Below are positions 1-64,000 of a DNA stretch of 64,000 nt, piece after piece. This stretch comes from Leucoraja erinacea (lineage: Eukaryota): contig NC_073377.1 in the NCBI RefSeq assembly GCF_028641065.1, positions 160,394,001-160,458,000 on the forward strand, read 5' to 3'. Positions within the stretch are counted from its first letter, which is position 1; each line of letters opens with the position of its first letter. Under the pieces are notes generated by a model, which saw nothing but the letters and a program-made list of their open reading frames with translations, had not been told where the DNA came from and searched no databases. The position numbers and the translations under genes are program-made.

Positions 1-245
1 CACGATCCACATTTTAATTGTGGGGGTTATAGGGCCTTTCCAAAATTTTAATATGAATCTTTTCCCAGTTATTTTACTGTAGTTGAGGAAGTTTCTTTGG
101 CTTGTTGTGGGTGTTAAACTTTGTTCTGATATTCCAAGTATTATTAGTTTTGAGTCTGGATCCAATTTAGTATTAACAACTTCAGAAATTATTCCAAAAA
201 TATCAGTCCAGAAATTTTTAATTTTTGTACGTGCCAATCTATCTT
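1..245 (-). mobile_element. L1/Tx1-clade LINE ORF2 C-terminal fragment
   Basis: Minus strand encodes ILKFWKGPITPTIKMWIV, homologous to the L1 fragment at ~7240 (ILKLWKNAPKPTIKMWIS). Confidence 0.6.
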
Positions 246-479
246 TTGATAGAAAATTGCAAAGTAATATTGCTGGTTGCATGGCTCAGCAAAACATTAG
301 GAACAAAATGTACCCAGCGAAGTGTTGGGACAGGTGATATGGGATGGGCCTGTAATGTTTCCCTTTAGCTTGAGAAAGAGCTGAACTGCCTGACTACACA
401 GTGAATTCATGGTGCATGTGCAGGCCGACTGCACCAGAAAGCCAAGTGTCCATATATTTCACAACATACATTGCTACAT

Positions 480-957
480 ATAACCATATAACCATATAAC
501 AATTACAGCACGGAAACAGGCCATCTCGACCCTTCTAGTCCGTGCCGAACACATAATCTCCCCTAGTCCCATATACCTGCGCTCAGACCATAACCCTCCA
601 TTCCCTTCCCATCCATATAACTATCCAATTTATTTTTAAATGATAAAAACGAACCTGCCTCCACCACCTTCACTGGAAGCTCATTCCACACAGCTACCAC
701 TCTCTGAGTAAAGAAGTTCCCCCTCATGTTACCCCTAAACTTCAGTCCCTTAATTCTCATGTCATGTCCCCTTGTTTGAATCTTCCCTACTCTTAGTGGG
801 AAAAGCTTTTCCACGTCAACTCTGTCTATCCCTCTCATCATTTTAAAGACCTCTATCAAGTCCCCCCTTAACCTTCTGCGCTCCAAAGAATAAAGCCCTA
901 ACTTGTTCCACCTTTCTCTGTAACTTAGTTGCTGAAACCCAGGCAACATTCTAGTAA
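480..957 (-). mobile_element. CR1 LINE 3' fragment, subfamily with (GGTTATAT)n tail
   Basis: ORF 563..949 LGLYSLERRRLRGDLIEVFK...FFTQRVVAVWNELP; close paralog at 38056-38563. Confidence 0.9.
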
Positions 958-1719
958 AAGAATGTTACTAGAATATGGTTCCTGAAGATATGTAAAGTAA
1001 TAGGCTCAGCACAAATGATTCTAAGGTGTTTTTTTAAACCGTGTGATTTACTCAAGGCTCACTATCACCTGAATACAAAGAAGTTATTATGTCAGGCAGA
1101 TTCTGAAGTGTTGGGACAGGTGATATGGGATGGGCAAGTATAATATGGCCTGACAAAACTGGGAGGACAAAGTCTAGAAATATCTCATCAACACTTATGA
1201 AATCCTCAGGTATGCCAAACACATACGTTAATCACTCCCATATTTTATTGCATGTATGTTTATAGAATCTCATTTTGTTTTCCTCCTGTTCTAACTCATC
1301 TGGTTCAGATACCCTCTCGGTTTCCTAGATCATTCATTCCACGTAAAGCAGAATTTTAAAGCTGTCTTGTTGCTGTTGTTTTGTTCATTGACCCAGCCAG
1401 TTTTAAACACTATGCAGCATCCCTCCCAACCACACCACCCTTCCCTCTGGCAACCTCTTTCCATCTCGTCAGGGGAAAGGTTCCCCCCACCCCAACTGCA
1501 CTTTTAAAATACCAATAATTTTACTTTATCCTCAAATCATTTTTTTCACCCATTCTCAGGATATGGATTTTGTTGGAAACACTAGCATAGGTTTTCCATT
1601 CAGAGGTGAAGGCAAAGTTAAAAATTAACCACATTGGCCAATCTGTCACATGGGCCATGCGGGAAGGAGTTTGGTGACAAAAATGGGATTTTCCAACGTC
1701 ATTAGCCTCATGTTTCCAT

Positions 1720-2340
1720 TGAGTATAGGAGCAGGGAGGTTCTACTGCAGTTGTACAGGGTCTTGGTGAGACCACACCTGGAATATTGCATACAGTTTTG
1801 GACTCAAAATCTGAGGAAAGATATTTTTGCCATAGAGGGAGTACAGAGAAGGTTCACCAGACTGATTCCTGGGATGTCAGGACTTTCATATGAAGAAAGA
1901 CTGGATAGACTCGGCTTGTACTCACTAGAATTTAGAAGATTGAGGGAGGGATCTTACAGAAACTTACAAAATTCTTAAGGGGTTGGACAGGCTAGATGCA
2001 GGAAGATTGTTCCCGATGTTGGGGAAGTCCAGGACAAGGGGTCACAGTTTAAGGATAAAGGAGAAATCCTTTAGGACCGAGATGAGAAAAACATTTTTCA
2101 CACAGAGAGTGGTGAATCTCTGGAATTCTCTGCCACAGAAGGTAGTTGAGGCCAGTTCATTGGCTATATTTAAGAGGGAGTTAGATGTGGCCCTGGTGGC
2201 TAAAGGGATCAGGGGGTATGGAGAGAAGGCAGGTACAGGATACTGAGTTGGATGATCAGCCATGATCATATTGAATGGCGGTGCAGGCTCGAAGGGCCGA
2301 ATGGCCTCCTCCTGCACCTATTTTCTATGTTTCTATGTTT
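1720..2340 (+). mobile_element. CR1 LINE 3' fragment, (TTTCTATG)n tail
   Basis: [13 protein letters not shown]...RVVNLWNSLP; 8-bp tail repeats at 2322-2340. Confidence 0.92.
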
Positions 2341-2394
2341 CCATTTTTAAGATATTGAACATAGTTTATACCAACGAGACACCAGAGATTTCAG

Positions 2395-2632
2395 AAAGAC
2401 ACAAAAAGCTGGAGTAACTCAGCGGGTCAGACTCAGACATCATCTGTGGAGAAAAGAAATAGGTGACCCTTCGGGTCGAGACCCTTCATCAGAAGAGACC
2501 CTGAAGATGGGTCTCGACCCATGATGCCACCTAATCCTTGTCTCCAGAGTTGCTGTAGGAGCCACATAGTTACTCCAGCTTGTTGTGTCTATCTCTAGTG
2601 TAAATCAGCATCTGCAGTTCCCTCCTACACAG
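2395..2632. mobile_element. Penelope-like element terminal fold-back with degenerate hammerhead cores
   Basis: Inverted arms gctggagtaact / agttactccagc; CTGATGAAGGGTCTCGACCC on minus (~2473-2492) and CTGAAGATGGGTCTCGACCC on plus (2501-2520). Confidence 0.7.
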
Positions 2633-2960
2633 AGATTACAGAAGCTGAAATCATGAGCAAAGAAACCAAAATGCTGGAGGAACTCTGTGGGTCCGGCCAC
2701 ATAGATTTGAAACATATTACTAATCAATATGGACATTGGAAGCCAATTATTATATGAATGTTCAAGACATTTATTTCAGAAAGATATGAAGGAATCTAAT
2801 TTCTCTCTCACTGAGGTCCAGTGAAACAATTTTGTTTTGCGAGCTATCCAGCCAGATATATACCATCTATAGATATAATCAGTCCAAGCTCAAGTACAAA
2901 TGATAGAGCAAACACATAGCCTATTCCACCAGCAGGCAAGAAGACAGCTGTGAATACCAA

Positions 2961-3182
2961 AGGGCCTGTCCCACATGGGCGTTGTTTGCACGTCACGCAG
3001 ATGGCGAGCGAAGATTTTGTACATCGCAAAATCCTGGGGTGCCGCTCGTGACTGCACGTCACTGCCTACGTCACCACGCACCATGCGCGCGTAATGCACA
3101 CCATGCGCGTCACGACCCGTGCGTCATGCGTCGTGACGCGTAAATTATGTCACGTAATTGACGCCCAAGTGGGACAGGCCCC
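2961..3182. mobile_element. PIF/Harbinger-type MITE
   Basis: TIR AGGGCCTGTCCCAC / GTGGGACAGGCCCC; flanks CAA / TAA; CpG-rich interior. Confidence 0.75.
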
Positions 3183-3569
3183 TAAGTGTTTATAGTAAGC
3201 TGACCATTAGCTGATCTAATCCCCTCAACTGCCTGTTTTCTTGCAAAGGGTTGACTGGAAAGTTTGAGGAAGCTCAGGAAACCTGTGGACGTGATATTAA
3301 ATTTAAAACTGCATTGAAATATTGCTCTAATTGTGTGATTCCCATTTGAATAAAAGCAACAGAGGGAATGTTACATGGTGCAGGTGAGCGGACATACACT
3401 GATCGGATTAGTTGCGAAACAGCTAATGACGAGGGCACAGGTTGTCCTGGACTGGAATGAATATTTCTACACAAGAAGAGTATTGATAATGGGGCTCATC
3501 CATTCCTTCTCTACAGAGATGCTGCCTGTCCCGCTAAGATACTCCAGCATTGTGTGTCCAGCATGTTGA

Positions 3570-4085
3570 CTGATGGCATCACGGGCCTGGTTCGGTAACT
3601 GGAATGGCCAGAAAGGGAGGAGATTACAGAGAGTGATAGATACTTCCTGGTCTATCACAGATAAACCTCCCCAACATTGAAGGGATCCATAGGAGGTGCA
3701 GCCACAAAAAGGCAGCCAATATCATCAAACAACTCCCACCACCCTGGCCTTGCTCACATTTATCACTACTATCAGGAAGAAGGTGTAGGAGCCTGAAAAC
3801 CATGACCACCAAGTTTAAGAACAGTTTCTTCCCAACAACCATCAGGCTCTTTAACACTACAGAGCTCTAACCTCAGCAACTATGATCGTCTGTGGTTTTA
3901 GTTCCAACATGGTCTTTGTTTTTTCACTATTATGGTTACTTGGTATTAACTACAGTTGGTAATTTTATTTTTGACTATTGAATATTTATTTCTGCGTTAT
4001 TGCGTTCATAGGCCTGTTAATCCACAACAATAAAAATTCCATTGTTCCACTGTTGGTACATATGACAATTAAACACTATTAACTC
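3570..4085 (+). mobile_element. Degenerate Rex1/Babar-type LINE 3' fragment
   Basis: Remnant of SGRRYRSL..TTRFKNSFFP motif; 3' end TGACAATTAAA. Confidence 0.65.
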
Positions 4086-4206
4086 TTTAAATGAGAGCAT
4101 GTGCCATTGGGATCAATACAATGACATGAATTGAGGACTGGTCAACAGACAGAAAACAGATGAAGTGGGTCATTTTCATGTTTGGAGACTGCGTGGATTG
4201 CTTCTA

Positions 4207-4791
4207 CATAGAAACATAGAAATTAGGTGCAGGAGTAGGCCATTCGGCCCTTCACCGCCATTCAATATGATCATGGCTGATCTTCCAACTCAGCCACAAG
4301 GGCCACATCTAACTCCCTCTTAAATATCTGGCCTCGACTACCCTCTGCGGCAGAGAGTTCCAGAGATTCACCACTCTCTGTGTGAAAAAAGTTCTTCTCA
4401 TCTCGGTTTTAAAGGATTTCCCCCTTATCCTTAAGCTGTGACCCCTTGTCCTGGACTTCCCCAACATCGGGAACAATCTTCCTGCATCTAGCCTGTCCAA
4501 CCCCTTAAGAATGTTGGAAGTTTCTATAAGATCCCCTCTCAATCTCCTAAATTCTAGAGAGTATAAACCAAGTCTATCCAGTCTTTCTTCATAAGACAGT
4601 CCTGACATCCAGGAATCAGTCTGGTGAACCTTCTCTGCACTCCCTCTATGGCAATAATGTCCTTCCTCAGATTTGGAGACCAAAACTGTACGCAATACTC
4701 CAGGTGTGGTCTCACCAAGACCCTGTACAAACTGCAGTAGAACCTCCCTGCTCCTATACTCAAATCCTCCTTTTGCTATGAAAGCTAACAT
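4207..4791 (-). mobile_element. CR1 LINE 3' fragment
   Basis: ORFs 4309..4791 and 4554..4763; CATAGAAA tail at 4207-4222. Confidence 0.9.
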
Positions 4792-5711
4792 AAAATGATG
4801 GCGGACTGTGGGGGTGATGCGCCGTTGTGTATGGCCGCTCCTCCTGCAGTCCGTCCTTTCACCCTTTTTTATTTTTATTTTTAGTCCTCTCCGTACAAAA
4901 TGTTTATTGGAGGTCTTCTTTTATGTGGTGGGTGGGGGGGGGGGATCTGTTTTAATCCCAGTCCTACCTGGTCGGAGATGCGGTTTTCTTCCGAACCGCA
5001 TCTTCGTCCTCTCTGTGCGGCCTACCATCAAGCTGGAGCAGCGCTGGAGCGACGATTTCCTGCCGGGACTGCAGCTTCGCCGGCGGTGCAAATGCTGGGA
5101 CACCAACACCAACACGGAGCGGGCGATGGCTTACCGGATCGCCTTCGGGTAAGCTCCGGGGCACTGGGAACGCCGACTGCAACATCGCTGAGCTGCGGCT
5201 GCGGAGCGTCCAGCCGTGGGCGGGCGGCACTGGATTTACAACAACGGAGCCTGGGATCCGAGTTCGCCAGTGTCGGAGGTCCGGCCACTGAGAACTTTGG
5301 ACATTGCAGTCTTCAGGGAGGAAGCGGCCGCTTCAGTCCAGGCCACTGAAGAATGTTTCACCCGACGCCGATGATCCAGCTTCGCGGCAGAAGGCCTGTA
5401 AACATCGGGTTGGCTGAGGAGGCCACATATAGACCCCGACCTCGGGTGGACTATGAGGGGGAGAACTGGATATTTTTAGTGCCTTCCCTCACAGTGAATT
5501 CTGCTGTGGGGGGACGTTTCTTGTTGATTTCTATAGTGTACTGTTCTGTGTCTTTTTTGCTTTTTTTTCTTTTTCTTTTTTATTTTGTATGGATTTATTG
5601 ACATTTAATCTATTCAATTAGTTTAATCAATCTCTGTAAAGCACTTTGGTTCAAAGTGATTTTGTTTAAAAGTGCTATATAAATAAACATTATTATTATT
5701 ATTATTATTAT
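4792..5711 (+). mobile_element. GC-rich non-autonomous retroelement with an L2-type 3' tail, inserted in a CR1
   Basis: Ends in TGTAAAGCACTTTG...AAAGTGCTATATAAATAAAC(ATT)n; CR1-like sequence resumes after the tail (tcattcgc); no credible ORF. Confidence 0.6.
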
Positions 5712-5939
5712 ATCATTCGCTGTTCTAGGACCACAGTTTCTCACCATATATCAATGAACGCAGTCCAACCCCAAGGTGTGCTTGTGGAGAGCAGCAAACA
5801 ATGCAACACATCATTAAAGCATGCCCTCAACAAAGACTCAAAGGAGGACTTGTCACCCTTCATACAGCAGATCAAGAGGCAACTGCTTGGCTAAAGGACT
5901 TCGCATTCGCTAAAAAAAAAAAAAAAAATGAATGTTATT

Positions 5940-6635
5940 AAGATATCAATGTTTGCAGATGATTGGCAGCATTGGGTTTGACGGCAATAAACAGCAGCTT
6001 CAGGAAGTTATACAGGTCAGGCTATACGAACAAGCAACAACTTGCCAATGAAGTGTGGAAAAATGTGAGAACATCCACTTTGATGGAGAAAAATACAAAA
6101 GCATTTTAATTTTCGTGAGAATGAAAGTATTGCTGCTCAGAGGGATATCAGTATTATTTTACACAATCATAGATGGTTAATATTCAGGCTCACAAGCCAT
6201 GTCACAAGTGGACGTATGTTGGCTTTCATTGATAATAGATTGAAATACAGGAGTTAAGACAACTTACTCCGATTGAACTAGGCTCTTCGAGACTGTTTCT
6301 AGAATATTATGTACAGGTCTGTTTTCCATAAATAAGGAAGAATATTCTTTGAATAGAGAAAGTGGAGCAAAGGTTCTCCAAACAGGTTCCTGAGATGGAG
6401 ACTTTTTGTTGTACGGGAGAATTTAAGCCACTGGGCCTGAACTCTCTTGAGTTTGAAAGAATGAAAGGGGATCTCATTAAAACAAAGAATAATCCTTACA
6501 GGGACCAACTGGGTAGATGCTGGGATAAGGTTTCCTCATGCAGGAATGTCCAGAGTTGGGGATGTTGGCTCAAAAAAAAGGGATCACCGATTCAGGAAGA
6601 GAGGGTAGAAGACATTTATTTGCCCAGAGGATAAT
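5940..6635 (+). mobile_element. Old degenerate CR1 RT/C-terminal remnant
   Basis: FADD-like codons at ~5953; LGLNSLEFERMKGDLI in ORF 6362..6634. Confidence 0.6.
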
Positions 6636-7234
6636 GAACATGCAAACTCCGCAAAGGCAGCACACGAGGTCAGGATTGAACCCTGATCTCTGGCACTCTG
6701 AGCCATATAATCATTAGGTCTTCGGATTGCTTACCTTACCTTACCTTGGCACCAGCTTCCTGTAGGGCCATCCAATGTGGGTAAGGTTGAGGATGAGGAT
6801 CCAGACTAAGAATGATCCGTCCTACAAGACCTCAACGGTGGACTAGGCGGATGAATTATCTTGAACTCAACGGCTGTGAAGGCAGATGAAGGCCGCAACT
6901 GATCTATCAGCTCCAATCGCCTTGGTCCCCTTGCCATTGGAATGAGTCGATTGGTTTGTGAAGGACCGTGTGCTTCTTGGAGCGCCACATCTAGTACACA
7001 TTAAACAAACACACGCACAGGCATCTTCGTCCTCGTTCTGTGTGGGGTCTTTAGATATTAAAGGAATTGAAGGATATGTGGTTCGTGCAGGCAAGTGGAG
7101 CTAAGGTAAAAGGTCATCCAATGATCCTATTGAGGAGTGGCAGAGTACCATGAGGGGCCAAATGGCCGTTGCCTGTTTCTATCTCCTATGCCCTCATGAA
7201 GTCCATCAACCTAGTCTTGAATGAGAAGTATTTG

Positions 7235-7818
7235 AGAAGTATAATGGGAAAAAAGCTTATACTTAAATTGTGGAAAAATGCGCCCAAACCAACAATAAAA
7301 ATGTGGATATCAAATATGTTTGAAACATTACATCTGGAAGAGATGAGATTCCTCCTAGCAGGTAAAGCAGACCAATTCCAAAAGACGTGGTCTATGTTTC
7401 TGGACCTATTACAAGTATGAGGTGCAATAGTAAATTTTAAATAAATAAATAAATAAATAAATGGTATCAGGACCTGGTAACGGGAGGTAAAACAACAAAA
7501 ACAGACTTGGTTGGTAGTCCCCTTTCTGCGGAGTTTAATGTTATAATAGAGCGATTGTTCCTATTTTCTTTTTCTTTCTTTTCTAGGGTCTACTTTCTCA
7601 CTTTACTTCCTTCTCTAACTTCTTTTCTAAGGGGCTTTCTTTTCCCAACACTCTTGCACTTCACGACTCTTGCGCACTTTCTTTACTTTCTTTACTTCTA
7701 TCTTTTTCTTAAAGCTCAAAAAAAAATGAAGCGGTACAAAAAATGTATTAAGATATATGTGTTGTGTAGTATTGTAATTTACCGTACTTCTAATAAAAAA
7801 AAAAAAAAAAAAAAAAAA
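7235..7818 (+). mobile_element. 5'-truncated L1/Tx1-clade LINE with poly(A) tail and TSD
   Basis: ORF2 C-terminus (KKLILKLWK...FQKTWSMFLDLL); AATAAA plus poly(A) ~7791-7819; TSD AGAAGTATTTG at 7224-7234 and 7819-7829. Confidence 0.8.
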
Positions 7819-8939
7819 AGAAGTATTTGTAAGCCAAGTTCATAAGATGATGGTGTATAATTGTCACGATCTATGAGACAGCAGCTGCAACTGGAGAGAC
7901 TGCAATATGACAATCCTCTTGTCTAGTCCTACAGGTGAACTCTGCAATTATTAACATTTGGCACCATGGATATATTTGCTTCTTGCAGCTGGACAAATAC
8001 AGTATGAGGTTTAATAAAAGGATAACAATATGTAAATGTAATAACATTGAACACATTGTTTTGCACATGAATTCATGTTTTTAAATTAAAAAGCTGAATA
8101 AGGTTTATGCTCAGTACAAGCAGATAATAAAAGCAGATAATCCTTTATATAATGATCCTTTCTATATCCCTAGTGAGTTTTTTCCATCTTTTTCTGTTAC
8201 TATTATTTATTGTGTCGTAGTTATAGTAAAATTAACTGCAACAACCACAAACAAATTAAAATATATTGACATTCCTCCCAAAAATTGGGTCATTTAATAA
8301 TTCTCTATTCCTTAATCATTTAGGATTGCCTATTTTGATATGATATTAAAATTTGACTCAATGAAATAGCATAAAGAAATATTGAATTGCTTTAAAATTA
8401 AATTGTGTGACAAATTCGTAAGACGAAAGTCATGGCCCGTAGCCAAAATCATCTCAACAACTGGAGTAAATAGTCAATAGAACAGGTTTCATTCAGAATG
8501 GATCACATTATCTATGAGACATGTGCGCTTGCTCTGGCTTGAAAGCAAGATTATATAGTACTTCTCTTGTTTCAGAAATGCCCCAAGACACTTTCTGCAT
8601 AATGCACTACATTGAAGTAGAGTGACGTGTTCATAGACAAGTGTGGCAGTCATTCAGTTTAAGATATGACTAATTGGTTACTAAATAGTTAAATAAAATG
8701 TTATGCTACTAGATGATGCTCCCTAATTGCAGTTACGCCACTGTAGACTGCAGGGTCTCACGGACAGAAAACCTATCGCATGTGGTCTTTGGGTTTTAAT
8801 GTCACCTTGTGCCACATGGCAAACAGATGGGAGGTGGGATTTCAGACTAACCGTATGTAGTGCAATCTCCATTGCATTCAATGGCAGATCAGACAAAAGA
8901 TGGATATTCAACAAGATGAGGAATTCTATTTGCCTTAGA

Positions 8940-9278
8940 CACTTACGGTGGGCGGCGCGACTCTGGTCAGCAGCGGCCTCTGCAGTCTGTCCGCGTTTTA
9001 TTATTTTCTGTCTGTGTTTTTATGTAGTTTTTGTTATTTTTTGTTGGGGTGTGTGTGTGTGGGGGGGGCGGGGGGGGGGGTGGGAGGGGGGGGGGGGGAA
9101 ACTTTTTAAATCTCTCCCTGCACGGGAGACCCGACCTTTTCTCGTCGGGTTTCCTTTGTCGTTGGGGCCGCAACGAGGAGCGGCCTTCAACAGGAAGAGA
9201 CCGGGGACTCTGGTGCCTACGACTCACCGTCACCGTCGCGGGGCTGGCCGAGTCCGGAGCGGGTGGAGCGGTGGAGGA

Positions 9279-9313
<35 letters not shown>

Positions 9314-9843
9314 GGCCCGACCGGAGAGTCGGAGGCTCCAACGGCAGGTCTGTGGACGACGGCACCGGGAGCCCGCGGGTCCCTGGAGGGAGACCGCTTT
9401 TCAGGGCTCTCGCAACGGCGACTTCCCCCGCCCGAGTTGCGGGGTTGAAGAGCTCCTGGAGCGGGGCCTACATCACCGCCCCGCGCGGCTTGGAATGGCC
9501 GCGGGACTCTGCGAGCGCACGCCGGGGGCTCTAACACCAAGACCCGGTGTGCGACCTCGCACCACCCGGTGTGGCTTTAATGGCCGCAGGACAATCGCCA
9601 TCGCCAGCCGGGGGCTTTGACTTTGACTCTGACATGGGGGGGGGGGGGGGGGGAGAGTGCAGTGGAGAGATAAGTTTATTTGGCCTTCCATCACAGCTAT
9701 GTGATGGATGTTTATGTAAATTATGTTGTGTCTTGGGTCTATGTGTTTGTAATGTATGGCTGCAGAAACGGCATTTCGTTTGGACCTCAAGGGGTCCAAA
9801 TGACAATTAAATGTATCTTGTATCTTGTATCTATCTTGTATTA
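8940..9843 (+). mobile_element. GC-rich non-autonomous retroelement with a Rex1-type tail; contains (CTG)11
   Basis: 3' end GCATTTCGTT...ATGACAATTAAA(TGTATCT)n resembles the Rex1 tails in this window; (CTG)11 at 9280-9312. Confidence 0.55.
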
Positions 9844-11286
9844 TCATGTCCATCAGGTAGCTAATAGTACATTGCCTAACCCTTTGTAAACACATGATCA
9901 TAAACTCCGAACAGCTGGGCCTACAATCCTGCCAGTTAACCAGGAAGGCTTAATATAGTTTTAGCACATTGAACGATCACTAAGCAAACATTTCTAAAAA
10001 TCCAACACGCCTACACGTGCAATAGCAGTCTTTTATTGAGAAAACTACGGCAATTTAGATTTTGAAAGATACGTGAAGATGGCAGATTCGCAGAAACAAA
10101 TTGTTTATTGCGAGGTCTCTTCTTTGGCAGTCCAATATAAATCAATAATATTTTTTGACACTATAAAATCAAATGTGTGCCCGCACAAGCATTGAGGCCC
10201 CACATGTTCTCTGGGAACGTTCTGTATCAATGCGCAGATCATTATCTGTAGAACGTTAGGGAAAGGCACAGAAAAAGTCCAAGTAAGAAATCAAGTTAGT
10301 TTAAAGTTGTAGAGCGGGTGGGTGTGGGATGGATACGACAAGGTAAATATCTCTGTTGTGGTCACCTTACTGATGAATGAATGAAGACATCATTTAGCTT
10401 CTTGGTTAATGACAGCAGCTCGAGGGACTGAGGACAAACTAAGGGACATGTAAAGCTCCGGGTGCAGAGTTGTAAGGAGCAGTCAGTAAAGCAGCCCACC
10501 AGTGGAGAGAGCAAAATGGAGCCAATATTACAGGTGGATAAACATAGCATTACTTGACAGTTCCAATACAACAGATACTCTACAAAGAGGGCAGTCGAAC
10601 TGCGTTGCTTTCTCCGATAATCACCACCTTGTGAACATTTCCAACATTTGCTGCTGTTATTTCAGTTTTCCAGCCGTGTTTAAAAGCTTTCGATAACTTT
10701 ATGAATCCAGATCTCAGAAAAGGAAAGGCATTTGCTGCAGAATTTCACACATATAACAGATGACACTGCTGATGTTGAACCTCCTTCACCGGCAGTGAAA
10801 TCTTCTCATCTCCTCAAATTGAAACAAAAGTCACATTTTTGCTCAAATGATTAAAGCAAGCGGCAGGCATTTTGAATGAATGCTGTAAGTTTAAGGCAAC
10901 TGTGAATAAAGGCCAGTTCAATGTTATTCCGCAAATAACTTAAACCAAACCGCCAATGTTGTCTTAGGTCAGTGAATTTTCCAGAACAAGGTTAAAAGGT
11001 TAATGTTGGGAATATTGTGTATTGGTTGCTAATAATCAAACTCACTGTGTGGCTGCTCTGATCCTTAAACTTATCATAGATCTTCATGGGATAGTCTCAG
11101 ATCCCCGCACAACTCACATTCAGAGGCTGAAAGTGAAAAGTTGCCAATTGATCAAGTCACTAGAAAGCAAGAAGCATTCATGGAAATGTACCTTAGAAAG
11201 GAATCAAAATCTAAATAGACAAAGGGAAAACTATCAGTAAGGAAAGAAATATTAACTGATCATACATGTGGGAGATGCCTGGATAT

Positions 11287-11763
11287 ATATATATATATAT
11301 ATGTATTTATATTTATTAGAAGTGATATATATATGTATTTATATTTATTAGATGAAAAGTGTTTTTTACTATAATATGTCATTATACTTTATATAATATA
11401 TGTTTGCTTCTAATAAATATATATTTATTAGAAGTGATACATATATGTATTTATATTTATTAGAAGCAAACATATATTATATTATATAAAGTATAATGAC
11501 ATATTATAGTAAAAAACACTTTTCATATACATCAAATACATTGATAAAATTGTCGATTGTCGATTAATTCTGCTTCTAGTGTTTTTTTTATATAGATAGA
11601 AAGAGAGAGAAAGAGAAAAGAAGAATTACAAATATCAAAAAAGAGAAAAAGTGGAATGAATTACTAATAATACGTCATTGGAGATTATAAAGTATAACTT
11701 TTCATCTAATCCCGAGTTCAAGCTTCAGTTGGGTTTCCATGCCGGGCCAATCTATCCCTTTGG
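11287..11763 (-). mobile_element. Probable L1-like 3' UTR insertion with internal inverted duplication
   Basis: TSD GATGCCTGGATAT at 11274-11286 and 11764-11776; minus-strand CTTCTAATAAA end similar to the L1 at ~7790. Confidence 0.55.
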
Positions 11764-12026
11764 GATGCCTGGATATTTTAATTGGAAAAAAAATATTTCA
11801 TCAAACACTGGAACATTAAATATGTCGAAGGCTTCTCAAACTTAGTTTGCGCCGATGCCTCTGGATATTCGGTCCATTTTACTGTGATTTTAAAGTCAGT
11901 TTTCAATTTTATAAAATTGAGAAATGGAACTATCCAATGAGCAAAACCCTCATCAGGTCCCCAACAACAAGACCTCTCTGTAATGATCACAATGAGATGA
12001 ATCCAATGGTGACAATTTGCTCATCT

Positions 12027-12240
12027 AATTCGCACAGAGGGTGGTGGGTATATGGAACAAGCTACCAGAGGAGGTGGTTGAGGCAGGCACGATAGCAGGC
12101 AAATTTAAAAGACATTTGGACAGGTACCTGTATAGGAAAGGTTGAGAGGGATATGGACCAAACGTGGGTAGGTGGGACAAGTGTAGATGGGGCATCTTGG
12201 TGGGCGTGGGCAAATTGGGCTGAAGTGCCTGTTTCCATGA
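12027..12240 (+). mobile_element. CR1 (HER1-like) 3' end
   Basis: TQRVVGIWNKLPEEVVEAG..FKRHLDRY remnant; tail related to 28665-28805. Confidence 0.75.
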
Positions 12241-12604
12241 CTATACGATTAGAACATGTACACGAAACAAACATGGGATGATAAATGCAATAAAATACTT
12301 TTTGTAGAATCATTTGTGTTGCTGGAGAGGTATGATGCCTTTCACAATGTAAACCACTCAGTCAACAACATGCACCAGCATCATTGTTACCATGGATACA
12401 GAATCATTGTATCATTTTTCACATTGGCCAAGTAAGATGTATTCAGTGCACCATAGCATAGCGATGCCTTTACGTACCGTAAGATCTCCTACTCTCAAAT
12501 GAGCAGGGGTTGGAATGTAATATCTCATGAAGCACGCATGGTTCATCAAAAATATGAAGACCTATGTTAGAAATTGCTGCCATGATAACAGCAACATTGT
12601 CAGT

Positions 12605-12822
12605 AGGTAGACAAAAATGCTGGAGAAACTCAGCGGGTGAGGCAGCATCTATGGAGCGAAGGAAATAGGCAACGTTTCGGGTCGAAACCATTCGGGTCTG
12701 AAGAAGGGTTTCAACCCGAAACGTTGCCTATTTCTTTCGCTCCATAGATGCTGCCTCACCCGCTGAGTTTCTCCAGCATTTTTGTCCACCTTCGATTTTC
12801 CAGCATCTGCAGTTCCTTCTTA
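12605..12822 (+). mobile_element. Penelope-like fold-back insertion with an intact minimal hammerhead ribozyme core (12694-12728)
   Basis: ~85-bp inverted arms, ~30-nt unpaired 3' tail, CTGAAGA-A-GGGTT/AACCC-GAAACGTT; TSD AGCAA(C/T)ATTGTCAGT at 12590-12604 and 12823-12837. Confidence 0.8.
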
Positions 12823-13739
12823 AGCAATATTGTCAGTTTCTGCTGACGTTCCATGCAACTGGCGATAACTTCTGGCATTCCTTCCTTCCTCTACTGATGC
12901 TGCCTGAGCTGTTGAGTATTTCCAGCGCTTGTTGTTTTATTCTAACTTATTCAATCTTTCTTAACAATTGAAAATTTCCAGCCATGATAAAATCCTCTGC
13001 TAAACAACAGATTGTGTGAAAATGGACCGAATACTGGATGATTTTAAAATCAATTGTGCAACCTTGAAAAGCCTGTCCCTGAGTCGTTCAGTTTGACAGC
13101 ATTTATAGAGGTTGTCCCGACTTCCAGATGACGATCACGCCGTCTCTGATAACGGTTTTTCACAGGGTTGGATTCAGTTGGATTGTAGACTGGAACTCCC
13201 CTGGTGACCCCCCTCCCGCGGTTGGCATGGTGACGCATACCATCCCTGCTTCCCTGTTCCCCAATATCCCCCTCCTGGGGCCATTTGGGGGCCTCATCCC
13301 TGCGCCCCCTCTCCCGCCCAGTTAGGGTTGGGGTTCTTCCCTGTAAAATATTCTTCCCCATGGAATTTAAACCTCCATATATGAAAATTAATCAATCCCG
13401 CTGAGTCCACTTATAGATGTCCGCTTCCATAACTTTTCCAGGGAATCTCCCCCTTATCCCCTCTTAACCCCCCCCTTCTACCCCCTACCCTTCTCCCCTC
13501 TCCCCCATTCCCTCCCCCCCCCCCCCCACTTCTCCCCCTTATCCATTACCCCCTACATTCCCTTCTCCCCCCCTCCCTCCCTTCTCCCATTCCCCCCCCC
13601 CCCTCCACTTTCCCAGCCTTCAACCAGCGACCCCCCGCACACTCCCCACTTTACCTGAGTGCCAGCAGAAACCCAACGCCTAACCCTAACCCAGCCTGCA
13701 AATCTCTTCCCGCCTCTGCGATCCCACGCACCTCGAGCC

Positions 13740-14248
13740 CTCCGTTGACGTGACGATGTTGACTCCCGTAACCGGCGGCGTTTGAGCCCTCCGCATCGTC
13801 ACTTCCCCCGTGCTGGCGATCGGACCCTGGGTCGGGGCTGGTCGATCCACTGTGTCGCTGCAGCTTCCCGACTCGGCCTCTCCTGAGACTGCGAGCTCTG
13901 GATGGTAAGTCCGCAGGCTGCGGTTGGAGCGACCCCAGGCAAGGGATCAGTTCCGATGTTAAGTCCACGGCCCGCGGTGGGGGCATAAGTCAGTCTGAGG
14001 AGGTCTCAAGCTCCATCGATGGTAGGCTGCAGAGCAACCGGAGATGCAACCCGGAAAACAATCGCACCTCCGGCAAGGGAAGAAACTGAAAAAAATATTT
14101 CCCCCTCTCCCTTCCCCCGCTCCCTCCCCCTCCCCACACATAAAACAAACCAGAGACCATTTACACAAACTTTTAACACACACTAAAAGTTAAAAAAATA
14201 GACAGCCTGTTGGTGGGGCTGCCGATCGTGCAGCGCCCCTGGTGGTCA
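13740..14248 (-). mobile_element. GC-rich element related to the 5' part of 4792-5711
   Basis: Shares T-tract, G-run, hairpin and GC(A/G)GCCTACCATC motif; 3' boundary uncertain. Confidence 0.55.
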
Positions 14249-14848
14249 TAGAGTTTTCTAGCATAGGTCCAGGAGCATGGAAGATTTACTAATTGTCAGA
14301 CCCGTTGCAAAGTTCCCACTTGCTTTCTGTCCAAGCCTGGTATATATTTTATCTGGGCCTTATTCCGTACCTCTTTCAAAGATTCTAAAACTCTACCTAT
14401 TTCCTCTTTGATCACATTTATTGAATTGAATATTTCACTCTTGGCCTGTTTAATGGCAACGATGACATCATACATAATTAATGACACATCTCTGAAACAC
14501 TCATTTTGCATGTGGTCCAATTCCCCCCCAGAACAATGATTTTAAATGTTATGGGTTCGAAACAAATTATGACAGGGTTAAGGATGTCTCTAAATGGACA
14601 TTCTGAGAGAGAAGGAGAGAGACTGCGGTCCATATTGGTACCAGCAACATAGGTATGAAGGGGGATGAGGTCTTGTAAAGAGAAGTTACGAGGTTGGGTA
14701 GTAGGTCACAAAACTGGACCTGCAGAGTTGAAACCTCAGATATACCACCCATGCCATGCTAGTGAGGCAACAAATAGACAAATGGTATATCTCTGGAGAA
14801 TATGGATAGGTGACATTTTGGATGCCTTCAGTTACTCCAGCACTTTGT

Positions 14849-15275
14849 CAGATTCAGATTCAGATTCAATTTTAATTGTCATTGTCAGTGTACAGTACAG
14901 AGACAACGAAATGCATTTAGCATCTCCCTGGAAGAGCGACATAGCACATGATTTGAATAAATAATAATAAGTGTCCGGGGGGGGGGGGGGGGGGGGGGGG
15001 GGGGTGTGATTGGCAGTCACCGAGGTACGTTGTTGAGTAGAGTGACAGCCGCTGGGAAGAAGCTGTTCCTCGACCTGCTGGTTCGGCTACGGAGAGACCT
15101 GTAGCGCCTCCCGGATGGTAGGAGGATAAACAGTCCATGGTTGGGGTGAGAGCAGTCCTTGGCGATGCTGAGCGCCCTCCGCAGACAGCGCTTGCTTTGG
15201 ACAGACTCAATGGAGGGGAGCGAGGAACCGGTGATGCGTTGGGCAATTTTCACCACCCTCTGCAATGCCTTCCGG
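14849..15275 (-). mobile_element. Rex1/Babar LINE 3' fragment, (GAATCT)n tail
   Basis: QRVVKIAQRITG...LPSGRRYRSLRSRTSRSRNSFFP; near-identical to the 3' part of 48469-48975. Confidence 0.85.
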
Positions 15276-16271
15276 GTTTTCCAGCAACAGTGGGTTTTTT
15301 TACACAGAAAAATGATGTTATGACCATTTCAGAGACACTGTTTCAAGCGGGACGTATCTGGCAGGTTTTGTTCTGTCCTGGGTTTTGATGTTTCTGATAG
15401 GGGGGGGAAACGAGGTGGAGTGTTTGTGTTACTAATTATGGAGAATGTCACAACTGCTCAAACATGGGATCTGCCACTAAAGCTCAAAAATAAGAAAGGC
15501 ACAATCACGGGAATGGGATTGTGATGTAGGTCTCTCAATAAACCAGTGGGAAAAGGAGAACCAGATGCGTAGACAGATTATGGAAAGTTATAAAAGCAAC
15601 AGGATTGTCTAGGAATGACTTTGAGTTCCCCAATATTGACTGGGACCTCCTTTTAGACGGGACAGAATTTATTAGATGCATCCAAAGGGGATTAAAAAAA
15701 AATATGTGGGCAGTTCAACTGGAGAAAGGGCCATGTGGAATATTGTATTGGGAAACAAACCTGGCTAGGTAGACTCAAAGAAGTGCAGAAGATGGTTTGC
15801 CAAAAAAGACACAAAGTGCTGGAGTAACTCAGCAGGTTAGGCAGCATTTCTGCAGTACATGGTCCCGACCAGAACCATGTTCTCCAGAGATGCTGCCCGA
15901 CCTACAGAATCATTCCAGTAACAGTTAGACACAAAATGCTGGAGTAACTCAGCAGGTCAGGCAACATCTTTGGAGAAAATGAATAGGTGAGACCTTTCAG
16001 GTTGGAACCCTTGTTCAGGCGTATTCCAGCACTTTGTGCCAAACTTGGCCAGCTGACTGGCATTTGGGGAGGAGAGCATTTTGGGAACAGTGGTCACAAG
16101 TTTTAAGATGGTTATGAATAAGGCAGACCTTATGGGGTGAAGAAAATTACAACATTGTTAGGTTGGGAAAGTAAATTGGGAGCATCTGTTATTAAGTGAC
16201 TCCACATCCAACATGTTGGAATCATTTAAGGGCAAGCTGATTAGAATCTTGGACCAGCATGTTCCAAAAAG

Positions 16272-16580
16272 GAGGAAGGTAGAAGGTACAGGAGCCTGAA
16301 GGCTGCAACAACCAGGTTCAGGAATAGCTACTTCCCCACAGCCATCAGGCTATTAAACCCGGCTCGGACAAAACTCTGATTATTAATAACCCATTATCTG
16401 TTATTTGCACTTTATCAGTTTATTTATTCCTGTGTGTATATATTTATATAATGGTATATGGACACACTGATCTGTTTTGTAGTAAATGCCTACTATGTTC
16501 TGTGTGCAAAGCATAGCAAGAATTTCATTGTCCTATCAGGGACCCATGACAATAAACTCTCTTGAACTTGAACTTGAACT
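16272..16580 (+). mobile_element. Rex1/Babar LINE 3' end, (CTTGAA)n tail
   Basis: GRRYRSLKAATTRFRNSYFPTAIRLLN; ATGACAATAAA plus tandem tail. Confidence 0.75.
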
Positions 16581-18713
16581 AGATGAGGTTGTAAATTAGG
16601 TCAGAAATAAATAAAAAAGCAGATGAAACATTTAGAAAGACGAAATAAGTCAGGGGGTTTTGAGGAATATAAAGGAAGCAGGAAATAACTCAAGCAGGGA
16701 ATTATAGGGGCTAAATGGGCAATGAAATGTCCCTTGCGAGAAAGATTAAAGGGATTTCCAATGTATTTTATACATTCATCAGAACAGGAGGGTAAATGTG
16801 GGAAACCAGGCACACTCAAGGATACAGAAGGCAATTTATGAAGCTGGAGGATGTAGGCTAGGTACATCACAAGGAGATGGACATGAATAATGGTGAGATT
16901 AGTGTGGGGTATACCAATACGTTTGGGCATTTTGAGATCAAGAAAGAAATGCCGTTGGGTCTCTTGAAGAGCATTAAGGTGTTAAGTCCCCAGGGCCCGA
17001 CGTGATCTATCCCTGGTTATCGAGAGAGGCAAGAGAGGAGAATGCTGGGGCTTAGACGAAGATCTTTGTATGCTCTCCAGCCACAGATAAGGTCTCGTGG
17101 GATGGGAGAGTAGCCAATGCTGTTCTTTTACTTATGGGAAAAGAGGGATAATCAGGGAACTTATCGGGCAGTGAGCCTCACGTCAGTGGTTGGGAAGATA
17201 TTGGAGAGGATTCTTAGGGATAGGAGTTATGTGCCTTTGGAAGAGAATGGGATAATTAAAGACAGTCGGCATGGCTTAGCGCAGAGAAGGTCATGTCTTA
17301 CAAAACTTGATTGTTTCGTCAGAGATAACAAAGGTGATTGATAAGCGTAGAGCAGTACATGTTGCCAACATGGATTTTAAAAAGGCCTTTGGAAGGCTGA
17401 TCCTGAAGATTCAAATGCATGGGATTGGTCATTTGGATTCAACCTAGCTGACCCATAGAAGACAGAAGGGAATGGCTGGAGGTCTGTTACCAGTGATATT
17501 CCTGTAGGAATCAGTGCTAGGAATCTCTGCCTCAGAGGGCAGTGGGGGAAGGTTCTCTGGATGCTTACAAGAGAGAGCTAGATAGGGCTCTTAAAAATAG
17601 GGGAGTCAGGGGTTATGGGGAGAAGGCAGGAACGGGGTACCGATTGGGGATGATCAGCCATGATCACATTGAATGGCGGTGCTGGCTCGAAGGGCCAAAT
17701 GGCCTACTCCTGCACCTGTTGTCCATTGACTTGTTGTTTGTGATATATACGACTTGGAAATAAATGAAGATTACTTGGTTAGTAAGTTTGCAGATGACCC
17801 AGAAATTAGTGAAGTTATGGATAGTGAAGAAAGCTGCTCAAGGAAACCGCAAATATAAATCAATTGCATATATGCGCAGGGAAATAGTAAATAGAATTTG
17901 ATCCAAGCAAATGTGAGGTGTGTCACTTTGCGGAGGTCAAGTATAAAGAGAAAGAAATATACAGTTAATGGTAGGGCCCTTAACAACATTGATGTGCGGA
18001 GGGATCTTTGGGTGCAAGTGCATAGCTCGCTGTGAGTAGCAACACAAGTTGTTAAGAGTGGTAGAGAAGGCTTATGGTAGGCTTGCCTTCATCAGTCAGG
18101 GCACGGAGTATCAGAGTCAGGGTGTCATGTGTCTGTTTTTATAAAACTTTAGATGGACTGGATTTGGAGTATTGCGTGCAGTTGTTGTCACCCATTTACA
18201 GGATAGATGTGGAGACTTTGGAGAGGGTGTGGAAGAAGTTGACTAGGATGCTGTCTGGATTAGAGCATCTATTAGAGATTATGGAGTCTGGAGAAACTTT
18301 GATTGTTTTCTCAGAATTGATGAGGCCGAGGGGAGACCTGATAGAAGTGTACAACATTTGGAGAAGCATCGACAGGGTAGACAGAAATAGATCAACTGTT
18401 TGGAAATGTCAAAGACAAGATGGCACAACTTTCAGGTAAGAGAGCAAAGTTTAAAGGAGATATACAGGACCAGTTATTTGCAGGCTAAATACTACATGTA
18501 TTTCCCAATCTTTATTTCATTCTCCATAAGATGAATAAAAACTTAAAAAGATAAGTTTATTTGCCTCTAAGTTTCTAATCAGTCAAAGTCTTTCATCTGA
18601 CTTGCTGCTAACCTTGGCACCTAGGAGAGTCTTGGTTCTTGGTCCTCCAAAATATTCCAAATTGAATTTAAACTGGTGGTGAAGGGAGGGCTTAAGCAAG
18701 ATACGGTTATTGG

Positions 18714-19680
18714 GAAGGGGGGGGGGGGGGGGAGAGAGAGAGAGGGAGGGGGGGGGGGGGGGGGGGGGGAGAGAGAGAGAGAGGGGGAGAGACAGAGAGA
18801 GAGAGGAGAGGGAGGGGGAGAGAGAGACGGGAGGGGACGTAGAGAGAGGGGGGAGGTAGGGAGGGGGAGAGAGGGAGAGAGGGGTGGGAGAGAGAGAGAG
18901 GTGGAGGGGAGAGAGAGGGGGGGGGGGAGGGGGGGGGAGGGGGAGAGAGTGGGGGAAAGTGTGGGAGAGGGGGGGGGGGGAGGGGAGAGGGGGGGGGGGG
19001 GGGGGAGAGAGTGAGAGAGATGGGAGGGGGGAGAGAGAGAGAGGGGAGGGGGGGAGAGAGATGGGATGGGGGGGGGGAGAGAGTGGGGGGGGGGGAGAGA
19101 GAGGGGAGGGGGGGAGGGAGAGAGAGGAGAGAGAGTGGGGGGGAGAGAGAGAGAGGGAGAGAAAAAGTGGGAGAGAGAGAGAGAGAGAGAGACAGAGGGG
19201 GAGAGATGGGAGAGAGAGAGAGAGGGAATGTGTGAGAGAGAGAGAGAGAGGGAAGGGGGGAGAGAGAGAGGGGGATGGAGAGANNNNNNNNNNNNNNNNN
19301 NNNNNNNNNNNNNNNNNNNNNNNNNNNNNNNNNNNNNNNNNNNNNNNNNNNNNNNNNNNNNNNNNNNNNNNNNNNNNNNNNNNNNNNNNNNNNNNNNNNN
19401 NNNNNNNNNNNNNNNNNNNNNNNNNNNNNNNNNNNNNNNNNNNNNNNNNNNNNNNNNNNNNNNNNNNNNNNNNNNNNNNNNNNNNNNNNNNNNNNNNNNN
19501 NNNNNNNNNNNNNNNNNNNNNNNNNNNNNNNNNNNNNNNNNNNNNNNNNNNNNNNNNNNNNNNNNNNNNNNNNNNNNNNNNNNNNNNNNNNNNNNNNNNN
19601 NNNNNNNNNNNNNNNNNNNNNNAGAGAGTTGGGAGGGGAGAGAGAGAGTTGGGAGGGGGGAGAGAGGGGAGGGGGAGAGA
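18714..19680 (+). repeat. Polypurine (G/GA)n low-complexity tract containing an assembly gap (N at 19284-19622)
   Basis: Directly visible in the sequence. Confidence 0.95.
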
Positions 19681-20019
19681 TAGTCCACCACAAATACTTC
19701 ACATCTGACAATTCTCATTAGCAAAGGGCAAATGTTTGCTACAGGACCTATTGAATCAACGTGGCCAGGTTACTGCGACATGACTTCTTCATTGACTTAA
19801 AATCATATAGGGCTCTAAAGTGAGATTTGAACATTTTTGACCAAAATATTTTGATTGACGAGTAATTCAGCCATTACTCATGATTGATTTATGAACAGAG
19901 CCTTAACTAATTTCAAGTGAATTATTCCCTGGAGTAATCGAAACAAATGAATATTCAGCAGGTCAGTGGCGTCTTTGGACATTTAAACAGCATTTTCTCC
20001 AGCACCACCTCTGGTGTTA

Positions 20020-20150
20020 TGTTGAGTTTTTACACGTCCTTCCTGTAACTGCATGCATTTCCCCGAATACTATCCTTTCTGTCCACGCCCCAAAGATGGG
20101 TTAGTAGGTTACTAGGCTGCAACAAGTTGCCCCTAGTGCACAGGGAAGTG
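20020..20150 (+). mobile_element. Degenerate V-SINE/HE1-like remnant
   Basis: GAGTTT..CACGTCCTTCC...CCCCAAAGATG...AAGTTGCCCCTAGTG central-domain pattern. Confidence 0.45.
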
Positions 20151-22719
20151 GTGGAAGTAGGGGAGAGTTGATGGGAATACATAGAGAATAAAATGGGATT
20201 GTGTATATAGGCGTTTCATGATCAACAAGGACCAGTTTCCATTCTGTAGTTCTGAATTGTAACGGTTTCATTTTCTTTGGGTGATTTAGTGTATTAACTA
20301 TGTATATGACTAAATGCAAGCAATGATATGACCCGAGAATACCCAAGAGCTTCTTCTACCAGCCACCTCCCCTCTACATCTTCAGTCTAAAGAATGGTAC
20401 TGACGGAACTTGTCCATTTCCCACCACAGATGCTGCCGGATGTACGGAGTTCCTCCAGCAGTTTGCGCTCACCATTCCAGCATCTGCAATCCCTTTTGTT
20501 TCCAGCTGTTTATTGTTCTTTGTATACTCGATACCAGACTCCATCAACAGACACTATTCCAAGTTTTTAATTTCCTTGGGTGAGATTATCAGGTGGACAG
20601 AGCAAGCGATTTATGGATATGCTCAAAGCAATATTCCCACTGATTCTTCAGAATACCTGACCACGTGCTGATTGAATTAGCTTTCATGATGAAATTCAAT
20701 CTCAAATCCACGTACATTGAGGATTTAGAAGACCTGCATAAATGGAGGGAGGGGAAAAAACAGTCTCACAAATCAGCCACGTGTGATCATGCCTCCCATT
20801 CATGTCTGCGCTTGCCTCCTTGATCTTAGCAGTTACTTCAGAATGCACATAACCAGAGTGGAAGTAAGTCACCCTAGATCCAGAGGAATTATCCAAGAAG
20901 ATGATGAATTAACATTACACAACAGTAATTTTGGGTCGGGGTGTCTAAATTCAATTTTTTTTTTTTTTTTTTTAAATAAATGCTTCACCTCAACTTTAAG
21001 TGTTCCATAATCTCCACAAATACTCCCAAAATCATTAGACTAACTCATTGGAAAGTCTTTTTTTGTGATCCAAAAAAAACATCTGTTCCGAGCCAATGAA
21101 ACATTACTCAATTCGCTTAGCAATCGAACATTCTCATTATCCCACAAAGATGTTTTTATTCAAACCTGCCTGGAAAATACCAGCAATAATTAAATAAATA
21201 ATAGATAAATGAGCAGAAAGACCTTAAGAAAAAATCAAAAAAATCAAAATCAAAAAAAAAAAATCAGTCTTTACGAATGGAATTTCAACTGAATGCAGTG
21301 CACACATTATTCACATAATAGATTGAAAGGGAAACAAATGATGCCGTTGTACATTGTGGTCTCATCTACTCTTCTGGGATGGTCCAGTTGCTGTGAGGAG
21401 GACACTACACTATACCCCATCCCATCAAATTGTTTATGCTCTCCTGCTGATTTTCAGTCCTAATTTAATGTCATCAAGCATCACTAATCCCATGAACAGC
21501 TCTACCTAAACTGAAAAGGAACTTACAAAATTGTGGCCGAGTTGTAAACAAGACGAACATAATCTTGACTTTTATTAATTGCAGTAATTTGTAAGATCAG
21601 TGGACGTACAGTGTCTGTTCCTGGGGTAAAACACGTAAAGCGCATTTAATACATTTTTAGAAACACTTAAATCATGCCATTAAATCATGTCTGTGGAGTA
21701 TTTTTCCAATAACTTCAGCTTCCCCCACCCCCCCCCCCCACCACCCCCCACCCCCCCCACTCCACCCCACCCCCCCCCCCACCCCCCCCCCATCCCCCCC
21801 CCCACCCCATCCCCCTCCCACCAGTCCATTGCTCCAATATGGTGGAATGACTGGCTTGACGTGCAGGTCTGCTGTGGAGAGATTCAGTCTGGGATCTGGG
21901 ATGGCAGATTGCAGGCTCCAGAGTGGCCAAATGAGAGGTCATAAACCCTAAGATTGGCTGAATGGAGGGATGGGACCCCAAGCCTCAAGTGCGACAGAGA
22001 TCAGAGATGGTAACGTGGATGAGGGGAGTACCAGGGAAACTGGGAAGAGGTCAGATAATCTGGCCAAATGCAGTAGGATTTTCATTCTGCAAAGTCCAAA
22101 TATTGCAGTCTTATTCATGTTGTATTGAAGAAGTCCCAGCACAGAAACTTGAGGCAGAGTGATTGTTGTACCCTATTGAATAGACAAAATAAATAAATAC
22201 TTTTAGAATTAGCTGAACATCAAGTCCAATGCTTTCATGGATACATGCATCTCAGCTCTTTATTGGATGTATTCACTGAGCTGCCTCCACTACTGTTTGA
22301 AGAGATAATAGTAGCACAAAATGTGAAGGTCCTGACCCATGTAATCACACAACTTACAGAAGAGGAACGAGGGAAGCCCATATAAATATGGTGCCAGTAA
22401 AAATAAAATACCTTTATTTGATCCTTGCCATTGGCATATTTTGAACCTTTGTGAGCAATTATTGGCAAAACTGGCATAACTATAATGTGGTCTTATTTTT
22501 CTCACATCCATCCTGGTAAGGCACTGCAAAAACACCTGTGTTTTATATACAACTGCATTAAAAATCAAAACGAGCATATGGAAACTGGTGACTTTAGCAC
22601 TGATCAACTGTGCTAGAGATTCAGGCCTGGGCGAGACAAGAGGTCATTTGAATGACAAGGAAAATATTATTCAATACAAAACCACACACTCCACACAATG
22701 GGGAAACTCAACATGCACA

Positions 22720-24233
22720 ACGATTTCAAATGAAAAAGCACATTTTATTGCACTTAAGTTATAAGAAAATAAAAATTCTAAGTGAATCAAACCATAGACA
22801 CAATCCCTTTTCGGTTTCACCATTACATCAGGCAGTTTACATACTGTAAAGTAGAATACCTGAAATCTGATTTTTATCTTTTTGCTTTTAAAAAACAGAC
22901 TATAAATTAACAGGAAAATAAAAAGAAAAACAAAGCATCTCACTCAAGGTTGTTTAGTATACAGTGTTAAACCACTTTCACAGTTCATGTTGAGTTGTGA
23001 ATTCTGAATAATGATGAGACAAACAATTTAGCTATTTTACCGGCACGGTTTCAGGACAAAACATTCAGTTTTGCTTTGTCAGTGACTCTGTAGCAGTTGG
23101 ATATTTCAATACTGTTTACACTAAGACTGACCAGCAAGGACATCTTTTATTTTATATGCACATCTCACTTGACTCCCGTGTTCTTTTTGCATGATGTCAG
23201 TAACCTTAATTCTTTTTATCTGTTCCACTATAGACCTCACAATAAAATTCTCTATAATACAGGCTGAAAGAGCTCCCTTCTGAAGGAATGTGTTCAACAT
23301 AGTCCAGAAACAAAAAACATTCCGATATAGCACTTAACTCTTCTCAGTTTCCTTCTTGCAGGCCATCTTTCTTTCTTTCAGCCTCCTAGAGGCACAGTTG
23401 GCTCAAGTTTCTGTGGCAATTGCCTTTTTTTAAAAGTCAAAAATTATCCATTCCAGATCAAATTTTGAACTAGAATCTGGATGTGAAATGTCACAATAGA
23501 AGACATAGCAGCAATTGATTTGGCCACTGAGATTACAGTACAGGGATGGGACGACTTTAGCAAGACCTATTCGAATAATCCCAACAACTCCGCAAGTTTT
23601 GGAGTTCTTTAATCACTCAGGATAATTTGCCTCCGAAGAACGATATAACCCTCATTAAAATAATCTGGAAGCAGTGGTGAATAAATAGAGAAATACATGT
23701 TAATACTGTGACTGATTGTTGGCAACATTAGGCTTTTTATATATATATATATTTATTCATTTTAATATATATATAAAAAATTGTACAAAATTCACAGTAA
23801 GGTTTCAAATGTTGAAACCTGAAAGGACAAACTGAGGCAGACATAATCCAAGTCTTTAAGAAAACCAGCCCTCGGCCTGATCAGCAGCTTGTTTAAAACA
23901 CAACTTCTCAAATAATTTTCTTTTTTATGCCTTGCTGCTGTGACCTGGGTGCTGATAATCAATAAAAAAATAATAATTGCACTAGGCTTTGTATCAAGTC
24001 TTTCTGGACAGAACTGCCCAAGGGCAAAGGGAAGTCAGATATAACAAGACAAAGTGTGCATCCGACCAAGTCAGACTGTGTCAGTTATATTATGTCCTCC
24101 CTTCCTGCCTTTCCCAGCGATCTCTAGGTCTTTGTGTCTTCATCATGGCATCCAAAGCCAACATCCTGTAGCCACCAACAGCAGGGTGATGTACACTTGA
24201 CTTAACAGATGGACAAATTCCTATTCCACCTCT
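22720..24233 (-). other. FBXW7: FBXW7 3' UTR (~1.5 kb, no recognisable repeats)
   Basis: Follows the stop codon; AU-rich; many miRNA seed matches; ends after an AATAAA followed by a GU-rich element. Exact cleavage site is estimated. Confidence 0.75.
22744..22749 (-). terminator. Polyadenylation signal AATAAA
   Basis: tttatt on +; GU-rich downstream element (TTGTGTGGAGTGTGTGGT on minus) at ~22681-22700. Confidence 0.65.
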
Positions 24234-24502
24234 TCACTTCATGTCCACGTCAAAGTCCAACACAAGCAGCTTTGTTTCCTCAGTCCCATTTCTGCTTCCC
24301 ACTGCACAAACTAGCTTTGTATTCGATGCTCTGATTCTCCAAACAACACCTCCACTGCCTCCACTCTCCAGTGTAACCAAATTCCGAATGAACTCCCCCG
24401 TTTTCAGGTCCCATAGTTTTACAGTGCCATCATCCGAGCTAGTTACCACAAAGTTCTTGTTGAATTGGAGGCATGTCACAGCACTCTGATGTTTGCTAGG
24501 CC
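24234..24502 (-). CDS. FBXW7: FBXW7 last coding exon (GPSKHQSAVTCLQF...LLVLDFDVDMK*), 269 nt
   Basis: cattag|GGCCTAGC... stop TGA at 24236-24234; C-terminus LDFDVDMK matches FBXW7. Confidence 0.97.
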
Positions 24503-25077
24503 CTAATGAGGAGAAACAAAGCAAAGTAAATAAACAATACAATTATTAATACAAAAAATACACAACAGAGATAATAACAGCAAAATCCCAGCACTTGAAT
24601 GACAGGAATATAGGTTCACCTTTGTGATATCAAAATTAATTTCTTATGTATTAATGTATAAACCTGAATTACCTAATACTAAAAATGACCATGAAACTTT
24701 GGATGATGGACAGAGAGAAAATTTGCCACCATTTTTTAACTATTGGGACAAAAAGAATTAATGTTCGGATTTAATTTTTTCAGTTGTTGAAAATATCCAT
24801 ATCATTTGTCAAATTAACTAACTTTCCTTCATAAATTATGAGAATAAATACAGATTTCTGCACAGGGTAATCAGTCAATTTATACCGAATATCCTGACCC
24901 TCCTGCAAGTTTTTATCCCCGACAGAATCAACTACTATTTTTTTCACCCTGTCAAAAGGGAATAATTCCTACAATTGTTCACCCTTTTTATCACAAAATA
25001 CATTGCCATAAGTTATGCTCCACATGTTGATAAATTGGAACTGCATTGCAAGGGCAACCTGCATTTTCTGTACTGTT

Positions 25078-25293
25078 TTCAAGAAGGAACTGCAGATGCT
25101 GGAAAATCGAAGGTACACAAAAATGCTGGAGAAACTCAGCGGGTGCAGCAGCATCTATGGAGCGAAGGAAATGGGTAACATTTCGGGCCGAAACCCTTCT
25201 TCAGACTGATTTCAGACTGAAACGTTACCTATTTCCTTCGCTCCATAGATGCTGCTGCACCTGCTGAGTTTCTCCAGCTTTTTTGTGTACCTT
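25078..25293 (-). mobile_element. Penelope-like fold-back insertion with hammerhead core (25173-25206)
   Basis: Same family as 12605-12822; minus strand GTCTGAAGAAGGGTTTCGGCCCGAAATGTTACCC. Confidence 0.8.
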
Positions 25294-25509
25294 TCCTGGA
25301 ATGTTTATGCCTATAAAGCAACCAAAATTAATTAACAAGAGGCATTACATGATCACAAACAAATGATGCCATTGTCTCCTACATTAACAAAATCTAAAAT
25401 CAGATAGTAAAAAACTACCTGCTAAAGTGTTGGAGGATAATTTTGAGGCACTCACTGCTAATTCAGAGTCCTTGGGGTGCATTTGCAGCAATAAGAGCAG
25501 CAATGGAAT

Positions 25510-25861
25510 CATAGAAACATATAAATTAGGTGCAGGAGTAGGCCATTCGGCCCTTCGAGCCTGCACCACCATTCAATATGATCATGGCTGATCATCCAAC
25601 CCGTACCTGCCTTCTCTCCATACCCCCTGATCCCCTTAGCCACAAGGGCCAGATCTAACTCCCTCTTAAATATAGCCAATGAACTGGCCTCAACTACCCT
25701 CTGTGGCAGAGAGTTCCAGAGATTCACCACTCTCTGTGTGAAAAAAAGTTCTCCTCATCTCGGTTTTAAAGGATTTCCCCCTTATCCTTAAGCTGTGACC
25801 CCTTGTCCTGGACTTCCCCAACATCGGGAACAATCTTCCTGCATCTAGCCTGTCCAACCCC
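25510..25861 (-). mobile_element. CR1 3' fragment
   Basis: VNLWNSLPQRVVEASSLAIFKRELD; CATAGAAA tail. Confidence 0.9.
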
Positions 25862-27128
25862 TCATCACTGAAAGGGGCCGTACAAAGTAATTCTGACAGT
25901 GCTGTTGTGCTGGGAAGGTAGTGTGAAACCCTGTCCTCCCAGTTGCTGCATCTGTAGTACAGAAATCATATAGCAATGACTTGCCGTTCATGAGGGTTGG
26001 TGTTTGGTGGGTCAGGGTGAGTGGTGCGGCTGCTCAGTTCAATGGCTGGTACATTTCAGTAGAAGCAATTAGTGGGAAGTGGCAACACCAGCCACACCAT
26101 GGGCAGACTGCTATGGTACGGGCTTACTTGACAAAGTTAACATTCAACTTGGTTGGAAGCAATGTGTTTCAGTGCATCAAAGAATACCCATCCCATGGGC
26201 ACTGGGCAGGAAGGAGCTAAAGTATGATTTCCAAACCTCGCTTTTGCACAACAACCCGTTTACATCACAGCATGGATACTAATATATTATCACCAATCAC
26301 TCATTTTTCACTCAATCTGTGTTGGCCCAGATTTGGAGGATACAGCCACTGGTGTAATCCCACTGATGTTTCACTTGGGATCAAAGATCAACTCTGGAAT
26401 CTCCATGTCCCTATGGTTCAGTAAACCACCTTTCAATCCATTTATCCTCTCAGGCACCACGAAGACAGTTAACACCAATATCTACAAACACATCCCAATC
26501 TCATACTTAATATTGTTTGTAATTAGTTGTGCAACTAATCTTTAGTTTTAATCTAATATAAATGTGACAGCCAACCCTAAATCACTTGGTTCATAAATTG
26601 AATTAAAAAAAATTGAAGCCTAATAATAAATGGTAAATAAAGCTTGAAATGGGACAATATTAACCGTGTAACATTCAAAACTTAAAGGAACCGTGTACTG
26701 CTGTGTTTCTACCTTTATCATCCAATTCAGTAATACGAAAGGCTCTTGGTTTCTTTAGCGTTTCTCTTGGGTTAATAATCAAACATGATAACAGGATTTG
26801 ATGTTTTAAGCACTTTATGTGACAGCAGCATGTCCCAAATAAATATTCTTGGATTAAAGTCACTGCTGTAATCAGATGCCGATGCAATGTGCACAGAGCA
26901 ATCAGCTGGCCTAAATCGTCTATTTATTTAAATAATACTAACTGTGTGATCATTCCTGAACACCAAAAGATTATCCCCATGATGATCTATATAAAAGGCA
27001 CTTTGAATATTAACTATACTGATGGAAGCAGAACTGTATTGGGTATTCACCAATGGAAAGAAAGCTTTAAATGTGAAGAGATTTCAATTCAACATGTTTT
27101 GTGGCAGAAATGGGATTCTGACACTCAC

Positions 27129-27339
27129 CTTGCAATGTCTGTAAACACTGTCCGGTTTTGATGTCCCAGATTTTCACAGTGGAATCTGCATTACCAGACA
27201 CTAGAGTGTTGTCCTTCAGTTCCATCCCACTTGTTAATGACTGATGTCCTGTTAGCGTGTGAATACAATTCCCAGTCTCCACGTCCCATACACGGATAGA
27301 GGTATCCAGTGAACCACTTACTACATGGATGCCGTCAAA
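27129..27339 (-). CDS. FBXW7: FBXW7 WD40 exon (FDGIHVVSGSLDTSIRVWD...GQCLQTLQ), 211 nt
   Basis: ttgcag|TTTGAC...TTGCAAG|gtgagt. Confidence 0.97.
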
Positions 27340-29053
27340 CTGCAATATCAAGGGGAAGAAGCACATCATCTTCTGTCAGACTGACAAGGCGAATTGAAGA
27401 AAATACCAAATAGTTTGCAATGTATTTTCATCTGCCTTGTAACAACATTTTATATAATAGTACAACATACACTGAACCAATGTCAATGTCAAAGAGACAA
27501 GGACCTGCAAGATATGTACAAGAGAACGTTATAATTGGTCTGTCTTAGATCAGTGAGAAATGAAGCATAGCCAGATTCTGGGAAATGGATAATTGGAGCT
27601 TGCTTTGGTAAACAGTGATCAGAATATCATTGGTATAAAAGCACTTAACTGGCTAACTTCAGGAAGGGAACCAACCTGGAATGAACTGGAATAAAATAAA
27701 AGAAGAATGGGAGGCATTTAAAGAGGTAATGGTTTGAATACTCAGATTTACATTACAGGGAAAGGAAGGCTATGCAGTTAGAACTCCAAATAAAACTAAT
27801 TAAAAGCTAAAAGACGACAGAAAAGGAAGGATTATGACATTAATAAGATTCATAATATGTTATAAATCGATGGAAAGTCATCAACCTGAACTGTTAACCC
27901 AGTTTCTCTCTCTGTGGATGCTGCCTGACTTGATATTTCTCCTACTTTGTTCTAGATATCTGGAGTTGGCATTTGCAATGGTTTGTTTTTGAATATTGCA
28001 AATACATAGGACATTTAAAAAAGGGACTAATAGAAGCAAAGTAAATGAGAATAGATTAGCGACCAACATTGTAGTGCACAATATGCAATCTGCAGGCCAC
28101 ATCAGACTCTCAGGATGGATCCATCTGTTGTACACTTGCTATCTCCCCAGCCCTGCTCCTGTGCCTTCTGGCCCCTCATCATGCAAGCTGCTCTCACTGT
28201 GAGCTTGCCAAAAGTCCTCTTGATGAGCCCAGCCTCTTGCAAGGAGACCAAGGGTAAGGATGTGGACTGCAGGAGGAGCAGTATAAAAGCAGCAGCTGAA
28301 GATGGAAATATTGGACTCCACTGTTCTGCTGTCTGTCCTATCCCCACAACTCACCCAACGCCAGAATCTCTTGAGTTCAGGGATGAGACACTAAGTAACC
28401 ATTTGGCCTAGTATAATCTTCTGGCCCAGAGTCAAAATCCAGTACTGTACTAGTGGGCATATTCCTGCCATTGTAAAGTAGTTATAGTACATGTAGGAAC
28501 ACATCTCTTATTACATAACAGGGATTAAAACTGTGGTGGGCACAGGTCTTTCACTGTATAATACAAGGGTACAGTATGGATGTTCAACGATCTGGCAAGT
28601 GCAAGGACAAACAGAGATATTTTGAGTGGACCATTGCGGGGGCATCAAATGGAGCAGTAAGTGGGTCATAGAGTGAGTGTGGAAACAGGCCCTTCGGCCC
28701 AACTTGCCCACACCGGCCAACATGTCCCAGCTACACTACTCCCACCTGCCTGCGTTTGGTCCATATCCCTCTAAACCTGTCCTGTCCATGTACCTATCTA
28801 ACCGTTTCAAGTTGGGGAGCAAGACGGCAGAAGATGCAGTGGTTTGGTGATAAGAGTAACCAGTAAAAGGGCAGCAGGAACCAAGGCTATGTGTTATTAA
28901 ACATGGCAAAAAATATTAGTGATTAAACAGCAAATCTGCAGATAGAAATATTCAGCAGCCAGGCAGCATCTGCAGAGAGAGCATCAGAGCTACAACATTT
29001 CACATCGATGACCCATCACCAGAACTGAAAAAGTGAGAAAAACAATAGCTTTA

Positions 29054-29578
29054 AGGGGCTGTCCCACTTGGACGACCTAATCCACGAGTTTAGAAGACCC
29101 TAGATGAGTTGAAAAAAATGTCAAGGTCGTGTTGACTCGCCGAAGTAAATGACCTCCTACGACTTTGTCTACGACTATGTCTACGACCTCCTTCGACCTC
29201 AGTCTTCCACACCTAAGACCAACTACGACTAGCTACGAGTGGAAAATTTCACATGATAAAATGTCATGTTTGCATTTTTTTCCCTCAGGCCAGTTACTGA
29301 CCTAAGATTACCTACGACTACCATCACGACCTACCTACGAGTAAAAAGTATCAATTCTTTCCATGCCAACCTTTTTTCTTTTTTTTTTTTAAACTCGTGG
29401 ACATTTTTTTATCAGGCTGGAAAAAACGCCGCGACCTACTTGAGGCCACGAGTAAGCGGAGACCACTCACAAGCATGAGGAAGAGTTACGAAGACTTCCC
29501 GCGACCATGCTGCGAGTACGAGTCAAGGGCAAACTCGGCAGAGGTCGCCAATTAGGTCGTGAAAGTGGGACAGGGGCT
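29054..29578. mobile_element. PIF/Harbinger-type MITE
   Basis: AGGGGCTGTCCCAC...GTGGGACAGGGGCT; flanks TTA / TCA; interior repeats of CTACGAC. Confidence 0.65.
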
Positions 29579-30024
29579 TCAAGATGCAGGGAGGCATAGA
29601 GAGAACAAATGGCATGTCTGTGATGGAGTAACTTCACCTGCTCCTCTCTATGCTGTTATTACTAGAAATATCTGCATCCAATTATGTAGTGTTAAATTAA
29701 AAGCTCTTTATCGGGAGTGACCCTCAGAAGTAGTTTGGGATTACAAATATTCCTAACTGTTCAAGTACTAGTCGCTAAGAAAATGCAACTTTTATGGTCT
29801 GTTTTAGAAGGTAAAATATTCAAGAGTACGGGGTTGATGAGATTCTAGAAAGCATAACATCATAAATAAAGCACATGCTGACAATATACCTTTGGACACG
29901 GCAGTAATGATATTGCACAGCTCAAACATTAAGGCTGCTAATTAAGTCATGAATATGATTAAAAGTAAACTAGTCCATTTTAAGGAAAACTATTGCACAA
30001 TAACTCACAACGGCCCAACAAGAA

Positions 30025-30822
30025 AAACATAGAAAAAAGGTGCAGGAGTAGGCCATTCGGCCCTTCGAGCCTGCACCGCCATTCAATATGATAATGGCTG
30101 ATCATCCAACTCAGTATCCCGTACCTGCCTTTTCTCCATACCCCCTGATCCCTTTAGCCACATCTAACTCCCTCTTAAATATAGCCAAATGAGCTAGCCT
30201 CAACTACCTTCTGTGGCAGAGAATTCCACAGATTCACCACTCTCTGTGTGAAAAATGTTTTTCTCATCTCGGTCCTAAAAGACTTCCCCCTTATCCTCAA
30301 ACTGTGACCCCTTGTTCTGGGCTTCCCCGACATCGGGAACAATCTTCCTGCATCTAGCCTGTCCAACCTATTAAGAATTTTGTAAGTTTCTATCAGATCC
30401 CCCCTCAATCTTCTAAATTCTAGCGAGTACAAGTCGAGTCTATCCAGTCTTTCTTCATATGAAAGTCCTGCCATCCCAGGAATCAGTCTGGTGAACCTTC
30501 TCTGTACTCCCTCTATGGCAAGAAAGTCTTTCCTCAGATTAGGAGACCAAAACTGTAAGCAATACTACAGGTGTGGTCTCACTAAGACCCTGTACAACTG
30601 CAGTAGAACCTCCCTGCTCTTATACTCAAATCCTTTTGCTATGAATGCTAACATACCATTCGTTTTCTTCACTGCCTGCTGCACCTGCATGCCTACTTTC
30701 AATGACTGGTGTACCATGACACCCAGGTCTCGTTGCATCTCCCCTTTTCCTAATCGGCCACCATTCAGATCATAGTCTACTTTCCTGTTTTTGCCACCAA
30801 AGTGGATAACCTCACATTTATC
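30025..30822 (-). mobile_element. CR1 3' fragment
   Basis: ORFs 30175..30474 and 30565..30861 (KCEVIHFG...RDLGVMVH). Confidence 0.9.
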
Positions 30823-32683
30823 CTCTTTGTTATCAACTACGTTATCTTGTGAATTGGTCACTCAGCCCTCCACCCACTACCACATGGGCCAGAACAAGTC
30901 ATCCATCCCATGTTGAATCGGCTCCTCACAAACTACACTAGAATTTTCCTACAGCCCAGCTATTTCACCAACCCAACCTTGATCCACAACGCTATTGGGT
31001 GGCAGGAGCAAAGGGAATGGCAGAGTCAGAAACAAAATATGTGAATAAGCCACAAAAAGTGGCAGGGCGGGGAGGGGAGACAGATCGAGGGGCAACAAAG
31101 TGATGGGGGAGTGATGAGAGGGCAAACATGTGGGCAGATTACCCAACTGTGATGCGCAGCATTGAAGAGCAACGAGATCAGAGAGGTAGAGGGGGCTTGG
31201 TCAGGGGAAAGTGATATAAAACTAAAGGGATTTTCAGAAGGAAAGGATAAGAAAAGAAGGATAACCAGATTCATGCACCTTGACAAAGGGATATTCACTG
31301 TCTGGTGAATTGTGGTGGGAGTGAATTTGGAGCAATTAGCCTGGCTACAGCACTTGTGGGAATCTCTCCCCATCATTTATGCTCTCCCTTCTTGTCTATC
31401 CCTCCCCTTGCAGTATCTCATTGAGAAAGAAACCGATTGGAAATGCTTAGCAGTGAGTATAACAACCTATTTGATGATTAGCACACCGTCACCAAGATAA
31501 CCATAAGAGGCCTAAATTGGAATCATGTAAAATGTTAAGGATGATGTTGAGGAGGTAGTTACAGAGATAGAGAAAGTCCACAGAAAGATTTGAAAATGAG
31601 CAGAATTTAAATTGCATCATTAGTGCTGGCGGAGCCAAAGTGTTTTCTTTTGAATCATTCAAAATTGGTTCTTTATTATTTAACAGTACAATTAGAACAA
31701 TGATTAAATAATTATTTCCCCCAAAAGCTTGACGAATCACAATTATTTTTTGTACAGCTCCATAGTCGATACAATATCAGATAAAATGAACGAAAGTAGC
31801 GAAACCTTTAGAGAGAATTCTCCGAGACAAAATTAATCGGCTGCATTCATCAAAGTACCACTATTTCTGTCTCCCAACTAACTTGGAATATAAAGTTTGA
31901 ATTAGGAGTTGCATCATCTGTTGCCACAAAACACCATTGATCCAACGCTAATGCTACGATATACGAGAGGGGCCGATTGATTAGCAACAGCAGTCAGTTG
32001 TTAACTTGAAAGTAATTTTATTATAATTCTAATCCATGAAGATTGTGCTCGTAAATAGAACATATTTCCAGAGCCTATAAGATTATCTCCCATTTCTCTT
32101 CAGTGCGACCAGCCAAGCATTGTTAAAAGGATCCTGACGAGAACATTTGTTATTTTTAAGTAATTGAAAATCAACTCAGATCAGAGTAAATCGCATTTGC
32201 AACCAATTCCAGGTCAAATCACACCAACTCATTTGTGCACTCCTAAAGCCCAGTTCAATTTCCATTTCAATGGCATACATGATGATGAAATTCCTCATGC
32301 AAAGTCCCGTCTACAGCACTACGGGGCAATTTGGATTGCGATATCTTGGCGTTGTCTACTGAAGGGTACTCCAAAACCAATTTCATCAACTAAGTTATTG
32401 AGAAATTTACATCTTCTCCTCTCCAAAAACTAATTGGAATCCCTACAATCACCCCAAACTCCTTCCCATTCAAATATACAGCATTATCATGATGCGCTAA
32501 CTGACTAGCCATGTGCATGTCCAACTTGCAAAACACTGCAGAGCTGCTTGGCTAGCCTCTTCAACCCTGGGGAGATCAGCCATTTCCAGCTCCTAAACTC
32601 CATTTCCAAATCCCCCACCCACTCACAAGCTGTACTCCAGCCCTGGACTCTGACTAGTTTGGTAGCCAATCTCCTGCATCCGT

Positions 32684-33147
32684 CATAGAAACATAGAACA
32701 TAGGTGCAGGAGGAGGCCATTCGGCCCTACGAGCCAGCACCGCCATTCATTGTGATCATGGCTGATCGTCCCCTATCAATAACCCGTGCCTGCCTTCTTC
32801 CCATATCCCTCGACTCCACTAGCCCCTAGAGCTCTATCTCTCTCTCTCTTAAATCCATCCAGTGACTTGGGCTCCACTGCCCTCTGTGGCAGGGAATTCC
32901 ATAAATTCACAACTCTCTGGGTGAAAAAGTTTTTTCTCACCCCAGTCTTAAATGACCTCCCCTGTATTCTAAGACTGTGGCCCCTGGTTCTGGACTCGCC
33001 CAACATTGGGAATTTTTTTTTCCTGCATCTAGCTTGTCCAGTCCTTTTATAATTTTATATGTTTCTATAAGATACCCCCTCATCCTTCTAAACTCCAGTG
33101 AATACAAGCCTAGTCTTTTCAACCTTTCCTCATATGGCAGTCCCGCA
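32684..33147 (-). mobile_element. CR1 3' fragment
   Basis: ORFs 32776..33006 and 32937..33158; CATAGAAA tail. Confidence 0.9.
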
Positions 33148-33559
33148 TCACAGAACAATGCTCCACTGGGGGTCTATTACTATGGTCTACATGGAACAAT
33201 AGAGTATCCATGTGTCAAGCAGTCTACCTATTTGTAAACGATGCACCATCTGTAGACACAAGAGTATGCTGGAACTTTGATTAAAGAAACAAGTGCCAGG
33301 GGAACTCACGAGTCTAGCAGCGTCAGTGGAGGGGATGGACAGGGGTCGGCATCCTTCTTCAGATACGAACCATCACCTATCCATTCCCTCCACAAACGTT
33401 GCCTGGCCCGCTGAGCTCCTCCAGCACTTTGAGATTTGCTCAAAATTTCAGCATCTGTAGTTCTTTGCGCCCCCAACAACTTAATTCTTTTTCGGCAGTA
33501 CACAAAAATGAAAATGGTTCAAAAGAGAAACTATGAAAATGATGACTCCAGTTTCTTAC

Positions 33560-33785
33560 CTGTAATGAATAGACTCTGTTGGTGTGTCCCTGTAACGTAT
33601 GCAGACAGGTTTCTGTTTCAGGATCCCATACTTTAACCATGAAATCGTACGCCCCACTAACAACTCTCCGCCCATCATACTGCACACAACGCACTGCGGC
33701 CACGTGCCCCATCAACACGTGCAGGCACTGTCCTGTTTCAATATCCCAGACACGAAGAGTAGCATCTCGAGATCCACTCACAACT
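33560..33785 (-). CDS. FBXW7: FBXW7 WD40 exon (VVSGSRDATLRVWDIETGQ...GHTNRVYSLQ), 226 nt
   Basis: ttgcag|AGTTGTG...TTACAG|gtaaga; phosphodegron-binding arginines equivalent to human R479 (GSRD) and R505 (AVRC) are intact. Confidence 0.97.
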
Positions 33786-33854
33786 CTGCAATGTTGAACA
33801 AAAAGCCACTGTGTTAGGGGTGTTATAGATCAGGTTGTTAACCAAATAACAGAT

Positions 33855-34236
33855 ATGTAGGGAAGGAACTGCAGATGCCGCTTTAAACTGAAGATAGACA
33901 CAAAATGCTGGAGTAACTCAGTGGGACAGGCAGCATCTCTGGAGAGAAGGAATGGGTGGCGTTTCGGGTCGAGACCCTTCTTCAGACAGAAAGTCACAGG
34001 AAAGGGAAACAAGAGAGAGAGATAGACAATGATGAAGAGAGATATAGAACAAATGAATGAATGATATGCAAAAAAGTGACAATGATAAATGAAACAGGCC
34101 ATTGTTAACCGTAGCTAGGTGATAATGAATGAAAGATGGTGTGACTTGGATGGGGGGGAGAGAAGGATAGAGGGTTACTTGAAGTTAGAGAAATCAATAT
34201 TCATACTCTTGGGTTGTAAGCTGCCCAAGCAAAATT
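33855..34236 (-). mobile_element. Penelope-like element 3' part (ORF end plus terminal repeat with hammerhead core 33954-33987)
   Basis: Minus strand LGSLQPKSMNIDFSNFK* (PLE C-terminus), then GTCTGAAGAAGGGTCTCGACCCGAAACGCCACC. Confidence 0.75.
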
Positions 34237-34304
34237 GACATGTCAAACCAAATATAGAGGATAGACAAAAGTGCTGGAGAAACTCATATTCATAGAAACT
34301 CAAG

Positions 34305-34922
34305 ATTCATAGCAAAATGATTTGAGTATAGGAGCAGGGAGGTTCTACTGCAGTTGTACAGGGTCTTGGTGAGACCACATCTGGAGTATTGCGTACAGTT
34401 TTGGTCTCCAAATCTGGGGAAGGACATTATTGCCATAGAGGGTTCACCAGACTGATTCCTGGGATTTCAGGACTGTCTTATGAAGAAAGACTGGATAGAC
34501 TTGGTTTATACTCTCTAGAATTTAGGAGATTGAGAGGGGATCTTATAGAAACTTACAAAATTCTTAAGGGGTTGGACAGGCTAGATGCAGGAATATTGTT
34601 CCCTATGTTGGGGAAGTCCAGGACAAGAGGTCACAGCTTAAGGATAAGGGGGAAATCCTTTAAAACCGAGATGAGAAGAAATGTTTTCACACAGAGAGTG
34701 GTGAATTTCTGGAACTCTCTGCCGCAGAGGGTAGTCGAGGCCAGTTCATTGGCTATATTTAAGAGGGAGTTAGATGTGGCCCTTGTGGCTAAGGGGATCA
34801 GAGGGTATGGAGAGAAGGCAGGTACGGGATACTGAGTTGGATGATCAGCCATGATCATATTGAATGGCGGTGCAGGCTCGAAGGGCCGAATGGCCTACTC
34901 CTGCACCTAATTTCTATGTTTC
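34305..34922 (+). mobile_element. CR1 3' fragment inserted into a Penelope fold-back (34260-35008)
   Basis: ORF 34389..34835; TTTCTATG tail; AAACTCA duplicated at both junctions. Confidence 0.9.
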
Positions 34923-35136
34923 TAAACTCAGCGGGTGCAGCAGTAACGGAGTTTCTCCAGCACTTTTGTCTACCTTTGATTTTCCAGCATCTACTGTTCC
35001 TTCTTAAAAACCAAATAGAGATGTCAGTTTGTTTCAAATTATATCCAATACATTAGAGAGCTTTCATGCTGTTTACCGATACAATTTGGAATGTCGAGGA
35101 ACATTGTCACCTCTGTAATTAGAGGTATAATCTGAC

Positions 35137-35318
35137 CTGTTTTCGTGGAGGTGCATACAACGCACAGTAGAGGTGTGACCATATAGTGTATGAATACATT
35201 CTCCAGAATCTGCATTCCATACTTTCAATGTGCGGTCAGTGGATCCACTAATGATGATATTGCCTCTCATTTGGGATGACCAGACACCACCAGTGTGCCC
35301 CACTAACGTTCTTAAACA
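35137..35318 (-). CDS. FBXW7: FBXW7 WD40 exon ([60 protein letters not shown]), 182 nt
   Basis: cttag|TGTTTA...AACAG|gtcaga; contains the arginine equivalent to human R465 (STVR). Confidence 0.97.
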
Positions 35319-35715
35319 CTAAGTAAATGGGAAAAAAACAAAATAATTAAGTTGTTGTTAATGAAAATAAATTATTTTCAAGTACCAACATAGTCTTCAA
35401 GGTTAAAATTTGCAGGAAATTTATTTTTAATAATTCATTTGCAATTGCATTTCTGTAATTATTACAATATATTATTGGTTATGCATTTGGAAAATTACAC
35501 TGCTGGAAGTGGTGAATACATGCTCTGAATTTTACTTGAGGCAAATAAAGAGTCCATTAAAAAAACGGTTGAAATTTGTTGTCTTATCATCCGTGTGAAG
35601 TTTGCATTCATGGCAACAGCTTCTTAATGCATTCAACAATCAAAATTTAGCTCAACAGACTTCATTCAGACCGAATTTTTTAAATGATGTTGATTATTGA
35701 TATATGTGCATCTTA

Positions 35716-37786
35716 TGGGCCTGTCCCACTTAGGCAATTCTTCAGCGGACTGCCGGCGACCATCAAGTTGCCAGCAGTCGCCTGAAAAAACGCCAACTGG
35801 AACGGCCACTGTCAGAGTGGAACACCCACACACATCACTTCCTTCGCTAGCCTGCGTGAATTGTTTTGACAGCGCTCCCCCAGCTTGCCCCGTCTAAACA
35901 ATTCACACAGTGCAAAGCCAAGGTGATACAGACACGCACCGCGATGAACAGGAAGGTTGGCGCTGTAATTAAGACGGCTAAAGCACAGTGTACGGTACGT
36001 CCTTTAGAAGAGGGGGGGAGAAGAAGGAGTGGAGACAACATTTAAGAAGCAAGAGAAACACGGTTGTGAAGCTCGGCGAACATTTAACTGGTTCTGAAAC
36101 ATAGAAATTAGGTGCAGGAGGAGGCCATTTGGCCCTTCGAGCCTGCACCACCATTCAATATGATCATGGCTGATCATCCAACCCGTACCTGCCTTCTCTC
36201 CATACCCTTAGCCACAAGGGCCAGATCTAACTCCCTCTTAAATATAGCCAATGAACTGGCCTCAACTACCCTCTGTGGCAGGGAGTTCCAGAGATTCACC
36301 ACTCTCTGTGTGAAAAAAGTTTTTCTCATCTTGGTTTTAAAGGATTTTCCCCTTATCCTTAAGCTGTGACCCCTAGTCCTGGACTTCCCCAACATCGGGA
36401 ACAATCTTCCTGCATCTAGCCTGTCCAACCCCTTAAGAATTTTGTAAGTTTCAATAAGATCACCTCTCAATCTCCTAAATTCTAGAGAGTATAAACCAAG
36501 TCTATCCAGTCTTTCTTCATAAGACAGTCCTGACATCCCAGGAATCAGTCTGGTGAACCTTCTCTGCACTCCCTCTAAGGCAATAATGTCCTTCCTCAGA
36601 TTTGGAGACCAAAACTGTACACAATACTCCAGGTGTGGTCTCACCAAGACCCTGTACAACTGCAGTAGAACCTCCATGCTCCTATACTCAAATCCTTTTG
36701 CTATGAAAGCTAACATACCATTCGCTTTCTTCACTGCCTGCTGCACCTGCATGCCTACTTTCAATGACTGGTGTACCATGACACCCAGATCTCGCTGCAT
36801 CTCCCCTTTTCCTAATCGGCCACCATTTAGAGAATAGTCTGCTTTTTGCCACCAAAATGGATAACCTCCCATTTAACCACATTATACTGCTTCTGCCAAA
36901 CATTTGCCCACTCACCCAGCCTATCCAAGTCACCTTGCAGTCTCCTAGCATCCTCCTCACAGCTAACACTGCCCCCCAGCTTAGTGTCATCTGCAAACTT
37001 GGAGATATTGCCTTCATTTCCCTCATCCAGATCATTAATATATATTGTACATAGCTGGGGTCCCAGCACTGAGCCTTGCGGTACCCCACTAGTCACTGCC
37101 TGCCATTGTGAAAAGGACCCGTTTACTCCTACTCTGTGCTTCCTGTTTGCCAGCCAGTTCTCTATCCACCTCAATACTGAACCCCCAATGCCATGTGCTT
37201 TAAGTTTGTATACTAATCTCTTATGTGGGACCTTGTCGAAAGCCTTCTGGAAGTCCAGATACACCACATCCACTGGTTCTCCCCTATCCACGCTACTAGT
37301 TACACCCTCAAAAAATTCTATAAGATTCGTCAGACATGATTTACCTTTCGTAAATCCATGCTGACTTTGTCCAATGATTTCACCACTTTCCAAATGTGCT
37401 GCTATCCCATCTTTAATAACTGACTCTAGCAGTTTCCCCACTAACGATGTTAGACTAACTGGTCTGTAAACGACTGCTTAGCTTTTTTTTCCCCCCCCAA
37501 TGAGCCAATGCAATTCACCGGTCCGCATCAGCTACAACCTACGAGAACCTTCAACCTCCTGGCAACCCATTAGGAACTCCTAGCGACCCACCTACGGCTC
37601 AAGAATTCTCGCTACTCTCCATGGCGGCTTTATTCTAGTCTCCGCTAATTTTTCAAACATGTTGAAAAAATCACGGCGACTAGAATGAGGCCGCGACTAG
37701 TTCCCAGAATGCGGGAACTCCTCACGGACCACGAAGGCGACTCCCCGGCAACCACCCGCGAACATGTGGCGACATAGACAGGCCCA
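35716..37786. mobile_element. PIF/Harbinger-type non-autonomous element split by a CR1
   Basis: TTA|TGGGCCTGTC...GACAGGCCCA|TTA; perfect 3-bp TSD. Confidence 0.75.
36096..37469 (-). mobile_element. CR1 LINE fragment with a nearly intact reverse transcriptase domain
   Basis: ORFs 36827..37441 (QHGF, YLDFQKAFD, GVPQGSVLGP, FADD) and 36174..36872, joined by one frameshift. Confidence 0.95.
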
Positions 37787-38055
37787 TTAGGCATCAAAAC
37801 AAAATGAAAATTGTACTAACAATCATCAGGCTCGAAAATGCAGAACACAAACTCTTTTTAGTTTATCTTATTTCCTCGACAGCCAAACTTTACTTCCCGA
37901 GTTATGATTAACAAGAATTTTTTTTTAACTACATAAGTTTGTGCATTGTTCTAATTTTTCTAAAGATCTTCCAATTACTAAAACTTACAGGTATATTAGG
38001 AATCAAAATAAAACAAATCAGCAAAATGGAGTTATCAACTCGGGTAAATGATTTT

Positions 38056-38563
38056 AACCATATAACCATATAACAATTACAGCACGGAAACAGGCCATCT
38101 CGGCCCTACAAGTCCGTGCGGAACAAATTTTTTTCCCCTTAGTCCCACCTGCCTGCACTCATACCATAACCCTCCATTCCCTTCTCATCCATATGCCTAT
38201 CCAATTTATTTTTAAATGATACCAATGAAACTGCCTCCACCACTTCCACTGGAAGCTCATTCCACACCGCTACCACTCTCTGAGTAAAGAAGTTCCCCCT
38301 CATATTACCCTTAAACTTCTGTCCCTTAATTCTGAAGTCATGTCCTCTTGTTTGAATCTTCCCTATTCTCAAAGGGAAAAGCTTGTCCACATCAACTCTG
38401 TCTATCCCTCTCATCATTTTAAAGACCTCTATCACGTCCCCCCTTAACCTTCTGCGCTCCAGAGAATAAAGACCTAACTTATTCAACCTATCTCTGTAAC
38501 TTAGTTGTTGAAACCCAGGCAACATTCTAGTAAATCTCCTCTGTACTCTCTCTATTTTGTTGA
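38056..38563 (-). mobile_element. CR1 3' fragment, (GGTTATAT)n-tail subfamily
   Basis: ORF 38139..38525, paralog of 563..949. Confidence 0.9.
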
Positions 38564-38680
38564 CAAAATATTTTTACATGGAACCGATTCTAATTAGTTG
38601 AAATAGATTTCCAGCATTTGCAAAATTTGGCATTTGACTTAAGAAGTAATCATGAAATATGTGGAACTGAAGAGATGTAC

Positions 38681-38794
38681 CTTTCCTGTAACAGCTGACC
38701 ATACTTTCAGTGTGTTGTCGTCAGAGCCACTGACAATTCGGTTCCCGCAGAACTGTAGGCATGTGATTACATGATCATCGTGACCTTTCAGCAC
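38681..38794 (-). CDS. FBXW7: FBXW7 WD40 exon (VLKGHDDHVITCLQFCGNRIVSGSDDNTLKVWSAVTGK), 114 nt
   Basis: cagcag|GTGCTG...GGAAAG|gtacat; WD40 repeat 1. Confidence 0.97.
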
Positions 38795-38942
38795 CTGCTG
38801 AGAAAGAATATTGCAATGTTCAGAGTCAGGTAAAACTGTAATTCATTACAAAAATATGAATCCATCACATTCATTTTTCATGCCCAAAGAGTAATTCTGG
38901 CTACACCAGGCACTGATCTCAATCCAGTTAAAACGTTTCATA

Positions 38943-39240
38943 TCAAGTCAAGTCAAGTCAAGTCTATTCATCACATACACATACGAGATGTGCAGTGAAA
39001 TGAAAAGTGGCAATGCACGCGGACTTTGTGCAAAAAACAAACAAACAACAAACAGAATGGAACAGAATCACATATTACATATTGTGGGAGGAAGGACTGA
39101 GGAAAAAAACAGCAATTAAAAAAAAAAAAAAACCCAGTAGAATGGTACAGTAGAGTTAGTCCCTGGTGAGGTAGGAGTTTACAGTCTGAATGGCCTCTGG
39201 GAAGAAACTCCATCTCTACCTCTCCGTTCTCACAGCATCA
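38943..39240 (-). mobile_element. Rex1/Babar-type LINE 3' end with (CTTGA)n tail
   Basis: TCAAG tandem tail; SFFPEAIQTVN remnant on minus strand. Confidence 0.6.
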
Positions 39241-40412
39241 GAGTGGGTTTGCTGCTCTTTTGTAAACTAGCTGATCAAAATCATGTCCTGTTCAATTTTC
39301 ACCAACCCCCTGTCCTGCCATTAACGTAATCATGAAGGATAAATCACTGCACTGCAATCAGTTTTGGCAATCCTGGCTACATTTCTTTTCTCTCTTGCGC
39401 CATTCCCCCAACACATACTGATAACATTCTGATTTAAGACTCCTATTAAAATCAGCACAAACGAAAAAGACTTGGTTTTCAATCAAATAACAAAGAAGTC
39501 AATGAGTATTCCTGCAATTCCAAAACACCAAAGTCCCAGTATACACAGTAAAATTAAAGCCGAAGGGGTGAGTCATTGAGCAATGTTGTGATACAAGGAG
39601 TGATGGCTTCATCTCTCTCACAGGAGGAGAAAATAATTAGTTTCGGCCATTTGCTTATCCTTGCAGCTGATCATGTTTTATATTACTAAATTACGTTGTC
39701 AGCTAAATATAATGGGACTGCTACATAATGTTGGGAAAGACGTGTAGATCATTTACAGTATACGGCATGCAGCAAAAATTTTATTATGTTGAAATAATTT
39801 CTAACAGCAGGAATGCAACAGAAAATCTCGCCCAAGATATAATCAATAGATAGACGGTAATGTTGCGGAAAATATCACAACCAATGTTTGCTGCTCAGTG
39901 CAGAAGTTGATGAGGCTTGAATACAATATCCCTGTTTCCGACATTTATTTGTTAACTAATCATTCCCAAAGCTAGACCTCTTTCAAGGTGAACAAGACAA
40001 AGTCTGGAGATTCAGGTTACTTATTGAGGAATTGTAAGTATCATTGTAAATGGGGTGCTACGGTCCTGTTCTTATCCCAGTGGAATTTCATTTTACTCTT
40101 TTTTTATCATTAATGTTTTATTATTGTTAATGTTTATTGTTTTCTGAGTCATTCGTAACTGTCACTGTATGTCATGTGGTTACTTGTGGGCAGGACACTA
40201 AGGCAAATTCCTTGTATGTGAATACATGGCCACTAAACTTAAGTTACTTTTAATACCTTTGCTTATGATGATCAAATAATGGAGTTTTGGAATGTTTAAA
40301 TAAATGAATACAAACTGCAGCAGCATTATCTTAATGGAAATTATTCATACAACATTTATTTGTAAGATGTACAGGATTTAATGAAGAGCTTCCACAGAGG
40401 TTAATTAGCAAT

Positions 40413-40686
40413 GCCCCGGGGGCATGAACATCGAATTCTCCCAATTTTGTTAGTCCTTGCTGTCTCCTCCCCTTCCTCAGCCCCCCTGCTGTCTCCTCCC
40501 ATCCCCCAGCCTTCTGGCTACTCCTCCTTTTCCCACCCCCCGCCCCCGATCAGTCTGAAGAAGGGTTTCGGCCCGAAACGTTGCCTATTTCCTTCGCTCC
40601 ATAGATGCTGCTGCACCCGCTGAGTTTCTCCAGCTTTTTTGTGTAACCTTCGATTCTCCAGCATCTGCAGTTCCCTCTTAAACACC
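40413..40686 (+). mobile_element. 5'-truncated Penelope-like element with an intact minimal hammerhead core (40552-40585)
   Basis: PGGMNIEFSQFC* ORF end; CTGAAGAAGGGTTTCGGCCCGAAACGTTGCC; TSD TAGCAAT at 40406-40412 and 40687-40693. Confidence 0.82.
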
Positions 40687-41368
40687 TAGCAATAGATTGG
40701 TCAGTTTATATCATCTCACTTACAAGTAGAAACAGAGCCACAATATATGACTTTGCAACTGGGTGTTGCAGTATAGCTCTTCTTTCTTGCCCTGCTCTGA
40801 AGAAATCTGTCCCCGCACAAAGTGGACGAGGAGGGGTTCCCAATGCAGAGACTGGCTATTGTTTTTTTTGCAATATTTAGAGAATCACTATCAGTGCTAG
40901 CTTTTTGAGTACCAATCAACAAACTTGCAGTTGAATGGTGTTACCATTCATTTTAATTAAAAAAAAACTGTTTCATCTATTTCGCTGTAAAAGAGGCACA
41001 AAGAAAATCCAAAAAATGTCACATTTTTTCTTATTTTATACTGATCTCCAAAACTCCACAACCACCCCTACTCCTAAATAAATATTAGACTGAGCCAGTC
41101 ATTGTTCCTTCCCATAGTCTCACTCAGCCCGAAGCATTCTGCCAGTCAGAAGGCCAGATGCACTGAAAATCTGTGACTGAGCTTGGACTGCTGAATGGAA
41201 GAGAAGACTGCCTGCTGATGTGTGGAAAGAGAAGGCACGTTAAGGGACGGAAGAGGGACTACGAATGAATGATCCAACCCATTTGCTCATGGCTTGGACC
41301 CCACAAAACAGCATAGAATATGAAACAATTCCCCAAACTTCAGCACCTCAATTCTCTTCAGACAGTAC

Positions 41369-41505
41369 CTTTGGGATTTTTAGATCTCCACAGCGCCAGT
41401 TAGTGTCGATTCTGTGTTGTCTGATGTAGGCACTTTTCCAAGGGCTGTGAGCAAAGCCTGGTTTGATCACTTTTCTTCTTTTGATGTATACAGGTTCATT
41501 TATTC
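41369..41505 (-). CDS. FBXW7: FBXW7 linker exon (INEPVYIKRRKVIKPGFAHSPWKSAYIRQHRIDTNWRCGDLKIPK), 137 nt
   Basis: tctag|GAATAAAT...CCCAAAG|gtactg. Confidence 0.96.
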
Positions 41506-41736
41506 CTAGATAAGAAATAATTTACTTTTGTCAACTGATTTGCTAACGACTCTCATAAAAGATAGAAAAATATTAACTTTATAAATAGGTACTAATGATT
41601 TTAGCGCCCATTGATACGATCGCTGTTACATTGTCATTTATCTTCCAGGATTAAGGAGCCCAACCAGAGTAAAAATACCGTTTTGTTCCAAAGCTGCAAA
41701 TGCCAGAATTAAAATATATTTCCATTTTACATTTAC

Positions 41737-41860
41737 CTTCCTCTTTACATTTCTCTCTCCAAAGCAAGTTATCTTCAGCTAATATTCTCCAATAGCGACA
41801 GGTTTGTGCTGCTTGTAGCAAGTCCTTGGGATCCAGGAATGAAAGAACATATAATGCCAG
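41737..41860 (-). CDS. FBXW7: FBXW7 F-box exon (LALYVLSFLDPKDLLQAAQTCRYWRILAEDNLLWREKCKEE), 124 nt
   Basis: ttatag|CTGGCA...GAGGAAG|gtaaat; canonical F-box motif. Confidence 0.97.
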
Positions 41861-41990
41861 CTATAATGCAATTAAGTTGAAAAAAATCTAGTTATTATCT
41901 TTCTCCAATGGTAAAGGTCCTTCATTGAAATTGGTAGTGGAAAAATTAAAGCACAAAGTAAATTCAAAAGCAGTTAAACCGACAGGATAA

Positions 41991-42357
41991 AGGGCCTGTC
42001 CCACCAGCATGCGACTGCATGCGGCAAGCACGACCTAACGTGGTCGCTTGAGCCGTATGGCCTCGCGGGCCCGGTCTCACTTTGATCGCCGGAACCGTAT
42101 GGAATTGTGCGGAGCTGGTCCCGACATTGCGGGGGGCTCCGGAAAACTGACACGGTCCAAAAATTCTGCGCGGCAACGGCCTGCCAGCCCGCAGCCGCAT
42201 TGAGGCCGTACGCATCGCCTTGACGGGCGTGCGCAGCGTCTCGACGCCGTGCACCTTCGCTCGAACTTCCCATCAACTCGTACGGGATCACTCGACCTCC
42301 GCGCGGCCCCCGTATCCGGTTTGGTCGCGCTCACCGCATGCACGTGGGACAGGCCCT
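41991..42357. mobile_element. PIF/Harbinger-type MITE
   Basis: Perfect 14-bp TIR AGGGCCTGTCCCAC; perfect TAA TSD. Confidence 0.85.
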
Positions 42358-42661
42358 TAATGCCTCCCTTACACAGTAGGAATGTGCAAACAAAACAGTA
42401 TTTATTGTCTTTAACACGACACAGAAATGAGATTTAACAATTCCATCTTGACAGTGGTTGTCACTTGTGTAATCATTGGATTTTTAATAGAAATGTTGTA
42501 ATTTCTATACTACATCAACACATTTGAGAAACTGAAAACATTAATACAGTTTTGATTTGTATTACGTATTCAACTTGAAGCATTGCACTGTCAATCGTGC
42601 AATAGCTACCAGTAAGAAAACTAGCCAAAGCTAGAAATGTCGCTTTTTCTGAAAAACGCAC

Positions 42662-42796
42662 CTCTTTTGGTAGGAGTGATATGAAATCTCGTTGAAACTG
42701 AGGTTCTATAACCTGCATCATGTGTTTTACTTGCGTAGGTTCACAGCTGTCAATTAATTCATCTAATGCAAGCAACCTTTCTGGTCCACTCCAACT
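42662..42796 (-). CDS. FBXW7: FBXW7 exon, D-domain to start of F-box (SWSGPERLLALDELIDSCEPTQVKHMMQVIEPQFQRDFISLLPKE), 135 nt
   Basis: ctttag|AGTTGG...AAAGAG|gtgcgt; part of ORF 42515..42775. Confidence 0.97.
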
Positions 42797-42997
42797 CTAA
42801 AGAAATAAAATAACTACATTTAGTGGAAATAAAAAAAATAAAAAATGGTATGACAAAAGTGTAATTTGAATAAGTACGGAAATAATATGGGGTAGTTAAT
42901 TTATTGAATATACAAGTTGATAATGCAGAGGTAGAGACAGATTAATCTTCAATGTTCCTTGTATGTAAATACTTGGCCAATAAACTTACTTACTTAG

Positions 42998-43182
42998 AGT
43001 ACACAAAAATGCTGGAGAAACTCAGCGGGTGCAGCAGCATCTATGGAGCGAAGGAAATAGGCAACGTTTCGTCCCGAAACGTTGCCCATTTCCTTCGCTC
43101 CATAGATGCTGCTGCACCCGCTGAGTTTCCCCAGCATTTTTGTGTACCTTCGATTTTCCAGCATCTGCAGTTCCTTCTTAAA
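42998..43182 (+). mobile_element. Penelope-like fold-back insertion (hairpin centred on the ribozyme position, catalytic core absent)
   Basis: ~73-bp arms around a 3-nt loop (CAACGTTTCG tcc CGAAACGTTG); TSD TACTTACTTAG at 42987-42997 and 43183-43193. Confidence 0.8.
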
Positions 43183-44799
43183 TACTTACTTAGTGGCAAT
43201 AACCAACATTTATTGCATTATTTAAAAAGTGCTTAGATTAAAGTAGACAGATTTCTATTACAAGTACTGTATACCATGCAAATACAACCATTACAATGAC
43301 AGAGCAGCACATCCCTACATTTTCAGATTTCTGATCATAACCTTGCACCTCCCCTCTTCTGCAGTTGTTGTAGCATTTGCTCATAAGTAATAGCGAGTGC
43401 TATGAGCTTCGCCCTTGTTTTGACAGCAATCAATTCAAAAGGGTATTATTTACATTGGTTTAATTGCATTGCATTAATGCGTGGAAACAGGAAATGAAAG
43501 CAATATTTAAAAGCTAAAAATCAAAGTATAAAGTTAAGTGCATATTTACCTTTAATCAATGAGAAGAAAAGCAGCGGCAATAGTTACAGAATGATGAAAG
43601 TGAAAAAAGTGAGGGGCCAGCTAAAGCACAGATAGAAAGAAAAACAAGGAATAGAAACTTGCAATGCAAAGCTTTCTTGATACTTAAAGGTCTATATAAA
43701 TTCCTGATTTGGAATTAAATGTCATCCCAAATTTCCCCCAAGTAGCATTCCACTACTCCTACGACTATGTTCTTAATATATCATGACAAAATAGCATTAT
43801 CCTAAACCATTACTGTGCTTCAATCTCTCTCCATCTACTTAAATTAGGAGTGGTGGGCAAGATGAAAGGATTACTCTAGTGCAACTCTGCAAGTATTATT
43901 ATTTGTCCATTATTATCCTCAAAGATAACGAGAACCCCAAGAGAACAATTTGGGGAAAACTGAGATCAATCCAGCTTAACTGGTTTCTTACACTACCTCA
44001 CATTAAGCACCATACTCTGGTCCACCTCAATATCTATCAATCTTGCACTAAAAAAAAAGCAGTTTCTCAAAGAAAATGGGACATCCAAAGCAATAACTCA
44101 GACATAGCCTGGGGTGGAAGATTGCAACCTTCCCGTGGTCCGCCCTGTTTCGACTAATGCAATCAGCTCGACGTGCACAAACAGAAGATCAAATAGAACA
44201 AGTTGTCCTGCAACTTTAGGCTGTGCACGCCACAGGAAAGAAGAAGACATAGCCTACAAATGGCACTAGAACCCCACACCAATCATTCTTTGACATTATT
44301 CCCAGAGTCTTGTTGGAATGGGAGTTCCTGAATCCAACAACAATGAAAGGCTTAAAATGAGTTTGCATTTCAAAATGGTGTTTACCTAGGAGAGCCTGCT
44401 GCTCCCAGTATTTCCATTTGTTCACCATCCATACGGTTGATACCAGTGTTGAATAATTGTTGTGTATTTTGTAGATAGTACCAACTGCAGCCACCACGAG
44501 TCAGAAGTGGAGGGAGGATATCTTTAAAGAGTTGAATGGAGTGTTAGTAATGTGGTTGCCTTGGCCACAGGGCATCTTGAGAGTTGTGGGAGGTGTATTC
44601 ATTGAGGCATATGAAGGGTATTCCATCACACTTTGAGCCTTGTAGATGTTGGAAAGGTTTTGGAGAGTCAGAATATTCAGCCCCAGATCTGCTCTTCTAG
44701 TTACAGTATTTATATGCCTAGCGCACTTAACATTTGAGTCACTGGTGAACAATGAGGATCTGGCATCAAGAATGCCACTGAGCATCAATGGAGAAATAA

Positions 44800-45830
44800 A
44801 TTCAGACGAGGGAAATTGGGAAAGTTAATAGAGATGTCTTGTGGACAGACTATATTACAGTTGAGGTGGTGCTGGATATTCAAAGAGGTATGGAGATAGA
44901 TAAATCTCCTGGGCCCGATCAGATAAATCCAAGGACACTGTGGGAACCTAGAGAAGAAATTGCATAAGTCCTGGTTGAGATATACAAATCATCATTAGAT
45001 ACAGGCGAGATGCCCGAAGACTGGAAGATGACTAATGATTCACTATTTTAGAAGGGCTGCAAAGAAAAACGTGGCAATTATAGACAAGTAAGTCTAATAT
45101 CTGTAGTAGGAAAGTAACTGGAGGGGATTTTGATGGATAAATATACATGTGCTTCGAAAGACAGAGGTCGATTAGGGATAGTCAGCATGGTTTTGTACGT
45201 GAAAAATCTCACAAATGTGATCACATTTTTTTGAAACAGTAGCTAAGGTTGACAAAAAGCAGGGCCATATACAAAATTGGAGATATGGACTTCAGCAATG
45301 TATTTGATAGATTCTGCATGGAAGGCTAGTTTGCACAGGATCGAGGGAGGGCTAGATAACTGGATACATGGCAGGAAGCAGAGAGCAGCGGAAGTGCGAT
45401 TCAGGGACCATTGCTGTTATTCATCTATATGAACGATTTGGATCAGAATATACAAAGCATGACGAAATATTGTACACGATACCAACATAGGTGGTATCGT
45501 AGATAGTGAAGATGGTTATCAAGAAATTCACCAGCATCTTGATTAACTGCTGAGCAAAAGGCAAATTGATTTTAATTCAGATATGTGCTGGGTGATTCAT
45601 ATTTGGAAGTCAATCCAGGGCAAACCCTTCACAGTTAATGGTAGGGCCCTACAGAGTACTGCAGAGCAGATGGTTCTAGGAGTACAAGCACAACATTCCC
45701 TGACACTAGTGTAACAGGTAGATGGGGTGGTGGAGAAGACATTTGGCATGTTGCCATTTATCAGTCACGGAACTGAATACAAAAGTTGGAACGTCATGTT
45801 ACAGTTGTACAAGATGTTGATGAGGTTATA
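44800..45830 (+). mobile_element. Old degenerate CR1 RT fragment
   Basis: KSPGPDQI, NYRQVSLISVVGK, SQHGF, YMDFS remnants. Confidence 0.75.
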
Positions 45831-45834
45831 TTCA

Positions 45835-47105
45835 TGTCATAAGGAGTAGAATTAGGCCATTCGGCCCTTCAAGTCTACTCCACCATTCAATCACAGCTGA
45901 TCCTAACCCCATTCTCCTGCCTTCTCTCATAACAAATGCATTTTGTTGTCTCATTCTCCTGCCTTCTCTCATAACCTCCGAAACCTGTACTAATGAAAAA
46001 TCTATTTATCTATAGCTTTAAAAATATCCATTGACGGCCTCCACAGACTTCTGTGGCAAAGAATTCCACATATTCACCACCTTCTGACTAAAGACATTCC
46101 TCCTCATCTCCTTCCTAAAATAACATCCTTTAATTTTAAGGCTATGACCTCTAGTCCTAGATTCTCCCACTAGTGAAAACATCCTCTCCACATCCACTCT
46201 ATCCAACCTTTCACTATTCTGTATGTTTCAATGAGACCTTCCTCATTCTTCTAAACTCCAGCGAGTACAGGATCAGTGCCGACACACGCTCATCATAGGT
46301 TAACCTACTCATTCCTGGGATTATTTTTGTAAACCTCCTCTGGACCCTTTCCAGAGCCAGCACATCCTTCCACAGATATGGTGTCCAAAATGGCTCACAA
46401 TACTCCAAATGCGGCCTTACCAGCGCCTTATAGAGCCTCAGCATTACATCCCTGTTTTTGTCAATAGGCAATAGGTGCAGGAGTAGGCCATTTGGCCCTT
46501 CGAGCCAGCACCGCCATTCAATGTGATTATGGCTGATCATCCCCAATCAGTACCCCGTTCCTGCCTTCTCCCCATATCCCCTGCCTCTGCTATTTTTAAG
46601 AGCCCTATCTAGCTCTCTCTGAAAGCATCCAGAGAAGCCTCCACCGCCCTCTGAGACAGAGAATTCCACAGACTCACCACTCTCTGTGAGAAAAAGTGTT
46701 TCCCCGTCTCCGTTCTAAATGGCTTACTCCTTATTCTTAAAGTCCTCTTGAAATAAATGTTAGCATTGAGCTTGCTTTCTTTGCTACCGATTCGAATTGC
46801 AGATTAACTTTTTGGGAATCCTGCATCTCCGATTTCTGGATTCTCTCCCCATTTAAAAAATAGTCTATGCCTTTATCCCTACTACCAAAATGCATGACTC
46901 CACACTTTGCTATACTATATTCCATCTGCCATTTCTCTGCCCATTCTCCTAACATGAAGAGTAGTGGCCCCAGCACCGGCGACTGCAGAAATCCGCTAGT
47001 TACTGGCAGCCACCCAGAAAAAGCCCCCTATATTGCCACTCCTGCTATCCATGCTAGTATCTGCCCTTCGAGACCGTGGGCTCTCATCTTCCTTGGCAGC
47101 CTCAC
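45835..47105 (-). mobile_element. CR1 fragment with a nested second CR1 3' end (~46460-46740)
   Basis: ORFs 46018..46206, 46214..46546, 46737..46976. Confidence 0.8.
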
Positions 47106-47924
47106 ATGTGGCGCCTTATATAAAGGTGTATAAAATCATAAGGGGAATAGATAGGGGGAATCAAGAACTAGAGAGTATAGATTTGTTAAATTTAGAAAAA
47201 TGTAATGGAAACCTGACAGGCAGCTTTTTTCCACACACAGAGAAATGAGTGAAAGAGGAAAGAGGTCTTACGTCCAAAATATTCCACGCAGTGATATCCG
47301 GAGACAAGGACAATTCACAACCAACAAGCACAACCAAATTCCAATGGGCAACTTCCTTCCCCAATTAGTAGAGAGTTTTCTCCTGAATATCCAGTGACCT
47401 TTGTTTTGTTCGCGGTCTTTGATGAAGTATTCAATCAAATGTCACCTGCTGTCATGCTCATCTCACATTTGAAATTCACTCTTTGATTTCTGTTTGGCCC
47501 ATTGGTCTTATGGTGCCCCGAGCCACAACCTAAGTCGAGTATGTCACTGGACTAAAGATTGAAAGGGAACAAACAGGCCAGAAAGTTGTCAGATTGAATT
47601 TGTCTTCTCTTTTGTGGACTGGACATACCTGGGCATGTTTACAACATTATTGCTTCAAAAAACGTTAAAACTATATATACTACACCCAACAAATTCTGAC
47701 CCGTCCAAGCCTTTTTTGCACTAAGTATGACCCAGTCAATATTGGGCAAGTTAAAGATGTCTACAATGCCAAGGTTGTTGCTTTGGCAAATTCTATCATC
47801 TATCTTGTGATTTGCTCCTTTATTTCCCACTAACTTTGGGAAGCCTTTCGTACAATTCCATCAGAGTGATTGCATCTTCCTTATTTTGGAGCTTTCCCCC
47901 CACTGCCTCTGGTGGATTCCGACC

Positions 47925-49210
47925 CAAACCACCCCCTCCTCTGGTACTTCCTCCAGCAACCACAGGAGATGTAATATTTGTCTCTATACCTCCTCCCTCA
48001 CCTCCATTCAGACACCAGAGGTCCTTCCAAGTTAGACAGAGGTCCATGTGTACGGCATCTAATCTCATCTACTGTATCCAGTGCTCCCGATATGCCCTCC
48101 TATACATCAGCGTGACCAAGCGCAGACATAGAAACTTTGGTCTACAAGGGCCTGCTGGATCTCCCTAGCCATTTTAACTCCACTTCCCATTCCCATTCTG
48201 ACTTCTCTGTCCACAGTCTCCCCCAATGCCCGAGTTATGCCACATGCAAACTCAAGGAATTCCTTATATTTTGCTTGGGTAGCTTACGACCCAAATGGTA
48301 TGAACATTGAATTCTTAAATATTAGGTAACTACATAATCCTTCCCCCTCTCCCTTCTTCCCCTCTTCCCCACCTGGACCTGCACCTACCTCACCCCTCCC
48401 GGTCCACCAACATTCCTTCACAATTCCAAACTCTTCAATTCTTTAGTCTGACACCTTCTGTATTTTCATCTGTCTCCTCAGATCCTGGTGAACTTCTACC
48501 GCTGCACCATCGAGAGCATCCTTACCAACTGCATCACAGTATGGTATGGCAACTGCTCTGTCTCCGACCGGAAGGCATTGCAGAGGGTGGTGAAAATTGC
48601 CCAACGCATCACCGGTTCCACGCTCCCCTCCATTGAGTCTGTCCAAAGCAAGCGCTGTCTGCGGAGGGCGCTCAGCATCGCCAAGGACTGCTCTCACCCC
48701 AACCATGGACTGTTTACCCTCCTACCATCCGGGAGGCGCTACAGGTCTCTCCGTTGCCGAACCAGCAGGTCGAGGAACAGCTTCTTCCCTGCAGCTGTCA
48801 CTCTACTAAACAACGTACCTCGGTGACTGCCAATCACCACCCCCCCCCCCGGACACTTATTATTTATTTTTTATTCAAATCGTTTGCTATGTCGCTCTTC
48901 AAGGGAGATGCTAAATGCATTTCGTTGTCTCTGTACTGTACACTGACAATGACAATTAAAATTGAATCTGAATCTCTGGACATTGTCCAACTGTCTGCCT
49001 ATCAAAAAAAAACCTCCTCCTCACCCAAATGAGCCCATTACCTGCCAGGTTTCGTCCCCCCCCCCTTCCCCCCCTCGTTTCCAGCTTTCATCCCCCCCGC
49101 CCCTACAATCAGCTTGAGGAAGGGTCCGGATGTAAAACAGCACCATTCCATGTTCTCCAGAGGCGCCGCCAGACCTGCTGAGTTACTCCAGTACTGTGTG
49201 TCTTCTTTTG
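47925..49210 (+). mobile_element. Degenerate Penelope-like element: GIY-YIG endonuclease, C-terminus and terminal repeat
   Basis: SFQVRQRSMCTASNLIYCIQCSRYALLYISVTKRR (IY...YI GIY-YIG pattern); LGSL..NGMNIEF end at ~48330; terminal repeat at ~49100-49210; interrupted by Rex1. Confidence 0.8.
48469..48975 (+). mobile_element. Rex1/Babar LINE 3' fragment (young)
   Basis: ORF 48488..48826 NFYRCTIESILTNCITVWYG...NSFFPAAVTLLN; (GAATCT)n tail. Confidence 0.88.
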
Positions 49211-50532
49211 CCTCAGTGGATGCCCATTGTAGAACTATCTGAAAATATTACTTTTTACAGTCAAATTGTGAAGGGGTGTTTATTGATGAAAGAGGCATGA
49301 TGATTATGATTGGACCTGGGACTTAAAGAACATGGAACAGTACAGTACAGGAGCAAACTCTTCGGCCCACAATATTTGTGTGGAATATGATGTCAAACTA
49401 AACTAATCCCTTTGCCTGCACATGATATACTGTATCCCTCCATTCCATGCATGCGACTGCCTCATAAATGTCCAAAATTACCAAAACAAATGACCAAAAG
49501 CCTCATAAATGTCATTATTGAAACTGCTTCCACCACCATCCCATGGCAGCCCGTTCCAGGCACCCACCACTCTGTGTAAAAAAAGCTTGCATTGCACATC
49601 CCCTGTAAACTTTCCCCCTCTCTCAAAGCTATGCCAGAGTATTTGACGTTTCCACCCTGGGAATTCTTTAGAGGAATTCTTTCTCTACCCTCTCTTGACC
49701 TCGAAGAACTCCAGAAATGACACCAGGGGTTAAATCATCTAAGCACAACATGTTATTCTACCCGATTGGTAAGAATTCCTTTTAGGGACAGAAAGTAAGT
49801 GTTGTAAAGAAAAACTTTGATCTATCAAATTTATTATTCCATAAGTGAACTTTGGCAGAGCAGACCACATTTTAATCTGCAAACAGCATCCTCAAGTTCA
49901 CTGATTTATCCGCAGCCGTGGATGTCTCGTGATCTGTTAATGCTCAACAGATCATGAAGGTGGGGTGTGGAGAGCAAAAAAATGAAAAGAGAGGGATTGT
50001 CCATGGCATTTGCAGACCTGCCTTCTGACAGCATTGCAAACTCTTCAGTTTTGTTCAATGTACACTTCTTATAGACAGCACAAATTTCAAGTTTTCCATT
50101 GCTATTTCTCCAGCTGTTTTCCTTGCTTTTGATTTTAAACATTACCTTTCCTCAGTTTTAATGTTTCTATATTACCTTGAGCCAAACTAAGTGTCACTTT
50201 ATATACTGCAGGCTCTAGTTTTGAACATCAACTTCATTGATAAACTCTGGAATCTTGCTTCGCAATCATGTGAGTATATCTCAAATAAACCTGTTAATAT
50301 GGCTGTTCATATATTATCATTAAAAACAAATGTCTTCAAATACAATATTGTGAGGGAGATGTATAGATGTGCTCAGTCAAGGCAGGAATACAACAGCATT
50401 TCTTCTCAGAGTCTGAATATTTTTAAGGCAGATGTAGATTCTTTATAGAAATAACATCTGTCCATTCCCTCTACAGATGTTGCCACAGACACAGTTCCTC
50501 CAGCAGTCTTTTTTCGCTCAATAATCCAGCAT

Positions 50533-50901
50533 ACAAACATAGAAAATAGGTGGAGGAGGCCATTCGGCCCTTCGAGCCTGCACCGCCATTCGATATGATC
50601 ATGGCTGATCAGCCAACTCAGTATCCCATCCCTGCCTTCTCTCCATACCCCCTGATCCCTTTAGCCACAAGGGCCACATCTAACTCCCTCTTAAATATAG
50701 CCAATGAACTGGCCTCAACTACCTGTGGCAGAGAATTCCACAGATTCACCACTCTCTGTGTAAAAAATGATTTTGTCATCTCGGCCCTAAAATACTTCCC
50801 TCTTATCCTTAAACTGTGACCCCTAGTTCTGGACTTCCCCAACATCGGGAATAATCTTCCTGCATCTAGCCTGTCCAACCCCTTAAGAATTTTGTAAGTT
50901 T
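50533..50901 (-). mobile_element. CR1 3' fragment
   Basis: ORF 50618..50878. Confidence 0.9.
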
Positions 50902-53626
50902 CAGCAGTCTTTTATGTCTCCATTAGAACCATTTCTGTTGGCTATTCCTTTTTCTCAGTCTAGATTGTGTGGCTTTGCTGGACATGTACCTGCACTCTAG
51001 ATCCACATCAGCAATGTCATATCCAGATACTGTATAACAGCTTGTCTGATCCCACTTGCCATATGACATTTTATCAGAGATATTCCCATTGTTCGATATA
51101 CTTTGGTGCTACCCTGACTATCTTGCTCAAAAAAGACCGCCTAAAGGGGCCTGATCTGAAACATCGCCTTTCCACGTTCTCCCAAAACGCGGCCTAACCC
51201 GTCGAGTTACTCCAGCATGTTGCATTTTTTGCTCAAGATTTCAGCATCTGCAGTTCCCTGTGTCTGCTGTATACTAATTTGATTCTCTCTTTCTCAGATC
51301 TAATGAAGAATCGCTCATTGGAAATGTTCAGCTTTTCTTTCCCCAGATTCTACCAGTCCTGCTTGGTTTTTACACCATTTCCTGTTCTCATGGTCACATT
51401 AGGTTACATATGAGACTAGCCTGCCAAACGGGTCCCACCATCTTATCATTAACACCTTAATGCACAGACCAAAACATTCAACCAGATGATAACTACCACC
51501 AAGACACATTTCCTCTCAACTGACACTCTTTTTTTCACTCATCCCTTCCCATCTTCTTCCGACTGAAAACTAATTTGCCTTTGTTTCGTTTCCAATTTGC
51601 CTTTGATTTGCTCTTTTTAGCGTTGACTGTTTTTATTTCAGGTTTGAGGGATCTGCATTTTTTAAATGTTTGATAGCAAATAAAAGATAGCAGAGGGAGC
51701 TCGGAAAGATGGGCAAGATAGCACTGGGTACTGTTAATGTATATGTGAAAACTGACATAGTGCCTTTGGATGAAGTGACTGAAGGACTGTATGCAAATAA
51801 ACATTTGCCGGCTATGAAGAGAGCCTTGGGGAAACACTAACTTGGTCTTTTTGTATGACTTTGATAAGGAGCTGCTACAGTGAGCTTCTTCACATGCAAT
51901 GTTCAGTATTACACATGAAACCCATTTATACACCGTAGGTTTATTAAGTCCCAAAAGTAATGGATTTGTATTAGTGCTAAAACAACATGCTTAGTGGACT
52001 GATGCATTGTCAAAATTAATTTTTGCATTCTCTGCCACAACCAAATTCCATTGAGCATTTGTATATAGTTTATTTCTATGTGCAAATACCAACTTCTCAG
52101 CTAAACAGTAAATCTGAAGCAAATTACATGCAATACTGTGGATCCCCACACAAATTGCATGCGGAATGGAACTATTTCCATATTTGCAATTTGTATGTAA
52201 CAAACACAGTTACTGGGTTGTGTATGTGTGCTAATTACTAGAGAAAAGCATTCCATGTTAAAAGGCAGGATCTGAAGACTATAGATATACCAAATCCTTT
52301 CTAGTATTATTATTGTTTTGCAATTCTGTTAAGTCCGATTCCACATGCGAATCAACAGATATGGTTAGAATCTTTTTTTCTCTGATATAAATATGAAAAC
52401 AAATCAAAACGCAAATAAAGTCCCCATTATTCTGCAAATATAGATACAAATTCAACATCTATCAGAATATATTTACTCAATATTTATTTGGCCAATATTT
52501 GAAAATAGTGCACAAGCTAAAGAACCTAAAACATATATACCACATATAAGCAGAAACTGAATTGTAACAGCAATGGAAGCTATTCAGCCCATCAGATTCA
52601 TGCTGGCTTCTTGTGGAGCAAGCTAGTCAGTCTCATTCAGCTCCTTCATTACAACTCAAAATATTTTTACTTGGGTGTCTATCCATTTCTCTTTTGAAAG
52701 ATGGTTTCTCTTGCTTTTGCAAGCAATACATTTAAATCATAACTCTTCCCCACGTAAATAAAATTCCCCCCCATCCCCATGAATTTGCCCCCCTTGGTTC
52801 TTGAAGAGAATAATGTTTTTTTTGGCCTCTATTCCCCACATGCTCTTTTATCATTTTTTCTTTAAGAATAAACTAAGCATCTCAAATCTAAAGTAGTTAT
52901 GTCCATGGAAATAATCTAGTAAATCTCATTTGTACCTATTTTCAGGACCTTTTATTCTAAAATGTGATGGACCAGAAGTGGGCACAACAGTTCAGTTGCA
53001 GTATAACTAGTGTTATAAGGGTTGAACAGAGTCTACTTGCTTGTACAACAGTACTCTCAATATAATGTCTCAGATCCTGTATCTTTAGTAAAGACTCCCT
53101 CAATATGCCAAGCAACTTTGTTCCCCTCCTTTTCTGCATAGCCTTTACAGTTGTTCTATTTAGTCCAACGTCTCTTGTTCCAAAATGTATCATTTTATTC
53201 CGCCATTTGTTTGTGCATTCTACCAATCTTTGTATTTTGAGTCTATTTCTATTCTCCCTCGCCATTTGCCATACATTAGGTTTGGTGGTGGAGTCTTGAA
53301 ATTTAAATCTGCACTTCTAAATCCGAGTCATTAATATAGATCAAAAAAGTAGTGGCCCAAGCACTGACCCCAGGTGATTACCATTCTCCAGTCTAAAATA
53401 CCTTCAGTCCAAGAGTCAATTATTTTGATTCCATTGGCAGATCACTTTCCCTCATGAGATAAATAAAGTTCTATTGTATCGTGCCGTTATTCATGCTGAT
53501 GCTAACCCTTTGATTCCACAAGTTTCCATTCTACTTAGCAGCTTTTTATGTAGGGAGCCTAATTTATTTTGATTTCAATCATTTTTCACAATTAAATATC
53601 TCATTGCTGCTTTCGCACACGCTAAC

Positions 53627-53768
53627 CTGAAAAGTTTTCAACCAATCCTGAAGTTCTGGAGGGGGCTGGATGGATGTGATCCGGCGTCGCGGTTGCCCTT
53701 GCCCATTTGCTGCCCTCAGATCACCAAAGGTGGTGGGTGTTGCCGAACATGGAACCAGCCCAGCGGTG
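53627..53768 (-). CDS. FBXW7: FBXW7 exon (STAGLVPCSATPTTFGDLRAANGQGQPRRRITSIQPPPELQDWLKTFQ), 142 nt
   Basis: ggcag|CACCGCT...TTTCAG|gttagc; phases match the neighbouring exons; start of dimerisation domain. Confidence 0.95.
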
Positions 53769-54089
53769 CTGCCGGCAAAAGTAGACCATTAAAGCAAACC
53801 ATGGTTAAAAACAAAGTCATGGATTGCAATGCAAGGGGATGCATAGGATAAATCAGAAGTTATAAAATAACATTGAAGTAGGAGCCATTAATTTAAAACA
53901 AGAATGAGTCTTCAGAATATCTATCCTAATGTATATTGAAAACAATAATTAAACCGACAGCTTTGCAAACATACACACTGTCTACAAAGACAATTGGTCT
54001 ACATCAAACCAGAAATCTTCAGTATGTTATTTCACACCATAAGAGGTGATAGAGATGAAGGAAGCTTTCAGACCAAACTTATTTTATCT

Positions 54090-54470
54090 AAAACACAAAG
54101 CACTGGAGTAACTCGGCGGGTCAGGCAGCAGCAAGGAGAGAACGGATAGGTGACATTTCAGGATGGAGCCCTTCTTCAGACAGAAGGGTCCTGGTTAGCG
54201 GGTGCTTCTTCTTCAGGCTGATTGCAGTAAAAGGGGAGAAAGCTTGGAAAGGAGGTGGGAGTGGGACAAAGCATGGCAAGTGACAGGTGGAGACCCAAGA
54301 ACTGCAGAAATAGTAAAACACTAACACTGGAGTAAGGCAGTAACTGTGCAGGGAATGGATAGGTGACATTTCAGGATGGAGCCTTTCTTCAGACAGAAGG
54401 GTCCCGGATACAGGTGAGAGGGGTTTGACTGGATACAGGGGTGCTGATTGGCAAATGGATGGACCAGGAA
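54090..54470 (-). mobile_element. Penelope-like terminal repeats with tandem hammerhead-like cores
   Basis: ~48-bp direct repeat at 54144-54191 and 54357-54404; minus strand GTCTGAAGAA(G/A)GGCTCCATCCTGAAATGTCACC. Confidence 0.65.
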
Positions 54471-54971
54471 TAACTTGCATTTATGCACTGTCTTTCATTT
54501 TCCCAAGATATCAGAAGGCATCCTAATACCAGTAAGTTTTGTTTAAAATGCTAGAATTGTTAGTATGCAGCAAGTATAACATTCAATTTGCATGCACCAT
54601 GGTTCCCTGCAAAAAAGTGAGATTAACAGCTAATATGTTCATTAGTCGAGGATGCATATTAGCCGGGCCACGAGAAGAACTACTCTGTTTATTGGAGTAC
54701 CACAGGAATTTTAATGCCCACCTACTACTGGAGGCCGGAGGCTAGGTCACAATAAAATGCATTCTTCAAAGCATTGGTACTGGTGATAATATGCAATTCC
54801 CAGCCTTATGCGAGACTGGATTATGAAATATTGGGTATTTGAACACATAATTTTGACTCAGCTGCAGTACCACTCAGTCATAATGGAACATAAAACATGG
54901 TATTATTTGTGCAAATGGTTGGTGTGATTGAGATTGCTTATATATTGGATCATCAAAATGAGGCATGGAAT

Positions 54972-55450
54972 ATAGAAACATAGTAAATGGGTGCAGGAGG
55001 AGGCCATTTGGCCCTTCGAACCATTGTGATCATTGAAATTCATTGTGATCATCCACAATCAGTAACCGTGCCTGCCTTCTCTCCATATCCCTTGATTCCG
55101 CTAGCCCCTGGAGCTCTATTTAACTCTCTTTTAAATTCATCCAGTGAATTGGCCTGTACTGCCTTTTGTGGCAGAGAATTCCACAAATTCACAACTCTCT
55201 GAGTGGAAAGGTTTTTTCTCATCTCAGTTTTTAATGCCCTCCCCTTTATTCTTAGACTGTGGCCCCTGGTTCTGAACTCCCCCAACACCGAGTACATTTT
55301 TCCTGCATCTAGCTTGTCCAGTCCTGTAATAATTTTGTATGTTTCTCTAAGATCCCCTCTCATCCATCTAAATTCCAGTGAATGCAAGCCCAGTCTTTCC
55401 AATGTTTCCTCATATGACAGTGCCGCCATCCCGGCGATTAACCTCATGAA
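54972..55450 (-). mobile_element. CR1 3' fragment
   Basis: ORF 55049..55447. Confidence 0.9.
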
Positions 55451-56925
55451 TATAGTTTTAAACCAAACCTCTAATGGGCTTTAATCTCAGAATATAAATT
55501 ATCTTGTTCCCTTTGCTGCACCCATTCAGAGCTCAACTGGTCAGGGCTACACTCAGTTTAATTACCTGTCTGACTTGCTCATGCCAAAAACGTTTTTTTG
55601 AGAGGGGATGGCGAAGAAACACAAATAAATAGCCCTGTTAAGAGTGGAAGATCTGAAAAATCAGGTCATTGTGGAGGCACCTGTGATCACGCTAAATGCT
55701 CACATTAGCAGCAGCACCAATTTGAAGTGTATGCTGCACAGGACAAGGGGGGAAATAGATTCACAGTCGTACAGCACGGAAACAACTTGTCCATGCCAAC
55801 TAAGATGCCCATCTAAACTAATCCTGTTTGCCTGCATTTGTCTCAAATCTCTTTAAACCGTTCCTATTTTAAGCTGATTCAATGGATATTAAATACCTAT
55901 TCTTTTTAATTATATCCAGTATTTCCAGTGGTGATTAATATTGTCCCTTGAGTCACAACCAATTCAAATGAACTTGGTTTGTTATTTTCAGACAATAACT
56001 GCAATATACCCTTTGATTAAAAAAAAACCCCATTTAAACTTGTGTATTGAAGCAGAATTAAGTGACTGGTATTTCTGAAAGAGGTAACAAACTGTTTTAT
56101 TCATTTATATTAAATCTCTTTAATACCTCAGAACTACATTATAATTCATTAAAATGTTATTATACCGAAGTGTGTGTTCGTGATGACTGAATGTTGCCAC
56201 TATAAGAAATGTTGTCACAGTACAGGAAACATGTTAACAATTAAAATAAAATCTAAAATAATCTTGAAAATTCCAATTTAACTGTTAATAAAGAACAAAT
56301 AAGCTTACACAATTCAAACGAAAAGGGAGGCTTTATGAAGACTCTACATCATTTTATGCAATACATATATCATATATATTTAATCAAAGCTTCACAGTTA
56401 AGTATTTTTAAGAGCTTGACACATGAGAACATGACTGGTTAAAATGTTAACACATTAACAAATTATTTTATTTGCCAATATAATGAAAACATTACTATGG
56501 TTCTGAAAATCAAATGATGGAAACCGCCTCCCGCAAGGCTGGATCTTGTATCTATGGAATAAAATGTGTTGCCATGTCAGTAGCAGTTGGTTGTTAATGG
56601 ATGTGATGATTTCTACCCTGTGGCCTTATACTGCCAGTTTATAATTGGGCAAAAATTAGTCCAATTTTAATGCTTTGGATTTTAGGCCAAGAACCTGTCT
56701 CATCACAGCCTCTCTTTATATGGCAACAAGGATCCTAGACAACATGCAAAAGTCCTGGCATAATACACCAAATGTTTGGGTTATGCAATTAATGTACATT
56801 CCTTTTTTAAACTCACACCTATCAGTATTAGCTGAGGCCAGTTATTTTCATAAACAGGAAACATTGAAGTATGCAGTGTGCAATTCCTGCTCGTAAGCCT
56901 TCATAACAAAGACATCTTAAAATAC

Positions 56926-57008
56926 CTTTTGTAGTCTGAGCCTTTGCAAGGTTTCTTTCCTGAAGAGAAAGACCGGACCTCAGGGCCAGGGTCCAATTTT
57001 CTCTTCAT
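56926..57008 (-). CDS. FBXW7: FBXW7 first common exon (MKRKLDPGPEVRSFSSGKKPCKGSDYK), 83 nt
   Basis: ttgtttcag|ATGAAGAGAAAA...TACAAAAG|gtattt; homologous to human MKRKLDHGSEVRSFSLGKKPCK. Confidence 0.95.
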
Positions 57009-58981
57009 CTGAAACAAGAAATAGAAGAGATTTTTTAAAAAAATATTGAAAACTATTTTTTGACTCATTCAAGCCAATTATGTATGACCACAAATAAACA
57101 ATTACAATAATAAAGAAAGCTGGTACAATGTTATTCCCTTTAAAACCAGATAACAATCATATAACAGTTTAATAATCTTCATCGCGGACTTAGTGCAGGT
57201 CAGGCTGCTCAGCATTGAACATTGAATTTATGATAAAGGTTGTAAATGCTTATCATTTAAACTTTTCAATGTTTTCAAAGTAGATTTGTGCCTTTTACAC
57301 AAATTTATGTTTAAAAGACTGAATCAGAAAGAAATAAAGCAACTGAATGGAATCAATGATGCTCACTGGTATTTTGCAGGGCATGAGAAATTTAGCTTTG
57401 CTTGAGTACCATAGACTTTTAAAAAATCTAATGGAAATATAAAATAAGGCAGTTTTAAATATGCAGTAGTTATTGGTCTGGGAATGATTGTGCATATGCA
57501 ATCTAGGATAGTGGGAACAAATATTTTGGTGCACACCAAGCTTCCACAAGACAACCACAGAATAGTAATTCATTTTTAATCAAAATATTCAGAAAGGCAG
57601 GGTGAATCCTTGTCAACGGGCATCAGGAACTATGTTCTGTTAAATGCTTCACAGTATTTAACATGGGTTACATTTATTGCATGGATCTTTGGCCTTCTAC
57701 ATTTTTTAAAAATTGAATTAGGCAAATTATTCTGAGTAAATGATCACGAAATAGAACTGTGACCTTGCCCGGGAAATAAATTGAAATAGGTGCTATTGTT
57801 GATATTTTTAAAACCAGATTATTCAACCATTGCATGTTTTTGCCTGACCTCAGTTCCAAATCGTGTGGCATAAAGTCGGCACAGTGTGTACAAAATACAG
57901 CAGGGGAATGAGTCATTCAGTCGGCTAAAACACGTAGACACAGGATGATGCCAACCATCCAGTTGCATTTTTTCCCCTGTTAAAATGAATATATCCTGCT
58001 TATTTGGTTGATTCCCCCCCAAGAAACAGGCATCTATACTTCTTTAACCATATACTGGTTTGACTAGTGCAATGGAGAAGAAAATTACTAACTAACATGG
58101 TTTGCGGTTTTTAGTATTAAATTGCATTGGCATATGTCGTGATGGTCCAATCTCAAAATGTGAAAAAGACTGCAACGTAAAGTGTTAGTCATCCATAACT
58201 CTTAATGTGAAAGAATTTAAGATTTGCTACACCTTATTCTAGCCTGCTTTTCTTCCCACACAGTGCAGCAGAAACCCTAACATTGCATAGGACAATTATA
58301 ATCAATGATTTGATCTAATTGGTAATTTATTGCTTGTCTTACACAAGGCAAACCATGATCCCTACATTGCCTAGTATGTTAATTATCACTGCGACTTCGC
58401 CACCTTACATCCAATGACGTGAATATTTGCAGTTATTTGCGAAGCTGCGACAGTTTTTTTTTGGATCTGCTGTAAAGTCACAGGGCGACCAACTATTTAA
58501 ACATATATCAAAGTCACAGAAAATTAGACACTATCTTGACAGTAACCATTTTCGTAAACCTATTCAATGCTAAAATTCACGTTGAAATTAAGATGATGCC
58601 TCTATGATGATTGGGGGGAAAGGGGGGTAGGGTGCAGGGAGAAGGCAACAAATGGTGTTATCATAAACCCCCCCCAAATCAATTCAACCCACTCGTAGGA
58701 TTACAATGGCAAGCCTTATTCCGTTTTAAAAAATAATTGACTGCAGTAGTTGGGTAACAGGTAGTAAGATTTCAATAATGTCTAGTGGACAATTTCCACT
58801 GATTACTGGATAATTCTTACAGGAGACTTCATAGTATTGAAGCGAAGGAGGATAGATGCCTTTGCTTCAATCAACTAACATTTATTTTTGTGCCGGTAAG
58901 TTACTGCCAGTGATTTCCAAAGAACAGAATATAAAAATAGCTGACGGCATTCAGCACAACATTGCATTCGCACCAACTTAC

Positions 58982-59020
58982 TTTAAAAAAGATCATTTTT
59001 AAAGTGCCGTAGAAACCCAT
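58982..59020 (-). CDS. FBXW7: FBXW7 beta-type alternative first coding exon (short N-terminus MGFYGTLKMIFFK)
   Basis: Minus strand reads ACC ATG GGT TTC TAC GGC ACT TTA AAA ATG ATC TTT TTT AAA|GTAAGT. It matches the end of the mammalian beta-specific exon (MGFYGTLKMIFYK, recalled). Phase-0 donor joins the common exon ~2 kb downstream. In-frame stops lie upstream of the ATG. Confidence 0.9.
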
Positions 59021-59033
59021 GGTGAGCGTTGGT

Positions 59034-59114
59034 TCAGATCCTGGAGAGGTCGGCTGATGGTTGCGGATACAGTGCTCCTTCAGGTAGACAGTGCGATGTC
59101 CCCAACATGGACAT
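59034..59114 (-). other. Upstream ORF (MSMLGTSHCLPEGALYPQPSADLSRI*, 26 aa) in the beta 5' leader
   Basis: ATG at 59114-59112, TGA at 59036-59034, 13 nt before the main ATG and in a different frame. Confidence 0.6.
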
Positions 59115-59128
59115 GCTCAGGCACGTCA
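59109..59128. promoter_or_regulatory. p53-family response element in the beta exon
   Basis: GGACATGCTC (perfect RRRCWWGYYY) + AGGCACGTCA (2 mismatches), zero spacer; mammalian FBXW7-beta is a known p53 target. Confidence 0.7.
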
Positions 59129-62100
59129 AAGAATGGGCGAGCTTACACTAACAGCTAGAAGAAAACCGCCGCCTCCACAAGCCAATGCAGTAATTCTCAC
59201 ACGACAAAGCTGTACTTGGGCTTCGGAGGGGGCAAAAAAAACAGAACAAAACAAAAAGGAGGAGGGAGGGGAGAGCTGATGCAGGGGCAAGCTAGCCTTG
59301 TCCAATAAACAGGTTCTGCTGTGCCTTAACAGATGGGTGAAACTGCACTGTGTTCCACCCCCTGCCTTGTAAGAAAGAAATGGCTCAGCCCAGCCAGCAA
59401 CAATGTGAGCTGCACGTCAATTAGATGAACAAAGCCCCAGGGAGCCTGCAAGCTGAGGGCGAGCGAAACGGAAGGAGAAATGCAGCCGGTTTCACATGAT
59501 TAAATTCAACTCATTTTCCTCCCCCCCCCCTCCAACTCATTTCCCTCCCCATTTGCATTCTGCGGGCAAGTGGAATGTGTGGAATTATTGATACATCCCA
59601 GGATTCTGTCTCCGGTGTTCAATGAATCGCATTTACTTTTTTTTATTATTATTGAAAAGGGGACTTTTCTCTCACCATTTACTTTGCGGTCTGTATGTCG
59701 ATGCTGTCTCTCACACACACACACACAGACAGAGACAGACCAAGCCTCTCTCCGGCACCCAACCCTCTTGTCCTTCATCGTGTTTGAATCATTTCACCTG
59801 CCTTTTCTCACAACAAGCATCATGCAGGTGGTATGTGGGCTAGAACTCAGGGGGTTTTTTTCCCCCCCATCTGCCAATGATCATTCATTGCCAGAGCAAT
59901 TGGAGCCGGGTTGGCAGAGGTCGGCCACCTACTTTGGGAGTTAGTTTTGCTTCAAGTGCGCTCTTGGAAACCCCTGAGAGGCAACTCCCAACCTCTGCAG
60001 AAATGAGTGGAATGCCAAGCATGCAGAGGTCACGTTAGTTCTTTGAAGCATCGATGACCCCTTGACGTTAACCTTCTGGCGTGCAATTCCTGATCAACCG
60101 CGCCAAGATTTGAGAATGGTAGGCTGAGATTTTCAGATTTTGAGATTTTCGGAGCCAGACAAGAACCTTTGCAAAACAGGTGTCGACTTGAACCTAAACT
60201 GTTCAAAATCAGTTTCACACCCACTTTCTTACTGCCCTCCAATGAACAGACCAGTGATAGCCCTTATAAAGTGTCAATCACATGCATACTTTTTCATTTT
60301 CCAACATAGGAAACGTGACTGTACATTGACATTGCACAGGGTTGGCCAGAAACGGAATTAGCATAAATAGAAAACTTAACATATTGTACAAAGGTGGTGT
60401 TCAATGAATCTTTAAGAACATATAAGAGATAGCAGCAGAAGTAGACGAATCTATCTGAAGAAGGGTCCCCACCTGTAACAGCATCTATCCATGTTCTCCA
60501 GATACACTGCCTGACCCACTGAACTAATCCAGCACTCTGATAACATAGTTATGCTACCTGACCCGCTGAGTTGCTTCACCATTTTGTGCCTTTTATGTAA
60601 TTGCACATCTGCAGTTCCTTGTGTAATTGAACATCTGCAGTTCCAGAACATCTGCAGACTACAAGTCTGCTCTTTTACTCAATAGGTTTTGGCTGATCCA
60701 ACCTTAGATTCCGCATGAATTTCTCATTCCCTTCCACATCTTCTGACTTTATTAAAAAAATTCACCTTGAATATATCCGATGACTCTTCCCGTCTAGGAT
60801 AGAATTCCAATAATTCATGACTATGTGAAATTCCTCATTATTGTCTTAAATAGGCTTTCCCTTGTAAGTTCTAGACTGCCCTATCACAGTCCTCTCAGCA
60901 TTCACTCCATCAATCCCCTTCATAATCTTATCTATTTCAATTAGGTAATTCTCATTCATTTAAAATTCAACGTCCACACTGCTCAATCCTTCTTCATACG
61001 TCAGCCTTTTCCTCCAGGTGAACCTCCCAATAGCACTTCCAAGTACAGTATACCATTCCTTAAAATTTGAGACAAAAACTGGACCCAGTACTCCAGGTAT
61101 GGTCTCACCAGCACTCTATAAACTTGCATCATCAGTACAAAGTATTAATTTCAGATGGTTGTTAAGAGTAAATCGTGCTGGAGTCACACTTGCACCAAAC
61201 TGGGGAAGGAGGGCTTATTGTCTTTCCTTATTTTCTATAGTTTCAGGGTTACCATTATTGATAGCAGCGTTTTATTCCACATATGTAATTATTTGGATTT
61301 AAACATCTCAGTTGTGATGATGGGATTTGAACTCTTATTTCTGGGAACATAGTACTGGCCACTGCATTGTCATCCATCTTACCACAATGCTTGTGTACCC
61401 GATGGCACATATGTACACAAGCATTAGCGAGAAAGATTTAAACCCTCAAGTTAGTGGAGACTTTCTAAGTGAAGAAGAACCTGAAGGCTAGATGTCCAGT
61501 TTTGGCTGGCATGTACGTATTGAGCTGATTGGGGGGTTCCTCGACGTGAAACATTTCTATAAACCTAACAGAGTTACTCCAGCATTTTGTGTCTACCTTC
61601 AATGTAAATAGACAAGGTTGAAATACATAAGTTATAGGAATTGGAGGCATCTGGTGTCGGGGGAAGAGTGGGATAGAGGATGTGGGTACAGGACTGGAGG
61701 TAGTTGCACAGAGAAGGAATACTGAATGGCAAGGCTTCAGGGAAATTAAGGACAACGATTGCTAATACGTGCATATCACTGAATTTCCTCTCCGGAGAAG
61801 AAGATGATCTATGAAGGAATACACGCTATCCATTCACCAAAGATGTGTCCAAAACCTATTTGGTGGCCACAGAAACACCTACATTTTGACTGTGATCCAA
61901 CAAGATGAAGTGGGAAATGTTACCATTTATACCATTGCAAAATATATTATCAGAAAACACAATCAAAATTGTGTCTAGGGTGAGGTTTGTGGACAGAGAA
62001 GATCCACTATGAAAACTTTAAACACTGATAGCCCACTTAGTGCTCACCAAAGAGCACTTGCAAGGGATAAGCACAGCACTCTGTACTAAGCTCTTAATCT

Positions 62101-62214
62101 CTTATTATCTAGCTCATTATTAAGCTCTGAACTACATAGAGTATTATTGTTATTATTACACTATTACACTGTTTGTATTTTATGTGTACATATGTGTGCG
62201 TGTATATGTGAATA

Positions 62215-62428
62215 GACAGTAGGTGCAGGAGTAGGCACTTCGAGCCAGCACCACCATTCAATGTGATCATGCTGATCATCCACAATCAGTACACCTTTCC
62301 TCCATTCTCCCCATATCCCCTGATTCCTCTATCTTTAAGAGCCCTATCAAGCTCTCTCTTGAAAGTATCCAGCGAACCGGCCTCCACTACCCTCTGAGGC
62401 AGAGAATTCCACAGACTCACAACTCTGT
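62215..62428 (-). mobile_element. CR1 3' end nested in a Rex1-type 3' UTR remnant
   Basis: AGGTGCAGGAGTAGG...GAATTCCACAGACTCACAACTCT, shared with the other CR1 ends. Confidence 0.75.
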
Positions 62429-64000
62429 GTATGAAATATGCACACACTGAACTTTTTTTCCCATTTATTACATTGTGTACAGTGTGCTATGTTTCCATAT
62501 TCTGTTGTGCTGTTGCAAGTAAGAATTTCATTGTTCTATCTGAGACATAATGTGAACCACTGCCCTCCCTGCTGCTCTCCTAGTTTCCTGGGTACCCCAG
62601 GTGGCCACCGTTGCACTTGCTACCCGAGAGAAATCTTTGGGTTGGGAGAACCATGTATAAAGGTACAGGAAAACAGGCTTTCATCATTTCCAACAGGTGA
62701 TGATAAGGGAGACGGTATGATCCTGCCAGTCTGTCAACAATGGAGCAGGTGTGGTCAGTCTCCCACAATCGGCTTCACACACTGTGCATAATCTCCACAT
62801 CTGTACAAATTTCCTGACGCCCGGGTTCCCAGTAGAGCAGCAGGGATAGTGGGGTTCATGCAAGATTTCTGTCAGAGCTGTGTTGTCAGTGACACATATG
62901 GAAAGCCACAATGTCCTCTTTTAGCAATAATTCAATTAGTACTTTCATTCCTGGGGATGCATTCTGCATGTTAAATGAAGTACGACTGCCATATTTAAAT
63001 TAAAGTAGCAATAATTCTAACAGAATTCGGTTGAAGTAAATTGCGGGGGTAGTACATGCAGATTGCGAAAACCTCCGAAGCACTAAATGTGGGGAATTCA
63101 ATTAACCTAATATTAACTGGTGTGAACAGTCAGTGTAAAAAGTATAGAGGGCACGGAATTTCTGAATTGTTTGCAGGACAACGATTCTAGCAAGTCTGTG
63201 GCAAGGCTACTAAAGAAAAGTATGTAAGAAGTGGTGTGTAATTCAAAATTTAGTTTTAGGAGTTGAAGCTGACATGATTAATGGAAGCATTTGTAATTCA
63301 CTTAAATTCAACATAGCTGTGGAAAAAGACAAATGAGAAAATAGAAGCGAGGGTTCTAAATGGGACGAATAATAAAATAAAAAGGAGAAAGGCAATAAAA
63401 GATCTGTTAGTTAATTTTGGTGCTGAGAAAACTATTGGAATCAATTCTAATGAACACTTTAAAACTTAATTTAAAAAGGCATATGTTAATCAATGACAGT
63501 CGATGTGGATTTGTGAAGGGAAGGTAACATAATAGTTAGGGCTTTTGTTGTAGTCGACGTGAATCTTATCAAGTCTTTCGATAAAATCCCATATAATAAG
63601 CTGTCGAAAAGGTAAAAGCCCAGAAACATCCAAAGTCAATTCAAAATTGGCTCAGTGACAGGATACAAAAGGTAATGTTTTTTTATGAATGGCAGAAAGT
63701 GGAGCTCTTCAGGGTTCAGTACTTGGGTGGCACAGCAGCTCCCCCAGCTTCCATAACATCCAATAGGAGGTGACGGGAGAGAGCATAGGATCATGGTGAG
63801 CCGTCAACTTGTGAAGCAGCTGCTGAGTGTCTGTAGCAATAAACCACACTCACTTTGCTGGGCAGGTTGCAGCCCTGAGTCCTACATCACAGCACTGAGG
63901 GCTGACCCTGCTCACCCCAGTCCTCGTAAATACTCTCTGCGTTATGTCTTGATGGTTCACTCCACACTGAATAATACAGTGATGAAATGACCAAATCTCC

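Follow-up and report, generated by a model that had tools for sequence, protein, structure and literature searches.

We found that a 218-bp hairpin insertion (12605-12822) in the Leucoraja erinacea genome is likely two head-to-head short end pieces of a Penelope-like retrotransposon, and likely a dead by-product of insertion. It lies in a 64,000-nt stretch of forward-strand DNA (the window) that holds many relatives of it. The best explanation of the whole, to which we give a probability of about 0.7, is that these hairpins are end repeats of a Penelope-like element (PLE) joined head to head between target-site duplications (TSDs), that each was likely made at its own insertion and is likely dead, and that the hammerhead ribozyme motif is predicted to be unable to fold within the hairpin. 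The parts and layout of the hairpins are already published for PLEs, and the element itself is ordinary. Feature coordinates are listed in Table 1.

Table 1. Parts of the focal insertion and related copies in the window
Feature	Position	Strand	Evidence and remarks
Left TSD	12590..12604	+	15 bp; 1 mismatch to right TSD
Left arm: inverted, tail-less PLE end repeat	12605..12693	-	starts ~5 nt inside hammerhead core
Fold-back junction, locus-specific	12694..12697	+	source of extra stem I pairs
Minimal type I hammerhead motif	12698..12729	+	core 12698-12704; predicted cut between 12725 and 12726; from sequence
Right arm: sense end-repeat copy	12703..12791	+	89 nt
Tail, on one side only	12792..12822	+	31 nt; family contigs stop at 12823 in 4/4 runs
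Right TSD	12823..12837	+	15 bp
Older hairpin copy	2383..2643	+	14-bp TSD, 1 mismatch; 8-nt local duplication at junction
Decayed hairpin-like copy and adjoining single arm	15780..16021		blastn, profile; TSD search negative
Hairpin copy, hammerhead on minus strand	25079..25293	-	10-nt local duplication at junction; no clear TSD
Decayed hairpin copy	33292..33465		profile
Longer 5'-truncated copy: MNIDF ORF end, spacer, hammerhead with changed U16.1, tail	33849..34245	-	9-bp flanking repeat; tblastn E 9e-4, 0.008
Hairpin without hammerhead, split by LINE fragment ~34290-34925	34255..35008	+	14-bp TSD, 1 mismatch
5'-truncated copy: MNIEF ORF end, spacer, intact hammerhead at 40555, tail	40413..40686	+	7-bp TSD; empty allele
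Hairpin copy without CUGANGA	42987..43193	+	perfect 11-bp TSD
Frameshifted PLE remnant: Cys-rich linker and GIY-YIG endonuclease end	47958..48326	+	E 4e-12 to P0020, P0021; 7e-16 to P0008
Continuation of the 47958 element past LINE-like insertion; decayed hammerhead near 49111	48973..49203	+	profile
Two decayed hammerhead-bearing units, direct orientation, 213 nt apart	54091..54473	-	profile, motif scoring
Decayed single copy and second partial unit	60449..60621	+	profile, motif scoring

The focal insertion is bounded by 15-bp direct repeats with one mismatch. When the same scoring was applied to 297 random spacings, this score was reached twice, both times inside a GA microsatellite. The two arms are 89 nt each with 96% complementarity, and the tail is 31 nt. 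A preliminary description of this DNA had proposed an insertion of ~220 bp with a 15-bp TSD, ~85-bp arms and a ~30-nt tail, which agrees well with these values. The left arm begins ~5 nt within the hammerhead core and therefore lacks CUGA. At the fold-back junction, the 8-mer at 12691 repeats the 8-mer at 12676.

A profile built from six copies was searched against the window and the reversed window. Its 31 hits form 22 segments that cover 3,502 bases (5.5%) of the window; the reversed window had no hits. Because in two cases a later LINE insertion divided one copy into two segments, the number of family loci is ~20 rather than 22. All 11 related sites named in the preliminary description are real: blastn with the focal element recovered 10 of them and the profile all 11 (five by construction). 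The proposed density of one copy per 6 kb had to be raised to about one per 3 kb, as counted by profile segments. The arm and one-sided tail layout of the focal element is repeated at 2395, 25078 and 42998. Hairpin TSDs scored above almost all of the null at four loci (focal, 15 bp; 2395, 14 bp; 34255, 14 bp; 42998, 11 bp); AT content was 60-78% in the TSDs, and no TSD was found at 25078, 15800, 54090 or 60450. The CUGANGA core is entirely missing in hairpins 42998 and 34255/34947. The same 9-mer occurs at 33840, 34246 and 35009, bounding the hairpin at 34255-35008 as well as the copy at 33849-34245, which suggests that one target site may have been struck twice by the PLE-end family. The 54091-54473 pair is the sole retrozyme-like pair in the window; each unit follows a short inverted-arm remnant, and both are decayed.

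The link to PLEs comes from the longer copies. Related units at 33855, 40413 and 47925 had been described as following a PLE ORF that ends in MNI(E/D)F; this motif was present at the first two positions, and at the third it was found near 48300 instead. tblastn of six homologues detected, at 47958-48326, a remnant spread over three frames (E 4e-12 to 7e-16) and, at 34178-34228, an ORF end; there was no match on the reversed window, and the 888-aa protein P0022 had no match in the window. An exhaustive protein search with the 50-aa stretch at 47986-48135 retrieved 17 proteins, four of which were set aside because they aligned only to its proline-rich start or to a short stretch. Pfam GIY-YIG was matched in two of the nine retrieved proteins scanned; the homologues carry PF01541, most of them just under the curated cut-off. 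A search with one homologue yielded three long proteins, two of them from sharks, that combine reverse transcriptase (RT) motifs with a Cys-rich linker and a terminal GIY-YIG endonuclease. RT motifs were confined to P0022 and the shark homologues, P0020 and P0021. Nothing was returned when the 50-aa remnant served as query in a word-index protein search, the remnants were unrecognised in a Pfam scan, exact-pattern scans of viral and metagenome contigs gave no matches, and tblastn found neither an RT remnant nor a full-length family element in the window.

Positions 47958-48017 align with the Cys-rich linker of P0008 and P0021. A Cys-rich linker between RT and endonuclease (EN) is a feature of Neptune elements, and is common to Nematis (PMC8557442). 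From this linker, the PLE family probably belongs to the Neptune clade. In the annotated zebra shark protein P0020, the terminal residues resemble a translation of the hammerhead of the window copies, and this C-terminus would indirectly tie RT, endonuclease and hammerhead motif together. The ORF ends in GIY-YIG upstream of the end repeat support a probable Penelope-like origin of the hairpins. The profile, the reads and tblastn support the earlier proposal of a Penelope-like family that is present in high copy number, carries minimal hammerheads, has an inverted end repeat and a tail, and is linked to a PLE ORF end.

Sequencing runs were used to follow the family beyond the window. Three RNA runs mapped on 40300-40800 gave 15,554 (of 12.9 million), 19,781 and 21,374 reads. 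Depth in the flanks was near zero, so these reads derive from copies elsewhere; no RNA data were listed for the focal locus itself, which says nothing about its expression. On the same interval, one DNA run yielded 95,432 contigs. A 1,520-nt contig (one contig, one run) passes directly from 40405 to 40687, is identical to the flanks over 106 and 114 letters, and represents an empty allele; the copy at 40413 is therefore young or polymorphic. This allele shows that the family was recently active. At the focal site, a contig from each of four organisms crosses from unique flank into the element and breaks off there after 10-21 nt, with ~0.3-4% flank substitutions. This entry is below the 31-letter bridging rule and suggests that the focal insertion is older and shared among organisms. 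No empty focal allele was seen in four runs among the joints listed, 15 of 785. In bulk RNA the arm was covered ~2.3 times as deeply as the tail, and in each of the four runs the family had fixed outer ends, at 12605-12607 and at 12823, both measures being confounded by edge effects and subfamily divergence. In the two single-cell runs the ORF-end spacer was covered far more than in bulk RNA, and family reads were strand-biased ~4:1, with read orientation and internal oligo-dT priming as confounders. At 40559-40595 a small proportion of reads and contigs step back 33-34 nt, forming short tandem duplications without the CUG of the core.

The focal hammerhead motif consists of CUGAAGA (12698-12704), an extra A (12705), GAA (12718-20), a palindromic ACGU (12721-24) and U17 at 12725. 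The core and ACGU proposed earlier were thus confirmed, and the predicted cut is placed directly after U17. Stem II, given before as 5 bp, was shortened to 4 bp (12706-09 / 12714-17, UUCA loop, closed by G10.1-C11.1), because the 5-bp version leaves a 2-nt loop. Focal stem I has 4 bp, two of them from the insertion's own junction letters; the solo copies 40413 and 33855 have 2 bp. The family helix I (2 bp) and helix II (4 bp, YUCG loop) are shorter than the 4-5 bp and 6-8 bp typical of metazoan PLE hammerheads, although such sizes are not strict, and D. virilis is likewise reported to have a helix I of 2 bp (PMC4209133). The minimal hammerheads of metazoan PLEs are described as having an extra nucleotide, as weakly active when dimeric, and as occurring in truncated, dispersed copies and in pairs 100-700 bp apart on opposite strands; the main text of that paper names no cartilaginous fish, and its supplements may list such motifs (PMC4209133). 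Every core letter and ACGU were retained in two of the nine motifs scored (focal and 40555), and the other seven were partly decayed. The two retained motifs have the core boxes, the extra nucleotide 9/10.1, the G10.1-C11.1 pair and the palindromic 15.2-16.2 positions.

The core proved to be more conserved than the arms: across 19 window arms, 151/166 (91%) of core letters matched the column majority vs 814/982 (83%) of arm letters (Fisher p 0.008, computed on non-independent rows). Of the 17 matches in an Rfam scan, none involved a hammerhead family, and all fell short of the gathering score of their own family. For annotation, the hairpins score as miRNA precursors below family cut-offs; a miRNA precursor reading was rejected, as these matches merely reflect long hairpins. 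The bare count of CUGANGA (55 vs 38.6 +/- 6.5) is little above chance and was dropped as evidence. A pyrimidine tract with a terminal CAG, one base 5' of the core, gives 40530-40554 and 49085-49110 a splice-acceptor-like appearance. An intron of D. virilis ends at the same place in its hammerhead motif (PMC4209133). No matching splice joint was present among the joints listed (15 of 139) for the runs mapped on 40300-40800.

Folding predictions separated the isolated motif from the motif in its hairpin. The isolated focal 38-mer is predicted to fold into stems I and II (-8.8 kcal/mol). Forcing the hammerhead fold carried a penalty of 34.6 kcal/mol in the full hairpin and of 2.2 kcal/mol when the right arm stood by itself; for two solo copies the penalties were 6.1 and 8.7 kcal/mol. 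The hairpin is thus predicted to sequester the hammerhead, which is probably inert there. In a plus-strand transcript the antisense arm comes first, and in a minus-strand transcript the sense arm lacks CUGA. PLE hammerheads reportedly cleave as dimers. In dimer co-folding, an intermolecular ACGU helix was not the lowest-energy form predicted.

All seven fold-back junctions in the window are distinct. Local duplications of 8-10 nt occur at three of them vs 4% of random 41-mers, the focal one being the weakest and requiring two inserted letters. Such duplications are a mark of polymerase-theta-type end joining. Arm starts were taken from 19 of the 31 profile hits, with one as reference. None of the 18 lies at the cut site, and the arms keep 20-30 nt of sequence upstream of it. 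For 13 of them the start falls between -6 and +5 relative to C3 of the core; several of these are points where subfamilies cease resembling the reference, and the two arms of one hairpin are not independent data. Family-wide, loose ends peak at -3 and -2 (242 and 279 contigs, 1053 reads). A palindromic centre also recurs in the family: at 40550, 208 contigs have a loose end that terminates in inverted-arm sequence. The joint 40560/40563 was seen in 13 contigs. The RNA start was placed from the copy ends and an initiator-like match, which was present at the putative start in three of the five copies checked.

That hammerhead cleavage of the template RNA in vivo set the fold-back point, or freed the stub RNA, is very unlikely. 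The fold-back points do lie near the motif, and the core is conserved across subfamilies. All four common motif variants listed (40567, 40571, 40582 and 40583; among 40 of 136 rows) are tolerated by the hammerhead descriptor; tolerated transitions make up 15/32 of those in the motif, which gives a chance of ~0.04 that all four would be. However, no arm starts at the cut, the sequence upstream of it is kept in the arms, and stem I of the family has only 2 bp. The RNA ends expected at the predicted cut did not appear either: no read-end pile-up was seen in three RNA runs, weak evidence given that these libraries are fragmented (oligo-dT, single-cell).

Double priming on uncut RNA is favoured because all seven junctions differ, no arm begins at the cut site, and loose ends fall at -3/-2; the fixed outer ends and the ~2.3-fold arm/tail depth fit priming at two sites. 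In the proposed mechanism, the element protein would nick both target strands 7-15 nt apart, and the 3' end of each nick would prime RT on uncut element RNA. The left nick would use an inner site and give the tail-less antisense arm. The right nick would use an outer site at the far end of the tail, 31 nt away, and give the tail plus an arm. Both cDNAs would run off at or close to the start of the RNA, 2-3 nt upstream of the hammerhead core. Fused by end-joining repair, they would leave inverted arms and a TSD, with a tail on one side and a centre that varies. The longer copies with ORF ends (33855, 40413, 47958) may stem from priming in the end repeat that sits at the RNA 3' end. Selection would maintain the hammerhead in the parent elements, and in the stubs it would be a mere passenger.

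Parts of this scheme have precedents. With a lizard PLE in vitro, both target strands were cleaved and extended, two RT start sites bounded the tail, and hammerhead cleavage was not required (PMC11167929). For D. virilis Penelope an internal promoter was shown (PMC2377424). Extended further, the stubs might be a genome-wide fossil record of PLE insertion, with two fixed priming sites 31 nt apart, run-off 2-3 nt before the hammerhead, and end-joining with templated scars; we advance this tentatively, at a little under even odds. If it is true, the puzzling inverted repeats and one-sided tail of PLEs would both follow from a single double-priming reaction. The origin of both features is named as unresolved in PMC8557442. 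A dense, recently active family offers many short and complete insertion records, each with a TSD, two ends and a junction, and two-strand and snap-back priming predict different things on them.

Snap-back self-priming, in which a single cDNA (or antisense template) folds on a short palindrome at the 5' edge of the hammerhead and copies itself to the second nick, is the chief alternative but improbable. A near-palindrome does span -5 to +3, the recurrent family-wide centres are palindromic, and the focal arms have common subfamily variants; self-priming from junction palindromes has been proposed for PLEs (PMC3846280). By itself, however, it leaves unexplained the fixed stop of the inverted arm ~31 nt before the tail end. 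At most one of the seven window junctions (42998) is near a clean palindrome, and three carry local duplications.

It is more doubtful still that the hairpins are non-autonomous, retrozyme-like units transcribed and retrotransposed by the PLE machinery, as the preliminary description had suggested for the ORF-less copies. The 22 segments in 64 kb, the hairpins' own TSDs, the abundant family RNA and the recurrent palindromic centre would agree with unit copying. That centre makes unit copying of a minority of hairpins possible; snap-back priming fits it also. On the other side, the window junctions are all different, the hammerhead is sequestered or missing in hairpins, and RT from the tail must traverse an 87-bp duplex. 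The 34.6 kcal/mol folding penalty and the arms that begin upstream of the cut also speak against the suggestion, and tandem arrays of the unit are absent: none of 30 tandem-repeat rows in the window is a hammerhead-bearing unit.

In non-LTR retrozymes every unit of a direct tandem array has its own hammerhead, and circular RNAs are formed (PMC7229834; bioRxiv 10.64898/2026.07.22.740005). They resemble the hairpins in being non-coding and derived from PLE end repeats with a type I hammerhead, and are reported from one chondrichthyan genome (same sources). The hairpins do not conform to this tandem layout: each window copy is a lone inverted pair that has no more than one intact hammerhead, which is predicted to be sequestered.

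The hairpins have their nearest published counterparts among insertions of PLEs with endonuclease. An inverted pLTR, a one-sided tail of 30-40 bp and a TSD are general features of such elements (PMC8557442), and Pen2a_Av has an inverted 5'-truncated pLTR, a one-sided 31-bp tail and a TSD (PMC3846280). The window copies share the inverted end repeat, the 31-nt one-sided tail and the TSD and, in longer copies, the end of a GIY-YIG ORF upstream. They differ from Pen2a_Av-type insertions in that most lack an ORF and the whole insertion is two ~90-nt arms; their TSDs are 7-15 bp vs 8-10 bp in the rotifer elements. The Poseidon element PAc of Anolis carolinensis (PMC11167929) is similar in its tail with two fixed ends, its fairly AT-rich targets and the lack of RNA-seq ends at the cut. 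PAc belongs to another clade, the Cys-rich linker here pointing to Neptune, and hairpin stubs are not derived from two-strand priming in the main text of that paper. We found no description of ORF-less PLE hairpin stubs in sharks or skates in the literature, as judged by titles and the starts of abstracts.

The window also contains FBXW7-like WD40 exons on the minus strand; a search with one of these exons had FBXW7 as its best natural match. These exons span 24234-42796, and several family copies are therefore intronic. The focal copy lies ~11 kb past the last WD40 exon. The hammerhead motifs at 25204 and 33985 are sense to the FBXW7-like pre-mRNA, and stem III is changed in both. Numerous CR1-like LINE fragments are present (e.g., 36174-37477), and one frame matches Pfam RVT_1 (E 8e-28). 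The elements at 2948-3195 and 41987-42361 have similar terminal inverted repeats of 27-35 nt, 180-320 nt apart, and are likely a MITE family unrelated to the hairpins. An AT-rich region at 11283-11546 shows nested inverted repeats and a 31-nt tandem unit.

What the first reader, a model, noticed from the sequence alone, without database searches (positions are those of the whole stretch)
58982..59135. FBXW7-beta N-terminus is split: the mammalian-like segment is an out-of-frame uORF
Seen: one minus-strand frame reads L-T-C-L-S-M-S-M-L-G-T-S-H-C-L-P-E-G-A-L-Y...stop (59036-59034). It resembles the mammalian beta segment LTCLSMSTLESVTYLPEKGLY (recalled). It has a TAG upstream and stops 13 nt before MGFYGTLKMIFFK, which is in another frame with its own upstream stops. 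The predicted beta protein is therefore 553 aa with only 13 unique residues and lacks the hydrophobic N-terminal segment of mammalian beta. Inference: the membrane-anchored beta extension may have arisen by fusing ancestral leader/uORF sequence to the main ORF, or this lineage lost it. The uORF could also tune translation.
Basis: partly seen in the sequence, partly recalled or inferred. Interest (0 to 1): 0.7.

Follow-up and report, generated by a model that had tools for sequence, protein, structure and literature searches.

The report
Ancient p53 site mimics split protein
The short reading frame upstream of this skate-like fish's FBXW7-beta protein looks mammalian mainly because it overlaps a 20-base stretch identical to the known human p53-binding site, which likely switches the gene on under stress here too and which mammals likely absorbed later into a longer, membrane-anchored protein.

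Summary
The layout is real. A 26-codon uORF (59114-59034, minus strand) ends 13 nt before the start of a 553-aa FBXW7-beta. Four of four spliced contigs from three organisms keep it without indels, so it is no assembly error.

The resemblance to mammals is centred on DNA, not peptide. Bases 59109-59128 match the listed, ChIP-occupied human FBXW7 p53 response element 20/20. Its CATG core is the uORF start codon, and it carries two stops in the main frame. The uORF peptide shows no selection in two relatives (pN/pS 0.88 and 1.35 on 9 and 5 changes).

A short beta form is already known in zebrafish and frog, and 42 of 43 beta proteins fetched start at the same methionine. The mammalian extension is therefore likely a later gain from leader DNA. 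No amniote beta sequence was retrieved, so frame continuity in mammals is recalled, not tested. p53 binding and uORF translation are untested here. The scan noted this p53 site before in another skate genome (e1-9223589).

The parts
59109..59128 (.). p53/p63-type response element, two half-sites with no spacer (plus strand GGACATGCTCAGGCACGTCA); its CATG core supplies the uORF ATG
   Evidence: 2 mismatches to consensus; 20/20 identical to the human FBXW7 element in PMC4470028 supplement 4; unchanged in organisms E and F
59034..59114 (-). 26-codon uORF plus stop, out of frame with the main ORF; second in-frame ATG at 59108
   Evidence: start, stop and length kept in 4 of 4 contigs; pN/pS 0.88 and 1.35
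59091..59150 (.). 60-nt block with no change in either relative; contains the p53 element and both upstream ATGs
   Evidence: permutation p = 0.0012 for the longest invariant run
59021..59033 (-). 13-nt spacer between uORF stop and main start, ending in a strong start context (CACCATGG)
   Evidence: same length in E and F, with 4 and 1 substitutions
58982..59020 (-). coding part of the beta first exon: 13 codons, followed by a GT donor
   Evidence: 4 of 4 contigs leave the genome at 58982 and continue into exon-2 sequence
59021..59495 (-). 5' leader of the beta transcript; no ATG in 59494-59115
   Evidence: organism A contigs reach 59226 and 59218, next to a skipped repeat; the organism E contig reaches 59495; ATG scan. 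True start site not mapped
56926..57008 (-). first common exon (exon 2)
24234..53768 (-). span of the other nine common exons (F-box and WD40 region) down to the stop codon

Best explanation
The segment is the untranslated leader of the short FBXW7-beta transcript, and it holds a 20-base stretch identical to the human FBXW7 p53 response element, which likely lets p53 or p63 switch on this isoform and likely explains the mammal-like residues. Shown: the element's CATG core is the first AUG of a 26-codon uORF, the element puts two stops in the main frame, and the uORF peptide is not conserved outside the invariant DNA block. Inferred: the uORF is a by-product of the binding site; it is probably read by some scanning ribosomes and lowers beta output, with the main start reached by leaky scanning. 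Inferred: the short form is ancestral in jawed vertebrates, and on the line to mammals an indel between element and main ATG put the uORF frame in register with the coding sequence, after which an upstream start and hydrophobic segment were added.
For: Identity 20/20 to the human element, listed among 228 literature elements (grade 4 of 5) and in a ChIP-exo-occupied region (PMC4470028 supplement 4). A review places a p53 site in exon 1b (PMC10474666). FBXW7 is a direct target in human (20 of 28 ChIP sets) and mouse (9 of 9) (PMC6755996 supplements) and p53-upregulated and needed for arrest in zebrafish (PMC12145846 passages). A p63 peak in 16 datasets is assigned to NM_018315 at distance -288 (PMC7735755 supplement 2). 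Identity with the human oligo falls to 3 of 6 right after the element, and the second ATG is absent in both the human and mouse oligos. In relatives all 14 variable sites of 59021-59150 lie outside 59091-59150 (p = 0.0012), and uORF changes fall on codon positions 1/2/3 as 4/2/3 and 1/3/1. 42 of 43 beta-type proteins among 188 fetched start at the 13-mer. Zebrafish and frog beta exons lack the hydrophobic domain (PMC3404928).
Against: The consensus match alone is not significant: 3 matches in the window against 2.24 expected. The invariant block is 40 nt wider than the element (post hoc p about 1e-4), so something else is also conserved. Start, stop and length of the uORF are kept with no indel in 58982-59150 in both relatives, while organism F has 6 indel rows just upstream; this could mean selection on the uORF as such. 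pN/pS rests on 9 and 5 changes from two unnamed relatives, with 2 uORF changes shared. No reptile, bird, mammal, lungfish, coelacanth or lamprey beta protein was among the named hits, so the in-frame reading in mammals and the direction of change rest on recall and parsimony.
Confidence: 0.7

Rival explanations
1. The uORF is itself selected as a sequence-independent translational brake on top of the p53 element: its start, length and 13-nt spacing matter, its peptide does not. This can be true together with the best explanation.
For: It holds the first ATG after 380 ATG-free leader bases (3.1-4.6 expected, P 0.04 and 0.008); the first ATG has A at -3; no indel between 58982 and 59150 in E or F, and the stop is unchanged; the invariant block covers the first eight codons.
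Against: The ATG is fixed anyway by the p53 core. An unchanged stop in both relatives has chance probability 0.41. The second ATG is missing in human and mouse oligos. No ribosome data.
Confidence: 0.25
2. The uORF encodes a conserved peptide, or is the remnant of an ancestral long beta N-terminus that was split in this lineage.
Against: pN/pS near or above 1. Seven of the matches are the element itself. The upstream hydrophobic region is broken by indels in F and too diverged to align in E. Loss would be needed separately in cartilaginous fishes, teleosts and frogs. None of 188 fetched proteins resembles the stretch (best local score 36).
Confidence: 0.06
3. The frame break is an assembly or sequencing error.
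For: None found.
Against: 0 differences in two spliced contigs and one DNA contig of organism A; same frame in E and F; database proteins of skates and sharks start at the same methionine.
Confidence: 0.01

Closest known systems
Human FBXW7-beta (hCDC4b) exon-1b p53 response element (Kimura et al. 2003, PMID 12824889, not readable here; sequence from PMC4470028 supplement 4)
   Same: Identical 20 bases, same gene, same first exon, a few hundred bases from the transcript start (human peaks about 200-400 nt from the start; here 367 nt from the 5'-most contig end).
   Different: Here it lies in an untranslated leader and opens a uORF; in mammals it lies inside coding sequence (recalled). Binding is shown in human, not in this fish.
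Short FBXW7-beta of zebrafish and Xenopus (PMC3404928, PMC2819241)
   Same: Beta exon without the hydrophobic domain; 13 unique residues; 553 aa in the frog and skate proteins fetched.
   Different: The passages read do not mention a uORF, the p53 element or the homology of the leader to the mammalian extension.
Conserved-peptide uORFs (class recalled, no call)
   Same: AUG-started short frame in a transcript leader, with position kept in relatives.
   Different: No purifying selection on the peptide; conservation sits in the DNA.
Dual-use coding DNA (transcription-factor sites inside coding exons) and N-terminal extensions recruited from 5' leaders (classes recalled, no call)
   Same: In mammals the element would be both binding site and codons.
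   Different: The fish state shows the element conserved without any coding role, which suggests the site is older than the codons.

Membership tests
p53 response element | Two RRRCWWGYYY half-sites, short or no spacer, few mismatches | tested here: met
   59109-59128, spacer 0, 2 mismatches, one perfect half-site; consensus as given in PMC4470028
p53 response element | Same sequence and place as an element bound in another species | tested here: met
   20/20 to the human FBXW7 element, ChIP-exo occupied; neighbouring bases match printed human and mouse FBXW7 oligos
p53 response element | Bound by p53-family protein and needed for induction in this organism | not testable with these tools
   no ChIP or reporter data for this fish
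FBXW7-beta isoform | Own first exon with the 13-residue start spliced to ten common exons | tested here: met
Mammalian-type membrane-anchored FBXW7-beta | Hydrophobic N-terminal extension in frame with the main ORF | tested here: not met
   two main-frame stops inside the element and no in-frame ATG in the leader
uORF | AUG-to-stop frame inside the mature transcript, upstream of the main start | tested here: met
   4 of 4 spliced contigs span it
uORF | Translated by ribosomes and affecting main-ORF output | not testable with these tools
   no Ribo-seq or reporter data
Conserved-peptide uORF | Purifying selection on the encoded peptide | tested here: not met
   pN/pS 0.88 and 1.35 overall, 0.97 and 1.49 for codons 9-26; few changes, so low power
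Structured RNA element | Folding above shuffled background or an Rfam match | tested here: not met
   z = +1.05 for 59010-59160; 0 Rfam matches in 56500-61000

The most novel reading that the evidence does not exclude
One CATG does two jobs across jawed vertebrates: as DNA it is the core of the p53 switch that turns FBXW7-beta on, as RNA it is the first AUG of the leader and opens a brake uORF; mammals then fused that uORF frame to the main ORF and built the ER anchor de novo on top of a 450-million-year-old binding site, so a tumour suppressor gained a new location from its own regulatory DNA.
Probability: 0.25. Interest if true: 0.65.

Novelty: new member of a known kind. Interest (0 to 1): 0.4.

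Why it matters
Only 8.9-12.8% of p53 binding sites are shared even between mouse and human (PMC6755996), so a letter-perfect site in a cartilaginous fish would date the p53-to-FBXW7-beta link to the base of jawed vertebrates. In mammals that conservation could be blamed on coding constraint; here it holds without a coding role. It also suggests that the ER anchor thought to define the beta isoform is a late addition, and that the 13-residue start is the old part. It is a caution too: a conserved binding site can pass for a conserved peptide.

Tried and rejected
No whole genome is held. Search with the 45-residue main-frame stretch found no candidate. Search of 1.84 billion representatives with the 37-residue stretch gave 5 hits, all tandem-repeat proteins matched through summed weak stretches, rejected as noise. 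No amniote beta protein came back, so the mammalian extension could not be aligned. In one search the raw RNA run X24 laid 0 reads (about 6% read), and X3 and X13 did not cover the exon; these blanks are no evidence. The run index listed no holder on record as RNA. RNA structure and Rfam: nothing. No convincing alpha- or gamma-type first exon in the window (best E 0.16). Papers not held: Kimura 2003, Matsumoto 2011, one p53 survey. The frog-human beta alignment in the supplement of PMC2819241 could not be read. The element's letters were not in the stored Riege supplements, and the PMC10111352 supplement gave no exon coordinates. Look-ups of earlier findings by sequence and by place were empty.

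Full report
Observation. Its first ATG is at 59114, giving a 26-codon uORF, with a second in-frame ATG at 59108. The main ATG at 59020 is 94 nt downstream of the first, so out of frame, and 13 nt after the stop. The main frame has stops at 59128-59126 and 59119-59117. An 11-exon model with GT-AG introns gives 553 aa, identical at 553 of 553 positions to stored protein P0151, named in two skates. The window is therefore from a skate or close relative (inference).

Not an error, and inside the transcript. Four contigs, one from each of four runs, were laid on 58950-59650. All four leave the genome at the donor (58982) and continue into sequence that reads as the start of exon 2, so they are spliced, although the runs are only guessed to be RNA. 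The two from organism A cover 58982-59226 and 58982-59218 with no difference. Those from unnamed organisms E and F (90-95% alike) have no indel between 58982 and 59150. The E contig reaches 59495, so the leader is probably at least 475 nt. A DNA contig covers 58991-59066 with no difference (it may come from the assembled individual). The other three runs did not cover the exon.

What the resemblance is. Bases 59109-59128 match the p53 consensus with two mismatches and one perfect half-site. That alone is not significant (3 matches in the window, 2.24 expected). But the 20 bases are identical to the human FBXW7 element at hg19 chr4:153273772-153273791, listed among 228 literature elements with grade 4 of 5 and also within a ChIP-exo-occupied region (PMC4470028 supplement 4; rows and one part read). 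A review states that a p53 site lies in exon 1b (PMC10474666, passage); the original paper was not readable. FBXW7 is scored a direct target in human (20 of 28 ChIP sets) and mouse (9 of 9) (PMC6755996 supplement rows). A p63 peak in 16 datasets is assigned to NM_018315 (PMC7735755 supplement row); that it covers the same 20 bases I did not compute. Printed oligos confirm homology independently: a human shRNA target matches 59123-59103 at 18 of 21, the first 16 in a row, and a mouse primer matches 59122-59103 at 18 of 20 (PMC12648003 passages; compared by eye). The mismatches start just past the element and remove the second ATG in both mammals. The element's CATG core is the uORF start, and seven consecutive matching residues are the element read as codons. 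Both main-frame stops lie inside it, so while the element is conserved no extension can run through it in the present main frame.

The peptide is not under visible selection. In E the uORF has 9 base changes (codon positions 4/2/3) altering 5 of 26 residues; in F 5 changes (1/3/1) altering 3. pN/pS is 0.88 and 1.35. All 14 variable sites of 59021-59150 fall outside 59091-59150; a run of 60 has permutation p = 0.0012. The counts are small, and two uORF changes are shared by E and F. The region shows no folding above shuffles (z +1.05) and no Rfam match.

Results against a pure by-product reading. The invariant block extends 22 and 18 nt beyond the element (post hoc p about 1e-4), which the p53 site does not explain. 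The leader has no ATG in the 380 nt before the uORF (3.1-4.6 expected; P 0.04 and 0.008), and the first ATG has A at -3, so scanning ribosomes would meet it first. The uORF has no indel in E or F, while F has 6 indel rows in 59151-59206. The unchanged stop is weak evidence (chance 0.41). A sequence-independent brake remains possible.

Direction of change. Of 188 proteins fetched, 43 hold the beta 13-mer; 42 start with it and one fish gene model has 15 unrelated residues before it. The named ones are sharks, skates, teleosts (both gene copies, by their names) and frogs. Zebrafish and frog beta exons are reported to lack the hydrophobic domain of mammals (PMC3404928, passages); PMC2819241 calls the frog form slightly truncated (passages). 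Parsimony favours a short ancestor and later gain. No amniote beta protein was returned, so the length of the mammalian extension (74 residues, 627 aa in all) and its continuous frame are recalled, not tested; where among amniotes it arose is open.

Mechanism. Shown: layout, splicing, identity with the human element, lack of peptide constraint. Inferred: p53 or p63 binds the element after stress and induces the beta transcript, as in mammals and in line with p53-dependent fbxw7 induction in zebrafish (PMC12145846, passages). Inferred: the CATG core acts as an upstream AUG that takes part of the ribosomes; a 13-nt spacer is short for re-initiation (general knowledge), so the main start, in a strong context, is likely reached by leaky scanning. 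Inferred: a later indel fused this frame to the coding sequence on the line to mammals.

Novelty. The short beta form and the human element are known. Ten searches (listings of up to 25 papers each, titles and abstract starts only unless cited above) showed no paper on a uORF in the beta exon, on the element in cartilaginous fishes, or on the origin of the extension. Subscription papers, Kimura 2003, Matsumoto 2011 and the frog-human alignment in the PMC2819241 supplement were not visible and may bear on this. The scan itself noted the ancient p53 site earlier in another skate genome (e1-9223589), seen after I had reached the same result; that is a repeat, not independent support.

Verdict. 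Real and well explained; new member of a known kind; interest 0.4. The boldest open reading, one CATG serving as both p53 core and brake AUG and later seeding the mammalian ER anchor, has probability 0.25.

Noticed in passing
window 59412-59420 and 59121-59129 (minus strand): The 9-mer TTGACGTGC occurs twice in the beta leader, once overlapping the p53 element (3 copies in the window, 0.16 expected; word chosen after seeing it). It resembles a CRE half-site or hypoxia-element core (recalled). The upstream copy lies in 59398-59448, which is unchanged in organism E.
   Followed up: partly
window 59330-59495: Second conserved block at the 5' end of the leader (13 substitutions reported and 1 insertion in organism E), separated from the uORF block by 179 nt that diverged but kept the same length.
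   Followed up: no
window 58982-59020: The 13 beta-specific codons have no change at all, silent sites included, in organisms E and F, and match a printed human oligo at 20 of 21 bases: constraint beyond the protein is possible.
   Followed up: no
window 47621-47640: A p53-consensus match with 1 mismatch in the intron between 53627 and 42796; within chance expectation, and it may lie in a repeat.
   Followed up: no
window 38794-38797: Tandem acceptor (CAGCAG) before exon 7 explains the 553- and 554-residue forms in databases, which differ by one Gln at residue 221.
   Followed up: yes
window 59497-59492 (minus strand): A start-stop ATGTGA lies at the 5'-most end reached by any contig.
   Followed up: no
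window 58857, run X13: Organism D has an (AAT)n run at this intron position that the window lacks (loose end).
   Followed up: no
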